This document shows positions 1 to 64,000 of a stretch of DNA of 64,000 nucleotides, one piece after another. Position numbers and translations under genes: made by a program. The stretch spans positions 3,266,778 to 3,330,777 of the forward strand of contig NC_134030.1 in assembly GCF_964204645.1 (NCBI RefSeq), given 5' to 3'. The first letter of the stretch is position 1, and every line of letters begins with the position of its first letter. Origin of the DNA: Tubulanus polymorphus (taxonomy: Eukaryota; Animalia; Nemertea). The notes beneath the pieces were generated by a model. The model saw only the letters and a program-made list of their open reading frames with translations, did no database searches and was not told the origin of the DNA.

Positions 1-3000
1 CTGGTGGGCCTTGAAGTCCCTGGGCACCGGGTGGACCAGTCGCTCCAGCTTCTCCGGGTTTTCCATCTTGACCATTTTTACCCTGTAACATGAACATGCT
101 CGTTAGCTGAAATTACTCATCATATTCGAAAGCAGCAGGTACCGTGTTGATATCAATAACTTACTGGTTTTCCTCGCACGCCTGGTTTACCATCTCGTCC
201 AGATCGACCGGTAGATCCCTGAAAAATGCAATACAAATTAGATTATCGAATACGAATTAGACGATAGTGAAATCAATATGGTCGAATTGTTTGTAACACT
301 TACCCTAGTTCCGGGCATACCCATTGGTCCTGGTGGTCCAGTATCACCTGACGAGCCCTTATCACCGGCTTGTCCTGTTGCTCCTGTCTCTCCAGACTCG
401 CCTTTTGGTCCTGGTGATCCATTAGCACCTGGTAAACCACGTCCACCTGGACTACCACGTTCACCACGTGAACCAGCTGGTCCGGGTAAACCGTCAGCAC
501 CACGCGCTCCTCGCTTTCCGTCTTCACCTCTCGGACCTGCAGAACCAGTTTCTCCTGGGGCACCGTTCAGACCCTTAGTACCAGGTGATCCTGGCGCACC
601 AGATGGACCTGGTGGTCCTGGCTGTCCTCGAGAGCCTGGGGTACCGCTATCACCAGCGGCTCCTGGGGGTCCTTGGGCACCGGGGAATCCTGGTGCTCCT
701 GCCATACCGGTCTCTCCCTGAAGTTGCAAAAAACAGCGTATAGATATTGAAGAATGAAATAAGATCATCACGTATATTCGTGCAATACATACGCGTTCTC
801 CTTTTTCACCAGCTGGTCCAGAAGGTCCAGAACTTCCAGGTGTTCCGGGGCCGCCGGATGGGCCTGCTGAACCCGGTTCACCTCGGGGTCCTTGAAGACC
901 AACGCTACCCTTCGGTCCACCTGGTCCACGGTCACCTTTTGCTCCAACACCTCCGGGGAAACCAGGAGGACCAGATTGGCCGACTGTACCCATTGGACCT
1001 GCTGGTCCTGGAAGACCATCAACACCGCGCAGACCCTACAAAATATGATAATTATCGTGACGATTTTCTATAAAAAATGTCCATCATTCAGAATGTATGA
1101 TACGAAACATGTACTTACTGCTGGTCCTGCGGAACCATCTCGCCCACGCTCTCCATTTGGTCCTCGTGGGCCCTTGAAAAGTACAAAACAATTGATTAGT
1201 TGATAAATTCACTATCGCAGTGTTTTACGTAATTTTCTAAATAGAAAATACATCGAATCAGTTTGAATTCGTCTCGCAAAAGAGCTAATGGGACTTACCA
1301 TTGGGCCGTGCGCACCTGGTGGACCAGCTTCTCCACCGGGACCCTAAAATGGATATATGAAGGTATGAACATTGAATGTAGTCTAACTAATTCATAATAA
1401 GATATCTGCAAGTGTAAAGTAGCTTACTTTCTCTCCCTGTCTTCCTTGTTCTCCTTTAGCGCCTGCTCGACCCGGGTATCCCTGAAAAATTTATAATGTA
1501 TATGTATTAATCATTTGAATATTCGCTGTGAAAAGAAAATGCTGTCCATTATAGAAAATTAGTTCTTTGAAGATAGATGAAAGTCATTTATAGAAGTCAT
1601 AGAAATTGAATTTCCAGATATTCTAAGACAGGCGGTAGATTTATAACTTACGGCGTGTCCTTTCATTCCTGACATGCCTGGCATTCCTGGTGGTCCTCGG
1701 CCTCCGGATGGTCCGGGGGGCCCTCTCGGGCCAGGGTCGCCATCTCTTCCGTCATCGCCAGGTTTACCATCACGTCCTGTCGATCCAGGGGGTCCACGTT
1801 GTCCAGTAGGTCCTGGTGGTCCGGCATCACCGGGTTCACCTCGCATGCCTGCGAATCCTGGTACACCCTACAAACGATTTGATGGAAAATTATATTTTCA
1901 AACAACAAATAAAACAAATATATCTGTTTCCCGAACATGTTATCGTTCTATCTAGTTATACGTACTGGAGCACCTGCTGGTCCTGGTGGGCCACGTTGTC
2001 CTGGTCGTCCCTAAAATAAAGATTTAAAATCAAAAGATACCGATCTCGAAAAGAGGAGTAAACTCGAAAATCTACGTGAATGTGATACGTACAACAGGAG
2101 AATGCATGAAACTTGGTCTTGGTCCTTGAGCTGGTCCAGGTCCTTTTTGTTGGTTCTGATACTCACTCAGATAGTCAGCATATGAACTTTCCTGCAAATA
2201 GAAATTCATCCAATCATGCACGAGATTTATCTTCAATTCATTTTAATGTTGTTGTTTCTTGTCGATAACTAGAACGCAATGATTTATATATTGAATAAAT
2301 GATTATTATTCGTTGTGCCTAAAATCCATTTTTAAGATATGCAAAACCATCGATTGGAAGTATTGATGAATATATCGGTATTGAGATGGCATTTTAAAAC
2401 AGCGATTGATGGCCCATATTTAATCGGACTATCATTCATTCAGTTGCTTTTGGTTAGCAACTTACAGCTGGCTGAGGACCTGATGGTCCTGGTGGTCCTG
2501 GAATACCATTATCACCATCATAACCAGGGTCACCCTAGAATAGAAATACAACACGAGTGTAACCGATTGTTCAAAAAATCGAACTATAAAATCAGCCGTT
2601 TCGAAATATATGAAATGAATAATTGATTCAATTGTGGTTTACATTGAATCACTGCTTCATTGTTCACCTACCATTGGACCCTTTCTACCCTTGCGACCTC
2701 GTCTTCCTGTACGGCCAGGTGAGCCGATTCGCTGTGGACGGAATCTGGGCGGGACGGGCGTTCCCATTGCCGTAACCTCCTGAATAAATACATCCATACA
2801 AAAATGATAAGATACCCTGCACAGGGGAATTCTGAAATCAGATTTTTTGTTCGTATTCGAAAAAAGTGTGTAAAGTTACCTCTCCAGTTTCCGCAGCTCC
2901 AAACATTTCATTTTGAAGATTTTTGAATGCTTTCTTCTGTGTGTATGTGGTCTCATCTGCGCAAAAATACACAGATAATACATACACGAGGTTTTCACAT

Positions 3001-6000
3001 GAAATCCGTGCGAACGTATTTCAATCGTTAATCGAAAATCAACAGGTAAAATATGGTAAATTGCCACTGTCTTGTTTCACTAACGGTCAGAATGACCTCC
3101 GTGAAAACATTATTCCTAGATTTGATATGCTCACAAATGATATGGTACCGATTTTAATGTTTTAGTCACGGGTTCGAGAGTTAAGTAATACATACCTATA
3201 CAGACAGGGCAGCATTCACCCTTCGGCGTTTCCGTATCGTATTCGTCGCAATCAAGTGTCGGACATTTTTTATATTTACAATCAAGTTCTCCTGAATTGC
3301 AAACACATTCGAAACAAGGATCGTCATCGCCATATGGCAACCATTTATGTCCGTGCGGTATCTTTTCGTCATTATACGTGCATCCCAGTGCCTTTTCCTC
3401 TGAAAATTCAGGAAAAAAAAACAATAATGATCAAATTGTTTGTAACATGTAATCACGATAGACATACCACCCATGTTATAACCAAAATATCTCACAGTTT
3501 AATCGACTAATTTTGAGATCTCAAAAAGTATGAGATGGTTAACTATTTCAAATAGAGAACAGTTAACGCATGGATGCCCTCATAATCTTGTCAATAGAAA
3601 TATTTTGAAATGCATTAAGGATAAATGGGATTTTTCCGTAGTTCACTGTAAGAATTACACTCATTTCAATAGAACATCGAAAATGAACTCGCGATTGTTT
3701 ACATGAATAACCGAACAACAATGGCTTTGTAAAACCAGGTTCAGTAAAACATCTGGGCCCAGTTCCATAGTCATGGCTTAGACTAAAGTCCAGCCTAAGA
3801 CCATCTTAGTTCTATAGCCAATCTAACAACTTAAGACCGGTCTTGCAATTTAAGACCATTTTTGGACTTAAGTCTCAACTGAGGAACCAGCCCCAGAGTT
3901 CAGCGAATACTGCAGTGAAATCTGAGTTTAAATGCTTAGATTAAAAATTATTGTAAAGCCTAATCAGTATGCCTAATAATGACCGTTCATTTATAGATGA
4001 CCAAGAGTAAAATTACGAGCGAATTCTTGACGACGCGTTCTTCAATCCTAAACGTTTATTTCTGTGGTTTTAATTAAAAGTAACCCGAACTCCTGAACGG
4101 CGCAGACAGTTATCGTCGATTGCGATAACTTTTGTTATTCTGTACCCGAAAAATTCCTCGCTGAATAAACACACTACACCGAGTACGGCAAAAAACCTCG
4201 GAAGCCGCGCGCACTGACACGGAATTCTATTTGTTCTGGCGCTGGTTTTTTTCGTATATATTCTAATTAAGTAGCGATAATAAAGCGGCGCCGTTTTTTC
4301 AAGAGATTGTCTGAAGACAACTTGCAAAAAGCGGATACACTTTTTGATCAGTAAGAGAGATTTTTCCCAGGAGAAAAGCGGCACATTTTGTAACCGCAGT
4401 TTCAGTGATTTAGGCCAGATCCGGATATCGCGTTTTAGGCTGTAGATATTTTTCAGTTACGCAATAAGACAAAACTTGTAAACAAATAAATCTTTTCAAG
4501 ATCTCAGATGTTTGTGAATAAAGTGAATAACAAACATATTCATATTACATAAACCGTAGACTTTGCCTTTGCGCGGGACTTTTAACTATTTTCTCCGCGT
4601 TGAGAATCAAGGAAAAATAGATTTTTTGTTGAATTCTTTTGAATTATTATTCAATTCACTGATTTAAACGAATAGACCAGCTCAGAGTATGTATGGCACA
4701 GTCGGCTGCTACATGATTAACACTTTTTGAATGGATCGATCTCTCGTGTACATAAACAATGACTTGAAGAATTTTTTTTGCGTTTTTGACTTATTTGCTC
4801 GGGCCCCTCTCCCTTCTCTTACTCTCTACGTGAGTCTTTACGCAACGAACGCGGCATTGACTCATAGATAAACACATCGAGAGAAAGGTCGCGCCCTGAA
4901 ACGAGTAGCTAACCCGATTCACAACATTCGTAAACATCTCCAGATGCGATGAAAAAACAGACGACCGATCGACCTTGACACGGGAAAAAAATAATCATAT
5001 AAGACCACCCTCATTAACTCTGTTTACTCAAGATCTAACAAACGTTTCTACGAACGATCAGACAAAAACGTGATCATAAATTCGAATTACTTCGACTATG
5101 GTTCGATCACTGTTGCTGGTCAAATAAACAAGATGTAGAGACAAGTCGCGCAACAACATTTCGAATAACTTTAGCGAACTGATATAAATCTCAGTATGGT
5201 TAACGAATAAAAACCCACGGTAGATTTGTCGAAACAGTACTATATTTCCTATCACATAACTATATACAGCGATTCATGCCTTATTTTATTTAAAATCTGT
5301 TTATAAAACGTATTTAGATTTCAAATATTGGTAGTAAGCACCCGAAATATTTCTATTGTTTGATTCAAAGACCAATAAGAGAAGAGCATCATGATTCAAT
5401 AAGTGATTTCTGATGATTTTACTTTGATTATTTTTTTAATTGAGGAAAAGAAGTTTTTTAGGCAAACGTCTGCAATTATTCGCTGTAAACAATGAACTAT
5501 TTTGACGTACAAATTGGTTGAAACCGACTTGTTGTGTCTAGACGAAAGTTCATGATCGCAGCATAAGTGGAGAAGGCAGATGTTAATCAGCTGTTGGGCA
5601 CTGATACTGACAATATGACCGCACTCGAAATTCTGTCGGTTTCTAGGGAATTGGTGTAACTTGACAGAAGATAGTCCTACAGATTACGAATTGCAAAATA
5701 CGAAAATTGAATTGATAAATCCAAGATGATAGATGATTAAGAATAATTGAGTGACCCCAAAAAATCTACGAGATGAATTAGGCAATGACGATCTAACCAC
5801 AAAACAAAAAAAAGGATCTAAATTTCCTCCTCCCTTCGAGCTTCAGCGGCATTCGAGGTTTTGCTTGGCCCTCATAGTTAACATATCCCATGCATTTCTT
5901 TGCGTGCATCATAGAAACAGATTAACTTGCATTTATCAACTCTGACTTGAACTTTAGCTTCACATTCACTAAAGGTTTTTAGACGTTTATCAGTGAAGTA

Positions 6001-6994
6001 AACAGTGACATCAATCACGGACGAAGGAATGAAAAAAAAACAATTCTTATCTCGATATTTAACAAGGAATTGATCAATTAATTGCTTATCATATTTTACG
6101 AGGTTAATTAAGCATAGTAATTACGCCAGAATGCGTTTGATTAATGTAATTATAGAAAGATTAGGTTCGCATTATAAAAAAAGCTGTTAGCGAAGACCTT
6201 GATTTTTTTACCTTACACATAATTAGACTGCGGAAAGTAACAGAATCCAACAGTGATTGACATTTGTGAAAAATCCTATATCGGTAGATTATTTCGTGAT
6301 TAATTTTCGTAATTGCAACTAAACAAGAAAAGGAGTTTCGATAAGATACCCAAGTTACGTCTGTTCTCATAACAATATCAACAAAAGATAGGCGTTTATT
6401 CAGTGAGCGAAGAAAACTTGATAAGCGGGGAAAATGTCGCTTCACTTGTTATAATACCTTCCTTAAAACGATTTATCAGTATAGATTCGAATGACAAAAA
6501 TTTACGCAATTTCCTCCTTCAACAGTCATTTAAGTAATTACACAGATAGAAATTTAGTTGGTAATAAAACGTATTAAAAGCGTATTCAAGATATCTAGCT
6601 TTCAAACATCTATCCGCTTAGCACGATATCTAAATGACGAAAATCGAAAATAAACAGAATCTGAAACGCATTACAAACTTATTTGAAATATCTTTCGTTC
6701 AGATATTTACTTATCAATGAGTGTTAATTCGAATTGCGAGAATTTACGCAATTTCCATATCTTAAACAGTCTTTTAGTAATTACTCAGATGAATTTTAAA
6801 AGCAATTGACATGCTTAGAGATAAGGAGATTACATGTGAATTCAATTGTAAAATTTAGTTTGACTGAAAAAGAAATATATATCAACGTTAATCTGAGAAA
6901 ATAGAAAAATATGTTTCTTACCTGTCTGGGCATGAATCCCAGAGACTAGAAAGAAGACAGCGAGTCCTACACACGCAGGTATCGTTTGCGTCAT
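1..6994 (-). CDS. Fibrillar collagen alpha chain, clade A type (signal peptide, VWC, minor helix, N-telopeptide, major triple helix); 5' part only, continues past window start
   Basis: Exons by GT-AG and phase: 6922-6994 ([24 protein letters not shown], signal peptide), 3196-3399 (VWC: [14 protein letters not shown]...PCFECVC...CPTLDC...GECCPVC), probable micro-exon 2880-2896, 2672-2779, 2466-2534, 2093-2191 (telopeptide ...QQKGPG), then Gly-X-Y exons 1966-2010 (45 nt), 1652-1867 (216), 1428-1481 (54), 1299-1343 (45), 1119-1172 (54), 793-1035 (243), 304-717 (414), 165-218 (54), <1-82. Helix exons are multiples of 9 nt with the 45/54-nt units typical of fibrillar collagens. Confidence 0.95.
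3753..3896. mobile_element. MITE, family A (TIR CTGGGCCCAGTTCCATAGT...GGAACCAGCCCCAG)
   Basis: Imperfect terminal inverted repeats and internal CTTAAGACC motifs; homologous copies at about 52812-53089, 51382-51475 and 42866-43003. Confidence 0.7.
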
Positions 6995-7167
6995 CTTGGT
7001 CCTCCTCGTTGATCGGACGGACCAACCGCCAACTGTTCCCTGGCTAAACTTCAAACTTCGGAGCCAGTGTGCCCTGGGAACAAAAGCACGGTTTATTGTG
7101 ATCTATCGCGTCCTGGCTGAATAGCGCGGACTGCAACGCGCACTGTGTCTTTTAACCAGACGTACCG

Positions 7168-7175
7168 TGACGTCA
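7168..7175. promoter_or_regulatory. Perfect CRE/ATF palindrome TGACGTCA in the putative collagen proximal promoter
   Basis: Lies about 175 nt upstream of the collagen ATG, next to a TATA-like TTAAAA (minus strand, ~7150-7155) and near CCAAT (~7235). Function is inferred only. Confidence 0.4.
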
Positions 7176-8299
7176 TAGCTTCTGAAACAAAGGATGTAGA
7201 AAGGGGTGACAAGTTGCAGCCCCGCTGGTTTCGTCCAATTAGTTCTTAATATGAATTCCATCGTTATTTTTTCATTTATTTATATAATCTATAGTTTGTG
7301 TCAAATCTATATATTTGATTCACGAAAAGTGATTATTCTGAAGAATTAGAATTTTTTCCCTGTACAGAGCCCCCTCTCTTACGAAATGGATGCGCCCATA
7401 GTCATCAAGGGTTTCAAGTGTTGCCGTAGTCAACATCTTCCATACATCTGAAAATGGAAATACTTTTTAAAGTCTTCTTTTTACGAAGTCCCGACACGCA
7501 TTTACCACTACCACACCAGGAAACTTTATTGTCAGTTAGAATAAACTTATAACGAACAAAACAGATTGGTACATTTATGAAGATGGGTGAAGTACGAATT
7601 GATATGACAAATCATAGTTTAATAGAAATTATCGGAAATAATCTTTTTCTGATGACAGAAATCGAATGATTATTTTCGTATAGAATTACTCAGTTCTTTA
7701 TGAGATAATCAAGTCATTTTTCGCACTGCTGGGTTATGCGAATCGAGGGATGTTTTGCGTTTTTCGGTGGCACCACGTTGTAAAAAAAACAACTTTTTAA
7801 ATGCTCTCGACCCCCGACCTTTGACATATGCTGCCGCTGTCGTATTTTCTTCAAGTTTTCTCGGTTGATAAACGAGTTTAGAATTTCAGAGATGGGCAGC
7901 TGTTTCTGGTTACTGTGAAAGAACGGTCGTAAACTATATTCCCGTCTAAACACACACACACACTGTGCGCGGCTCATTTTTTCTATCCAGATTTCGTTTT
8001 CGATAAAATCGTACTTATAAATCGTCCATTCATTTGTGGAAAAAAAATAGTTGTTATTTGTATCATATGTTACTAAGCAAAAGAAAACGATAGCAGTGAT
8101 GTAGGCGTGAAACCGTGATTGGGTTATACTGGACCAAAAGGGACACTTTCACACCAAAAGTCATCTTTCAGGAGGAAACATTTGAAATAACTTTTTTGAA
8201 AGTGCAAAGACCAGTGGCCACATATGAAACAAAATAATATTTTGTATGATTTGCGTCAGATTCCATGATATTGATTATCAATACTGGAATTAACCCAGG

Positions 8300-8370
8300 A
8301 GATTCAACGAAGACTCGAACCAAGGACCTTCACGACACCCGCTGAGTACGCTAACCAATAGACCATCAAG
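8300..8370 (-). mobile_element. Degenerate tRNA-derived (SINE-like) head
   Basis: Minus strand reads GATGGTCTATTGGTTAGCG...GGTTCGAGTC, giving A-box and B-box-like motifs at tRNA spacing, with no complete cloverleaf. Confidence 0.3.
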
Positions 8371-10170
8371 AGTGGTGATTGTAGGCTTTGTAAGGGTTAT
8401 CTGGTCAGTGTCAGTCGTAAGTGACCAGCCAGGCGTGGTATGACTGGACTGGTTGCCAATCATTCTTTATTCACTGCGGTAATATTGGCTTCGATGAAAG
8501 TTTTGATAGCAATGTTTTAAAGGATTTTCATGTGTATTGAAGGCTTTTGTCATATGAAAACTATTCTTTTAAGCTACAGCTTGCAAGATTTATCAGCGTG
8601 CGATGATGCGAAATTTTTATTTTCTCGTGAAAAAAGAACCGGTGTGTGACCTGGTTTCGATATTCGTGACGCATCGTTGTTTTAACCCGACTTGAGCGAC
8701 TTCATCGCAATTAAAAGAGTTTTCACACAAAATACAATCTCGATCCGGTCTTGCTATCGACTGGAGGAACCGAAATGAACAACAGCATGTTTGAATTAAA
8801 ATTCTCACCATCGATACGCTGAGAGCGTCTGTCCCAGAAACATCATTTAACACACTATCGCTGTCTCGACGGCGCATTCTTTTTTTAACCCATCAATTGT
8901 TTCCCACTGCTCCATCTTAAAATATCAACACTAAATCAACAAGTCACTCGACAGGGAGGCCTCCGTTCTGTGATTTTTATGTAACCGAACTATTTCATAA
9001 TGGGAATATCTTCTCGCTGTTTTAGGCTTGTTTTATAACACCGGTAAAAAGTGGTCGGCTAATGATTTCCGAATAGAAAACCGCAGGGGTCTATTTTCTC
9101 GAAAACACTCGCAGCACCCAAACACTATACACCCACCTAAACCACAACACAAGAAATGTTTTTCTTGTCTTTGCGGTTCTCTGTCTATTTCCGATTCTCG
9201 GTTTCTATACCAGATCGGACATTTTTTCATGTTATCTTAAACTGAAAAAAATTAGGCAGTTATCAGCTCTCATTTCGAAACAACATTGAAGAGAGGACGT
9301 TGCCCTGGCGCAACTACTAAAAGGTTATGGCCAATAACTGAAACACTCCATAATGTGTTGGAAACACTCACTATGGACTCTTTTTATTCTTGCGCCGGGA
9401 TTTTAGACTTTTGGTAAATCTTGGTCAGTTTCTAATGAACATAACTCTGTGGAACACATGTTTGCACACAATAATTATTGCTGATTGAAATAGAATATGT
9501 CTAAATGTGATCAAAGTCAATGGTCTTATGCTTTTACATAATTCAGACTGGCAGTACACGTCCGATTCAATTAGATATCCATCAACCAGTAAAGTATGAC
9601 TTCTTTTCTTTTCTCTATAAAAAAAGTCGGCCGTCTTCAAATTGTTTTGTACAATTTTTCAATGCAGACAACCTCCATTAAATTTTTGCCAACCCCAAAG
9701 AAATGATAGTCATCTACTCACTTAAAAACCACATCACCAATCGACACATTGTTTTTCAGTCTCCCTCGGAAATGATAAAAAATACAGACGATTTGCCCCA
9801 GATGCTGTAGGGTTATAGGCCGTTTTGTGGAACACGGGGACAAATTCATTTTTTTCCGTCTGTGGTTTTGCGCTCTTCAGACTTGTATATGTGATGCTGC
9901 CGAACATGTGTAGACCGTCGAGGAAATTAATTACTCTTAATTGATATTAATTAATTTTGTGACGATGGAATCTAATGTACATCGCACGTATACGTAACGA
10001 TTATCAATGATTAATGAAAAAAAACTACGAGAAATGCATTTCATTCATTTACCGCCCAAACTTAACTACAGCCTGACAATTAAAAGTCTAGGTATTCATG
10101 GATATTTTTCACTGTAGGATTTTAAGGAATAGAAAATACAAATTCTTTGAAAAGACTCTTTGCAGTAGCT

Positions 10171-10315
10171 CACAGGGGCTCGTATTTGAAGTTTGAGGGT
10201 GAATAGCAGCTTAGATCATCCAGTATCCCAGTATGTTTTTATACAGAAGTAGCTGGGGGGGGGGGTGGGACATTGGATGATCTAAGCTATTCACCCCAAG
10301 ATACGAGCCCCTGTG
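10171..10315. mobile_element. Foldback/MITE-like hairpin element
   Basis: CACAGGGGCTCGTAT...GCTTAGATCATCCA pairs with TGGATGATCTAAGC...ATACGAGCCCCTGTG. Confidence 0.6.
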
Positions 10316-11259
10316 CACTGAACTACTTTCAAAAATGATTTTGTTCAAGAGTCGACAGAGAGGCCAGACACATTTTTCTTATGCGTATAGTAAATGCGAT
10401 TAGGGACATTACGCAACAGTAATAGGGTAATTCATTTATTATAAAGAATAATTAATTGATCATACAATCATCAGTAAAGCCTACTGTGTAAACTACGCGT
10501 CGAAGTTAATCTATTTCTGATATTGTATCCGAATAACATTGGGTTTCTATAAAGCACCGTAATTCTCACAAAATGAAATCCAGTCTTGAGAATACGACGG
10601 TTTAATCGATTCTCGTAGAGATACGCGTCGTCGCAGTCATCTGCATTCTCTATACGTGCTAAGCAAAATTAGTGTTCTGACCATGAAAGTTGACATTATG
10701 AACCTTTCAGACTTGATTTTTTTTAGGCCGGTAGAGTACAAAAGTCTTCAGGAAAAAATACATCGGGGTCATTAGTGTAGGGGGTTCAGAGATAAGTGGA
10801 AGATTCTGAAATTATTCGGAATTGACGTGACTTGGACAACTGGGCGTGGAGCGGGCGGGAGAACACTAAATTAGAAGCACGGGCAGACCCTCACCCTTAG
10901 GGGAGAGGGCTTCGCCCCTCTTTAAATTATTACCCAATAATGCAGCGGGCAAAATAACTCATGCGGATTTTCCCTACAGTAATTTGTTTGTCAAAACTTC
11001 TTTTCGAGTTGATATTTTGGGGTTTTAGCGTATCAAAATTCTTTTCTACTGAGCTGCAAAGTTGTGGGTTCGATCTTAATCGGGTGCCAGATTTGTTTAA
11101 AGATTAATTCCTGAAATCAATATTGAAAAGGTTAGAGCCGGCACATCCAATAAACCATCCACAGTCGACATGCGCCACGGACAAATGCACTGAATTTTAA
11201 TTTGAATTGTTTCCGTCTTGTTATCAGACAACATGCTCCATATTGAACTGTTAAAATGA

Positions 11260-17126
<5,867 letters not shown>

Positions 17127-17899
17127 TTATACCAGTACTACAAGAACGTTTCGAACTACTAGAATTCCACCCGATATTCACAACCTATCGGGGTTCCTAT
17201 CACTCTTTCTAAACAGAAAATGATTTTGAAGCTGCTCGAAACTGCTTTCATTTGAGCATAATGCTCGAAACTCCTTCAATTTTGAGAAAAAGCCAAAAAT
17301 GTGTAGTTGTACAGTTACATTGGTCAGGGGCCAGGATTTTTTTTCACCGAATTAGAGTCCGAGTTTAGTTGTGTAAATGATAAAAATTTGCTAACAAAAC
17401 TACCAATTACCACTTAACCGAGATAGACAGTACAGAGTCTACTGTAATGGGATATGAAAGTGATGCGGAAACTTCCTCAAAATTTGAAATATTCACCCCT
17501 TGAAATCTTGTATCCAAGAATTATCGAATTACCAATCTGTAAGGACCCTGCCAGTTTCAACATAATTCATTGTTTGTAAGTTTAACACTGACGAGTTAAA
17601 ATTAGCATGATTTATCGTACTGCTAGTCACAGAGAATAGGAAAGTAGTGAAATTCAAATAATCACCTTTCGCGATGCATGCTATCATTATAATGTATATT
17701 TATAAAATTCAGATATTTTTAGTATGAAATATTGCAATAATAACCGCATATATTCTGCATAGTTATTTGTAGGCCTATATAATGAAATAGTATCTGAGGT
17801 GCTCATTAATACACAAATTGCAATGTCTAGCATGTTTTTCATTTAACAATTCTCTTTCAATATGAACTTAACGCAGGTTTTGATTGAACATATTCCGGT

Positions 17900-18025
17900 T
17901 TAAGAATAGCATCAATTCTAGATTACAAACTACCGGCAGCTTCTATCCAGTTTATAGATTACGTTATTCCGGATTAGGTAGAGCAGACGCACCATGGAAT
18001 GGGTGGAGGCTAATCAAAACCTGCA
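17900..18025 (+). repeat. Dispersed repeat, second copy at about 26553-26670
   Basis: TTAAGAATAG(C/T)ATCAATTCTAGATTACAAACT...TATTCCGGA.TAGGTA is shared by both sites. Confidence 0.65.
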
Positions 18026-18302
18026 CAAAATGTTGCGAACGGTTTCAGATGATACTTAATTTATTTTTCAAAAAATTGTCATTTTCATTTATTCTGCGTC
18101 AGTTTCATTTGTGGCTGAATTACTTGTATGACATTATTTTAAATTTTTGCTTATATCGTTGTATATATTTTCTACAATGTTATTAGAGTTGTAAATTTCA
18201 AATAATCAGACTTCAATCTTGTATCTGTTGATAATATCTCTTTCTGAAATAAAATGAAAATCTTGTATATATTATATATCAGCCATGTTTGCCTTATTAT
18301 TC

Positions 18303-20191
18303 TATCGCATCAAAAAGGATGAGGAAGAGTGTCATTGTGGATGAGTGATGCTGAGGACAGATGGTCTTGGAGATAAGGGTTGCTGCATTGATGGAGGGGT
18401 GGTGATGATATATTAATTGATTTTACGACTGCCCCTCCCCCATTTTTCAATACCTTTCAAGAAGATCATTTGACGAATCAATGGTATTAAACCCTATTAG
18501 GTTTTCCATACCACGTATCAAAGATCATTTTATATAAGATGGATTCGAACATGGGACCTGTATATTCAGTCATTCTATCATAGATCGCCATCTATTAGAA
18601 TTTTCCTGAACTGACTCGATTTTCAATCCAGCTCTTCGCGCTATGCTCGAAAATATCAAAATCATAGATCGCCACCTGGTGGAATTTTATTGAACTGACT
18701 TAATTTTACTATATAATCGTTCTCTGGAAATCCAATAGATGAATTAATTAGAAACCAATCAGGATCCCCTATGACACCCCTACCTATATCATCTATTCGA
18801 CTTAGGGCGCCTACCAATACTGGGTTTGAACTTAGTCACACTTGATTATCATCTATTATTCAGTATCAGGACAACAACTGGATGATTATCATATCATGTT
18901 TACCTATTGTTTGAGTTGTATATAGCACACTGAAAATATAAGTGCCATGTTTCACCAAAAAATGCATCGATGTCAAATATCTGTATAATGTTATTCATCG
19001 TGAATTCAATAAAAAAACATTGTTTTGAAATATTATCTTTCTTTGTATACAACAAACACAGATTTCTGTACCCATTCACCATTTCCGTTCTTGATCTGTC
19101 TTATTCTTGTTGTGACAGTCTCGCTGGTTTAGATGCTGAATTGAGGTTAGACAGAGACCTTGTCATGGTCTAGGCCTTGGACCCTTATTACATCACTGAG
19201 GAGAACTGGTTTCCCGGAGAGCAGATAATTCGCGCCTCAGTTGTCCTGATACTGAATACATACATTAGATGATAATCAAGTGTGACTTTGAACCCTAAGT
19301 CGAATGGAGGATATAGGTAGGGGTGTCATAGGGGATCCTGATTGGTTTCTAATTAAATCATCTATTGGAATTCCAGTGAACTATTATGTTGTAAAATTAA
19401 GTCATTTCAGTAAAATTCCACTAGGTGGCGATCTATGATTTTGATATTTTCGAGTATAGCGCCAAGAGCTGGATTGAAAATCGAGTCAGTTCAGGAAAAT
19501 TCTAATAGATGGCGATCTATGATAGAATGACTGAATATACAGGGTCCCATGTTCGAACCTATCTTATGGATAACGATCTTTAATATGCGGTATGGAAAAC
19601 CTAATAGGGTATCATAGCAATTGACAATTGCCCCCACCCCATCTTTCTCAATATCTATCATCTTTAGACTTACGTAGCCCCATCTTAACACAGCCAGTAA
19701 TTCCAATTATAGTTTCCATTGATTCGTCAAAGAACTTCTTGAAAGGTATTGAAAAATGGGGGAGGGGCAGTCGTAAAATCACTTAAAAATCACTTTAAAA
19801 TCACTTAATATATCATCACCACCCCTCCATCAATGCAGCAACCCTTATCTCCAAGACCATCTGTCCTCAGCACCACTCATCCACATTGACACTCTTCCAC
19901 ATCCTTTTTGATGCGATACTAACCTCAATTCAGCATCTAAACCAGCGAGACTGTCACAACAAGAATAAGACAGATCAAGAACGGAAATGGTGAATGGGTA
20001 CAGAAATCTGTGTTTGTTGTAGACAAAAGAAAGATAATATTTCAAAACAATGTTTTTTTATTGAATTCACGATGAATAACATTATACAGATATTTGACAT
20101 TGAAGCATTTTTTGGTGAAACATGGCACTTATATTTTCAGTGTGCTATATACAACTCAAACAATGGGTAAACATGATATGATAATCATCCA
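18303..20191. repeat. Inverted, circularly permuted segmental duplication (A-B-spacer-A'-B')
   Basis: A = 18303-18880 is the reverse complement of 19238-19918, which has a ~100-nt extra block. B = 18881-19150 is the reverse complement of 19919-20191. Confidence 0.9.
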
Positions 20192-22009
20192 AAACGTTTT
20201 GAGATGTGACAATTTGTTTCAACTGCTGAAATACAGGATTGTCTGATGTGTTATTTAACAAGCAACATTCTACTACTGTTAGCAGAGACAGAGAGATACC
20301 AAGGACAACATCAGCTATACAAAAATACAAGTAATTTGTACAAATAAAATCATTATTTATGAGACAGAAAGTTAAGAAAAGCACCAAAAAGAAATAGACA
20401 ATAATTTGAGACGGTATTTGACTGCTTCATCATAAATTGGCATATTCTGAAAGATTATATAGAAATAATATGAAATTCCACACTGAACAATGATAAATAG
20501 AGTCTGAAATGTTTGTTTGAGCTAAAACAATATCTATTCAACGTTTAAACTATTTCCTAAAGGACATCTTAAGGAATAATTATCGGTAAGTTACTCAAGG
20601 AAACATTTCGGAAACTTATTCGTCTTTGATGTAGGATTTCATATTATCTTTACAACACGGACAGAGTTCTTTCTTCAACGGTTATTGTATAGAAATCGTA
20701 AACATAAAATGAATTTTCATAAAACTTGCATAAAATCCGCTTATTTGCAAAAAAATGTTTGCAAGAAAAGATGGTTTCTACGTAAAGGTTTTTCATAATG
20801 AATCATACGTTTTTTTACCCTTCAGACCGTTTGGACAAATATGTAATTCAGGGCTAGAACCTTGTTACATTGTAAAACCAGCCTCCAATCAGTGCTTGCT
20901 TAAATCAGAGATCAAAATAAAACAAATCATTTAAGAACTAATACTGAAAATTACAGGCCAAGAAAACTGAACTTGCAGTAGTAACCTGACCATTATTTCC
21001 TGGTGCGGATAGTTTCGCAATTATTTACTGACAAAGAGTGTTAACCTGAGGTGCATGAAGGTTAATAATGATTTTCGTAGACTTCAATTTTCTGAATTGC
21101 ATGAACACGCATTTTTACAAAGACTAAATGAATACAACTTGTGTCGTCATCAATAGTATTTACAATGATTACAGTGATTATACATATGTACAAAGAGAGA
21201 TAGAAGTTTATATTAATATCATATATAAAATATTTTTTAAACAGCGTTGACTAGTTATTAGCACTATCAATAGTAAAAGAATCAGAAATTACAAGGCTTT
21301 CGATGTTTTTGCAAAAAAGCGTAGCACAGCGAATTACCGTATATGTACAATCTGGACCCGGTTTTACACTTCTCTGTTAAGATTGATAATTCAAGAGTTA
21401 AAATGGGTTCATTTCTGATGTGTTAACCCTCCTAGATGCAAATGTTAAATAGAGAACTGTAGAACTGACTCCTGCGCTTTATGGCAAGATATAGTTTTTT
21501 CACAAGTCAGTGTGCTATGTGTACTTTACATAGTGCTTTGTCATACCAATTTCAAGATGGCAACAAGGCAGCCATCTTTAATAATGAGGTCTATTTACAA
21601 TGAAATTCAGCTGTAATGGTGACCTTTACATTAATTACATTACGTAGATATAAGATACACTTTTTAAGAGAATTACATTATCGATGTATACAACATTTAT
21701 TGATGATGGAGGTATTCTTTAAACTGAAGCTTGCTCTTTAAAAACGTATCGTACAAAATATCTACAGGTGGTTTTTTGACAATGCTTTAAATACTGGATT
21801 CAGTAGTATCTGATTGTAGTAAGTTCAAATATTTATTTCCATTATTTGCAGCTTGTTTTTGATTGAATACATTGATTACTCACTCACTCGAACACTGATT
21901 CTGCTGCCGTCATATTATTCACTGTTGTTATGAGTTAAATGCATATTTTACATCGAATTGTAGTAATATTCTATACAAAAACATTTCTAGTGTCGGAATC
22001 AATCAGCAG

Positions 22010-22258
22010 CCTGTAACCTGCAACGCCCTCTGCCTAGTACCTGCAACGCCCTCTGCCTAGTACCTGCAACGCCCTCCACCTGGTACCTGCAACCCCCTCT
22101 GCCTGGTACCTGCAACCCGCTCCACCTGGTACCTGCAACCCCTCCGCCTGGTGCCTGCAACCCCCTCTGCCTGGTACCTGCAACCCCCCTGCCCGGTACC
22201 TGCAACCCCCTCTGCCCGGTACCTGCAACCCTCTCCGCCTGGTACCTGCAACCCCTGC
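22010..22258. repeat. GC-rich ~22-23 nt minisatellite (CCTGGTACCTGCAACCCCCTCTG)n
   Basis: About 11 tandem units just downstream of the PP2C-like stop codon; produces spurious repetitive ORFs. Confidence 0.9.
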
Positions 22259-22359
22259 ACCTCGACCAAACTCATGAACCTATCCCCACATGAGGAGGTG
22301 TTTCAGGAATGAAGATTGGGGTGACAGGTCTCAAGCTGCTGATTGACAAACGTTCACTC

Positions 22360-25300
22360 TCACAGCGATGTTTCAAATGATATTTCTCTCGCTAGCGGAG
22401 CCGGTCCACTCGGATTGATCGGACTCATCGGTTCCGGATAGTCTTCTTCATCCTCCTCTAATTCATAATTTTCGTCCTGGTTGCCGTGGTAATGCCCGAC
22501 CTCGTACGCGACAATCGAAGCGTGATCGAGTTTCCCGGCAGCTTGATGCATTTTATCGGTGATCAACGAATCGCGTCGTTTTCGTTCTTTCGACTTCAGT
22601 TTCTTCCCGTATAAATTCGGATCCTCGAGAACTTTACGCTTGCCGTCGGTTAGTTTTAACACGTGCTGCAAGAGGGCGCCGCAGAACTCTTGCGCCGATA
22701 CGGACGACTCGGTGTCGAGTTCGAACTCGTGAATCACGCGTTCCATTTCGCGAACGGAATATCTATGCCGTTCTTCCGGTTCCATTTCCGGTTTATAGTT
22801 ATTAACGACTCGTCGCGGAGCGGAGACGTTATTCGCGTCGGTCGTCGATATAACCGGTTCGCTGAGTCGCCGCGACAACGCGATCTTAGTAACGACCGGA
22901 TCGAAATTATCGGAGATTCCGTCGGTGGTGAGGAATACGATATCTCCCGGGTCGACCAGCGTCATCGAACACGTCATATTGTGTAACTCGGGGTTTTTAC
23001 CGGCGTCGACCGGACCGAGCGCGCCTCCCGCGTCGCGGATATCGCGCTCCGACGTCAGGTCATGTGACCCGACGGTGATCTCGCGGATGCCGTGGAATTT
23101 ACTGAACACGAAAGCGAGGCTGTCGCCGACGTTGACGACGAGAACGGCGAATTGTTTACGATACGCGAGTGGCAGAACGAGCGCCGCGCAAAGAGTCGTC
23201 AATCCTCCCTCGTGTTCTAATATTACTTCATGAGCGGCAAAAAATGATTCTAATAAATGTTGCATCGCCTCCTGAAATACAATAACACAAACACTGATTA
23301 TAATGAATTCATTTTTCAGGGGTCAATCTGAACTCGCTCAGCGTTTCCCCCTCAATCTGAACTCCCTCAATCTGAACTCCCTCAATCTGAACTCCCTCAG
23401 TTTGAACTCCCTCAATCTGAACTCCTTCAATCTGAACTCCTTCAATCTGAACTCCTTCAATCTGAACTCCCTCAGTCTGAACTCCCTCAATCTGAACTCC
23501 CTCAATCTGAACTCCCTCAATCTGAACTCCTTCAATCTGAACTCCTTCAATCTGAACTCCTTCAACCTGAACTCCCTCAGTCTGAACTCCCTCAATCTGA
23601 ACTCGCTCAGCCTTTCCCCCTCAATCTGAACTCCCTCAATCTGAACTACCTCAATCTGAACTCCCTCAATCTGAACTCCCTCAGTCTGAACTCCCTCAAT
23701 CTGAACTCCTTCAATCTGAACACCTTCAATCTGAACTCCCTCAATCTGTGAACTCCCTAAGTCTGTGTGGTTTCAGGGCTACAGATTTATAACTGTAGAA
23801 GCTATCGGCTTAAAACGACAGTCAGGTCTTATCAAACAGTGTTACCTGAGTGGTTCTAATTGATTTATTGTCTCGAAACAGTTTTTTATACATATTTTCC
23901 ATACAGCCGTAGACGGCACAGCGGGCGGCTAGTTTCGACTTCTCTCCCCAGTTGACACCATCAGCGATCACTAACAACGCGTTATTCATACGAGCACTGA
24001 TTGCGAATGCGTCTGCTATAGGATCACCTTTAAAGCACAAATACAAATACAAATAAATACAGACAAGTTTTATACCCTAAGTCAGTATTTTCAATAAGCG
24101 CCAGGTCCCAGACCCGCCCATTTTTCCCAACCCGCTTTCGTTTCAGGGACTGTGAAATATTATGGGACCCTCCTGTTTTTCATAGGGAGCTGACTTGTTA
24201 ATTTCTTATCAAAAACACTTTAAGTGCTGGAACTGTTTTGAAAATTTAGAAAACTTCCACCCCGGTGCGTTGTATGATGGACATAATGCTATAGTGTGTC
24301 TACACTGCAGTGCAATGTATAACAGATGTACCAATATATCATACTCCACAGTGCGGTGTATAATGCCTGTACTGCTATATTGTATCTACCCCTCAATGCG
24401 GTGTATTATCAGTCACTAGTATTTACAATGTTTGCCAGATGCTGCCATCTTTGAATAGATTTTCACTAATCGATACTGACATGGATTCATCGCACCATAG
24501 AGTATGCACAATTTAAGACTGACGGATTAAACACAGCCCTCGATCACTCACCGTCAGGTGCTGCCACCGTTGACGGTATCGTGAATTAAAAACTCACCTG
24601 ATATTTTCCCGTTAATCGGATGTTGATCGTAAAGAGACATCGCGATTCCGTACGCTTTACGATTCTTCAAATTCCAGTTCTTCGAACCAAGAATATACAT
24701 GGTTTTATCATCCTCGAAATCTACAATCAGAAAACAACGAAATCATTCGATAATTGTCAATATTTGGGGTTTGTTGCCAGTGTACGCTAGAACAGGTGCT
24801 GGGTATCTTGATCAAAACATCCACTCTGATGGACCTTGAGGAGATATGTGGTGGCAGAGTTTATGGGTTTCAATCCCGGTGGCTGCAGAGTTTCTTGGTC
24901 GAAGTTTCCTTGAAGGTATATAATATTCCTTTAATCCGAAAAAGAAACGTCAAACCTCATAATTAATGCGCTGATTGGCGTTCAACAAGGGTGACAAGAC
25001 CTTCAACTTTGATAATTCCCTGAGTGGTAGTGCTCGTAGCGCTCCAGGAATAAAACAATCTTTTCTTTAATCATTTCATTTTTTGAATAGTTCAAATACA
25101 TACCAGGATTTTTAAGTTTTTCTATATGAAGAAGACCGTCATCAGGTCCGGTATAAGTACAGAATACATCTGTTGATAGCGGTCCTATTCTACGTAGAGG
25201 AATATCTTTAGGCGTATCTCCGTACCAAACCTCTTCACCAGCTTTATTCTTACTACTGAACGACAACCTGAAATATTCATCATTAGAAATATTCAATTAT

Positions 25301-28300
25301 CCTCAATTCAAGACGGTTAACTTAAAATTTACAAGCCAAGTTTCACTTTCAATCGCAGAGATGTGACAAGTCAAAGACTGGTTTTTTAGATTGGTTATAG
25401 AACCACATTGTTAAACTACTTATAAAACCACCATGATCTTGAGCTGTAAGTTGTTGGTTTGGTTATAGAACCAAAATGAGCTTGTCTCGCATCTAAGCGT
25501 GGACTGATGCAACTGACACTTTTGATTGATTCTAGACTCTTAAATCGGTCGTTGAGGAAATTGAATAACTTCTGGCGGTACGGCGGAAAACGATATTAAG
25601 GCAGCGAGGGAGAAGATGGTTTACGGTAATTTGAGAAATGAACGCTTTTGAAACAGTTTTTATCAAAGCGTTGATAATTATAGCACGAACTGGTGTACGA
25701 TAAAAAACCAGACATATATACACACGTACAGTACCGAGAAAAATTGTTACAGAATCAAAGACAAACAACTTTGTATTGTTGATGTAGAAATGGTTATAGA
25801 TAATCACATGGGAACATAACTTAGGCTAGTCTAGAAGATGAGGTTTTTTATTTACTCTCTCTTCCTGACACGCGTAGTACTGAACTGAACCAATGTTTAT
25901 ATACCAGTCAGTTATCTAGAATTAGCTAATGTTTATACAGAGAAATATACGAGAAAAACACGCCGAAAAAATACACAGTCCTTACATCGCATGTTAGAAA
26001 ACATATCGTAAAATGGTAAATGACACTGAAATATAGAAATACATAGAAATAAAGCTAGCGTTTTGTTAATAAAATGTGTGTGATTTCTAAATATTTCTAT
26101 ACAGTTGATTTAATTATCATATTCCTCAAACACGACCTCAACCACAATACCCGATAATCAGTTAGTTATTCTTTCGGTGATTGCAAGAAATTAATAATCA
26201 TTTGATTCGATTAATCATGAATAACAGACCAGACTACGCGATCTCTTCATTAAGTATCTCTTCATTGTTCTAGTTTTTACAAAGAAATTAGAGTAATTTG
26301 ACATCAAAAATAGTAGTTTGATTGATTATTCCAGAAATTATTCTGATTTTGGGAGTACTTTGATATTTTGGGAGAAGTTGATGTCTTAAAAAGAGCAGAA
26401 ACTAGTCCCAATTTGTAGTTTTAGTCAGGTCTGTATAAACAACTTAATAACGGGACCCAGTTCCACAGTTAAGATTAGCGAAGATCTGTAAAACTGTGTC
26501 CTCTGGTATAGTGTTGAATTTAAGGCAGGTTTCCATTAGACATATTTTTTGATTTAAGAATAGTATCAATTCTAGATTACAAACTCTACCGGCTGTTTCT
26601 ATCCGGTTTACAGATTATGCTATTCCGGAATAGGTATAGAGTTCGGCAAAGTCCAATCAAAACCTGCCTAAAAAGACAAGAGTTTATAGGTGATATTCCT
26701 AAGCCACTGTCACTCTACGTACAGATGGTTAAACATCGACTCTTCATATTCAGCTCCCATCAATTGAAACGGTTTTATAGTTTTTAACGGAGGTTTGGGA
26801 ATTATGCGACAATGGGCAATTTGCACAGACAATTACTGGTAATTACGCTAAGAGCTTGAGGGTAGGAATGCAGCACGGCGTGTCTGCACGTCCATCATCC
26901 CTCGAGCACAGACCATTCAAACTGTTACCCCACTGAATTATAACAATCATTTTTGCGAGACTCGCGCTCATTATCGGTGAGACAACAATGACAGCAGTTT
27001 CAATGAACCACAGCTCTCTCACAAACACAAGTTCAACACAAAAACGCTTCCTTAGAAATCGATGGAATTGAATTCAATGTTTAATTATGTTTCATCCAGA
27101 CCTGAAAGTGGCTAGTTTTATACGCCTAGTCTATGTGAGAAGTGCACAGCCTTTGTTCGCTGGTCTCTTGGCTGGGAGTATGAATCTGATTCATGATGGG
27201 GGATATACAGTTTCCTCACGGGTCTCTTACCCAATTTCGAGAAAAATTTCATCTCATACATTGATTCAATTTCTTCATTAATTCAGTTCATTTAAGATTG
27301 CAAAACTGCCCCTTCATAGTAGCACTCAGTGGCACTCAGTGATACTCAGTGATACTCAGCGATAAGTGGCAGGGAAACAAGGAATTAAGTAAAATAGAAT
27401 CACATAAACTTCATCCATGTTAGATTTTAGATAATCAGGTTAATGTGTATGAAGGTGCACAGGGGGCGCTACCTTATCGGGAATTCGATGTAAATGTCAT
27501 CATCTTCCTCATTGAACAGGGCTAACGGTACTTGAGATATGATTAAAGGCTTTACCTTAAACCGACCACGATAGACGACGCCCGAGGGGCTACTGAAAAC
27601 AAGATGTATAGACAAATTCATTGAAACCATGTGAGAGACAAGAGATAGGCAGAGATAGACAGAGATAGACAGGTAGAGATAGGCAGAGATAGACAGGCGG
27701 AGATAGACAGAGATAGACAGGCAGAGATAGACAGAGATAGACAGGCAGAGATAGACAGAGATAGACAGGCAGAGATAGACAGGCAGAGATAGACAGGCGG
27801 AGATAGACAGAGATAGAGATAGGTTAAAACAATCTAAATTTCTCAATACTAGATACAGAGTACAGACATTCATCTAGTAACTGTTCTACCCATTGAGCTG
27901 ATAATCTGATATAAACAGTTTATAGCGAAGTTTCGACAATGTTTTACAAATAAAACAGTGAAGATGTTGCGTGGAGGTTTTCTCGAAGCCGTACGATTGA
28001 ATCTCTACAGAATTACATCGTTATCTATAAACAATAACAACATTGATTAATACTTAGTGATAATCGATGATGCATTCATTATACTAACTATCATCTCTCT
28101 GGACTGTTTCCGATTAACATCAAAACCAAAAACAGTCTTAGCTGTGTATAAAGGGTATGTATAGATGGAGCTGTACAGGGGGGGGGGAGGGGAGTGACGG
28201 AGTAAATGTGATTTGTTTGCAGTTTTACGTTCTTTTGAATCTATTTGATTTATCATTTTCTAGAGAATGTTAGGAGATACAACGAAGGTAGATACTAATT

Positions 28301-31300
28301 TTACAAAACTAATGCGCAATACACGTTATATTAATAACATTCTTTGTGATAATGTTAAATTTCTTCTTTTTAATTCCTATTGTAAACTGTTTGTCAATGT
28401 GTAATCGAGAAATGTGACAGCTCTTCACAAACCTTAACCAACCCCTCCTGACAGTAATACTGTCATCCTTTATATACCATGATGTTTATACGTCCATGGT
28501 GGTAGCCCATAGTACCACCATGTACGTAGGTAACACTAAGTGTTGTTAGAGTGTAGTAAATCTTATCTTATCATATCTAGGAGGGGGTGTATATGGCATG
28601 TATATAAGGGGGGTTTACAGGGGGGTAGAGGGAGGAAGCTGCTGGTGATGAATCGTGAATCACAGTAAACGTGGTTTCAGGCTCAATTAATATGATTAAT
28701 ACGAATGAACGAATGATGACGAGTGAATGTGATCCCAGTCATTACTCTACGAATTATACATTCATACAATTCTATATACAGTAATCATCAATGCAAAATC
28801 TCTCTCGCGCAGATGCTTAAAAAATTCCTGTATTTTAAAGTTTTTGCTCGTGAAATGATCGATAAATGTAAACTAACATGTGTGTTAACGTTTATATTCA
28901 TACAGATCAAACTATTTCATCTTTCAAAAGTGAAACGCAATCAAACAGTCAGTTACGTAATGATCGGATCAGTCGTTGTCACATCAATTCCAGTCATCAA
29001 CGTTGAATTCTAATTTACGCAATTCAATTAACTAAGTGCAAGTCGTTATTTGGATAAGTCGTTAACGTAATGATCGACACAACTACCGACGACTTTAAGC
29101 TAGTTTAACTCGGGCCCCGGGGGTCGTTCGAGTTTCATTAATCACTCGCTGAACCATGAAATACCAGTCAAATCTAAAAAAATGTCCGATGCAAACTCTG
29201 AATTTAGATAAGAGTCTTCATAAAAGAAGTTTTGTCGCCTATTCACCGTTTAATAGATTAGTCTGAGCAGTGAAGTGAGTAAGAGAGTAAGACTCGATTG
29301 CTAAATAAACAATGTTCTATTAATTGATAGGATGCTTATAAGAAGTCATTAAGACTTTAACCGATGATAAGAGAGATCAACGATCAAACTTACTTTCTCC
29401 TAATAATCGGTCTGATGTATTGTATATCCATTGTTCAGACAGACTCAGGTCGCGGGTCGTCCTGCCTCGTCCTGCGACTAGCTCCCGTTGACAGATCACT
29501 ATGCAGTGAGTATACATGTAATAACACATCACGTATTACGTACATGATGTAGGACAAATCTATTGTATTCAAACACATATTTAGTGTCAGTCAAACAATT
29601 CCCACAGCTAAACGTCTGCTTGGAGCCGCGGACCGGAGCGAGAGACAGTGGGAGAGATAAGAGACACAGGGTTGTTGGGGCAGCTTAGAGCCCAAGGACT
29701 ACTGGAGTAGACCAGAGCTGCAGGACTGCTGGAGTAGACTGGTACAGTAGGATTGTTGGAGCAGCCCAGAGCTGCAGATTGCTAGAGTAGACCAAAGCTG
29801 CAGATTGCTGGAGTAGACCTACAGATTGTTGGAGCAGCCCAGAGCTGCAGATTGCTGGAGCAGCCCAGAGCTGCAGATTGCTAGAGTAGACCAGAGCTGC
29901 AGATTGTTGGAGTAGCCCACAGCTGCAGATTGTTGGAGCAGCCCACAGCTACAGATTGTTGGAGCAGCCCACAGCTACAGATTGTTGGAGCAGCACAGAG
30001 CTACAGATTGTTGGAGCAGCCCAGAGCTACAGGATTGATCAAACAGCCCAGTAGAGAATCTGATCTAGCTGTGTAACAAAATTATAAATTCAATGGAAAT
30101 CAGACACATAAATGACAGCGTGTGTGAACACATACACTGAGCTTCATGTACCCATCTTCGCAGCAACACTTGACTCTCCTCTGATGAGAGAACCAGAGAG
30201 ACCAGAGAGACGTGAATGACGTGAATGGAGGAACTCATTGACACATCTCGTGCAGTGAATAGATGTGAAAATGGTCTAAATGTTTATAACCGACTGTTAT
30301 GAACATATGTGACCACCACCATCTCTCAGACCGTTTACAAAATAACATCTAATCCTATTATTCTATCAGACTTTAATTTATTTCTATTCAAATCCACTGA
30401 AAGACTCTTTTTGTGCGGATCTGTAGTTTTACGAGCATTTGATAGGTTTTTCAGACTAAGAGCTAGAGTTATCCAACAGCAAACAAATCAGACTGCAAAC
30501 TAGATACACCAGGACCCAGTTCCACAGTTGTGAGTTAGAGTTAACTCTGAGTTAAAGTTAGTTAATTTTCAATGTTTTAACTCGGAGTCAAATCTTAACT
30601 CACGACTGTGGAACTGGACCCAGACTGCAGATAAGTAATCAGGACCCAGTTCCACAGTTGTGAGTTAGAGTTAACTCTGAGTTAAAGTTAGTTCATTTTC
30701 AATGTTTTAACTCGCAGTCAAATCTTAACTCACGACTGTGGAACTGGACCCAGACTGCAGATTAGTAATCAGGACCCAGTTCCACAGTTGTGAGTTAGAG
30801 TTAACTCTGAGTTAAAGTTAGTTCATTTTCAATGTTTTAACTCGCAGTCAAATCTTAACTCACGACTGTGGAACTGGACCCAGACTGCAGATTAGTAATC
30901 AGGACCCAGTTCCACAGTTGTGAGTTAGAGTTAACTCTGAGTTAAAGTTAGTTAATTTTCAATGTTTTAACTCGGAGTCAAATCTTAACTCACAACTGTG
31001 GAACTGGACCCAGACTGCAGATTAGTAATCAGGACCCAGTTCCACAGTTGTCAGTAAAGATTTGACTCAAAGTTAAGTCATTGAAAATGAACTAATTTTA
31101 ACTCATAACTAACGACTGTGGCACTAGGTCCGTACTACTGACTGAGAGTATTTTGACTGCGGACTATAAGAAATATCAGACCGCTCTAGAAACAAGACTC
31201 TCAACTTGAAACTCAGACAAATCTAGAAACGCTTAGCAAACAAGTGAACATTCAGTGAATCGCGTTGAAGTGAATCTCTTCTGAATCGCGTTGAAGTGAT

Positions 31301-34006
31301 TCTCTTCTGTCAGTTTTTTTTTCAAATTGAGATCGAATATGAAGAGATTTCCGATATAAGTTGTTAAAACCCCATTATCGCAGAAATCTAGAATAAAACG
31401 CTTATTTTGTAACGACGAGAGGATGAGAGAAGGGGAAAAGAGAGAGTAAGGAGAGAGGAGGAAATGAGCTGGAGGAAAGGAGGAGCAAATGAGAGGGAAA
31501 GAGGCTTTGATGTAAGAATGTAAAAAACATAATAGGAGTGAAAATTGTTCGCTACATAGTCATAGGTAGGAACGGGTAATAAGGGAAGGGAAGTTGAGAA
31601 AGGAAGTGGGGAAAGAAGGGAAGTTGAATGGAAGGGAATTGAGAGGGAGTTGAGAGGAAGAGAAGTGGGAGAGGAAGGGGAGTTGAGAAGGGGAGTGAGG
31701 AAGAAGGGGAGTTGAAAGGAAGGGGAAAGAAGGGGAGTTCAAAGGGAGTGGGGAAAGAAGGGAAGTTGAAAGGAAGGGAATTGAGAGGGAGTTGAGAGGA
31801 AGAGAAGTGGGAGAGGAAGGGGAGTTGAGAAGGGGAGTGAGAAAGAAGGGAGTTGAAAGGAAGGGGGAAAGAAAGGGAGTTGAGAGGGAGTGGGGAAGAA
31901 GGGGAGTGGGGAATATTGTAGAATGAAGGCCTCAATTAGTATTCGACATGAGCGCATAAAACATTTGGAAGTCGACTAATGGTATTGATCTTGCTGATCT
32001 GATGGATGATGTCTCGCTAACGGTATTCAGCATCAATGGTTGCATCGTCGAGAAAAACAACAATGACGACGACCGATGATGACGATTGCTGCTGCTGCTG
32101 CTGCTGGATTCTCAGTAACCGGTGACAGATGATTCAAGGTCGGAACAGAATTCCATGAATTCTGTAAAGCACAGAATCATCGACAAATCATGTCAGCAAT
32201 AAAAACAGTATTTCATTAATCAGGCTGTTAAACGCCTCAATTACATAGTCAACACTGACATAGTGAAATCACATAGTCAAATCACATAGTCAAATCACAT
32301 AGTCAAATCACATAGTCAAATCTCATAGTCAAATCACATAGTCAAATCTCATAGTCAACTGACATAGTCAAATCACAAAGTCAAATCTCATAGTCAAATC
32401 ACATAGTCAAATCTCATAGTCAACTGACATAGTCAAATCACATAGTCAACTGACATAGTCAAATCACATAGTCAAATCACATAGTCAACTGACATAGTGA
32501 AATCACATAGTCAAATCACATAGTCAAATCACATAGTCAACTGACATAGTCAACTGACATAGTCAAATCACATAGTCAAATCACATAGTCAAATCACATA
32601 GTCAACTGACATAGTCAACTGACATAGTCAAATCACATAGTCAAATCACATAGTCAACTGACATAGTCAACTGACATAGTCAAATCACATAGTCAACTGA
32701 TATAGTCAAATCACATAGTCAAATCATATAGTCAACTGACATAGTGAAATTCAAGTTGAAATCTGTTTCACAAAAACACTGGATTTAATGGTTAGTGGTT
32801 TGAGGTGAAGAATAGTCAGCAGGTGATTGAAAGATTTTGCTGGTGATGTGTAAAGCAATGAGGAAATACAGTATAGACTCCTGCTTACCCAGCACCTCTC
32901 AAATCAGTGAATTTTACCAAACTTTACTTGATAAAACTTTCAAACTCCCCAATTCATTATGCGGTCAACTCAGTGAAATAATCACAGCAGTCTCAAAGCT
33001 ACCGAGTTCCCTGATTCTCAACTCGGTGAAACATTTACAGCAGTCTCAAAGCTACCGAGTTCCCTGGTTCTCAACTCGGTGAAATATTTACAGCAGTCTC
33101 AAAGCTACCGAGCTACCGAATATTTACATCAGTCCCAATGCTACCAAGCAAGGCAGAGTTAACTGTATGGCAGATTATTAAGTTGTTAGAAGGTAGAGAT
33201 TCAAGGGGGTGTATTAATACTTGGGGGGGGGGTGTATCAATATGAGGGAGGTGTGTATTGGAGTGTATGGGGGAGGGGGAGATGTGTATCAGCGTGTATA
33301 GGGGGGGAGGTGTGTTGAAGGTATATAGAGTATAGTATACCTTGCAGGCATTGATTGAGTTCTTTTCGCTCGTCGTCTGTTTTTCATCCTTTGAATTGTT
33401 TGCGATCGTGCGCTCATACACGAAGTCATTTGATCCCAAATCGGAGTCCGTGTGCCACCGCCGCCGTGTGCCAGCTGATCTAACGTGCGCGACCGCGCGC
33501 CGCTGCTGGCACACGACGTCATTTCGTCCCAAACTCGCGACCTCGAACTGGTGCACGAGGTCATCGAATCCCACGTCCGAGACACCGAACGCGAGAACGA
33601 TTCAGATAACCTTGACCTCGATAACGGCATCTTCCACGCGAGTTCAAAGATCAAATATGAAGTTGAAGGTCAATCGGCGTAAAGATGAACGCGTGGCGCT
33701 GGTCAGTCGATGAGAGATGAGTTTTTTGAGTTATATGTGAGTTTATCATAATGAGTTCATGCAACACGCAGCACACCAAAAGCACAAACTAAAGATAACA
33801 TACAATAAATAGATTAACAAATCATTGATTTTTCAAAGTTGTTTGATTGATTCTGTTGTTCGATTGATTTTTCCTCAATCAATGTTTATCTGATTGAGAT
33901 CTGGTTGTTTATAGCCTAATGTTACAGGTGTTGTTGTTTTCAATTCAATTCATTCTAACCAGCTCCAGTTCACACCGCATCCAAACTATCTGTTCAACAA
34001 CCAGTA

Positions 34007-34059
<53 letters not shown>

Positions 34060-37000
34060 TCTGACTGATAGTGATATGACGCAGCGAATCAATTACAATT
34101 CAATTTCATTGTCAGATCGTATTCAGAAACGCCCCCCATTTCACTAATGGCCGCATATGTTTCAAACTATAAAACGGAACAGGTGTTGAACAATTACAAC
34201 AACACCCAGTCCAGTCTGCACAACTCGGTATTAGTCATCAATATCCTATTCTTTCCATAAATAATTCCACGATTCCACGTTTCCACATTAAGAGCTCCGG
34301 TGAGATTTCCGCGAGCGATATTAAAATCCGACGATAAACACTTGTTTCTACTCGATGATAAACCGAACCGACTGCAGTAACCGGTCCCAGCAGCGACAAC
34401 AGCGGTTACAGAATTCTCAAAGTGCAACCGTTTCATAAATTCAATAATTTAGATATTTCGTAGAACGATTTCAGTTTCAAGCCCTAACCGCATCAACGCT
34501 AAAGCTTCTTCACTTTAATGGATCAATTGTAATTCCTTACAGTTCAAGAGGATCAGAGTAATTTCCGTATTCATATCGCGAAACCGCATTATATACATTA
34601 GGCCTATATCAACACAACAATTATCAATATCCTTTAATACTCGACTAGAAATGAATTGTAGCCTCGTAAATCCAGCGCTAGTTTATATTTACTCGATCCC
34701 ATTTACTGATCGCTTATTTACGCAATATGCACAGAATTTAACACAAAGTCACAACGAGAATTTCTGATCTAATAACGTAGTCGCATAAATAATATATCTA
34801 TTCCGCAACTAAACAATGTTGTTACATGTACAGTCTGTACATATATATATCTATAGAATGAACAGGTATTGATTATATTTGCCCGTAGTTTGAATTGTTG
34901 TCAAGTCAAGTCCCGATAATTGACCTAAATTTATGTGAGTGAATAAATATTCTTAAGTTTTTTTGATGATCAAAATTATGTTTCGAAGAACCAGGCACCG
35001 CGTAGCCAGGATTATTCAAGAGTTGGTCCATGAACATTGCCAAAAAGGCCTAAATCATGCATGGATATCAGGAGTGGAATGAGGATAGGGGGGCAAACAT
35101 GTCTGAGACCTACATGTAATTGGTAAATGAACGGGAATGCTGTAGACGCAAAGGACTTAAGGAGGTCTGGGCCTCAAGAACATTTTGAAAAAATGTATCA
35201 TTTTCTGAGCATCTAGAGTGACTCTAGAACAAAATGACCGGTCTATTTGACACCATACATGTAACGTTCTTAAGCCAGGTTGTGAAATCTTGGCAAAAAT
35301 AGGGACGGGGCCCGGACCGCTTAGGCCCCCTGGTTCCGCCCCTTGATATGATAGAAAAAGGCATGAGGTAAAGTTCAGTCATAAGTTCAAATCAAATCAG
35401 TATTTCTTATGAGGAAGCCAGGAACAACCCTTGGCAGCGCTCTAGATTCGTGCAAACCCTTTAGCATGTTGACCCCCACCTTCAATATCATAGCATTCTA
35501 GATCTATACAAAAGAAACCAATCAGTACAAAGCGTGGTGGAGTTTGTAATTAATAATTGACTAACCTACTTATACGGTTAGGTAAATAATACTAATAAAA
35601 CATTGGTGTTTGTAGGTGGATCAAATTACCACAAATAACTGAACAAATGAATCATTACATTATATTATAGAAACAATAAACAACTGTAATATCATTATTA
35701 CCTAGACAAAGATATCACACTTCTATGTCAGTCTATAGGCCTACAAACATAGCACAAATAAATGTCAGTTTATTTGTATATTTGTATAAAAAAGTGGTAA
35801 TATTTATATTACACTCTTTTTAAACCAATAAGAGCATAAAAACACCTCTTCTTTAAAAAGATAACTAAAACCCTTATTAGTAGACTTCAGTTTATAGCGA
35901 AAGGCTCTCCGATATAGTTTACTATGAAAGCTTAGAAAAATTGTGTACCTTGGATCCATGATAAAGTCAAGAAAATCCATGACCATCATAATCGAGTCAA
36001 CTTGAAAAATGGGCAAAAATTCAGCTCGCTAATTCTTTATAGGCCTTTAGAATGCGAAAGTATCTTAAAAATAAAATTTTGACATCAGAAAAGTATTTGC
36101 GGTAAGTGGATTTATTGTTTAATTGCCATTTTGGACAATTCAAAAAAGGATCAAAAAGATTGCGTGTGCGGTATTTTCACTTTGAAGTTGGAAGTTTGAT
36201 TCCAAGGAAAACAAATCAGCAAATTTTATATCTCACATGAAACATTTTCATGGGATTTTTCAACGTTGATTCGACGAATTAAGCCAATAAAACAATGGCT
36301 TTAGAGTGATCGCCTAAATTGAAGTGAACTTTGTTGATATACGCCTACAAATTGACAACACTGCTATAAAAAACTGGAATATTGATTTGAGGTTATATTT
36401 ATATCAAACACACTTCAAAACTGAGAGATAAAACAAATCAAAGCACCGCGCAAAATAAATGAGTTATTGACGTAGAATGGATTAATCTAAATAAGAAATT
36501 GATCCCTTTAGCCCCAGACATTTACAACCTATCACTGCGATGAAAAATACATCCTAAATGATGAAATTCACCTCAAGGGAAAATGATGTCATTTCTCAGA
36601 TACTTTGTGTGAAACATACTCTGTATGAGCTTGGAGTAATCTGATTACTCCAAGGTATGAGGAATATATGAATACCGGTAGGCTACCGAAGTCTTAGCAT
36701 ACTATGATTTCAACACCTCACACTTCAATCCGGAGGAGCATTGGACAGATAGCGGATAATGACGACTGAATGACTCAAAAGGTAAACACAACACCAATAA
36801 CAAAAACACAATTAGGCCTACATGGGGAGGGAGGGGGAAGTTACACATAAAGGATTAATTAAAAAATCTAAGATAGATTGATTTATCGGGAAGAAACATT
36901 TTTGAGGGTTAGGTTATGTAATCAACCCTAGGCCTATGTGTATTTCGCCCGATTTCAAAACTGGTTTATGAAACTTTAGACACAGGGAAAAGTTAGACTG

Positions 37001-37332
37001 CAAACTCCACGATACAACTCTCAATTCATTATTCCATGGTTTTTCCGATCCATATAGTGAATAAGCCTGTACCCTACGTACGAATACGAATAAATTACAA
37101 GAAATTTTATAGGCCTACAAAATATCTAAAAACTAAATTTAAAAAAACATGAAAGCAGCCAGTTCCCACAATAACTAAGCGTTACAAGCCTAAAATATAA
37201 AAAGGAAAATGTAACTTACTTTTTGACGACTGCAGCTTGCTCGTCATCCGGACTGGTTTCTATTTCATCTTTAAATTGAACTTTAACCGGAGACCTCGGT
37301 TCTTCGTCGTCGCTCATCGTGCGTGACTCCAT
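22360..37332 (-). CDS. PP2C-like (PPM-type phosphatase fold) domain protein, CG9801-like, about 537 aa
   Basis: Exons 37220-37332 (MESRTMSDDEEPRSPVKVQFKDE), 27473-27592, 25104-25267, 24598-24720 (AYGIAMSLYDQHP), 23846-24027 (GDPIADAF...IADGVNWG), 22360-23271 (NVGDS, RDAGGALG, TTDGISDNFD, GKLDHASIV). Phases are consistent (1614 nt). PPM metal-binding motifs (DG, VGDS, DG..D, D) are present. Confidence 0.88.
23325..23760. repeat. 15-nt tandem repeat (CTCAATCTGAACTCC)n, intronic
   Basis: Source of the LNSLN/REFRL pseudo-ORFs. Confidence 0.95.
26330..26435 (+). repeat. Dispersed repeat, second copy at about 61272-61375
   Basis: AGAAATTATTCTGATTTTG(G/A)GAGTA...TTTGGGAGAAGTTGA...AAAAGAG.AGAAACTA is shared. 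Confidence 0.65.
27640..27820. repeat. (AGAGATAGAC[AGGC])n simple tandem repeat
   Basis: Seen directly in the sequence. Confidence 0.9.
29685..30040. repeat. ~26-nt minisatellite (CAGATTGTTGGAGCAGCCCAGAGCTG)n
   Basis: Seen directly; about 13 degenerate units. Confidence 0.9.
30510..31132. mobile_element. Tandem array of about five MITE family B units (130-nt period)
   Basis: CAGGACCCAGTTCCACAGTTGTGAGTTAGAG...CTCACGACTGTGGAACTGGACCCAG repeats at 30510, 30640, 30770, 30900 and 31030 (last unit has an inverted interior). Solo copies at 53483-53597, 60209-60323 and about 13500-13955. Confidence 0.85.
31580..31910. repeat. Polypurine (GA-rich) degenerate tandem repeat
   Basis: GGGAGTTGAGAGG/AAGGGG units with an internal duplicated block of about 140 nt. 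Confidence 0.85.
32255..32750. repeat. Compound 13/12-nt satellite (CATAGTCAAATCA / CATAGTCAACTGA)n
   Basis: Seen directly in the sequence. Confidence 0.95.
32984..33112. repeat. ~53-nt tandem repeat (ACAGCAGTCTCAAAGCTACCGAG...), about 2.5 copies
   Basis: Seen directly in the sequence. Confidence 0.8.
33341..33630 (-). CDS. Candidate alternative first coding exon of the PP2C-like gene
   Basis: MPLSRSRLSESFSRSVSRTWDSMTSC...RAKRTQSMPA ends at a phase-2 donor (AG|GTATAC) that matches the phase-2 acceptor at 27592. The segment is GC-rich and coding-like. Confidence 0.65.
34005..34057. repeat. (TA)n microsatellite
   Basis: Seen directly in the sequence. Confidence 0.95.
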
Positions 37333-40300
37333 CTAACAACACCAACAGCTCATCATAATTAATCCAGATCAGTGACAGTCAGAGGGACTGCGAGAGAGCT
37401 GTTGCAGCATCAGACAGCAGCAGCGGCGGCAGCAGCAGCAGCAGTTTGTGATGGTACAGAACGTAGGTGATGAGGTAAGCCACCTGTACAAGCATTAGAC
37501 TGCTGCTAGTGCTGATTCATTAAACGACAGATCAGTAAACATCGATGTCAGGCTGGAAAATGTATATTGAATATCTGTTACAAACATTGAGTCATGCTAA
37601 TTTTCCGATGTTTGAGTCATAAATCCGTATTTAGACGCGATTTTGCAGCATTTTCCTGCAGATTTTATGTTGACAGCTACCTTCAATGCTAGAGATTGAA
37701 TTGATTGAAGCGACACCGAGCGAAGGATTCGAGAACTAATATTGGTATTTCAGGGACTCGAACTTACCTGATACTTCCACTTATTCTGAAGATCTTCTAC
37801 TATTTCAAGTTAGCGAATGTTGACTAATCTTCGTTCAATTCGTTCCAATGCAATTCAATTCTAACTATATTTTTCCTTTTATACCACTGACGTTAATTAA
37901 TTCGTGTTAATATGTCTCTTAGGGCCAGACTATCTTTGAGCTCCAATAATCTACTTATTGTCCTAACGTCAACTTATTTCCACGTTATATCTATTGACTT
38001 TCATTAGTTCACTATTTAGAAAAAGTTCTTTTTAATCATGAATTTTTGATCCCCTCCGTAGTAGTCAGTAGTTAGTGTACTTACTGTATGAGATGTATTC
38101 TACAAATTATTTATATATGGACCTTCGTGTCTGAAGCAAATAGATAAACAGATGTACGGTAAATGAATAATCAAGAAAACAAAACAAAAAATCCTGGTTT
38201 TAACGCGCAATCGACCCGCCGAAAAACATGATTTCTCAGAAAGAAAGTTAAATACTGACAAGTTTTGCTTCGCGAATCGATCTTTTTCTGACTCGTAGTT
38301 CGGCCTGAAGATGGACTTAATGTGCCGGGGAAATTGCACTTTCAGAGAACTCGATCTCCGCAGAGTTACTGGCCAGAAAGTGATCGAGTCGATTTCAAAT
38401 GTTCACGGCCAAAAAGACTGGCAGGCACACACTATGATTCTGGCTAGTGCGCGTTCGTCTCTGTGACCGGAGTCCAAGGTTCGGGAGACCGGTCATCTAT
38501 GTTGACGTACTTCACCAGATTTGTTTTGTTTTCGAGTTTCTCATTTGGGAGAATTTTCCTTATAAGACGTACCCTCTCCTGTGATTCTCGTTAGGATCTA
38601 TCCTCGTCTAAGTAAGCGTTGGAGCGGCCCACCAGTCCTCGCTACAGTGATTTATGAAACTAAGAATTGTCCGTTATGGAAAATGGAGCTTCTTTCGCCT
38701 GATCCTCTTTTGAGCTTTGCTGATCTTTATTTATTTTTTGTAAATGGATTTGGGTCCTTTATCGATAGCTAACCACAGCCTTTTTCTATTGCATGGCTCC
38801 TCGAGACGTTTGCCTTAGTTTAAGTCGGGGTTAGGTTACGGGGGTGTCCTGGTGATTATGTGTTCATTCCTCGATCGCTCTTTATCCTTATCCCGAGATG
38901 AAGAAGTTGCGAATTGGGGCTTCATTTTATTTGTTGAAGAATAAAGAGCCATGTCTCAGCTGTCTTTGGACCCAGTTTTGCAGTCGGTCCAAAATGCCTC
39001 GAATCTTAAAATCTCTTCTATCCGATTGGTTATAGAACTAACGGCCAAGATTGATCTATTGTTTTCAAATGTAAGTCTTGAGCTCGTAACCTGGGTCCAA
39101 CAGGGAGTTCCTTTCAGTACGGTAAGTCAACGGAATAGAAGGAATCTCCTCGAATCATATATCAATCAAGACGCTGAAAGAACTATTTGGTTTCATTGTT
39201 GCTTAAGTTTATTCATAATACAAATAGTACACCGTCTCTTTCATTTATGCAAATTATTTCTCAAGCGAGGATGCCACAAAGCTATAAAATAAGTAACTTC
39301 CCAAAACTATCTTCGCCACGCACCTGCAGACACCTTGCATATAGCAATTATCTATTTACATTTTAAAGCACCATTGGACCCATTAAAAAAATTGTTTTAA
39401 TATTCAAATTTGCTCGGATATCGGCGCACGTGATTGGTTAAGATTATAACGGTTAATTATCTGTTTAAATAAATCTACTACGGAATGCCTCTTCTATCCT
39501 ACGTATGATATAGTTTTTACAAACAAGTCAAGAATTAGTAGCATTTCAACAATCGACTTGGTAATTAAATGTCATACTTCATCAAAGAATCAAATAAGAT
39601 TATAAAACCGAATAAGTTTGAAAACCCTGTTTACATTTTCCTCACAAATTGCTTTGAACACGACAGGAAACTCTCTGAGAATGATTACAAACTATATATG
39701 ATATCAACTCTTCCTATTTCTGTATATTTACACAATTTTGATTGCCATCACGTATAATAAGTATAATAAAAATATTCAAAATTCGGAAACTGCAATGACC
39801 ACCAGTTTCTAATGTAAACTATTTGAAATATTTCTGGTCTTCCAGTGAAATCTCGTTAAAATGAACTCAGAAAATCATCTTGAAATTTTGACCCAAATCA
39901 GGAAATATGAAAACGAACTATGGCTTACAACGAACTGAGTACGGTTGTAACAAGGTTTCACTGTAATTCCTATTTCCTCTTTTCTCAAGTGAATCTTTTG
40001 TTTAATCTACGGCTAAATCATTTTACGACTACATCAATCATTCTATCAACAAATATGTATCTCCTGAGTCAATCAGGCTAAACTATAGGTGACTAGACTA
40101 TACACAAAATATCCACATCAAAAGTCTAAGCATAAACATCTTTTTTGGGGATTAAAAATCCCGCAATAACTATCAAAATGCTATTCAGCCAAAAATATGT
40201 AAAACGGTAGAAATATTAGAAAAGAGTAGAAATTCACAGTTCAATCTTCTTAAGAATATGATGTAGAAATTCTTCTTTTAAGTGATTTTGCCATTCTAAA

Positions 40301-40788
40301 ATCTATAAATACAAATTTCTTTTTTCTAAATCAATTAAAATATTCCAACTATATCAGTGAGGTAAACAGTATTAACTATATGAAACGGATGAACGTCAGA
40401 AAATGATAACATTTTTTCACGAAAAATTCTTTTTTAATGGAAACATCTTTATAAGCGCATAAGACGTTTAGTGTACATCGAAAACATGGCGGGTGGCTCT
40501 TCAAATCAGAATGTCCTCTCTAGTGGCTCCTATATGAAAAGTTCTTTATCTTAGTTATCAGCAGTGTACACGCATCTAATCATATCAGTCATTAAAAAGC
40601 ACACAGCTAAAAGCATCGGTGACTATTCCCTTGGTTATTGTGAATACAACACAATCAGCTGAAAAATAGAAGAAATTCATTGTTTATCTCCGACTAATTT
40701 TCACCATGATTAAATTAACAGTTTCGCAGTGTTTGTTTGGCTTACTGTTGTTATTTCATCGATTCATTCAATTGCGTTTTTCGTCCAT

Positions 40789-43700
40789 TTATCCATCGAC
40801 CAGAGTTTCTGGAACTGTATCCTCTACAAGATGAACAGTACAATTATATATCATTCACATTCGTCCAGGTATCAATTTAAAATTGCACCCTGCACCCCCT
40901 CAGACAGTCTGCAGCCTGTGCCCTGTCATTCAATACTTTAATTCTTCCAATTTTTGATCATCCATAGTTCAAATATATCCAAAACTTCCCCTGTGACTAC
41001 AAACATCAGACATTAGAAATTCTTTCATCACATACTCAAAGGCGGATTGTCCAGATTTTAGTGGTACAGGGCTGCAGATAGATTGATATCAGCATAAAAC
41101 GAGAGCTAGAGAGGGATGACATGTATAATGTAAAATCTACCTTCAGTGCTTTGAGGTTCCTCCAGATTTTCCAGTTGATTTGGGGCATTGTCAGTTGCAT
41201 CATTTGGTTCGGCATCATTTGGTTCGGTGATCTCGGTTTCTAAGACCTCATCTGCAGTTGCTTGGGGCACTGTTTCATCTTCAGCAACACCATCTTCAAC
41301 ATATTCAACCATTTCTAAAAACGAACGCGTATTGAATAAGTTTCAACTAAAGTTTTTGCCTTTTTTTCCCAAACAAATGCCCTTTTCATTTTGTGCTACA
41401 TCTAGCGTTGCCTCAGGATCCAAACCGAAATAACTGATACGATTCTGTACAACTTTTTGCACGATTTACCTACCTTCATTAGAGGGGAATCCATTGCACC
41501 ATTTAGCACAGCGATAAGTTCGGTATCCTCCCATTCTTCTCCAGCATGAAGTCTTTTTGTGACATTTCGAATACCATTTAAGGATTGCGTAATACGGTCT
41601 AACACAGAAATACATGCAGCGAACGTATCGACTTCTGTGACGTCTCCATCTTCTACGTATGCGTCTACGCAGCTTCCTCGAACGGTACATTCCTTCGTTC
41701 GATTCCTCTTTCGGTTCCATTTCTATCAAGTAATAAAGATATGCGTTAAGACATAAAATGAGTAAGACCAGAGTTTCTGAAACTGTATCCTCTACAAGAT
41801 GAACAATACAATTATATATCATTCATATTCATGCAGGTATCAATTTAAAATTGCACCCTGCACCCCCTCAGACAGTCTGCAGCCTGTACCCTGTCATTCA
41901 ATACTTAATCATCATTCTTCCAATTATTGATCATCCACAGTTCAAATATATCCAAAACTTCCCCTGTGACTACAAACATCCGACATTAGAAATTCTTTCA
42001 TCACATACCCAAAGGCGGATTGTCCAGATTTTAGTGGTACAGGGCTGCAGATAGATTGATATCAGCATAAAACGAGAGCTAGAGAGGGATGACATGTATA
42101 ATGTAAAATCTACCTTCAGTGCTTTGGGGTTCCTCGAGATTTTCCAGTTGATTTGGGGCATTGTCAGTTGCATCAATTGGTTCGGCATCATTTGGTTCGG
42201 TGATCTCGGTTTCTAAGACCTCATCTGCAGTTGCTTGGGGCACTGTTTCATCTTCAGCAACACCATCTTCAACATTTTCAACCATTTCTAAAAACGAACG
42301 CGTATTGAATAAGTTTCAACTAAAGTTTTTGCCTTTTTTTTCCAAATAAATGGCCTTTTCATTTTGTGCTACATCTAGCCTTGTCTCAGGATCCAAACCG
42401 AAATAACTGATACGATTCTGTACAACTTTTTGTACGATTTACCTACCTTCATTACAGGGGAATCTATAGCACCATTTAGCACAGCGATAAGTTCGGTATC
42501 CTCCAATACTTCTCCAGCATGAAGCTCGTTTGTGACATTTCGAATACCATTTAAGGATTGCGTAATACGGTCTAACACAGAAATACATGCAGCGAACGTA
42601 TCGACTTCTGTGACGTCTGCATCTTCTACGGTCCATTCCTTCGTTTGATTCCTCTTTCGGTTCCATTTCTATCAAGTAATAAAGATATGCGTTATAAAGA
42701 CATAAAATGAGTAAGATCATCTCTGAAAACTAGATTCCACAAACCGGTATTGTCATCTGATATTTCATCTGCCACTTCATCAAGTGAGTTGTTTTCCTCC
42801 GCAGTCTCTTCAGCTAAAATAAACAAATACTTGTATCATTGGGAAAAGACTAAAACAAGTCGGCATCCAGTTGGACAGTGGTGCATAAGTCCAAAAATGG
42901 TCTTAAATCGTAAGACTTGTTAGCTCAAGTTGTTAGATTAGCTTTAGAACTAAGATGATCTAACACTGGTCATAAATCTAAACAATGAGTACGCAACAAG
43001 CCTCAGGTGCCAATTCTACAGTTCCTAGTTGAAAAACTTATTTGAAATTTAAATATCACACTCATCTCAGAACTGGGTTACCGGTATCTGGTCCGGAGGA
43101 CAGCTTTTCTCATTGTGACTGTGATCATTTTATGAGTCACAAAACTTATTTTGGTTCACCTGAAATCACGTTATTGGTTTCCTCATTTTCGGAAAGTGGA
43201 TACAAACACAAACCCTATAAACGTACCATCCTGTTTCGGCATCCTCGCACACCAATTTACACATTTCCTCGCGCGAGTGACGCCCAAAGATTTCCAACAG
43301 ACGGGATTTTTATGACAGCGACGATACCATTTCATAATCGGAAACGATGAAGTGCATACGTACACGCACGATACATACCGCCCACTCCCCGCTCGAATAA
43401 CACGACCTGAAAAATCAACACTAATTTCTAAATGATAGTAAAATAAAGTATTCAAATGATCAGCTTACAATTATTGATAGGTGAAAATAATCACAATCAG
43501 AAGAAAAACTATAAAAGTTAAACGTTTCTACTCTATTTACTTGAGATATTCTCAGTATCAGTAAACAGTTATGTACAGTCGTTCAGCAGAGTTTTATTGG
43601 GTATATTGTTATATGGAATCAACACTTGGATTCAATCAAATGAAATATCGATTAAAGCGATTACATCTCATTTTCATGGGTATAAAACAGTTTTTCGTGC

Positions 43701-46700
43701 AAACGTTTTCGGGATCATACCCCGTCATTAGGTGAAATACATGTGAATCAAATGGAAAAACTACAAATTTGTATAGACTTGTTACTAAAAGTACAATGCA
43801 ACATTTTCTAGAATTTGTTTAGTTTAATCAAAGCCAAATTTGATAGTTTTCTATTTGAATATCGTTATGCATTACGTACGATCAGTTTTCAAATCAACCG
43901 AATTTTCCGTAGCAGTTTCTTCAACCATTGAATCTAAAACAGACAATATATCTTAACACTACACATTTGAATATAAAAGACAAAGTCATTATCGGACTAT
44001 GGGGTCAGTTACTGAAAAGGGTTAGTTAAGTAGAATTTAGACTTCGCTAATGACAACAATCAACTCATTTCACTATATAAATTGTGAAGTAAGATATTGA
44101 AGTGTTTAGGGCAAAAACTAACCTTCAGTAGAGTCAGTAGGGGTTTGTTGAGCTTGAACTGGTTCATTATCATCATTCTCATCTTCAACGACTAAAATGA
44201 AGATAATGTCTGAATACATTGGACACCAAGGAATATACTTAATCAGTTATGGATCTGAGGCTTAATAACCCCACTGCATTTCAGTCAATAAATGGACTGA
44301 GGTTTAGTCAATAACCAACCAACGATTAGTTTACCAACTGGTAAATAACCTTTTCATATAAATGTCAAATAATTTTCTGGTTACAATAAAGGGTCATTCA
44401 TTTATTACGTATGCATTAGGGGAGGGGGGAGGGGTCAGTGCAATTGCGTACTGTAATGCTTAATGTATATGAAAAAATGGCAGATTTTGCGTACAGAGGG
44501 GGGGTTGAAAAATTCAAATTTTATGCGTACGTAATAAATGAATGATCCCTAAAGCTAGTTTAACCCCTAATTAATCGTACCTAAATCAGCAGGAAGGTTT
44601 TCATCATTAGCAGGAAGGTTTTCATCGATTTCTAAACTATCTTCGTCTGCATGTCGTAGTTTACAGGCCCTCGCACAATGATAATATCGTCTCCCGAAAT
44701 TTTTCAGCCAGCATCTCGATCTCATGTGACAAATCTTGTACATTCTGTACAATCTAAACGGTGACATCTTCAAGCAATAGTAAATACACCGGAGGAACTT
44801 TGGTACACGCCTTCGCACAACTACACCTGTATGACAAAAAGATTGACAGAATACAAACAACTCTAAGATGATGGTCGTTCCTACATTCAGGGCGGATCAA
44901 GGGAGCAAGATCTGATCTGAGAAAGGAAATCTGCAGCACTCTAATCAACTCAACCGTCATTGTTTTATTTTTCAATCTTAGGCAGATTTTGATCGGTTTT
45001 CTATCGATTCCAGATTCTCTTCTGGTACATCCACTTCAACCAGAGTGGCATAATTTGTTAACCTGATAGAAGTGGCCAGTAGAGACGGGAGTAATGCGGA
45101 ATCGCTGCTATGCCTATACCGGAATACATTCTATCAGTGTAAATCTGAAAGTAAGAAAATTGCTTACGAGCGTTTTCAGGTTCAACCAATTCATTCTCAG
45201 CTTCTTCATCAGAACCGGCAGCTACAAAACATCAAAATGGCAAAAATCATAATAAATCAAGGTTTTTGATATAATAATGCGGTACGAACAATTCTACTGT
45301 TTACACACCTTTATTCAGATGATAACGACAACGATATAAACATCTGGAAGCGACTCTAAAACGCCTTGAATATTTTGCCCAACACCAATATCTAAAGCCA
45401 CACTTCCTCATCCAATTTTTAGCCTGGATCATGCCCGTATTAAGACATTGAGCCATGCAGATAACAAACTGCTGCCGGCCCGGTGCGGCTGTTATCTCAA
45501 ACAAGAAAATCTTCGAATGAATTTTCATGCGTTTTATGAATATGGACCAAAGTAATGCGCAAAAGCGTTAATAAAGTGCACCAAAATAAATAAAGACTAG
45601 TCAAAGTCTATGTTGTATATATAAAAACCCACAATCTCAACAAAAAATGAAGGAAATATCAGTTACACTGACGTTTCGGATATTACTTCAATCCAGCTTC
45701 AGAGACTTGTTTAAATTACTCATTTACCGGATGAAGCTACGCTAGTAGCAAAAGCTGGTACTTAAAATTAAATCTAGTTAACATTCAAAGTACGACCTGC
45801 CTTCACGTTTAGAGATTTATCTAAAAATCTCTCTTTCAGTTACCTCTACACAACATCTATGAAACATTTCTCTTTTAGTATTTGTTCATCCATGTTGTGG
45901 TTTTTTACATAATAAGTGCAATTTAGTATAGAATATGATATTCACTTTTGTTTATATAGTAAATGCAGCTTGTTTAAACTGGTTTAATATGAATAAATTA
46001 CCTATGAATGAGTTTTCTGGTTCCACTGCTGTCTGCTCCTCATTTGTGTCAATTTCTTTAAATAAAAAATAAATCATCATACATCAAATGTTAGTGTAAA
46101 TGAAAGCATTTCCCATACCCTAGGGTTTTTACTTTGAGTTAGGATGTGGTCACCTGATATGTACAAACAACCCCACATAGCCAGCAAGCGTTTTGATTGG
46201 TTTAGAGCTGGTCATCTGATGCGAACAAATGTAAACAACGCAGTTTACACTAACAACAGCGATACTGAATGCATAGTCAAAGTGCACATTTTGACTCGGA
46301 CCGGTTCTACAGTTATTGGTCATCTTCAGGGACAATAAGGTTATAACATAACTATCTAAAGTATACGTACCATCAATGCGATGTCTACATCTGTACACAC
46401 ATTTGTACGCTTTATATCCAGCTTTACGCGCCCAACAGTATTTACTGTAACCACACTTTATGAACCATTTTGTCGCATAGTATTTAGTGATGTGTAAACA
46501 GTAACGCATACAGGAACGGAATCCATTGACTTCATCGGTCGCTTCATCATCAACTGAAACAGACAATATTTTTCAATGGTTAGCGTTAAAATCTAGTTTA
46601 TGTAATTCATATAAAAAACTCATAATTTTAACGTTCAGTTTCAGAAAACTCTATTCATAATTCATAGTTAAGTTCAGTTTAGTCCTGCATCCTGGTAACT

Positions 46701-49700
46701 TAACTATACTGCTAATTGAATAGGTAAGATTTTAATAATGGCTCATAGAATCAAGTTGAAATGTCAATACTTTCTATGTTTTACTTTGTAATTCTGCGTC
46801 TTTTCTTCGATCGACTTTGACAGACGCTTGTCTGTAGAGACGAGCTGTACTGCCAAAATTGACAAGGTTAAAGCACCAAATATTCTTTCAAAATAAAAGT
46901 TCCAGTTTCACGAAAAGGTTGTAAACGCATAAATTTCGGTTTATTAGCTGCTGATTATTTGTTTCAACTTTTTCATGAAACTGGACCTCGAAGATAAATC
47001 TTACTCAAAGCAAAATTATCAGTGTCACCACCATCAGGGACAGTATCTTCAGTTTCTAAATTTTTATCAATATCCGCTAATACATCAGATATATCGCTAA
47101 CGCGACATTTCATGAAACAAGATGAAAGTTTCGGTCCGAAATATCTCTTCCAACAACTCGTATCCGTCCTACATCTCTTCAGGACCATCATTAACTTTCG
47201 TTTAGTAATTCCTAAACATTTAGTTAAACATCTTAGGCTCAATGTTAAACGAGCATTTTCTGGACCAGCTGAAAATAACATTTCTACAATTACTCCGTGG
47301 AAGAAAATGTATACACGTTGTAACTTTATAGAAATAAAAAAGAGTCTGAAATGTTTAGTAGTTAATTGAATGTTTCAAATCGGTTTATCAAAATAGTCAT
47401 ATATAAAGTAAAGCTGTAGGGGAGATGTTTTAACCTGTGGTCAAATCAAAGATGAAGAGCACTTGAATGAGTTAACTTGATCTCATCAAAAGTATGAGTT
47501 TTCTCTTCTTATTTCCACTAGTGCAGAATAGCTTCATCAGGTGAATTCTACTGATAAAGCTACTATGCACTAGTAGAAAAAGTAGCAAAATCTCATGTTC
47601 TCGATTACATTAATCCATCCCCAAGTTTACTTAAGTAAAGTTACAACTGTCGCGGCAATACAGCGTTTAACGGATTCACAATCGATGATTTGGTTTAGCT
47701 GCAAACTTTTGAAATAAAACAAACATCATAAGATAAATCTTACTCAACGCAACATTATCGGTATCGCCACGACCAGGGACCGTATCTTCAGCTTCTATGT
47801 GTCTATAAATATCTGCTAATATTTCAGATATATCTCCAGGTTTCCGGCTACATTTCACAATGCAAAACATTCTCGGCCCGAAATATCTCTTCCAACAATA
47901 GACATTCGTCCTACATATCTTCATGACCAGGATCAACTTGCGTTTGGTAACTCCTAAACATTTAGTTAAACACTTTATTACAACGCGAGCCTTACTTGCT
48001 GTCGTTTGTCCAATTGCGGTTTCTGATTCTGGACCATCTGAAAGAATAACATTTCCATAATTAATCATTGCGGAAGAAACTGCCTGACGACGGCTAATAG
48101 TCTTTAGCAAAAAACGTCGCGCAAATATATAAACCTTTTACTCAAGAACTTTTCATCTTTGACTGAATTATTGTGGGATTTCTTTCATTCCTTTTACACG
48201 GATATCGTGTATCTTTTCGATTAAGTTATGAATAAATAAAATAATTCCATTTTCTTTTAATCGAAAGATGGTCGATGAAATTAAGGTCGTTGAAATAGAC
48301 AGATATTGCTTAAAACCAATGCATGAAAACATTGTGAAAATACGAAGACAACCGATGACATTTAACAGAATAGAAATAATCTTTTCTTGTGTCTCCGCTG
48401 TTAAATGACTTATCGCATTTCACTGGTGTTTCAGCACATTATAGAGAGTCATGTGGTGCCAGACACAGCTATAAATAACACACGCACACAGCAGGCAACA
48501 GGTAGAACTAAATTGTCTTCATTCAGTCAGTAAGGAGCAAGAAATCAACACGCGCTCAGGTAAGATTAGTTCACTGTCGCTCATTCATAACAAACAACTC
48601 ACAGCAAAATTACCGCATACTTTATGTATCAGACTAAATCCATCGGTTGAATTTTATAAGATGAATTTGAAAACTCATATCTTTAGAAATATTCAAACTT
48701 GCAACTAATCTTATTCATCTGTAAATTTTAATTCTTGATAACGATAATTCACGTCGTATTTTAGATAACTACTTCACCTGCCCAGTTCATCATATACAGA
48801 TATTAGGCACACTGATTACAAGTAGAACGAAAATAGAAAAATATATTATCACTATTATATTTTCATGTGTTTTGCTGAATAAATTTGGACGAAATGACAA
48901 AATTTCAAAATTTTTCAGGATCAAGTCTATAAAGAATCATCATGGTGGTAAAAGTCGGAGAACTTTTCATGTCTAATGAGACCGATCATATGATGCTGAA
49001 TTGTCTGGGTATTTTCATATCCGTGTACTCCTTGTATATAGAACTTAAAGCGTTTAAAGACAAGAATTACAGAGCGTTTTGTGACTTCAATGAACACATG
49101 AGTTGTACCAGAGTATTGACATCAAAGTATGTTTAAAAATAAAATATCAAATTTCAATCCGATCAAAGAAGTCATTAAGAGTGTGATTATCATATTATTT
49201 CATGTTTCTATAGATATGGACAAGGCTTCGGTGTTGTGGAAGTTCTGTTTGGAAAAGAAAGCTACCTCAACGTACCAAATTGCTGTCTAGGAATTGTCTT
49301 CTACTGCCTTCAATTAATCCTGGGTAAGTTAAACTAAAACTAGTCGACCTCGCTAAAGCCGCCCTAATTAAGGATGAATTATTCAAATGCAACTTACGCG
49401 TATAAGTAAATAGAATCGGAAATACAAATTGAGACTCAGTAGAGAGAACTAAAGTAATTTGACAACTGTCAAGGATATATTTTCAGCTTGACAATTTGAA
49501 TAAATCTTGAGTATAGAATACTATAGTTAATGTGGTTTGTATTTACAGGTTCAATAGAAAGTGAATGGGCGATTTATCTGTTGGTTATAACATCGATAAT
49601 AGCGTGTATCGGTTCGGTTTATTTGGGAACCGTTTTATTTGTTATATTGAAAGATTTCTGTCTCGTTTGTATTTGTACGTACATCTTAAACGGTTGCTTA

Positions 49701-52700
49701 ATGTATCTTAACTACCAGAAATATATAGCTATGGATTTCATAGTATCGACACCGACTCAAGCCCCACCCCCACCGGTAATGAACATGCATCCTGAATACT
49801 AGAGTGTTTCCAAGTGTGATCTGATTTGTAATATTTCGTTTATAATTCAATTATCGGATGTCGTGTAATATTTGTACGAAGATTTTGTGAATAACGGTTA
49901 TGGTGATGATAAGTGAACACACTCCCACCAGGTGGCGATACCAGTACCAGCCGATTGAAACTTCATAGAGCAGTATATCATTAAGTACTGATTTGAAGAT
50001 GAAATTAGATTATTGTATTTTTTCGTTAAGTTTTCCACCACAAATGCTGCTAAAACTTGTATTAGTTTAATTGAAAATGAATAAATCATCTAGTTCTATA
50101 TAAGACATAATTCGTAAGTAAATTTTACTTTTGTTTCAAGCGCATTCTAGATCAATGAAGATAAACAACTCAATAAAAGTGAACTAATCTCAAATATGAG
50201 ATAACCACTGACGTAAACACTCTGCGCGTGTTGTAACAATACTACATTAATCCCACACTAAAGCCCGGCGCACACCCTTGCGATTGATCGTATGATCCTT
50301 TCATCGCATGGTTTTATCGCATCATCGTAAAGGTATGCGGTGGCATCCGGAGCCGATTTCATCGCATCATCGCTTCATCGCAACAAATCAAACTTGTTTG
50401 ATATTTTGCATGTGATTTTTCCGTGCGATGAAAATCGTAAAGGTGTGCGGGCTACGCTGTCGATGTTCAGAACGAACATTTTTAGTAGCCAATCGGAATT
50501 AACGATGAAGCAATCACGGGATGTTCAAAATGGCGGCTCAGTCACGTGATTGAATCCAACTCGAGGCCCTCATAAAAAATCGCAAAGGTATGCGGGAATG
50601 ATGCGATTTTCGTCGTGTCATCGCATGCGATGATACGATGACACGATGATCGCAAAGGTGTGCGCCCAGCTTAAGACCGAAAAATCTGAAATTTTTCTTA
50701 AGCAAGCTGATAGTCATCTTCAGGAATACTGTATTCTTGAAGATACAGTTATATAGTATTTCTAAAGATTAGAAAACACTCTATTCCCCAAAGATGACTA
50801 TTTAGAATATAGTCAAATCATAAGATAAAGCATTAGCTCAAGGAAGTATTTTGGACTTTTTCATTCTCAGTGCCATTGATTTTTATATCATCAAATATCA
50901 GATTTCTGCTGTTGTACGGTACTGGACAGTCATGTGGATGTGAGTTGATGGTTTTCTATCAAGGTGACATGTTGATCCCTCTTCATCATAAACTACAGGT
51001 GTTTTACGAGAGAGACAAAAGCCAGGTATAAAACAGCCGTGTGTCTGTGTAGCTATTATTACCACGAGCAACAGCAGCAGCTGTGCTGTCACAGAGAGAC
51101 TGCGGCTGTTCTTGACATTTTAGAGAAATTACTGCTGAATATGAATATCAGCCACACACAAATAGATTGTGAACTGAACGAATTACACAGTTCTACATAT
51201 TCTAACAATTTCAGCTAAAACTCTGTTGAAAACACAGTTTTAATTGGCTTCAAGAAAGTTGAATCGAATTCTTAATATCCTAGTTCAGAATTCTAAACAG
51301 GCAGCAAGAGATTCAATAGACTTGAGAATCAAAAACAAGTGAAGAACCCAGCTCTTTAGTTGTGAGTAAAAATGCGAAAAGGGCTGGTTCCATTTTCATG
51401 GTTTAGACTTAAGACCAGTCTAAGACCAACTTGGCCAACCATTTTTGGATATAAGTCCTGATGTGGAACTGGCCCTAAAGGTTTAGATAAACAAGTCTAA
51501 ATTTACTCCAGGGTCTAGTGTCACGAAAGAGTTAAAGCTTAAAACGGTTAAGTTTAATTCATATCCTCAATGACAACAAGAAGTAACAAACAGTGACTGA
51601 ACAAAAAATTGTGAGTTTAACTTCTTTGTGAAACTGGATCCTTCGTTCTAAACATAGAGACCTCTTACCTTCACTCAGTTCATCATTGCTTTCTTCGTTT
51701 TCCTCTCCATCAGCAGACGGAACTTGCGATTCTTCATCTATAAAAAAAAGAAGAATATTTTGTAATGCATGTGGTTGAGATTGGCTAAGATTGTGGCTAA
51801 GATTGCCACATCAAATAGTCCAGGTTCTGAGTAAAATAAGCAAGACCGCTGCTAATGCTTAAAAACTAACCTTCAGATTGTGGTAAATTGTCTTCGATCG
51901 ATTGTTCCGGTTCGCTGTATTCATCTATAATATACAAACAAAACTTGAAATTAAAGACATGAATGATGATCGGTATTTGGTAATCTTTTATTGGGATGTT
52001 TATCGTAACTATCGCTTCCATCTTGAGTTGTATATTTCAAGTCTGACATGAGAAATCCAATCAGTACTTAGTAAGTCCGATGATGGCTTATAGTATTTAG
52101 CCAAAATTTTGCTCGAAATATATATCATTTTACTAATAGAATTTTTCATTTTTGGCTAAATCTATTGTGGGATTGCTTTCGTCATTCATCTTACACGGAT
52201 ATAGCGTATCTTGTCCACTCATTTCAAGACTGATATTTAATGCAGCGAGATGATGCCCCAAGAACTATACTACATAAAACAAAGGCCGCTAGAATATTCA
52301 TAACAAGTGAAAGACTGTCAAAACAGTACCCACTAAATAGAGTGATAGATATTGCGATTTCTCCTGACGATTATTCAAAAATACTCCAGTTAATATTTCT
52401 GCATATGACTACATTAAGTAGACATACCATTGATTTTGAAGGGTCTGCACTCGGGCAGACATTGGTATACTCTGTATCCGAGAGTTTTCATCCAACAAGA
52501 AGGGAAGAGCCCACACTTTTTCTCGGCGTAAGCAATTTTTGACAGAGTAACATTCGAACATTTATTCATACAAGAATCAAATTTGTCGATAAAATCTGTG
52601 GACGAACAAAAACAGTATAGGAAAATATTGCAAGGCTGCATCTATAAAGCGATCAATACATTCATACGTGTTTGACAGGAGGACATTTCCAACTCAGGGA

Positions 52701-55700
52701 CACAGTTCAACATCTAACCTGAGAACTGTGTAATGTACAGGCATTCTTACTTACATATGAACATGCTGGCCCTGAAAGATGTAGAAACTTGATCCCCTTA
52801 ATAGCCAGGGGCCAGGGGCCGGTTCCATAGACAGGGCTTAGACTTAAGAACGGTCTAAGACTAACTAAGTTCTATAGCCAATCTAACAACTTAAGACCAG
52901 TCTTAAGGTTTAAGACCACTTTTGGTCTTAAGTCTTGACTATGGAACCGACCCCAGTTGCACAGTCGTGACTTAAGTCCAAAAGTGGTCTTAAATCTTAA
53001 GACTGGTCTTAAGTTGTTAGATAGGCTAAAGAACTAAGTTGGTCTTAGACTGGTCTTAAGTCTGAGCCATAACTATGCAACCGGCCCCAGGTCTCATTTG
53101 CAAGATACAATCAATTCTAGCATAGGTATGGAAGTAAGCCGAGGACTGCCTGCGCGTACCAACTTTTAATCATTCCCTTAATCATGAATATACGTATGCC
53201 AAATACATAGAATTATACATTTGATAAACAGACAAAAATATATCGAAAAAAGATCCAATACTTTTGAAACATGTTTCAGGTATTTTCAAAACAAAGTTTC
53301 CATGCAATATTTATGAGGAATCCTGGAAATGAAAACATGCAATTCTAGGACACAATTGTGGGAGCAAAAAAAGAGACAAACCTTCTTCATCAGCTGATGG
53401 CGAATTTTCCTGTTCTTCCATTTCAGAATCTTCTGTTGGGTTTGCTATCAAAAAAGCATAACCAATCATTATTTACTGATCTACAGGGTCCAGTTCCACA
53501 GTTCTGAGTTAAGATTTGACCATGGGTTAAAACATTGAAAATGAACTAACTTTAACTCAGAGTTAACTCTAACTCACAACTGTGGAACTGGGTCCTGATC
53601 TACTAATCGAAATGAAAAGCAAACACTCACAATTTTCAGAGAATTCATTAGATTCAATGATGTTCCGGTCATCGGGATATTCAGTTAACAAAGCAGTGGT
53701 GACAACTTCTTTCATATCGAAATCTTTGTGACCAATGCATCCGATTACACAACGAATCGCTCTAAAACCTGCCTTTTTGATCCAACATGCACGCGATGTA
53801 CCGCATTGAGCTATCCATTTCAATATCTTACGCTTTGATCTTCCGAGACATCTCAATAAACAACGAGTATAACCACGTCTCCCACGTCTCCCACATCTAC
53901 GGCGTCTACGTCTACGTGTTCTTCTACGTCTACGGGTTCTACGTCTACGTCGTCGGGTACTTCTTCTGCGTCGGTATCTACGTCTACGGTACCTGCGTCT
54001 GCGGACACGGTATCTACGCCTGCGGACACATCTTCTTCTGCGGACACGGTATCTACGCCTGCGGACACGGTATCTTCTTCTGCGGACACGGTATCTTCGT
54101 CTGCGGACACGGTATCTTCTTCTGCGGACACGGTATCTACGCCTGCGGACACATCTTCTCCGTCTGCGGACACGGTATCTTCTTCTTCTGCGGACACGGT
54201 ATCTTCTTCTGCGGACACGGTATCTACGCCTGCGGACACATCTTCTTCGTCTGCGGACACGGTATCTTCTTCTTCTGCGGACACGGTATCTTCTTCTGCG
54301 GACACGGTATCTTCTTCTGCGGACACGGTATCTTCCTCTGCGGACACGGTATCTTCTTCTGCGGACACGGTATCTTCGTCTGCGGACACGGTATCTTCTT
54401 CTGCGGACACATCTTCGGTATCGTCTTAGTGGTGAAGTCTTGGATGAGGCTAACTCTGGTATCATATCACCTGTAATCATTGAATGACATAAACAAATAT
54501 TCAAATGAAAGACAACAAAAAACTAGTAAATAACTTTTTATATATTAAAACTGGATCCAGTTTCAAAGTTCTTGGCAAACATTCACGGTTGTCAGGTCAT
54601 GAAGTATCTTGAGTCGAAACATTGAAAATTTACTATTTCCAAGTAAACGAACTAAACTAAGGACCGCACAACTGCATCCAGAACTGCAAAATTGAGTCTG
54701 AACTGCGGAACTGCGTCCAGAAGTGCGGAACTGGGTGCAGAACGAACTGCGGAACTGAGTCTAGTTCTGCAGAACTGGGTTCTGTCTTATCTATTTATAT
54801 CAGTGCACGTTCGTGCAAGGTGCATCACATAAATAACAAAGTATGAATGATTCTAGTTTAAAACTAACCTACCTTCAACTTTGGTCATTTCCATATTGTC
54901 AATCATCAACCGATTTTCAATACGTTTTCGACAGCTTTTAAAACAATGATAAGCTTTCTTGCCGATTTTACCGATCCAACATTGTAGATTAATATTACAC
55001 TCGATTCCCCATTTTATCAATTTCAATCGACCCAAGTGGGCGCATCTGCCCAAACATTTCACGAAGTGGCTTAAATTGTCTTCATTGAGTGCAGCAACAA
55101 ATTCTAAATGTGCGAGAGTGAATTGTACATGGCGCGCTACCCATAAACAGCTTACAACAATCCACAACCAAAACCCAGTGCAGTGATAAGTAGATAATTA
55201 CAGTGTTCCAGTTCTACGGTTCTCACTCAAGAGTTAAACACATTCGAAACAAACTAGTCCAAACTGAAACTGACCATCAACTCAACAATCACACCTAACA
55301 TCAACTTTCAAGTCAACTTTCACTTAAAATTTTAAGTCAAATTTAACTTCAACTCTGAAGACACAGTGAAATTCAACTATAGAGCGAATTTCAACTCAGA
55401 AATTAGAACAATGGAACTGGATACTGTGTTATACTATAATATATACTGTTAATGTGATTGTGTGCTATAAATATGATTACATAATGTGTTTTTATCTTTC
55501 TCGTGTCATTGAACTGTAACATTAAACTTCATCGCTTCGAAGATTTGTACCCATCACTAATAATAATGTTGTCTCTAGTGTAACATGAAACATGTTGTAT
55601 TTCTAGAAGTTTTCACTCACAGTTCAATGGCCACAAAAGTAAATAAATTGGGATCAGTAGCTCAAAAGGTGATTAGTCAACCAATGGATAACTGACATAC

Positions 55701-58700
55701 AGATAATAACAATTACAACTGGCTTGTTACTACCATATAGTATTTATCCAATGATTAACATAAACCAACTTTTAAGCAACCGCCCCTCCCCCGTCATATT
55801 GATAAAGTTCTGACCTTGAACGGCAGTGACCTCCACACTACCATGACGGGAGTTCATCTCATTGTCTTCAACGATGAACAAACACCTGCTGACGCATTTA
55901 GCAGCTTTACGCCCAATTTTTCTCAACCAACATTTGTAATCGGTGCGGCATTTCGCAAAGTATTTCAGCATTTTCCAGTGACTTTTTTTCAAACATCGTC
56001 CCATACATTTCAGGAATTTGTGCTTATTTTCTTCATTAAGTTCAATGAGTTCCGAATCTGTAACAAAATCAATATTTTTCACTCATATTCTACACACTAA
56101 GAATCAACTCATTCACTGTCGCCATAGTTCTTCCCATTTTCAACTATCTCGTAGTTGGCACTGAAACTATTTAGAGAATGAAGCTGAGTTTGTTCACACT
56201 ATCTGCCAATCATTCGTGTGTCCCAGTACAACTATCTTAGCAGTGAATAACCCCTTGAGGGTTTTAACTGCGTCCAGAAGTGCGGAACTGGGTGCAGAAC
56301 GAACTGCGGAACTGAGTCTAGTTCTGCAGAACTGGGTTCTGTCTTATCTATTTATATCAGTGCACGTGCGTGCAAGGTGCATCACATAAATAACAAAGTA
56401 TGAATGATTCTAGTTTAAAACTAACCTACCTTCAACTTTGGTCATTTCCATATTGTCAATCATCAACCGATTTTCAATACGTTTTCGACAGCTTTTAAAA
56501 CAATGATAAGCTTTCTTGCCGATTTTACCGATCCAACATTGTAGATTAATATTACACTCGATTCCCCATTTTATCAATTTCAATCGACCCACGTGGGCGC
56601 ATCTGCCCAAACATTTCACGAAGTGGCTTAAATTGTCTTCATTGAGTGCAGCAACAAATTCTAAATGTGCGAGAGTGAATTGTACATGGCGCGCTACCCA
56701 TAAACAGCTTACAACAATCCACAACCAAAACCCAGTGCAGTGATAAGTAGATAATTACAGTGTTCCAGTTCTACGGTTCTTGTTAAAATTTCACTCAAGA
56801 GTTAAACACATTCGAAACAAACTAGTCCAAACTGAAACTGACCATCAACTCAACAATCACACCTAACATCAACTTGACACAGTGAAATTCAACTATAGAG
56901 CGAATCTCAACTCAGAAATTAGAACAATGGAACTGGATACTGTGTTATACTGTAATATATACTGTTAATGTGATTGCGTGCTATAAATATGATTACATAA
57001 TGTGTTTTTATCTTTCTCGTGTCATTGAACTGTAACATTAAACTTCATCGCTTCGAAGATTTGTACCCATCACTAATAACAATGTTGTCTCTAGTGTAAC
57101 ATGAAACATGTTGTATTTCTAGAAGTTTTCACTCACAGTTCAATGGCCACAAAAGTAAATAAATTGGGATCAGTAGCTCAAAAGGTGATTAGTCAACCAA
57201 TGGATAACTGACATACAGATAATAACAATTACAACTGGCTTGTTACTACCATATAGTATTTATCCAATGATTAACATAAACCAACTTTTAAGCAACCGCC
57301 CCTCCCCTGTCATATTGATAAAGTTCTGACCTTGAACGGCAGTGACCTCCACACTACCATCACGGGAGTTCATCTCATTGTCTTCAACGATGAACAAACA
57401 CCTGCTGACGCATTTAGCAGCTTTACGCCCAATTTTTCTCAACCAACATTTGTAATCGGTGCGGCATTTCGCAAAGTATTTCAGCATTTTCCAGTGACTT
57501 TTTTTCAAACATCGTCCCATACATTTCAGGAATTTGTGCTTATTTTCTTCATTAAGTTCAATGAGTTCCGAATCTGTAACAAAATCAATATTTTTCACTC
57601 ATATTCTACACACTAAGAATCAACTCATTCACTGTCGCCATAGTTCTTCCCATTTTCAACTATCTCGTAGTTGGCACTGAAACTATTTAGAGAATGAAGC
57701 TGAGTTTGTTCACACTATCTGCCAATGTATTCGTGTGTCCCAGTACAACTATCTTAGCAGTGAATAACCCCTTGAGGGTTTTGATAGCTTCTGGAGTCAA
57801 TTTTCCCAGGGTTTCAATAAATATACGCCCAAAACCTTTAAGAGGTTTTGAGAAGGATCAACTACTCATGGTGGCAGAACTGAAACTATGAGTTACATGT
57901 AGTGGCAATGGTAGTACAACCGGAACTATGAGATATTTCTATCAAATTAAAACATGTTAAAATGAATTAATTGAAATTGTATTGAAATAACTACCTTCTG
58001 GTTCACTATTCAGTTCGATGTCATTTTCATTTTCTGATTCCGGTTCAATTTGATTTTCATCAACTTCTAAAAACAAGAATGCATTTAATTGAAAACTGAA
58101 CTGGTCATAAGTTGATGATCACCTCGTGAAACACTGAACAAAATTCTGCGGCAAAACAACATAGTTACTGAAGAATAATGGACTTCCTTGACCGCAACTT
58201 TGACAAGCAGAGATTCGATCCTCTCATGCTGGCAAGCGAGGATCGACCAGGTGCACCAGTGGTCATTCTTTTGAGCTTCGATTTCTTCTATATTGCGATC
58301 AAAATCAAATAATTTTTTCTCTGGAGTCAATTAACTATTGTTCATAAATACATCAAACTCAAAGAATATCATAGCAAAGTCAAGAATATCTGTTTAGAGG
58401 CTTGTATGAGTTGAAAAATCCAGAATTCGAAGTTGATTGAAAATAAATGTATGACTGACGCCTGCTGGCGGCTTAAGCTCGATTTATGAGTTGTGTGTCG
58501 GAGTTAAAGATCTTTTTCATAGAAGCATCTAGAAAAGACTGATGTCTGAATTGTAACAGGATTACTAACCACGGAATTTATAGATGCACTTGTTGAGACA
58601 TTGAAGAGCCTTCCAGCCAAGTTCTGACATCCAGCAAACCCTATTAATTTTACACTTTGAGAACAACTGCATAGCTTTATACAGATCTATACCACAGCAC

Positions 58701-61700
58701 CAGGCCATGCAATTCACATCTAAAACAACAGCCAGTAACAATCATAATTCAAACCTAATTCATCCCACGGAGAAACTGAGTTTGCATGCGTACAGATTTT
58801 GATTTGTGACTGTTCAGGGCTGCCAACCACTATAATAGTATTATCAGCAGTAAGTTGAAATTTGTTGAGTAATATTTCATCGAAATATAAAAGACAATGC
58901 GATCAATAATCAATAGGGGCAAGAAAAAGCCTCAATTTCTGTTATACATCGAATGTTGAATCAGTATTTCTCAAGCCAAAACCACGGAAAAGTTGGCAGC
59001 TCTCTGTTCGTCAGTTCATCGTCTGTGGATATACATGTATCTTGGTCTGCGATGATGGGGGAATAATGACAGAAGAAAGTGTTCATTTCATTCATGTATC
59101 ATGCAAGAAATGAGAAATAGCTAGTAGGGACTTAGATATGAAGGTAACATTCTATAATGAGTACACTTGTAGCAACCTAAATACAAGCTTAGCAAGATAC
59201 ATAGATATCAAATATTCAGGGAATGAGAAATGCTCTTACCTTCATCATTGTTTTCCTCAATTGTAGGTAAATTGTCAAAACCATCTGTTAATATAAAAAT
59301 AAGAAATTCTTACACTATCACAATTTGAAATCGTTATCATTATCATTTTCATGAATTGAAAAATTTTGAGATAAGAGTTTAGGGTAGTGAAAGATATTTG
59401 TAGAATGCTTGGAATGTCACAATAATGAAATATCTTGTCAGTTACACACAGATTGGTCGATGTTTACCACTGGATAAATATTGAAAATTCAGCTTTAATT
59501 TTAACTCATCTTCTGAAACTCTTAAACAGATTTTTCAGCAACTGACCCCTGGTATAGAACTACCTTTTCTTATTAACCATGTTGTCATACACCTTGGATA
59601 GCAAAACATTACTCCCAATCCAGCTAGTTTCAACCAACACTTGAAACTTCTTTTGCATTTTACACATTCATGAATTACTTTGAGTATTTTCTGCGGCAAA
59701 CATTTTGACATGCAGCAAATGAATCTTAAGGTGCGAGAGTATGGTCCACTTTTAGGTTCAGCAACTACAGAAATATAGGAAAAATGTGCCAGCACAGTAA
59801 CTGTCTACGCAAGCAAGATCGAAGTTTTTGAAGAAATGTTCTATCAAAGCTTTTTTTGTGCTCTCGCAATTTTCGAAGTTACAAATGTGAGAATAATTAT
59901 AACATGCATCCGGCATTTAACAATGCAGTATTTGAAATGTCTAAAATAAACTGGAGAAATTCATCTATTTATGAATCCCAAAAACAAACTATGGACATAC
60001 AGCAGACTGCACTTGCCTTGGATCTTGCGGGACCAGGCAAGGAAGCAAGCAAATTTGGGGGCAGTCGGAGTGGCGAAGGTTGTCAGTCATCTGATCACAA
60101 ATTGGAGCAGGAAAATTTCAAAAATTTTATCCAGCAGGGCATGTGATAATCGAAGGCAGTATTTAACTGTATGATCATATTTTGTGACTGGGTCAATCCG
60201 AATAAAACACTGGATCCGGTTCCATAGTTGTGGCTTAGAGTTAACTCGGAGTTAAGATTAGTTCATTTTCAATGTTTTAACTCGGGGTCAAATCTTAACT
60301 CACGACTGTGGAACCGGGCCCTGTTGTATCAACTGTTATATATTATAACTCACCCGTGGTGACAAGAGCCTTGCGTTTAACGTAACAACGAGGGTGACAG
60401 AATAATGTTTTCATGCCAGTTCGTTTCAGCCAACACGGGAACCAGTAACGACACCTCTTGAAATAGTGAATCATTTGTATCTTCGGTCGTCCTAAACACT
60501 TCGCCATACACTTAATGAATTTATATTTACGAAGGGCACTATCATCGGTGATCGCTTCTAATTCATTGGAAGACTCTTCTAAAATCATAAATTGAAAGAA
60601 GTGAAATCATAGAAGATATACACATTGTAGTTGAAACAAAGTGTGCAAAATATCATGGGAACAAGTACCAACTGCTTCAAACTGTAATCAATTGGGATAA
60701 GCGATTTCAGTTAGATACCCCAGTAATGTAAATTCAATAGATATTCCATTGCAAAGGCTCAAAGATTTGCATTTTGTAACTGTTAAGAAGACTGGTAGTA
60801 CATTGCAGGTCAAATTGATGACAAAAAATACACGCTTTCGTTACTAGTGCATAGTAGCTTCATCAGGTAAGACATTTGTACTTTTGAGTGAAGTACTTTT
60901 ATAATGGATTCAAGTTGAAACCCTTGGAATTTGATTTCTTTTCTCTGATCAGGACTATGGGCTCTTTATTTTATGGTTTTAAACACTATAGAAGGGGAGC
61001 CAAGACATTAGTTTGACTGGGTATTTAGAAGTGCTACCTGGTGTCTGCGCATCAGTGATTTCTAAAACAGAGTCATCCATAGCAGAAATGCGACGAATTT
61101 TGATACAACCTCCTAAACAGTTCAACGTCATTTTAGTCAGAGCTTTAAACCAACATAGCACCCTGCGTCTGCATATCTGGAAAACAGAAACACTCAGTTC
61201 AGGTACATTCTGTAACACATCTATATTCAAAATCATCAGAACATCGAAATTGTAGTTTAATCGAAAGAACTAGAAATTATTCTGATTTTGAGAGTATTTC
61301 GATATTTTTGGGAGAAGTTGAGCTCTTCAAAAGAGTAGAAACTACTCTCAAATAGTAGTCGTATTCAGGTCTGTGTATGATGTAATTAATCACAAGTGTC
61401 TTAAAGAGCAATCTGTATTTATTCTGAATAAGGCACTGTATATGGAAAATGATAAAGATAACTGACCTTGACTGCGTGACGAGCGACGATCATTGATCTG
61501 ACACCGCATCTCACCAAACAACGCAGATATCCATTCATAGCAACTTGATTACTGAATGCTTCATCTAATATCAGCGATAGAGCCTTCTCATCATCGGACA
61601 TCACCATTAATTCCTCCTGATTATCGGGCTGCTCCTGATCATCCTCTGTGCTGTCAGGTTGCTCCTGATTGTCCTCTGTGTTGTCAGGTTGCTCCTGATT

Positions 61701-63445
61701 GTCCTCCATGTTGTCAGGTTGCTCTGGATTCTCTGCATTATTGGGCTGCTCCTGGTTGCCCTCTGTGACATCAGGTTGCTCCTGATTTTCAATTTCAGTT
61801 GCTGCGTCTATGAAAATACCAACAAAACAAATTTTACACACCCAACATTTTCTCAGAATTGCAGAACAAACAAAATCAAAAATCGATATTCATGAACTTT
61901 AGGATAGCGAGCAATTCTAATAAAGGGGATCAAAAACCATCAGAGAATTAGAAATGATTTTAATCAAATTAATCTGTACCTGTTTTGTCGACAGCATTCT
62001 CAATATCACGAGGGGTCTGTTCAGGAATGTTGTTCGCTTCTGAAGAAATTTGTTCATCTTTCGACAATCCTATACATGAACACAGAAATAGATAATAAAA
62101 ATACAAGTCTCAAGACTCTGTGTAGATAAATGAAAAAGAGTCAAAATCTTTATGAGATAGAATCCATTAAATTGAAACGAAGATTTGGCACTTGACAAAT
62201 ACAGCCATCATCAAATGGAATGATGGTCAATAACCAACTCATTGTGGTTTCATTTTGATAAATCTTACATGTAACACACGTTAGCACATTATTAGAATTC
62301 AATTGTGGCACTTTCGCAAGGCTACAGGGCATGTCTCAACCATAACACTATTCTTTCATAACACTAGCATCACACGGTGGAAAGGTGACCCAAACATGAG
62401 TAAAAAAAATCACTTTGTTATGTAAAACTTAGTTTAAAATAGAAGCCCCAAAACGTCAGACTCCAGCTCTCGTCGTCAAGCAACGATCATCGACGGAACA
62501 ATGGCTTCTGCTTACCTGTTCCAGCTTGAGGAGGTAATTCGGCCTGTCCATCGATAGCAGGACCAGGAATATAGATCAAAGTCTCTTCGTGAATGTCTTC
62601 CTCGACAAGGGGTTCATTTTTATCGTTTTCTGGAAGATTGAAAAGTTTCAATTAATAAAAATTGAATCGAATTTAGTGCCGGTGCCATTTATTTCCGCAT
62701 CCACTCGACCTTGAGTTTGCTGAACTAGAACACTGGAATAGGGCCCGGACCACCAGCTTCCGGGTTGTCCAATCACCGCATTCGTTAATTTTTTTCCTAT
62801 AAAATGAGCGTTATTTTATTCTGATAGGAAAAAACAAATATGCTCTCCGGGTACGGTGACGCCCAAAAATTATCTAAAACAATGCAAAATCTACCAAAAA
62901 CAAAATATGATTGTAGAAATCGAGGACTCAATTCAGTACTCTGAGTCTGAGTCAAATCTTTGACTCAGGAACTGCGTGCACCTCAAATAAGAACTCGGGG
63001 CCTGAGACTGACGTGCCGGAAATAAGAAATAATCACATCGTGGTAAAAATGCGTCATTTTTGCCATACACTATATTTTAATTATAGAAACAGGCCCCAAC
63101 GACCACGACTGACGAAGGCTTTTACGATTTGACAGAAAATTCTATTTCAGTTCATGCAGAAAGATGATACATAAACGAATCGTTTAAAAGTTAAAAATTA
63201 TTAAAACACTACAATTCACGTTGTACAAAGTGCCGAAAAAAATCATGAGTAAGTCTAAAGAATTATTGTTCATGTATATTCTGTCATTAAAACCCCGGCA
63301 CGAGGATTGTGCCCTCCAAAAACAAAGAAAAAAAAACTAAAAACAGAAATCATCATTATGAGTGAAATAAAATCTACGGCTTACCTGCCGAGTGACCCCC
63401 TGTGACCAGGAAGAACCCCAACACAAGAACGTAAAGTACGTTCAT
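40789..63445 (-). CDS. Uncharacterised secreted multi-domain precursor: signal peptide, 18 six-cysteine modules (mostly cationic) and acidic spacers (~2026 aa, 35 coding exons)
   Basis: Hand-spliced exons, 5'->3': 63385-63445 ([20 protein letters not shown]), 62516-62629, 61980-62069, 61467-61807, 61038-61176, 60354-60578, 59564-59764, 59240-59284, 58570-58719, 57995-58066, 57331-57573, 56430-56660, 55815-56057, 54873-55103, 53631-54470, 53382-53444, 52428-52595, 51871-51924, 51669-51737, 47744-48037, 47005-47268, 46371-46553, 46002-46055, 45309-45488, 45168-45221, 44581-44826, 44123-44191, 43880-43933, 43227-43406, 42745-42813, 42447-42668, 42114-42287, 41474-41722, 41141-41314, 40789-40823 ([11 protein letters not shown]). 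All introns are GT-AG, the frame is open throughout (6081 nt), and all introns are phase 1 except one. Only one signal peptide and one terminal stop were found. Confidence 0.82.
40799..42716. repeat. ~0.96-kb tandem duplication (40799-41766 / 41767-42716)
   Basis: Both copies start ACCAGAGTTTCTG(G/A)AACTGTATCC and contain a spacer exon and a module exon. Confidence 0.92.
41474..42668 (-). CDS. Polyprotein modules M17 and M18 with duplicated acidic spacer
   Basis: M17: [44 protein letters not shown] (42447-42668). M18: ...[23 protein letters not shown] (41474-41722). Confidence 0.88.
43227..43406 (-). CDS. Polyprotein module M16
   Basis: [43 protein letters not shown]. Confidence 0.87.
44390..44549. 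mobile_element. Harbinger/Tourist-like MITE with TAA flanks
   Basis: TAA|AGGGTCATTCATTTATTACGTA...TACGTAATAAATGAATGATCCC|TAA. Confidence 0.75.
44581..44826 (-). CDS. Polyprotein module M15
   Basis: [45 protein letters not shown], followed by a DENLPA duplicated acidic tail. Confidence 0.88.
45309..45488 (-). CDS. Polyprotein module M14
   Basis: [47 protein letters not shown]. Confidence 0.87.
46371..46553 (-). CDS. Polyprotein module M13
   Basis: [45 protein letters not shown]. Confidence 0.88.
47005..48037 (-). CDS. Polyprotein modules M11 and M12 (older paralogous pair)
   Basis: M11: [41 protein letters not shown] (47744-48037). M12: [42 protein letters not shown] (47005-47268). Both share a DIS..LADI...EDTVP.GDTDN tail. 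Confidence 0.88.
48942..49802 (+). CDS. VKORC1: Vitamin K epoxide reductase complex subunit 1-like protein (182 aa), nested antisense in the polyprotein intron 48038-51668
   Basis: Exons 48942-49126, 49214-49323 (110 nt) and 49549-49802. Motifs: loop cysteines [37 protein letters not shown], redox-active CxxC ([10 protein letters not shown]) and hydrophobic TM segments. A probable non-coding first exon ends at 48559 (CAG|GTAAG), with TATAAAT at ~48470. Confidence 0.95.
50262..50671. mobile_element. PIF/Harbinger-type MITE with TAA target-site duplication
   Basis: TAA|AGCCCGGCGCACACCCTTGCGAT...ATCGCAAAGGTGTGCGCCCAGCT|TAA, with internal ATCGCA/TGCGAT sub-repeats. Confidence 0.8.
52428..52595 (-). 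CDS. Polyprotein module M10 (weakly charged)
   Basis: [45 protein letters not shown]. Confidence 0.87.
52812..53089. mobile_element. Two abutting, oppositely oriented family A MITEs
   Basis: CAGGGGCCGGTTCCATAG...ACTATGGAACCGACCCCAG is followed directly by an inverted copy ending ACTATGCAACCGGCCCCAG; matches 3753-3896. Confidence 0.75.
53631..54470 (-). CDS. Polyprotein exon with protamine-like (RRRRYRV)n tract and module M9
   Basis: 840-nt phase 1-1 exon. A 21-nt repeat encodes the Arg/Tyr/Val tract, followed by [45 protein letters not shown]. Confidence 0.82.
53860..54420. repeat. 21-nt coding tandem repeat (GACACGGTATCTTCTTCTGCG)n
   Basis: Seen directly; open in several frames. Confidence 0.95.
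54709..57782. repeat. ~1.55-kb tandem duplication (54709-56265 / 56266-57782)
   Basis: Near-identical exons and introns with a few substitutions and intronic indels. Confidence 0.92.
54873..57573 (-). CDS. Polyprotein modules M5-M8 (two-exon unit duplicated in tandem)
   Basis: M5 and M7: [45 protein letters not shown] (57331-57573, 55815-56057). M6 and M8: [10 protein letters not shown](V/L)[34 protein letters not shown] (56430-56660, 54873-55103). Confidence 0.88.
58570..58719 (-). CDS. Polyprotein module M4 (7 Cys; absent from the ORF track)
   Basis: Hand translation: [50 protein letters not shown], bounded by TTTTAG| and |GTTAG. Confidence 0.85.
59564..59764 (-). CDS. Polyprotein module M3 (8 Cys)
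   Basis: [45 protein letters not shown]. Confidence 0.85.
60354..60578 (-). CDS. Polyprotein module M2
   Basis: [45 protein letters not shown]. Confidence 0.88.
61038..61807 (-). CDS. Polyprotein acidic (NQEQPDNxED)n pro-region and module M1 (split across two exons)
   Basis: [21 protein letters not shown]|[24 protein letters not shown]. Confidence 0.85.
63385..63445 (-). CDS. Polyprotein exon 1: signal peptide
   Basis: ATG...[21 protein letters not shown]|GTAAG: hydrophobic core with small residues at the likely cleavage site. Confidence 0.8.
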
Positions 63446-64000
63446 TCTGCCAGGGTAGGAAGGTGTGGCTTCTTAGATTCAAACAAGGTCTTCACTGCGA
63501 CAATTATGCGGTGCTGATCATCTATCCGGGCAATCACAACTGCCGGCAAATGCGACCGCTACAGACCCGGGCATCGCTTTTTATTTGCGATGTAACTTCC
63601 TTGTTCAGTCATGTGACTGCTTCTCCGTACCAATCAGGGTTACGGAATATATTCTATGAGCCTAGCCCCGGATAATGAGACACGCCTTGCGCCGCGCTAG
63701 TTCGTGACAATCGATACATTTCGCGGCCGTGGAGAAAGGAAAGAATTGACTACCCGAATTTCTACAGTTCCATATTTTGTACAGTGCCCTACGACAAGAA
63801 GATGTGTAGCTTTTTGTTGGTTTAAAGATCCAATTTGGTCTTTGATAGATATACTACACAATTTTCCCGAATGTTCTTGTGTATATTTTTCTATCATATG
63901 GAATCCTAGAATTAGAAATAGCGATTCAGGAATTACACGAAACTACGAATCTATTCTATAATAGCGGCTAATGTCTCAAACGTTTGGTTTTACCATTGGC

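Follow-up and report, generated by a model that had tools for sequence, protein, structure and literature searches.

An intact VKORC1-family gene whose located exons lie antisense in the largest intron of an apparently orphan multi-module gene of Tubulanus polymorphus

In the 64,000-nucleotide stretch of Tubulanus polymorphus DNA that was analysed (the window), a gene on the plus strand lies opposite a host gene of secretory type with 18 Cys-rich modules on the minus strand, and on its sequence it is an intact VKORC1-family gene with the catalytic residues kept. It is, on balance, probably an ordinary member of that family, whose coding exons came to lie in the largest intron of the host by genomic accident, and no dedicated partnership between the two genes is needed. 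Genes nested antisense in introns are frequent among metazoans, and they usually have no functional link to their hosts. A functional link between this VKOR and its host is unlikely, and the two genes are presumably uncoupled.

The VKOR exons that were located are the following.

48435-48559, plus strand: non-coding 5′ exon of VKOR, internal, with a good acceptor at 48433-34 and the donor at 48560; in X4, the contig piece 48433-48555 continues at 48915, with a 4-letter ambiguity in the alignment.
48919-49126, plus strand: VKOR coding exon 1, with the ATG at 48942; encodes the N-terminus, TM1 and the loop that bears the two conserved Cys, and ends in phase 2; X4 piece 48915-49126.
49214-49323, plus strand: VKOR coding exon 2, which encodes the cap/loop and TM2 and carries the conserved Asn; X4 piece 49214-49322.
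49549-50044, plus strand: VKOR coding exon 3 and 3′ UTR, TM3-TM4 with the CLVC active site and the stop at 49800-49802; X4 piece 49548-50044.

Run X4, whose kind is not on record, was read as RNA on account of the splicing seen in its contigs. Every predicted VKOR intron was reproduced by one spliced X4 contig (1045 nt, depth 22.9), which is joined at approximately 48559 to 48919, 49126 to 49214 and 49323 to 49549 and continues to 50044; an AATAAA is found at 50080, 3′ of exon 3. The coding parts of the exons are 48942-49126, 49214-49323 and 49549-49802 on the plus strand. Four variants were observed in these coding parts in the sequencing runs, and the fact that three are synonymous (the fourth is Leu to Phe) fits purifying selection.

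To assign the gene to its family, the exons were compared singly rather than as a joined protein, both in the searches and in the trees. The Pfam VKOR profile (PF07884, cut-off 27.5 bits) matched exon 1 with an E-value of 9e-10 and 39.3 bits, and exon 3 alone with 1.5e-5 and 25.6 bits. In the whole-genome profile scan the nested VKOR reached 47.9 bits, or 81.8 bits with the in-frame neighbouring matches. Matches to the solved chains of human VKORC1 (6wv3) and pufferfish VKOR-like (6wv9) were obtained for each exon. Exon 1 was aligned to 6wv3 and 6wv8, and both loop Cys, which we take to be human C43 and C51, fall together with the subsequent Thr-Ser in equivalent columns of 6wv3. Exon 2 scored 28.6-30.4 bits against the solved VKOR chains across all 36 residues, with the Pro-Asn column kept; the quinone-site Asn of this exon is presumably human N80. 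Exon 3 scored 49.7 bits against 6wv9 and 48.8 bits against 6wv3, and its CLVC aligns with CIVC, with the subsequent Thr-Tyr kept. The profile, the alignments and the spliced X4 contig together bear out the description, in an earlier note on this DNA, of a complete three-exon VKORC1-family gene with both loop Cys and the CxxC. The product is probably an active enzyme of the ER membrane, where it would use electrons from PDI-like partners, passed via the CxxC and the pair of loop Cys, to reduce the epoxide or quinone of vitamin K. Its output would then feed GGCX-like carboxylases and add to general disulfide formation.

The features of the host gene that surround these exons are listed below.

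41466-61841, minus strand: body of the host gene, in which 17 modules are complete and one is split; the modules have the form C-x3-C ... C-x5-C-W ... C-x3-C, from a regex scan and alignment.
47744-48037, minus strand: exon M10 of the host (294 nt, phase 1-1), which encodes a single 6-Cys module flanked by acidic stretches.
48038-51668, minus strand: host intron around the VKOR exons, 3,631 nt, the largest in the array, with dispersed repeats; X4 joint 48037 to 51669.
51669-51737, minus strand: acidic spacer exon of the host, whose 22 codons include 10 for Asp/Glu and none for Lys/Arg; joints 48037 to 51669 and 51737 to 51871; X4 bin depth 31,703.
51871-51924, minus strand: host acidic spacer exon; joint 51737 to 51871; depth 15,020, 3 contigs.

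The intron that the earlier note had proposed at 48038-51668 is real, as on the minus strand RNA contigs connect exon 51669-51737 with 47744-48037. The joint was seen in two X4 contigs, and its CT..AC ends correspond to GT..AG on the minus strand. M10 is covered by an X4 contig (47744-48007) at depth 4688 with zero mismatches. In the DNA runs, very high depth was observed at 50200-50800 and 51200-51600 within the intron. Each module has six invariant Cys in the alignment, and a 3-helix model was predicted for it with a pLDDT of 87; M10 is strongly basic (17 Lys/Arg), and the spacers are Glu-rich. The modules gave no Pfam match, no PDB sequence match, no Foldseek match and no Atlas match. When the module profile was run genome-wide, all 17 matches fell within 41466-61841 and none beyond, which is to say within approximately 20 kb of 268 Mb. 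By these searches, the module family appears to be an orphan that is lineage-restricted and confined to one locus. An identity of the modules with parborlysin or cytotoxin-A was considered and rejected, as no support was found for it and the profile matches nothing outside the window. Also rejected was an allele lacking VKOR, read from a joint in the DNA runs (48183 to 52184) that skips 4000 letters: 48086-48218 and 52079-52215 are 78% alike, many contigs have unlike continuations past 48183, the shorter side of the joint is only 21 letters, and extra letters stand between the two sides.

The start of the VKOR gene departs from the earlier description. All four located exons lie inside 48038-51668, and the 104 nucleotides at the 5′ end of the VKOR contig match nowhere in 47400-53399. 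Because the exon 48435-48559 is entered via an acceptor and these upstream letters are unplaced, 48470 is not the start of the gene, and the transcription unit may extend past the host intron. The TATA-like motif at approximately 48471, which had been taken as the gene's own, falls within this internal exon. Thus, the antisense position within the intron stands for the located exons, and the placement of the gene start at 48470 does not. VKOR and the host may be interleaved rather than purely nested.

If the VKOR transcript began beyond the host intron and ran antisense across host exons, the two genes could be coupled by transcription with no biochemical link, such that transcription of one dampens the other and expression becomes mutually exclusive. 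The entry of the contig into 48435-48559 via an acceptor and the absence of the 104 letters from 47400-53399, by which the first exon may sit beyond M10, are in favor of this reading, as is the very unequal expression of VKOR and host in one run. However, an assembly chimera may account for the 104 letters. We consider this coupling improbable. In the same run, X4, the depth of the VKOR contig was 23 compared to 4,688-31,703 for the flanking host exons. The contig depth of one bulk run is compatible with co-expression in the same gland cells.

The genome-wide profile scan located a second intact VKOR at G000:C2:382990-383837 (the C2 copy), so the count of VKOR paralogues is two and the nested gene is not the single housekeeping copy that the earlier note had held out as evidence against a pairing. 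The C2 copy has three coding exons with the same intron phases as the nested copy, a CIVC and intact catalytic residues, and the two are approximately 48% identical, exon by exon. The shared exons and intron phases at this level of identity indicate that the duplication was old and DNA-based. A second VKOR leaves the nested copy free to specialise. For exons 1 and 2, which encode the luminal loop and cap that face the redox partners, the nested copy scored 28 and 29 bits against vertebrate VKORs compared to 38-44 and 39-42 bits for the C2 copy, and the nested copy is thus farther from the vertebrates than C2.

In an exon-3 tree of 36 rows, the nested VKOR was placed in a 96/93 clade with a sequence from the annelid Paralvinella and other invertebrate sequences, and the C2 copy was placed in a separate 96/90 clade, most members of which are without names. 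A tree uniting both paralogues was 14 lnL worse, with a borderline p-AU of 0.06; an exon-3 tree of 119 rows was without resolution. Host-type modules were absent near the Paralvinella VKOR and on its contig, near the L022 relative, near P0010 (a 14-kb contig) and within 20 kb of the C2 copy. The closest exon-3 relatives, P0002 and P0003, are on metagenome contigs of 0.8-1.2 kb without gene context. Word-based searches with exon 3 of the window VKOR and with module M10 gave no match. Because the VKOR lineage predates the host family, either the module array grew around VKOR or a VKOR copy landed in an intron. By the first route, a tandemly expanding array would have enclosed a resident VKOR; by the second, a DNA-level copy complete with its introns would have been inserted into an intron of the host.

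A disulfide- or Gla-related enzyme inside the sole gene needing approximately 54 disulfides is a striking coincidence, one that was noticed post hoc. The nested VKOR could be a gland-specific paralogue that is kept in the host gene by joint switching-on and that provides oxidising equivalents, or else vitamin K hydroquinone for Gla, in the maturation of the 18-module product, a proposal to which we give little credence. In its oxidative form, the paralogue would be co-expressed with the host in a shared chromatin domain and would re-oxidise PDI-type partners to meet the disulfide load of the modules. Such a role is consistent with the contribution that VKOR makes to disulfide formation in the ER of human cells (PMC3364168). 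With two VKOR paralogues one can specialise, and the exons that are the more diverged in the nested copy are the partner-facing exons 1 and 2. The host is found at very high depth with six invariant Cys per module, and the confident 3-helix model would fit a disulfide-stapled unit. However, the VKOR contig lies approximately 200-1000-fold below the host exons in depth in the same run, and convergent transcription through a heavily transcribed intron would be expected to hinder co-expression. The clade of the nested copy also includes an annelid gene without such a host, and no other ER-folding gene is found within the window. A role of the nested VKOR as a dedicated folding helper is, therefore, doubtful.

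The earlier note had also raised the case in which the host is two genes that flank VKOR. If two adjacent module genes were present, the observed splice would represent rare read-through, and the depth of the bridging contigs (63 compared to thousands for the flanking exons) and the absence of X4 depth on the module exon 52414-52641 are consistent with this. The X4 contigs nevertheless splice the host across VKOR. The exon 51669-51737 ends in a donor with the frame open and no stop, M10 begins at a phase 1 acceptor and so cannot be a first exon, and contigs on 51669 and upward continue with 11 letters identical to the beginning of M10. No unique expressed exon was found on the minus strand of 48038-51668. 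Two host genes are thus quite unlikely.

Least likely of all, and in our judgment very improbable, is that, as for cone-snail peptides, the nested VKOR feeds a carboxylase which makes Ca2+-binding Gla from Glu of the spacers or modules: two HTTM/GGCX-like loci (on C4) and the Glu-rich spacers speak for it, but Pfam Gla gave no match to the eight host module exons searched at E up to 10, three classical Gla-domain exons elsewhere (on C1) account for the vitamin K cycle, the acidic spacers beside basic modules are more simply explained as putative charge-neutralising propieces, no carboxylase recognition signal could be defined, and a nemertean toxin review is without any word starting with "carboxyl".

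Accidental nesting of an ordinary VKOR accordingly remains the preferred reading. In summary, two GGCX-like genes and two VKOR paralogues of old origin are found in the genome, and one of the VKORs lies antisense in an intron of a multi-module gene that is apparently an orphan and is expressed at an extremely high level. A functional pairing would be a rare instance, among animals, of a peptide precursor with its own maturation enzyme, a counterpart of the gene clusters that combine a precursor with its tailoring enzyme. It would then offer a handle on the massive disulfide load of secretory glands, and on Gla peptides outside vertebrates and cone snails. The step to a functional pairing is not supported by the present evidence.

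In bacterial VKOR-thioredoxin fusions and DsbB-type systems, VKOR is physically tied to the disulfide machinery by protein fusion or operon, a tie of the kind that underlies the pairing proposed in the earlier note, whereas the VKOR described here is only intron-nested, on the opposite strand and with no shared transcript. The cone-snail system of gamma-carboxylation offers a parallel, VKOR and GGCX-like genes being present in an invertebrate that secretes Cys-rich peptides in abundance, but it differs in that no recognition propeptide was identified here. To our knowledge, no Gla has been demonstrated in nemertean peptides, and we know of no genomic linkage of the Conus carboxylation enzymes to toxin genes.

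Compared to vertebrate VKORC1 and VKORC1L1 (human 6wv3, pufferfish 6wv9), all three coding exons of the nested VKOR align, and the loop Cys pair, the CxxC and the quinone-site Asn and Tyr are kept; the three-coding-exon layout is presumably common to them as well. The nested copy differs in having CLVC for CIVC, several extra Cys, extra 5′ non-coding exons, a diverged N-terminal half and a C-terminal tail that is Pro-rich and lacks a Lys-rich end. In contrast, the C2 copy has a long Lys-rich tail, and its exons 1 and 2 are closer to those of vertebrate VKORs. With respect to the intron-nested antisense genes of metazoans, the unplaced 5′ part of VKOR may set this pair apart by making it interleaved. 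The likeness to such genes is otherwise that of a small gene on the opposite strand, in the largest intron of its host and with no exon overlap among the exons located.

The VKORC1-family gene within the host intron was found in three ORF pieces on the + strand, and Pfam VKOR (PF07884) matched the + strand ORFs of exon 1 (E 9e-10, 39.3 bits) and exon 3 (E 1.5e-5). Comparisons were made one exon at a time rather than with a joined protein, and the solved human VKORC1 and pufferfish VKOR-like chains were matches for every exon in these single-exon searches. The alignments to the solved chains showed both loop Cys, the Thr-Ser that follows them and the quinone-site Asn, with an active site of CLVC followed by Thr-Tyr. 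The exons of the nested gene, and the neighboring host exon, are as follows:

48435-48559, + strand: internal non-coding exon of the VKOR gene (from an X4 contig and the acceptor), which holds a TATA-like motif at about 48471
48919-49126, + strand: VKOR coding exon 1 (DNA reading), ATG at 48942, phase 2 at its end
49214-49323, + strand: VKOR coding exon 2 (DNA reading), phase 1 at its end
From 49549, stop at 49800-49802, + strand: VKOR coding exon 3 (DNA reading)
47744-48037, - strand: host exon M10, 294 nt, phase 1-1

Contigs from four sequencing runs (X1-X4) were placed on 47400-53399. The run type is not recorded, and X4 was taken as RNA and X1-X3 as DNA from contig behavior, because the X4 contigs are spliced while the introns are contiguously covered in X1-X3. 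One X4 contig of 1045 nt (depth 22.9) was placed on 48433-48555, 48915-49126, 49214-49322 and 49548-50044, and reproduced every predicted VKOR intron within alignment ambiguity; an AATAAA lies at 50080, beyond its 3' end. Pfam, the solved-chain alignments and this spliced contig agree on a three-exon VKORC1-family gene with both loop Cys and the CxxC, as the earlier note had described, and the nested gene is real and expressed. It is apparently under constraint, and three of the four coding variants across the runs were synonymous, the other being Leu>Phe.

The RNA that confirmed the nested gene also corrected its promoter and start. The 5'-most placed part of the contig begins exactly at a polypyrimidine-AG acceptor (48433-34), and 104 further 5' letters match nowhere in 47400-53399. 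The motif at about 48471, previously taken as the gene's own TATA, therefore lies inside an internal exon and is not a promoter, and the gene does not start at 48470 but has at least one further 5' exon upstream. Unless the contig is chimeric, the transcription unit starts outside 47400-53399, and it may run antisense through host exon M10. Another X4 contig (depth 7.1) is unspliced across the acceptor of the non-coding exon, 48287-48436 (+/-), and could reflect a retained intron, a different start site or pre-mRNA of the host.

The host modules, 17 complete and one split, span 41466-61841 on the minus strand with the pattern C-x3-C ... C-x5-C-W ... C-x3-C, in which the C-W is invariant in the 6-Cys modules. 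A host splice from 51669 to 48037, with minus-strand GT..AG ends, is present in X4 contigs. The intron 48038-51668 is therefore real and the host is spliced across VKOR, which argues against the alternative that the polyprotein is two genes flanking VKOR. Host contigs also join 51871 to 51737. The contigs bridging the intron had a depth of 63 in X4, which we read as graph fragmentation or isoform diversity because the frame of exon 51669-51737 stays open up to its donor, M10 starts at a phase 1 acceptor, and contigs on 51669 and upward continue into the M10-start letters. At the M10 donor, the loose contig end was a mixture of M9 (47269) and M8 (46553) starts; thus either exon can follow M10, and M9, which is left out in the second case, appears to be a cassette exon. 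The number of modules per host transcript may be variable.

Several other features of the locus were observed. The module exon at 52414-52641 (-), phase 1-1 with acceptor and donor intact, had zero X4 depth though covered in DNA run X1, and may be skipped, stage-specific or dead. The tract at 53853-54410 (-) has, besides an Arg-rich frame, a second open minus-strand frame that would encode an acidic Glu-Asp-Thr-Val repeat similar to the spacers beside M9 and M10. A two-module unit is near-identically duplicated at 54853-57598 (-; modules 54931/55882 and 56488/57398), which reflects recent growth of the array by tandem duplication. Dispersed repeats within or beside the VKOR-bearing intron (50200-50800, 51200-51600 and 52800-53200) were very deep in the DNA runs. 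An apparent 4-kb deletion joint near VKOR was false, and was the product of a same-orientation, 78%-alike repeat pair (48086-48218 and 52079-52215).

The module profile matched only the host locus in a genome-wide search of 268 Mb, and no relative of the modules was found by Pfam, PDB, word-search, Atlas or Foldseek. A confident three-helix unit (pLDDT 87) was predicted by AlphaFold from the module alignment. The X4 depth of host exons ranged from 4,688 (M10 contig) to 31,703 (bin mean), compared to 22.9 for the VKOR contig. The host is therefore a multi-module orphan gene, restricted to this locus and expressed at a very high level.

The nested gene is not a single housekeeping VKOR, as the genome-wide count found a second, intact copy on another contig (C2:382990-383837, +). 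The C2 copy shares its three-coding-exon layout and intron phases with the nested copy, has CIVC as well as both loop Cys, and ends in a long Lys-rich tail; the two are about 48% identical, exon by exon. Against the solved vertebrate chains, the C2 copy scored 38-44 bits in exon 1 and 39-42 in exon 2, compared to 27-28 and 29-30 for the nested copy, while exon 3 scores were similar. In a tree of exon 3 only (36 rows, 62 columns), the nested VKOR fell in a 96/93 clade of invertebrate sequences that includes an annotated VKOR of the annelid Paralvinella palmiformis, and the C2 copy in a separate 96/90 clade; constraining the two together was 14 lnL worse (p-AU 0.06). On this tree the duplication looks old, with 62 columns too few for proof. 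On one Paralvinella contig (JAODUP010000184.1), two oppositely oriented VKOR genes, at 638-5843 (-) and 13139-15694 (+), share a stretch of about 15 kb, and VKOR duplication therefore recurs in spiralians. A database protein of 1709 aa (P0013), with six separate VKOR-like stretches, may be genuinely multi-VKOR or the result of gene-model fusion.

The proposal that the pair is a precursor and modifying-enzyme cassette survives because neither a single VKOR nor two flanking genes was found. However, nothing positive in this analysis supports a meaningful nesting, and a functional pairing of host and VKOR is improbable. No host-type modules were found within 20 kb of the C2 VKOR, near the Paralvinella VKOR, or near the VKOR relative on a further contig (L022). 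The VKOR lineage predates the orphan host. In the simplest history, the array would have grown tandemly around a resident VKOR, or an intron-containing DNA copy of VKOR would have landed in the intron. The host locus occupies only about 20 kb of 268 Mb, so that the coincidence seems strong, although the pairing was picked out post hoc in a scan of thousands of windows. The window's other recognized genes, a fibrillar collagen with a VWC domain, an Abl-interactor and a PP2C-like gene, are unremarkable.

With regard to Gla, the charge counts suggest that the acidic spacers beside the strongly basic modules are more simply explained as neutralizing propieces than as Gla substrates. Contig C4 carries two HTTM/GGCX-like loci, at 22870456-22875087 (-) and 26599240-26601150 (+). 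The latter is compact and its matched pieces are separated by stops, which may reflect short introns or a gene in decay. Contig C1 has three classical Gla-domain exons in a span of 16 kb (7846358-7862812, +), and together with the C4 loci they indicate that the vitamin K cycle has conventional clients. With regard to disulfides, VKOR contributes to their formation in the ER of human cells (PMC3364168), and the idea of the nested VKOR as a folding helper would therefore be biochemically sound.

Follow-up and report, generated by a model that had tools for sequence, protein, structure and literature searches.

A lineage-specific arginine-rich repeat tract in a likely secreted, six-cysteine-module protein of the nemertean Tubulanus polymorphus

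Results

The window is the whole stretch of 64,000 nucleotides analysed here, taken from contig NC_134030.1 of the nemertean Tubulanus polymorphus. A gene model of 35 exons was built by hand at 40789..63445 on the minus strand. It encodes 2026 aa with 18 modules and acidic spacers, and 33 of its 34 introns are in phase 1. The first exon (63385..63445, minus strand) encodes a hydrophobic N terminus that was judged by eye to be signal-peptide-like. The host protein is likely secreted, and the secreted multi-module precursor of the original prediction was supported by this N terminus and by the 18 modules. Only five joins of the model (exons 13-14, 14-15, 13-15, 15-16, and 16-18) were confirmed in a sequencing run. 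A possible additional short acidic exon behind a CAG acceptor (59046-58964, minus strand) was omitted from the model; a good donor was not found. Elsewhere in the window, positions 1-7100 (minus strand) hold what we take to be a fibrillar collagen-like gene with Gly-X-Y exons plus a VWC-like exon. The exons at 11750-15730 (plus strand) presumably resemble an Abl-interactor gene. The last exon of a PP2C-like CG9801 homolog lies at 22363-23322 (minus strand); its identity to a protein of Tubulanus polymorphus, a palaeonemertean ribbon worm, is 100%.

The main feature of the host gene is a tract of 184 aa encoded at 54426..53875 on the minus strand. Its composition is R133, V20, Y19, C5, G3, T3, and S1, that is 72% Arg, and the tract alone carries a net charge of +133. 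The expectation of an Arg-majority tract of about 185 aa with Tyr, Val, and Cys was thus borne out. The predicted 21-nt repeat was also recovered by TRF (period 21 nt, 20.1 copies, 84% matches, 53986-54410). The regular array (54004..54426, minus strand) consists of 20 heptads, mostly RRRRYRV, with the variants RRRRRCV and RRRRCV. It begins with unit 1, RRYRRCV, and each of the following 19 units is 18, 21 or 24 nt long. Therefore, a change of copy number preserves the frame. Judged by its low unit diversity (8 types among 19 units), the array is young and homogeneous. The degenerate part (53875..54003, minus strand) encodes 43 aa, of which 34 are Arg (79%) from five different Arg codons; all six Arg codons are present across the tract. 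In general, Arg occurs in runs of 4-7, a Tyr recurs about once per seven residues, and there is some Cys. AF2 with single-sequence input gave no confident fold for the array (pLDDT about 30-40). The mean hydrophobic moment at 100 degrees was 0.22 for the heptad versus 0.54 for helix 2 of module M9, and the heptad repeat is not an amphipathic helix. R-x-[KR]-R is a furin-type cleavage motif, and 56 of the 60 such sites in the whole protein lie, overlapping, within the tract. The tract adjoins M9 directly, with no acidic spacer between them.

Read data from four public runs of one study (X1-X4), none of which is recorded as RNA, were compared with the window. X1 acts like DNA, with an even depth near 32 and a sequence identical to the window over 53571-53985. 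The RNA nature of X2 was inferred from GT-AG spliced joints, which X1 lacks, and all of the splicing support comes from X2. The tract and M9 are encoded together in exon 15 (53631..54470, minus strand; 840 nt, phase 1/1), and both of its joints are spliced in X2. Upstream, intron 14 (54471..54872, minus strand; 402 nt, GT-AG) was removed at the joint 54873->54470 with a depth of 3420. Exon 14, which carries M8 (54873..55103, minus strand), is bypassed in part of the spliced contigs: the joint of exon 13 to exon 15 (55815->54470) has a depth of 6289 and that of exon 13 to exon 14 (55815->55103) a depth of 4133. Downstream, intron 15 (53445..53630, minus strand; 186 nt, GT-AG), within which lies a high-copy inverted-repeat element (about 53484-53598), was removed at the joint 53631->53444 with a depth of 13187. 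This joint leads to exon 16 (53382..53444, minus strand), an acidic spacer. All four joints are GT-AG. The X2 contigs are unbroken and free of differences from the window at 54472-54382 and 53985-53631; a contig of 410 nt joins the degenerate part of the tract, M9 and exon 16. Within the degenerate part, 53985-53875 is also covered by an X1 contig. The tract is therefore retained at both ends in spliced RNA. The repeat had been predicted to be in frame with both splice sites and with M9, and this was confirmed by the acceptor at 54470, the donor at 53631 and the frame open into M9. The proposed check of exon inclusion and frame in spliced sequence thus succeeded at both exon ends.

About 54 of the 184 tract codons, at both ends, are contained in unique X2 contigs, and the middle 130 codons lie outside this coverage. 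Six joints internal to the repeat were found in X2, all shifting by 42 nt and in frame. Inside the array, the best acceptor scored 1.0 and no upstream donor reached 0.8, with model medians near 8. The DNA depth of the X1 repeat contig is 240 versus 31.7 (7.6x), and the assembled copies number 6-7. The assembled array length was therefore judged consistent. The contig depth of exon 15 is about 10,000-13,000 in X2, about 11 in X3 and 0 in X4 (same sample code), and such depth cannot rank expression. Exon skipping was also observed. Three X2 contigs go from exon 16 to exon 18 (loose end mapped to 51909-51924), and exon 17 with the weakly cationic M10 (52428-52595) is absent from some X2 transcripts, as is exon 14. 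Combinatorial module sets are allowed because the exons are phase 1.

Short Arg leaders were confirmed at three other modules. They are the basic leader VVVRRRV of M15 (44804..44824), a leader of 10 residues at M17 (42601..42630) and one of 19 residues at M18 (41628..41684), all on the minus strand; the last exceeds the leader of its duplicate M17. Since M17 and M18 are duplicated copies that are nearly identical, their leaders do not count as independent origins. The claim that Arg leaders expanded repeatedly thus stood for the leaders themselves and was weakened as to their number of origins. The duplication at 41141-42668 includes M17 and M18 plus spacer exons. Another tandem duplication of about 1.5 kb lies at 54709-57790 (M5-M6 / M7-M8), with 1494 of 1505 aligned bases identical. 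The depth of its junction contigs in X1 is 17 versus 32 for unique DNA, which suggests that it is present on one haplotype only. Unit 1 of the array resembles the module-start motif Y-x-R-C of M1, M9, M17, and M18. Slippage probably enlarged a short basic leader, of the kind seen at M15-M18, into the present tract.

The reading frame needed testing because the +1 frame of the array is an acidic repeat, (EEDTVSA)n, that resembles the spacers of the gene and has candidate phase-1 splice sites. It contains no stop over 190 codons, and about 40% of its residues are acidic. A phase-1 AG at 54424 and a GT at 53993 are present, EDTV occurs three times in the real spacers of the gene, and at the DNA level the unit is matched best by EDTV-type spacers in the +1 frame (16/21). 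It is nevertheless extremely unlikely that the repeat serves as an acidic spacer through an acceptor at 54424. X2 splices at 54470 and continues through 54424 without a joint, and a 91-nt X2 contig crosses this position intact. The acceptor scores -7.6, lower than all 34 acceptors of the model. The acidic frame runs into stops at 54428 and within M9, and the spacer match of 16/21 was equalled or exceeded in 52 of 300 shuffles. When the Arg peptide was recoded with the codon usage of the gene, the +1 frame contained 34% D/E versus 40% observed, and 37 of 2000 simulations reached the observed value. Conversely, recoding of the acidic peptide gave 31% Arg in the shifted frame versus 72% observed, with stops in 2000/2000. 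In the true spacers, the shifted frame has 69 stops over 371 codons and an Arg content of 13%. For the most part, the acidic reading is therefore a by-product of the Arg codons. The frame of M9 is fixed independently by its 50% identity (23/46) to Owenia modules. Present use of the acidic frame is thus excluded, although the array may have originated from an acidic spacer by a past frameshift. Parsimony placed five substitutions among the units. Read in the Arg frame, four of them leave the residue unchanged; the acidic frame has one such silent change and the third frame has none. The silent excess in the Arg frame (4/5 versus 25% expected, P=0.017) is based on five events, ordered by hand, within a homogenising repeat. 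On this sequence evidence, the Arg tract is apparently under selection.

Module M9 (53737..53862, minus strand) has the pattern C-x3-C-x14-C-x5-CW-x10-C-x3-C, a net charge of +11 and a predicted four-helix bundle (AF2, four helices, pLDDT 84). All of the 18 modules share this Cys pattern with small spacing variants; the core of M9 is 42 aa. In the module alignments A1 and A2, the six Cys at fixed spacing, the CW and a Gly are invariant. A profile of 15 modules was searched against 1.84 billion representatives and matched 39 proteins at E<=0.001, with a best E of 3e-122; the match P0083 (E 5.7e-4) is probably spurious and was retained in the counts. The named sources among 20 looked-up homologs are Lineus, Owenia, Lingula, Ciona, Clavelina, and Oscarella. 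Those of Lineus, Owenia and Lingula scored best among the named homologs, with Lineus at the top, and the pairwise E of M9 against the Owenia modules is 8e-16. Lineus longissimus LOC135487723, Owenia fusiformis CAH1800560.1, Lingula anatina LOC106172416/420, Ciona LOC100178289 and Clavelina LOC143469179 contain the same C-x3-C...C-x5-C[WY]...C-x3-C module, and in this group a signal-peptide-like start often precedes tandem copies of it. By sequence, M9 belongs to a six-Cys four-helix family common to Lineus, Owenia and Lingula. Some further homologs give the impression of being protist-like, and the family probably reaches protists too.

The homologs differ from the Tubulanus protein in that the Arg tract is missing and the modules are less cationic and Lys-based. 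The tract was absent in all 41 relatives examined, in which the maximum is 7 Arg per 20 aa and the longest run is 3. The median net charge of the modules is +10 in Tubulanus (n=18) versus +2 in homologs (n=101, many of them repeated, non-independent copies), and the R:K counts are 74:99 and 91:613, respectively. The Lingula modules are weakly cationic. Fusions were found to trefoil domains in 4/40 homologs and to saposin B in 1/40; both are partners in mucosal and membrane-active proteins. A homolog fusion to a chitin-binding-like domain was judged by eye. The module tree (62 rows x 48 columns) had too poor a resolution for ordering events.

Pfam searches with eight exon products gave weak matches only, beneath the curated cut-offs. 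The 279-aa exon product gave none at E<=1, a test that low-complexity filters weaken for protamine families. NCBIfam gave one weak match in 15. Pfam matches on multi-module homologs (RalF_SCD, DUF2119, and others) were rejected as summed-repeat noise with zero passing stretches. PDB sequence searches with the module and the tract returned no matches, and Foldseek with the module returned none at E<=0.001. When the module structure was compared with regard to a saposin-like or circular-bacteriocin four-helix fold, the best Z was 4.3 and NKR-5-3B had a Z of 3.7 (rmsd 2.2 over 46 residues), which is within background. No significant fold match to the module appeared in the PDB and viral structure sets, and this does not establish a new fold. 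The ESM Atlas gave no usable feature match, and its structure rows were under the naming threshold. Searches of Pfam, NCBIfam, PDB, folds and accession literature yielded no function for any member of the family. Six homolog accessions were unnamed in the non-subscription literature searched, in which a description of the tract-bearing gene was not found either. The family is apparently undescribed, and a lineage-specific Arg tract on it is real.

Cephalopod protamines contain Tyr. The tract resembles protamines, which are Arg-rich according to PMC12216123, in its clustered Arg (133/184, 72%), its runs of 4-7 and its Tyr and some Cys. In contrast to a small nuclear protein lacking a secretory signal, it is 184 aa in strict heptads, lies within a protein of 2026 aa whose start is signal-peptide-like, and is spliced in frame to neighbouring exons. 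Therefore, the tract is protamine-like in chemistry, yet not a protamine. Another likeness is to the myticalins, which in excerpts of PMC5577615 have a secreted, linear, Arg/Tyr-rich cationic region, anionic companions, basic cleavage sites and a phase-1 intron; the dibasic repeats of molluscidins (same excerpts) are also similar. A signal peptide (by eye), cationic region, basic cleavage site and anionic region are all found in the Tubulanus precursor in repeated form. However, mature myticalins are 23-42 aa, Pro-rich and accompanied by one matching anionic tail (PMC5577615, excerpts), whereas the tract is 184 aa, devoid of Pro and unbalanced in charge in cis. In place of a single peptide of 23-42 aa and the conserved signal consensus of myticalins, the gene encodes this tract, 18 Cys modules and a different N terminus. 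M9 itself resembles the ascidian turgencins in its six non-adjacent Cys, cationic charge, helical tendency and CxxxC near the N terminus (PMC7024374, in part). Turgencin A is an unstable helix-loop-helix of 36 aa with CXMAC/KKXGG motifs (same partial source), whereas M9 has a 42-aa core predicted as four helices and no KKXGG. Alignment A1 lacks KKXGG throughout, with cores of 40-44 aa in place of a peptide of about 36 aa with both motifs. The predicted helix order of M9 is compatible with the turgencin disulfides C1-C6/C2-C5/C3-C4, which is not proof. The Cephalothrix mucus peptide ORF|035733, described in PMC12846013 as cationic with six Cys, could be a family member.

Discussion

Including the tract raises the net charge of the precursor from -11 to +122. 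The spacers balance the modules only, and therefore an outside polyanion is needed for the tract. The proposal that the tract pairs with the acidic spacers found no support in these charges. Cationic peptides are stored with anionic propieces or spacers in myticalins, centrocins and strongylocins (excerpts of PMC5577615 and PMC10608444), a design that the net -11 without the tract fits. A clean series of convertase-released heptapeptides, which had also been proposed, is doubtful, since clipping at the 56 overlapping sites would yield heterogeneous Arg-rich pieces.

We favour, at a probability of about 0.45, a tract that acts as a disordered defensive polycation in secretions and binds microbes and acidic mucus. 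The signal peptide would direct the precursor into secretory granules. There, the acidic spacers would neutralise the 18 cationic four-helix modules in the manner of the anionic propieces of antimicrobial-peptide precursors, and the +133 of the tract, unbalanced in cis, would be held by a polyanion in trans. After release, the tract would probably be clipped at many polybasic sites, with some fragments remaining joined to M9. The tract or its fragments would bind LPS, teichoic acids or sulfated mucus, concentrate M9 there and disturb membranes as protamine does. The gene-wide shift to positive charge, the trefoil and saposin B fusions of homologs, the silent-change excess and the RNA joints at both ends were counted in favour of this reading. 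On the other hand, the non-amphipathic heptad and a family of no known function with weakly cationic Lingula modules were counted against it. Because of those Lingula modules, the family may not be antimicrobial.

Tubulanus and Owenia are tube builders and Lingula lines its burrow, but Lineus builds no tube. A structural block of tube or mucus, in which sulfated or phosphorylated polymers form coacervates with the Arg/Tyr tract and the modules are structural, is possible although unlikely; Tyr/DOPA or the five Cys of the tract may add cross-links. Its repeated Tyr, about every seventh residue, its Cys, and the origin of the best-scoring named homologs in Lineus, Owenia and Lingula agree with such a block, and yet the top homolog is from Lineus, the non-tube-builder. 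Mussel and tubeworm adhesive or coacervate proteins are likewise repetitive, cationic, Tyr-containing and secreted; they are mostly Lys/Gly/DOPA-rich with phosphoserine or acidic partners. The excerpt of PMC9705477 gives evidence on both sides. Arg-rich chains phase-separate more readily than Lys-rich chains, but coacervates of salmon protamine and hyaluronan dissolve at NaCl concentrations from 80 mM to 3 M. Seawater falls within this range, which makes coacervation in its simplest form less plausible. A longer chain that carries Tyr and has sulfated partners could behave differently from protamine-hyaluronan. The tract is also dispensable in homologs (0/41 carry one), and DOPA state is unreadable from sequence. 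The literature searched on tube and gland terms contained no evident tube-protein papers for Tubulanus, and a search for Arg/Tyr coacervates found nothing relevant.

A near-neutral minisatellite expansion of a basic leader or cleavage cassette, tolerated, cut up and without a role, would account for the young, homogeneous array with its 8 unit types among 19, the 56 furin-type sites and the absence of the tract in the relatives examined, and the host gene is duplication-prone. We consider it quite unlikely in view of the silent-change excess, the use of all six Arg codons and the older degenerate part that is still 79% Arg; an unbalanced +133 block in a secretory protein is also unlikely to be cost-free. 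Still less likely is a cell-penetrating arm, whose poly-Arg would bring a toxin-like M9 into the cells of prey or predators, or would bind nucleic acid. Cellular uptake of poly-Arg is established and no acidic spacer separates the tract from M9, but about ten Arg suffice for uptake and the tract has 133. Nemertean skin and proboscis glands do secrete peptide toxins (PMC6410017, PMC12846013, and PMC11768458, each in part). However, M9 showed no similarity to any solved toxin in the sequence and fold searches, and polybasic cleavage would detach most of the tract from M9.

Returning to the defensive polycation, a wider extension of it is rather unlikely, though worth stating. The module family would be a class of surface-defence peptides, one Tubulanus module would have acquired a natural, secreted super-protamine arm for its anchorage or delivery in seawater, and phase-1 exon skipping and copy-number change would tune the cocktail. 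The module family across spiralians, ascidians and a sponge merits its own description.

Protamine-grade Arg usually marks nuclear proteins. Here the host is an animal protein that is likely secreted, and the tract is four to five times as long as a protamine. If active, it would offer antimicrobial, delivery or underwater-adhesive applications a natural polycation that tolerates salt. Proteomics with trypsin would miss such tracts, since trypsin shreds them. As a minor observation, the short high-copy element of intron 15 (53484-53598) is MITE-like with terminal inverted repeats and recurs in the window at about 60220-60320 and at 30489-31055; thousands of contigs map to it.
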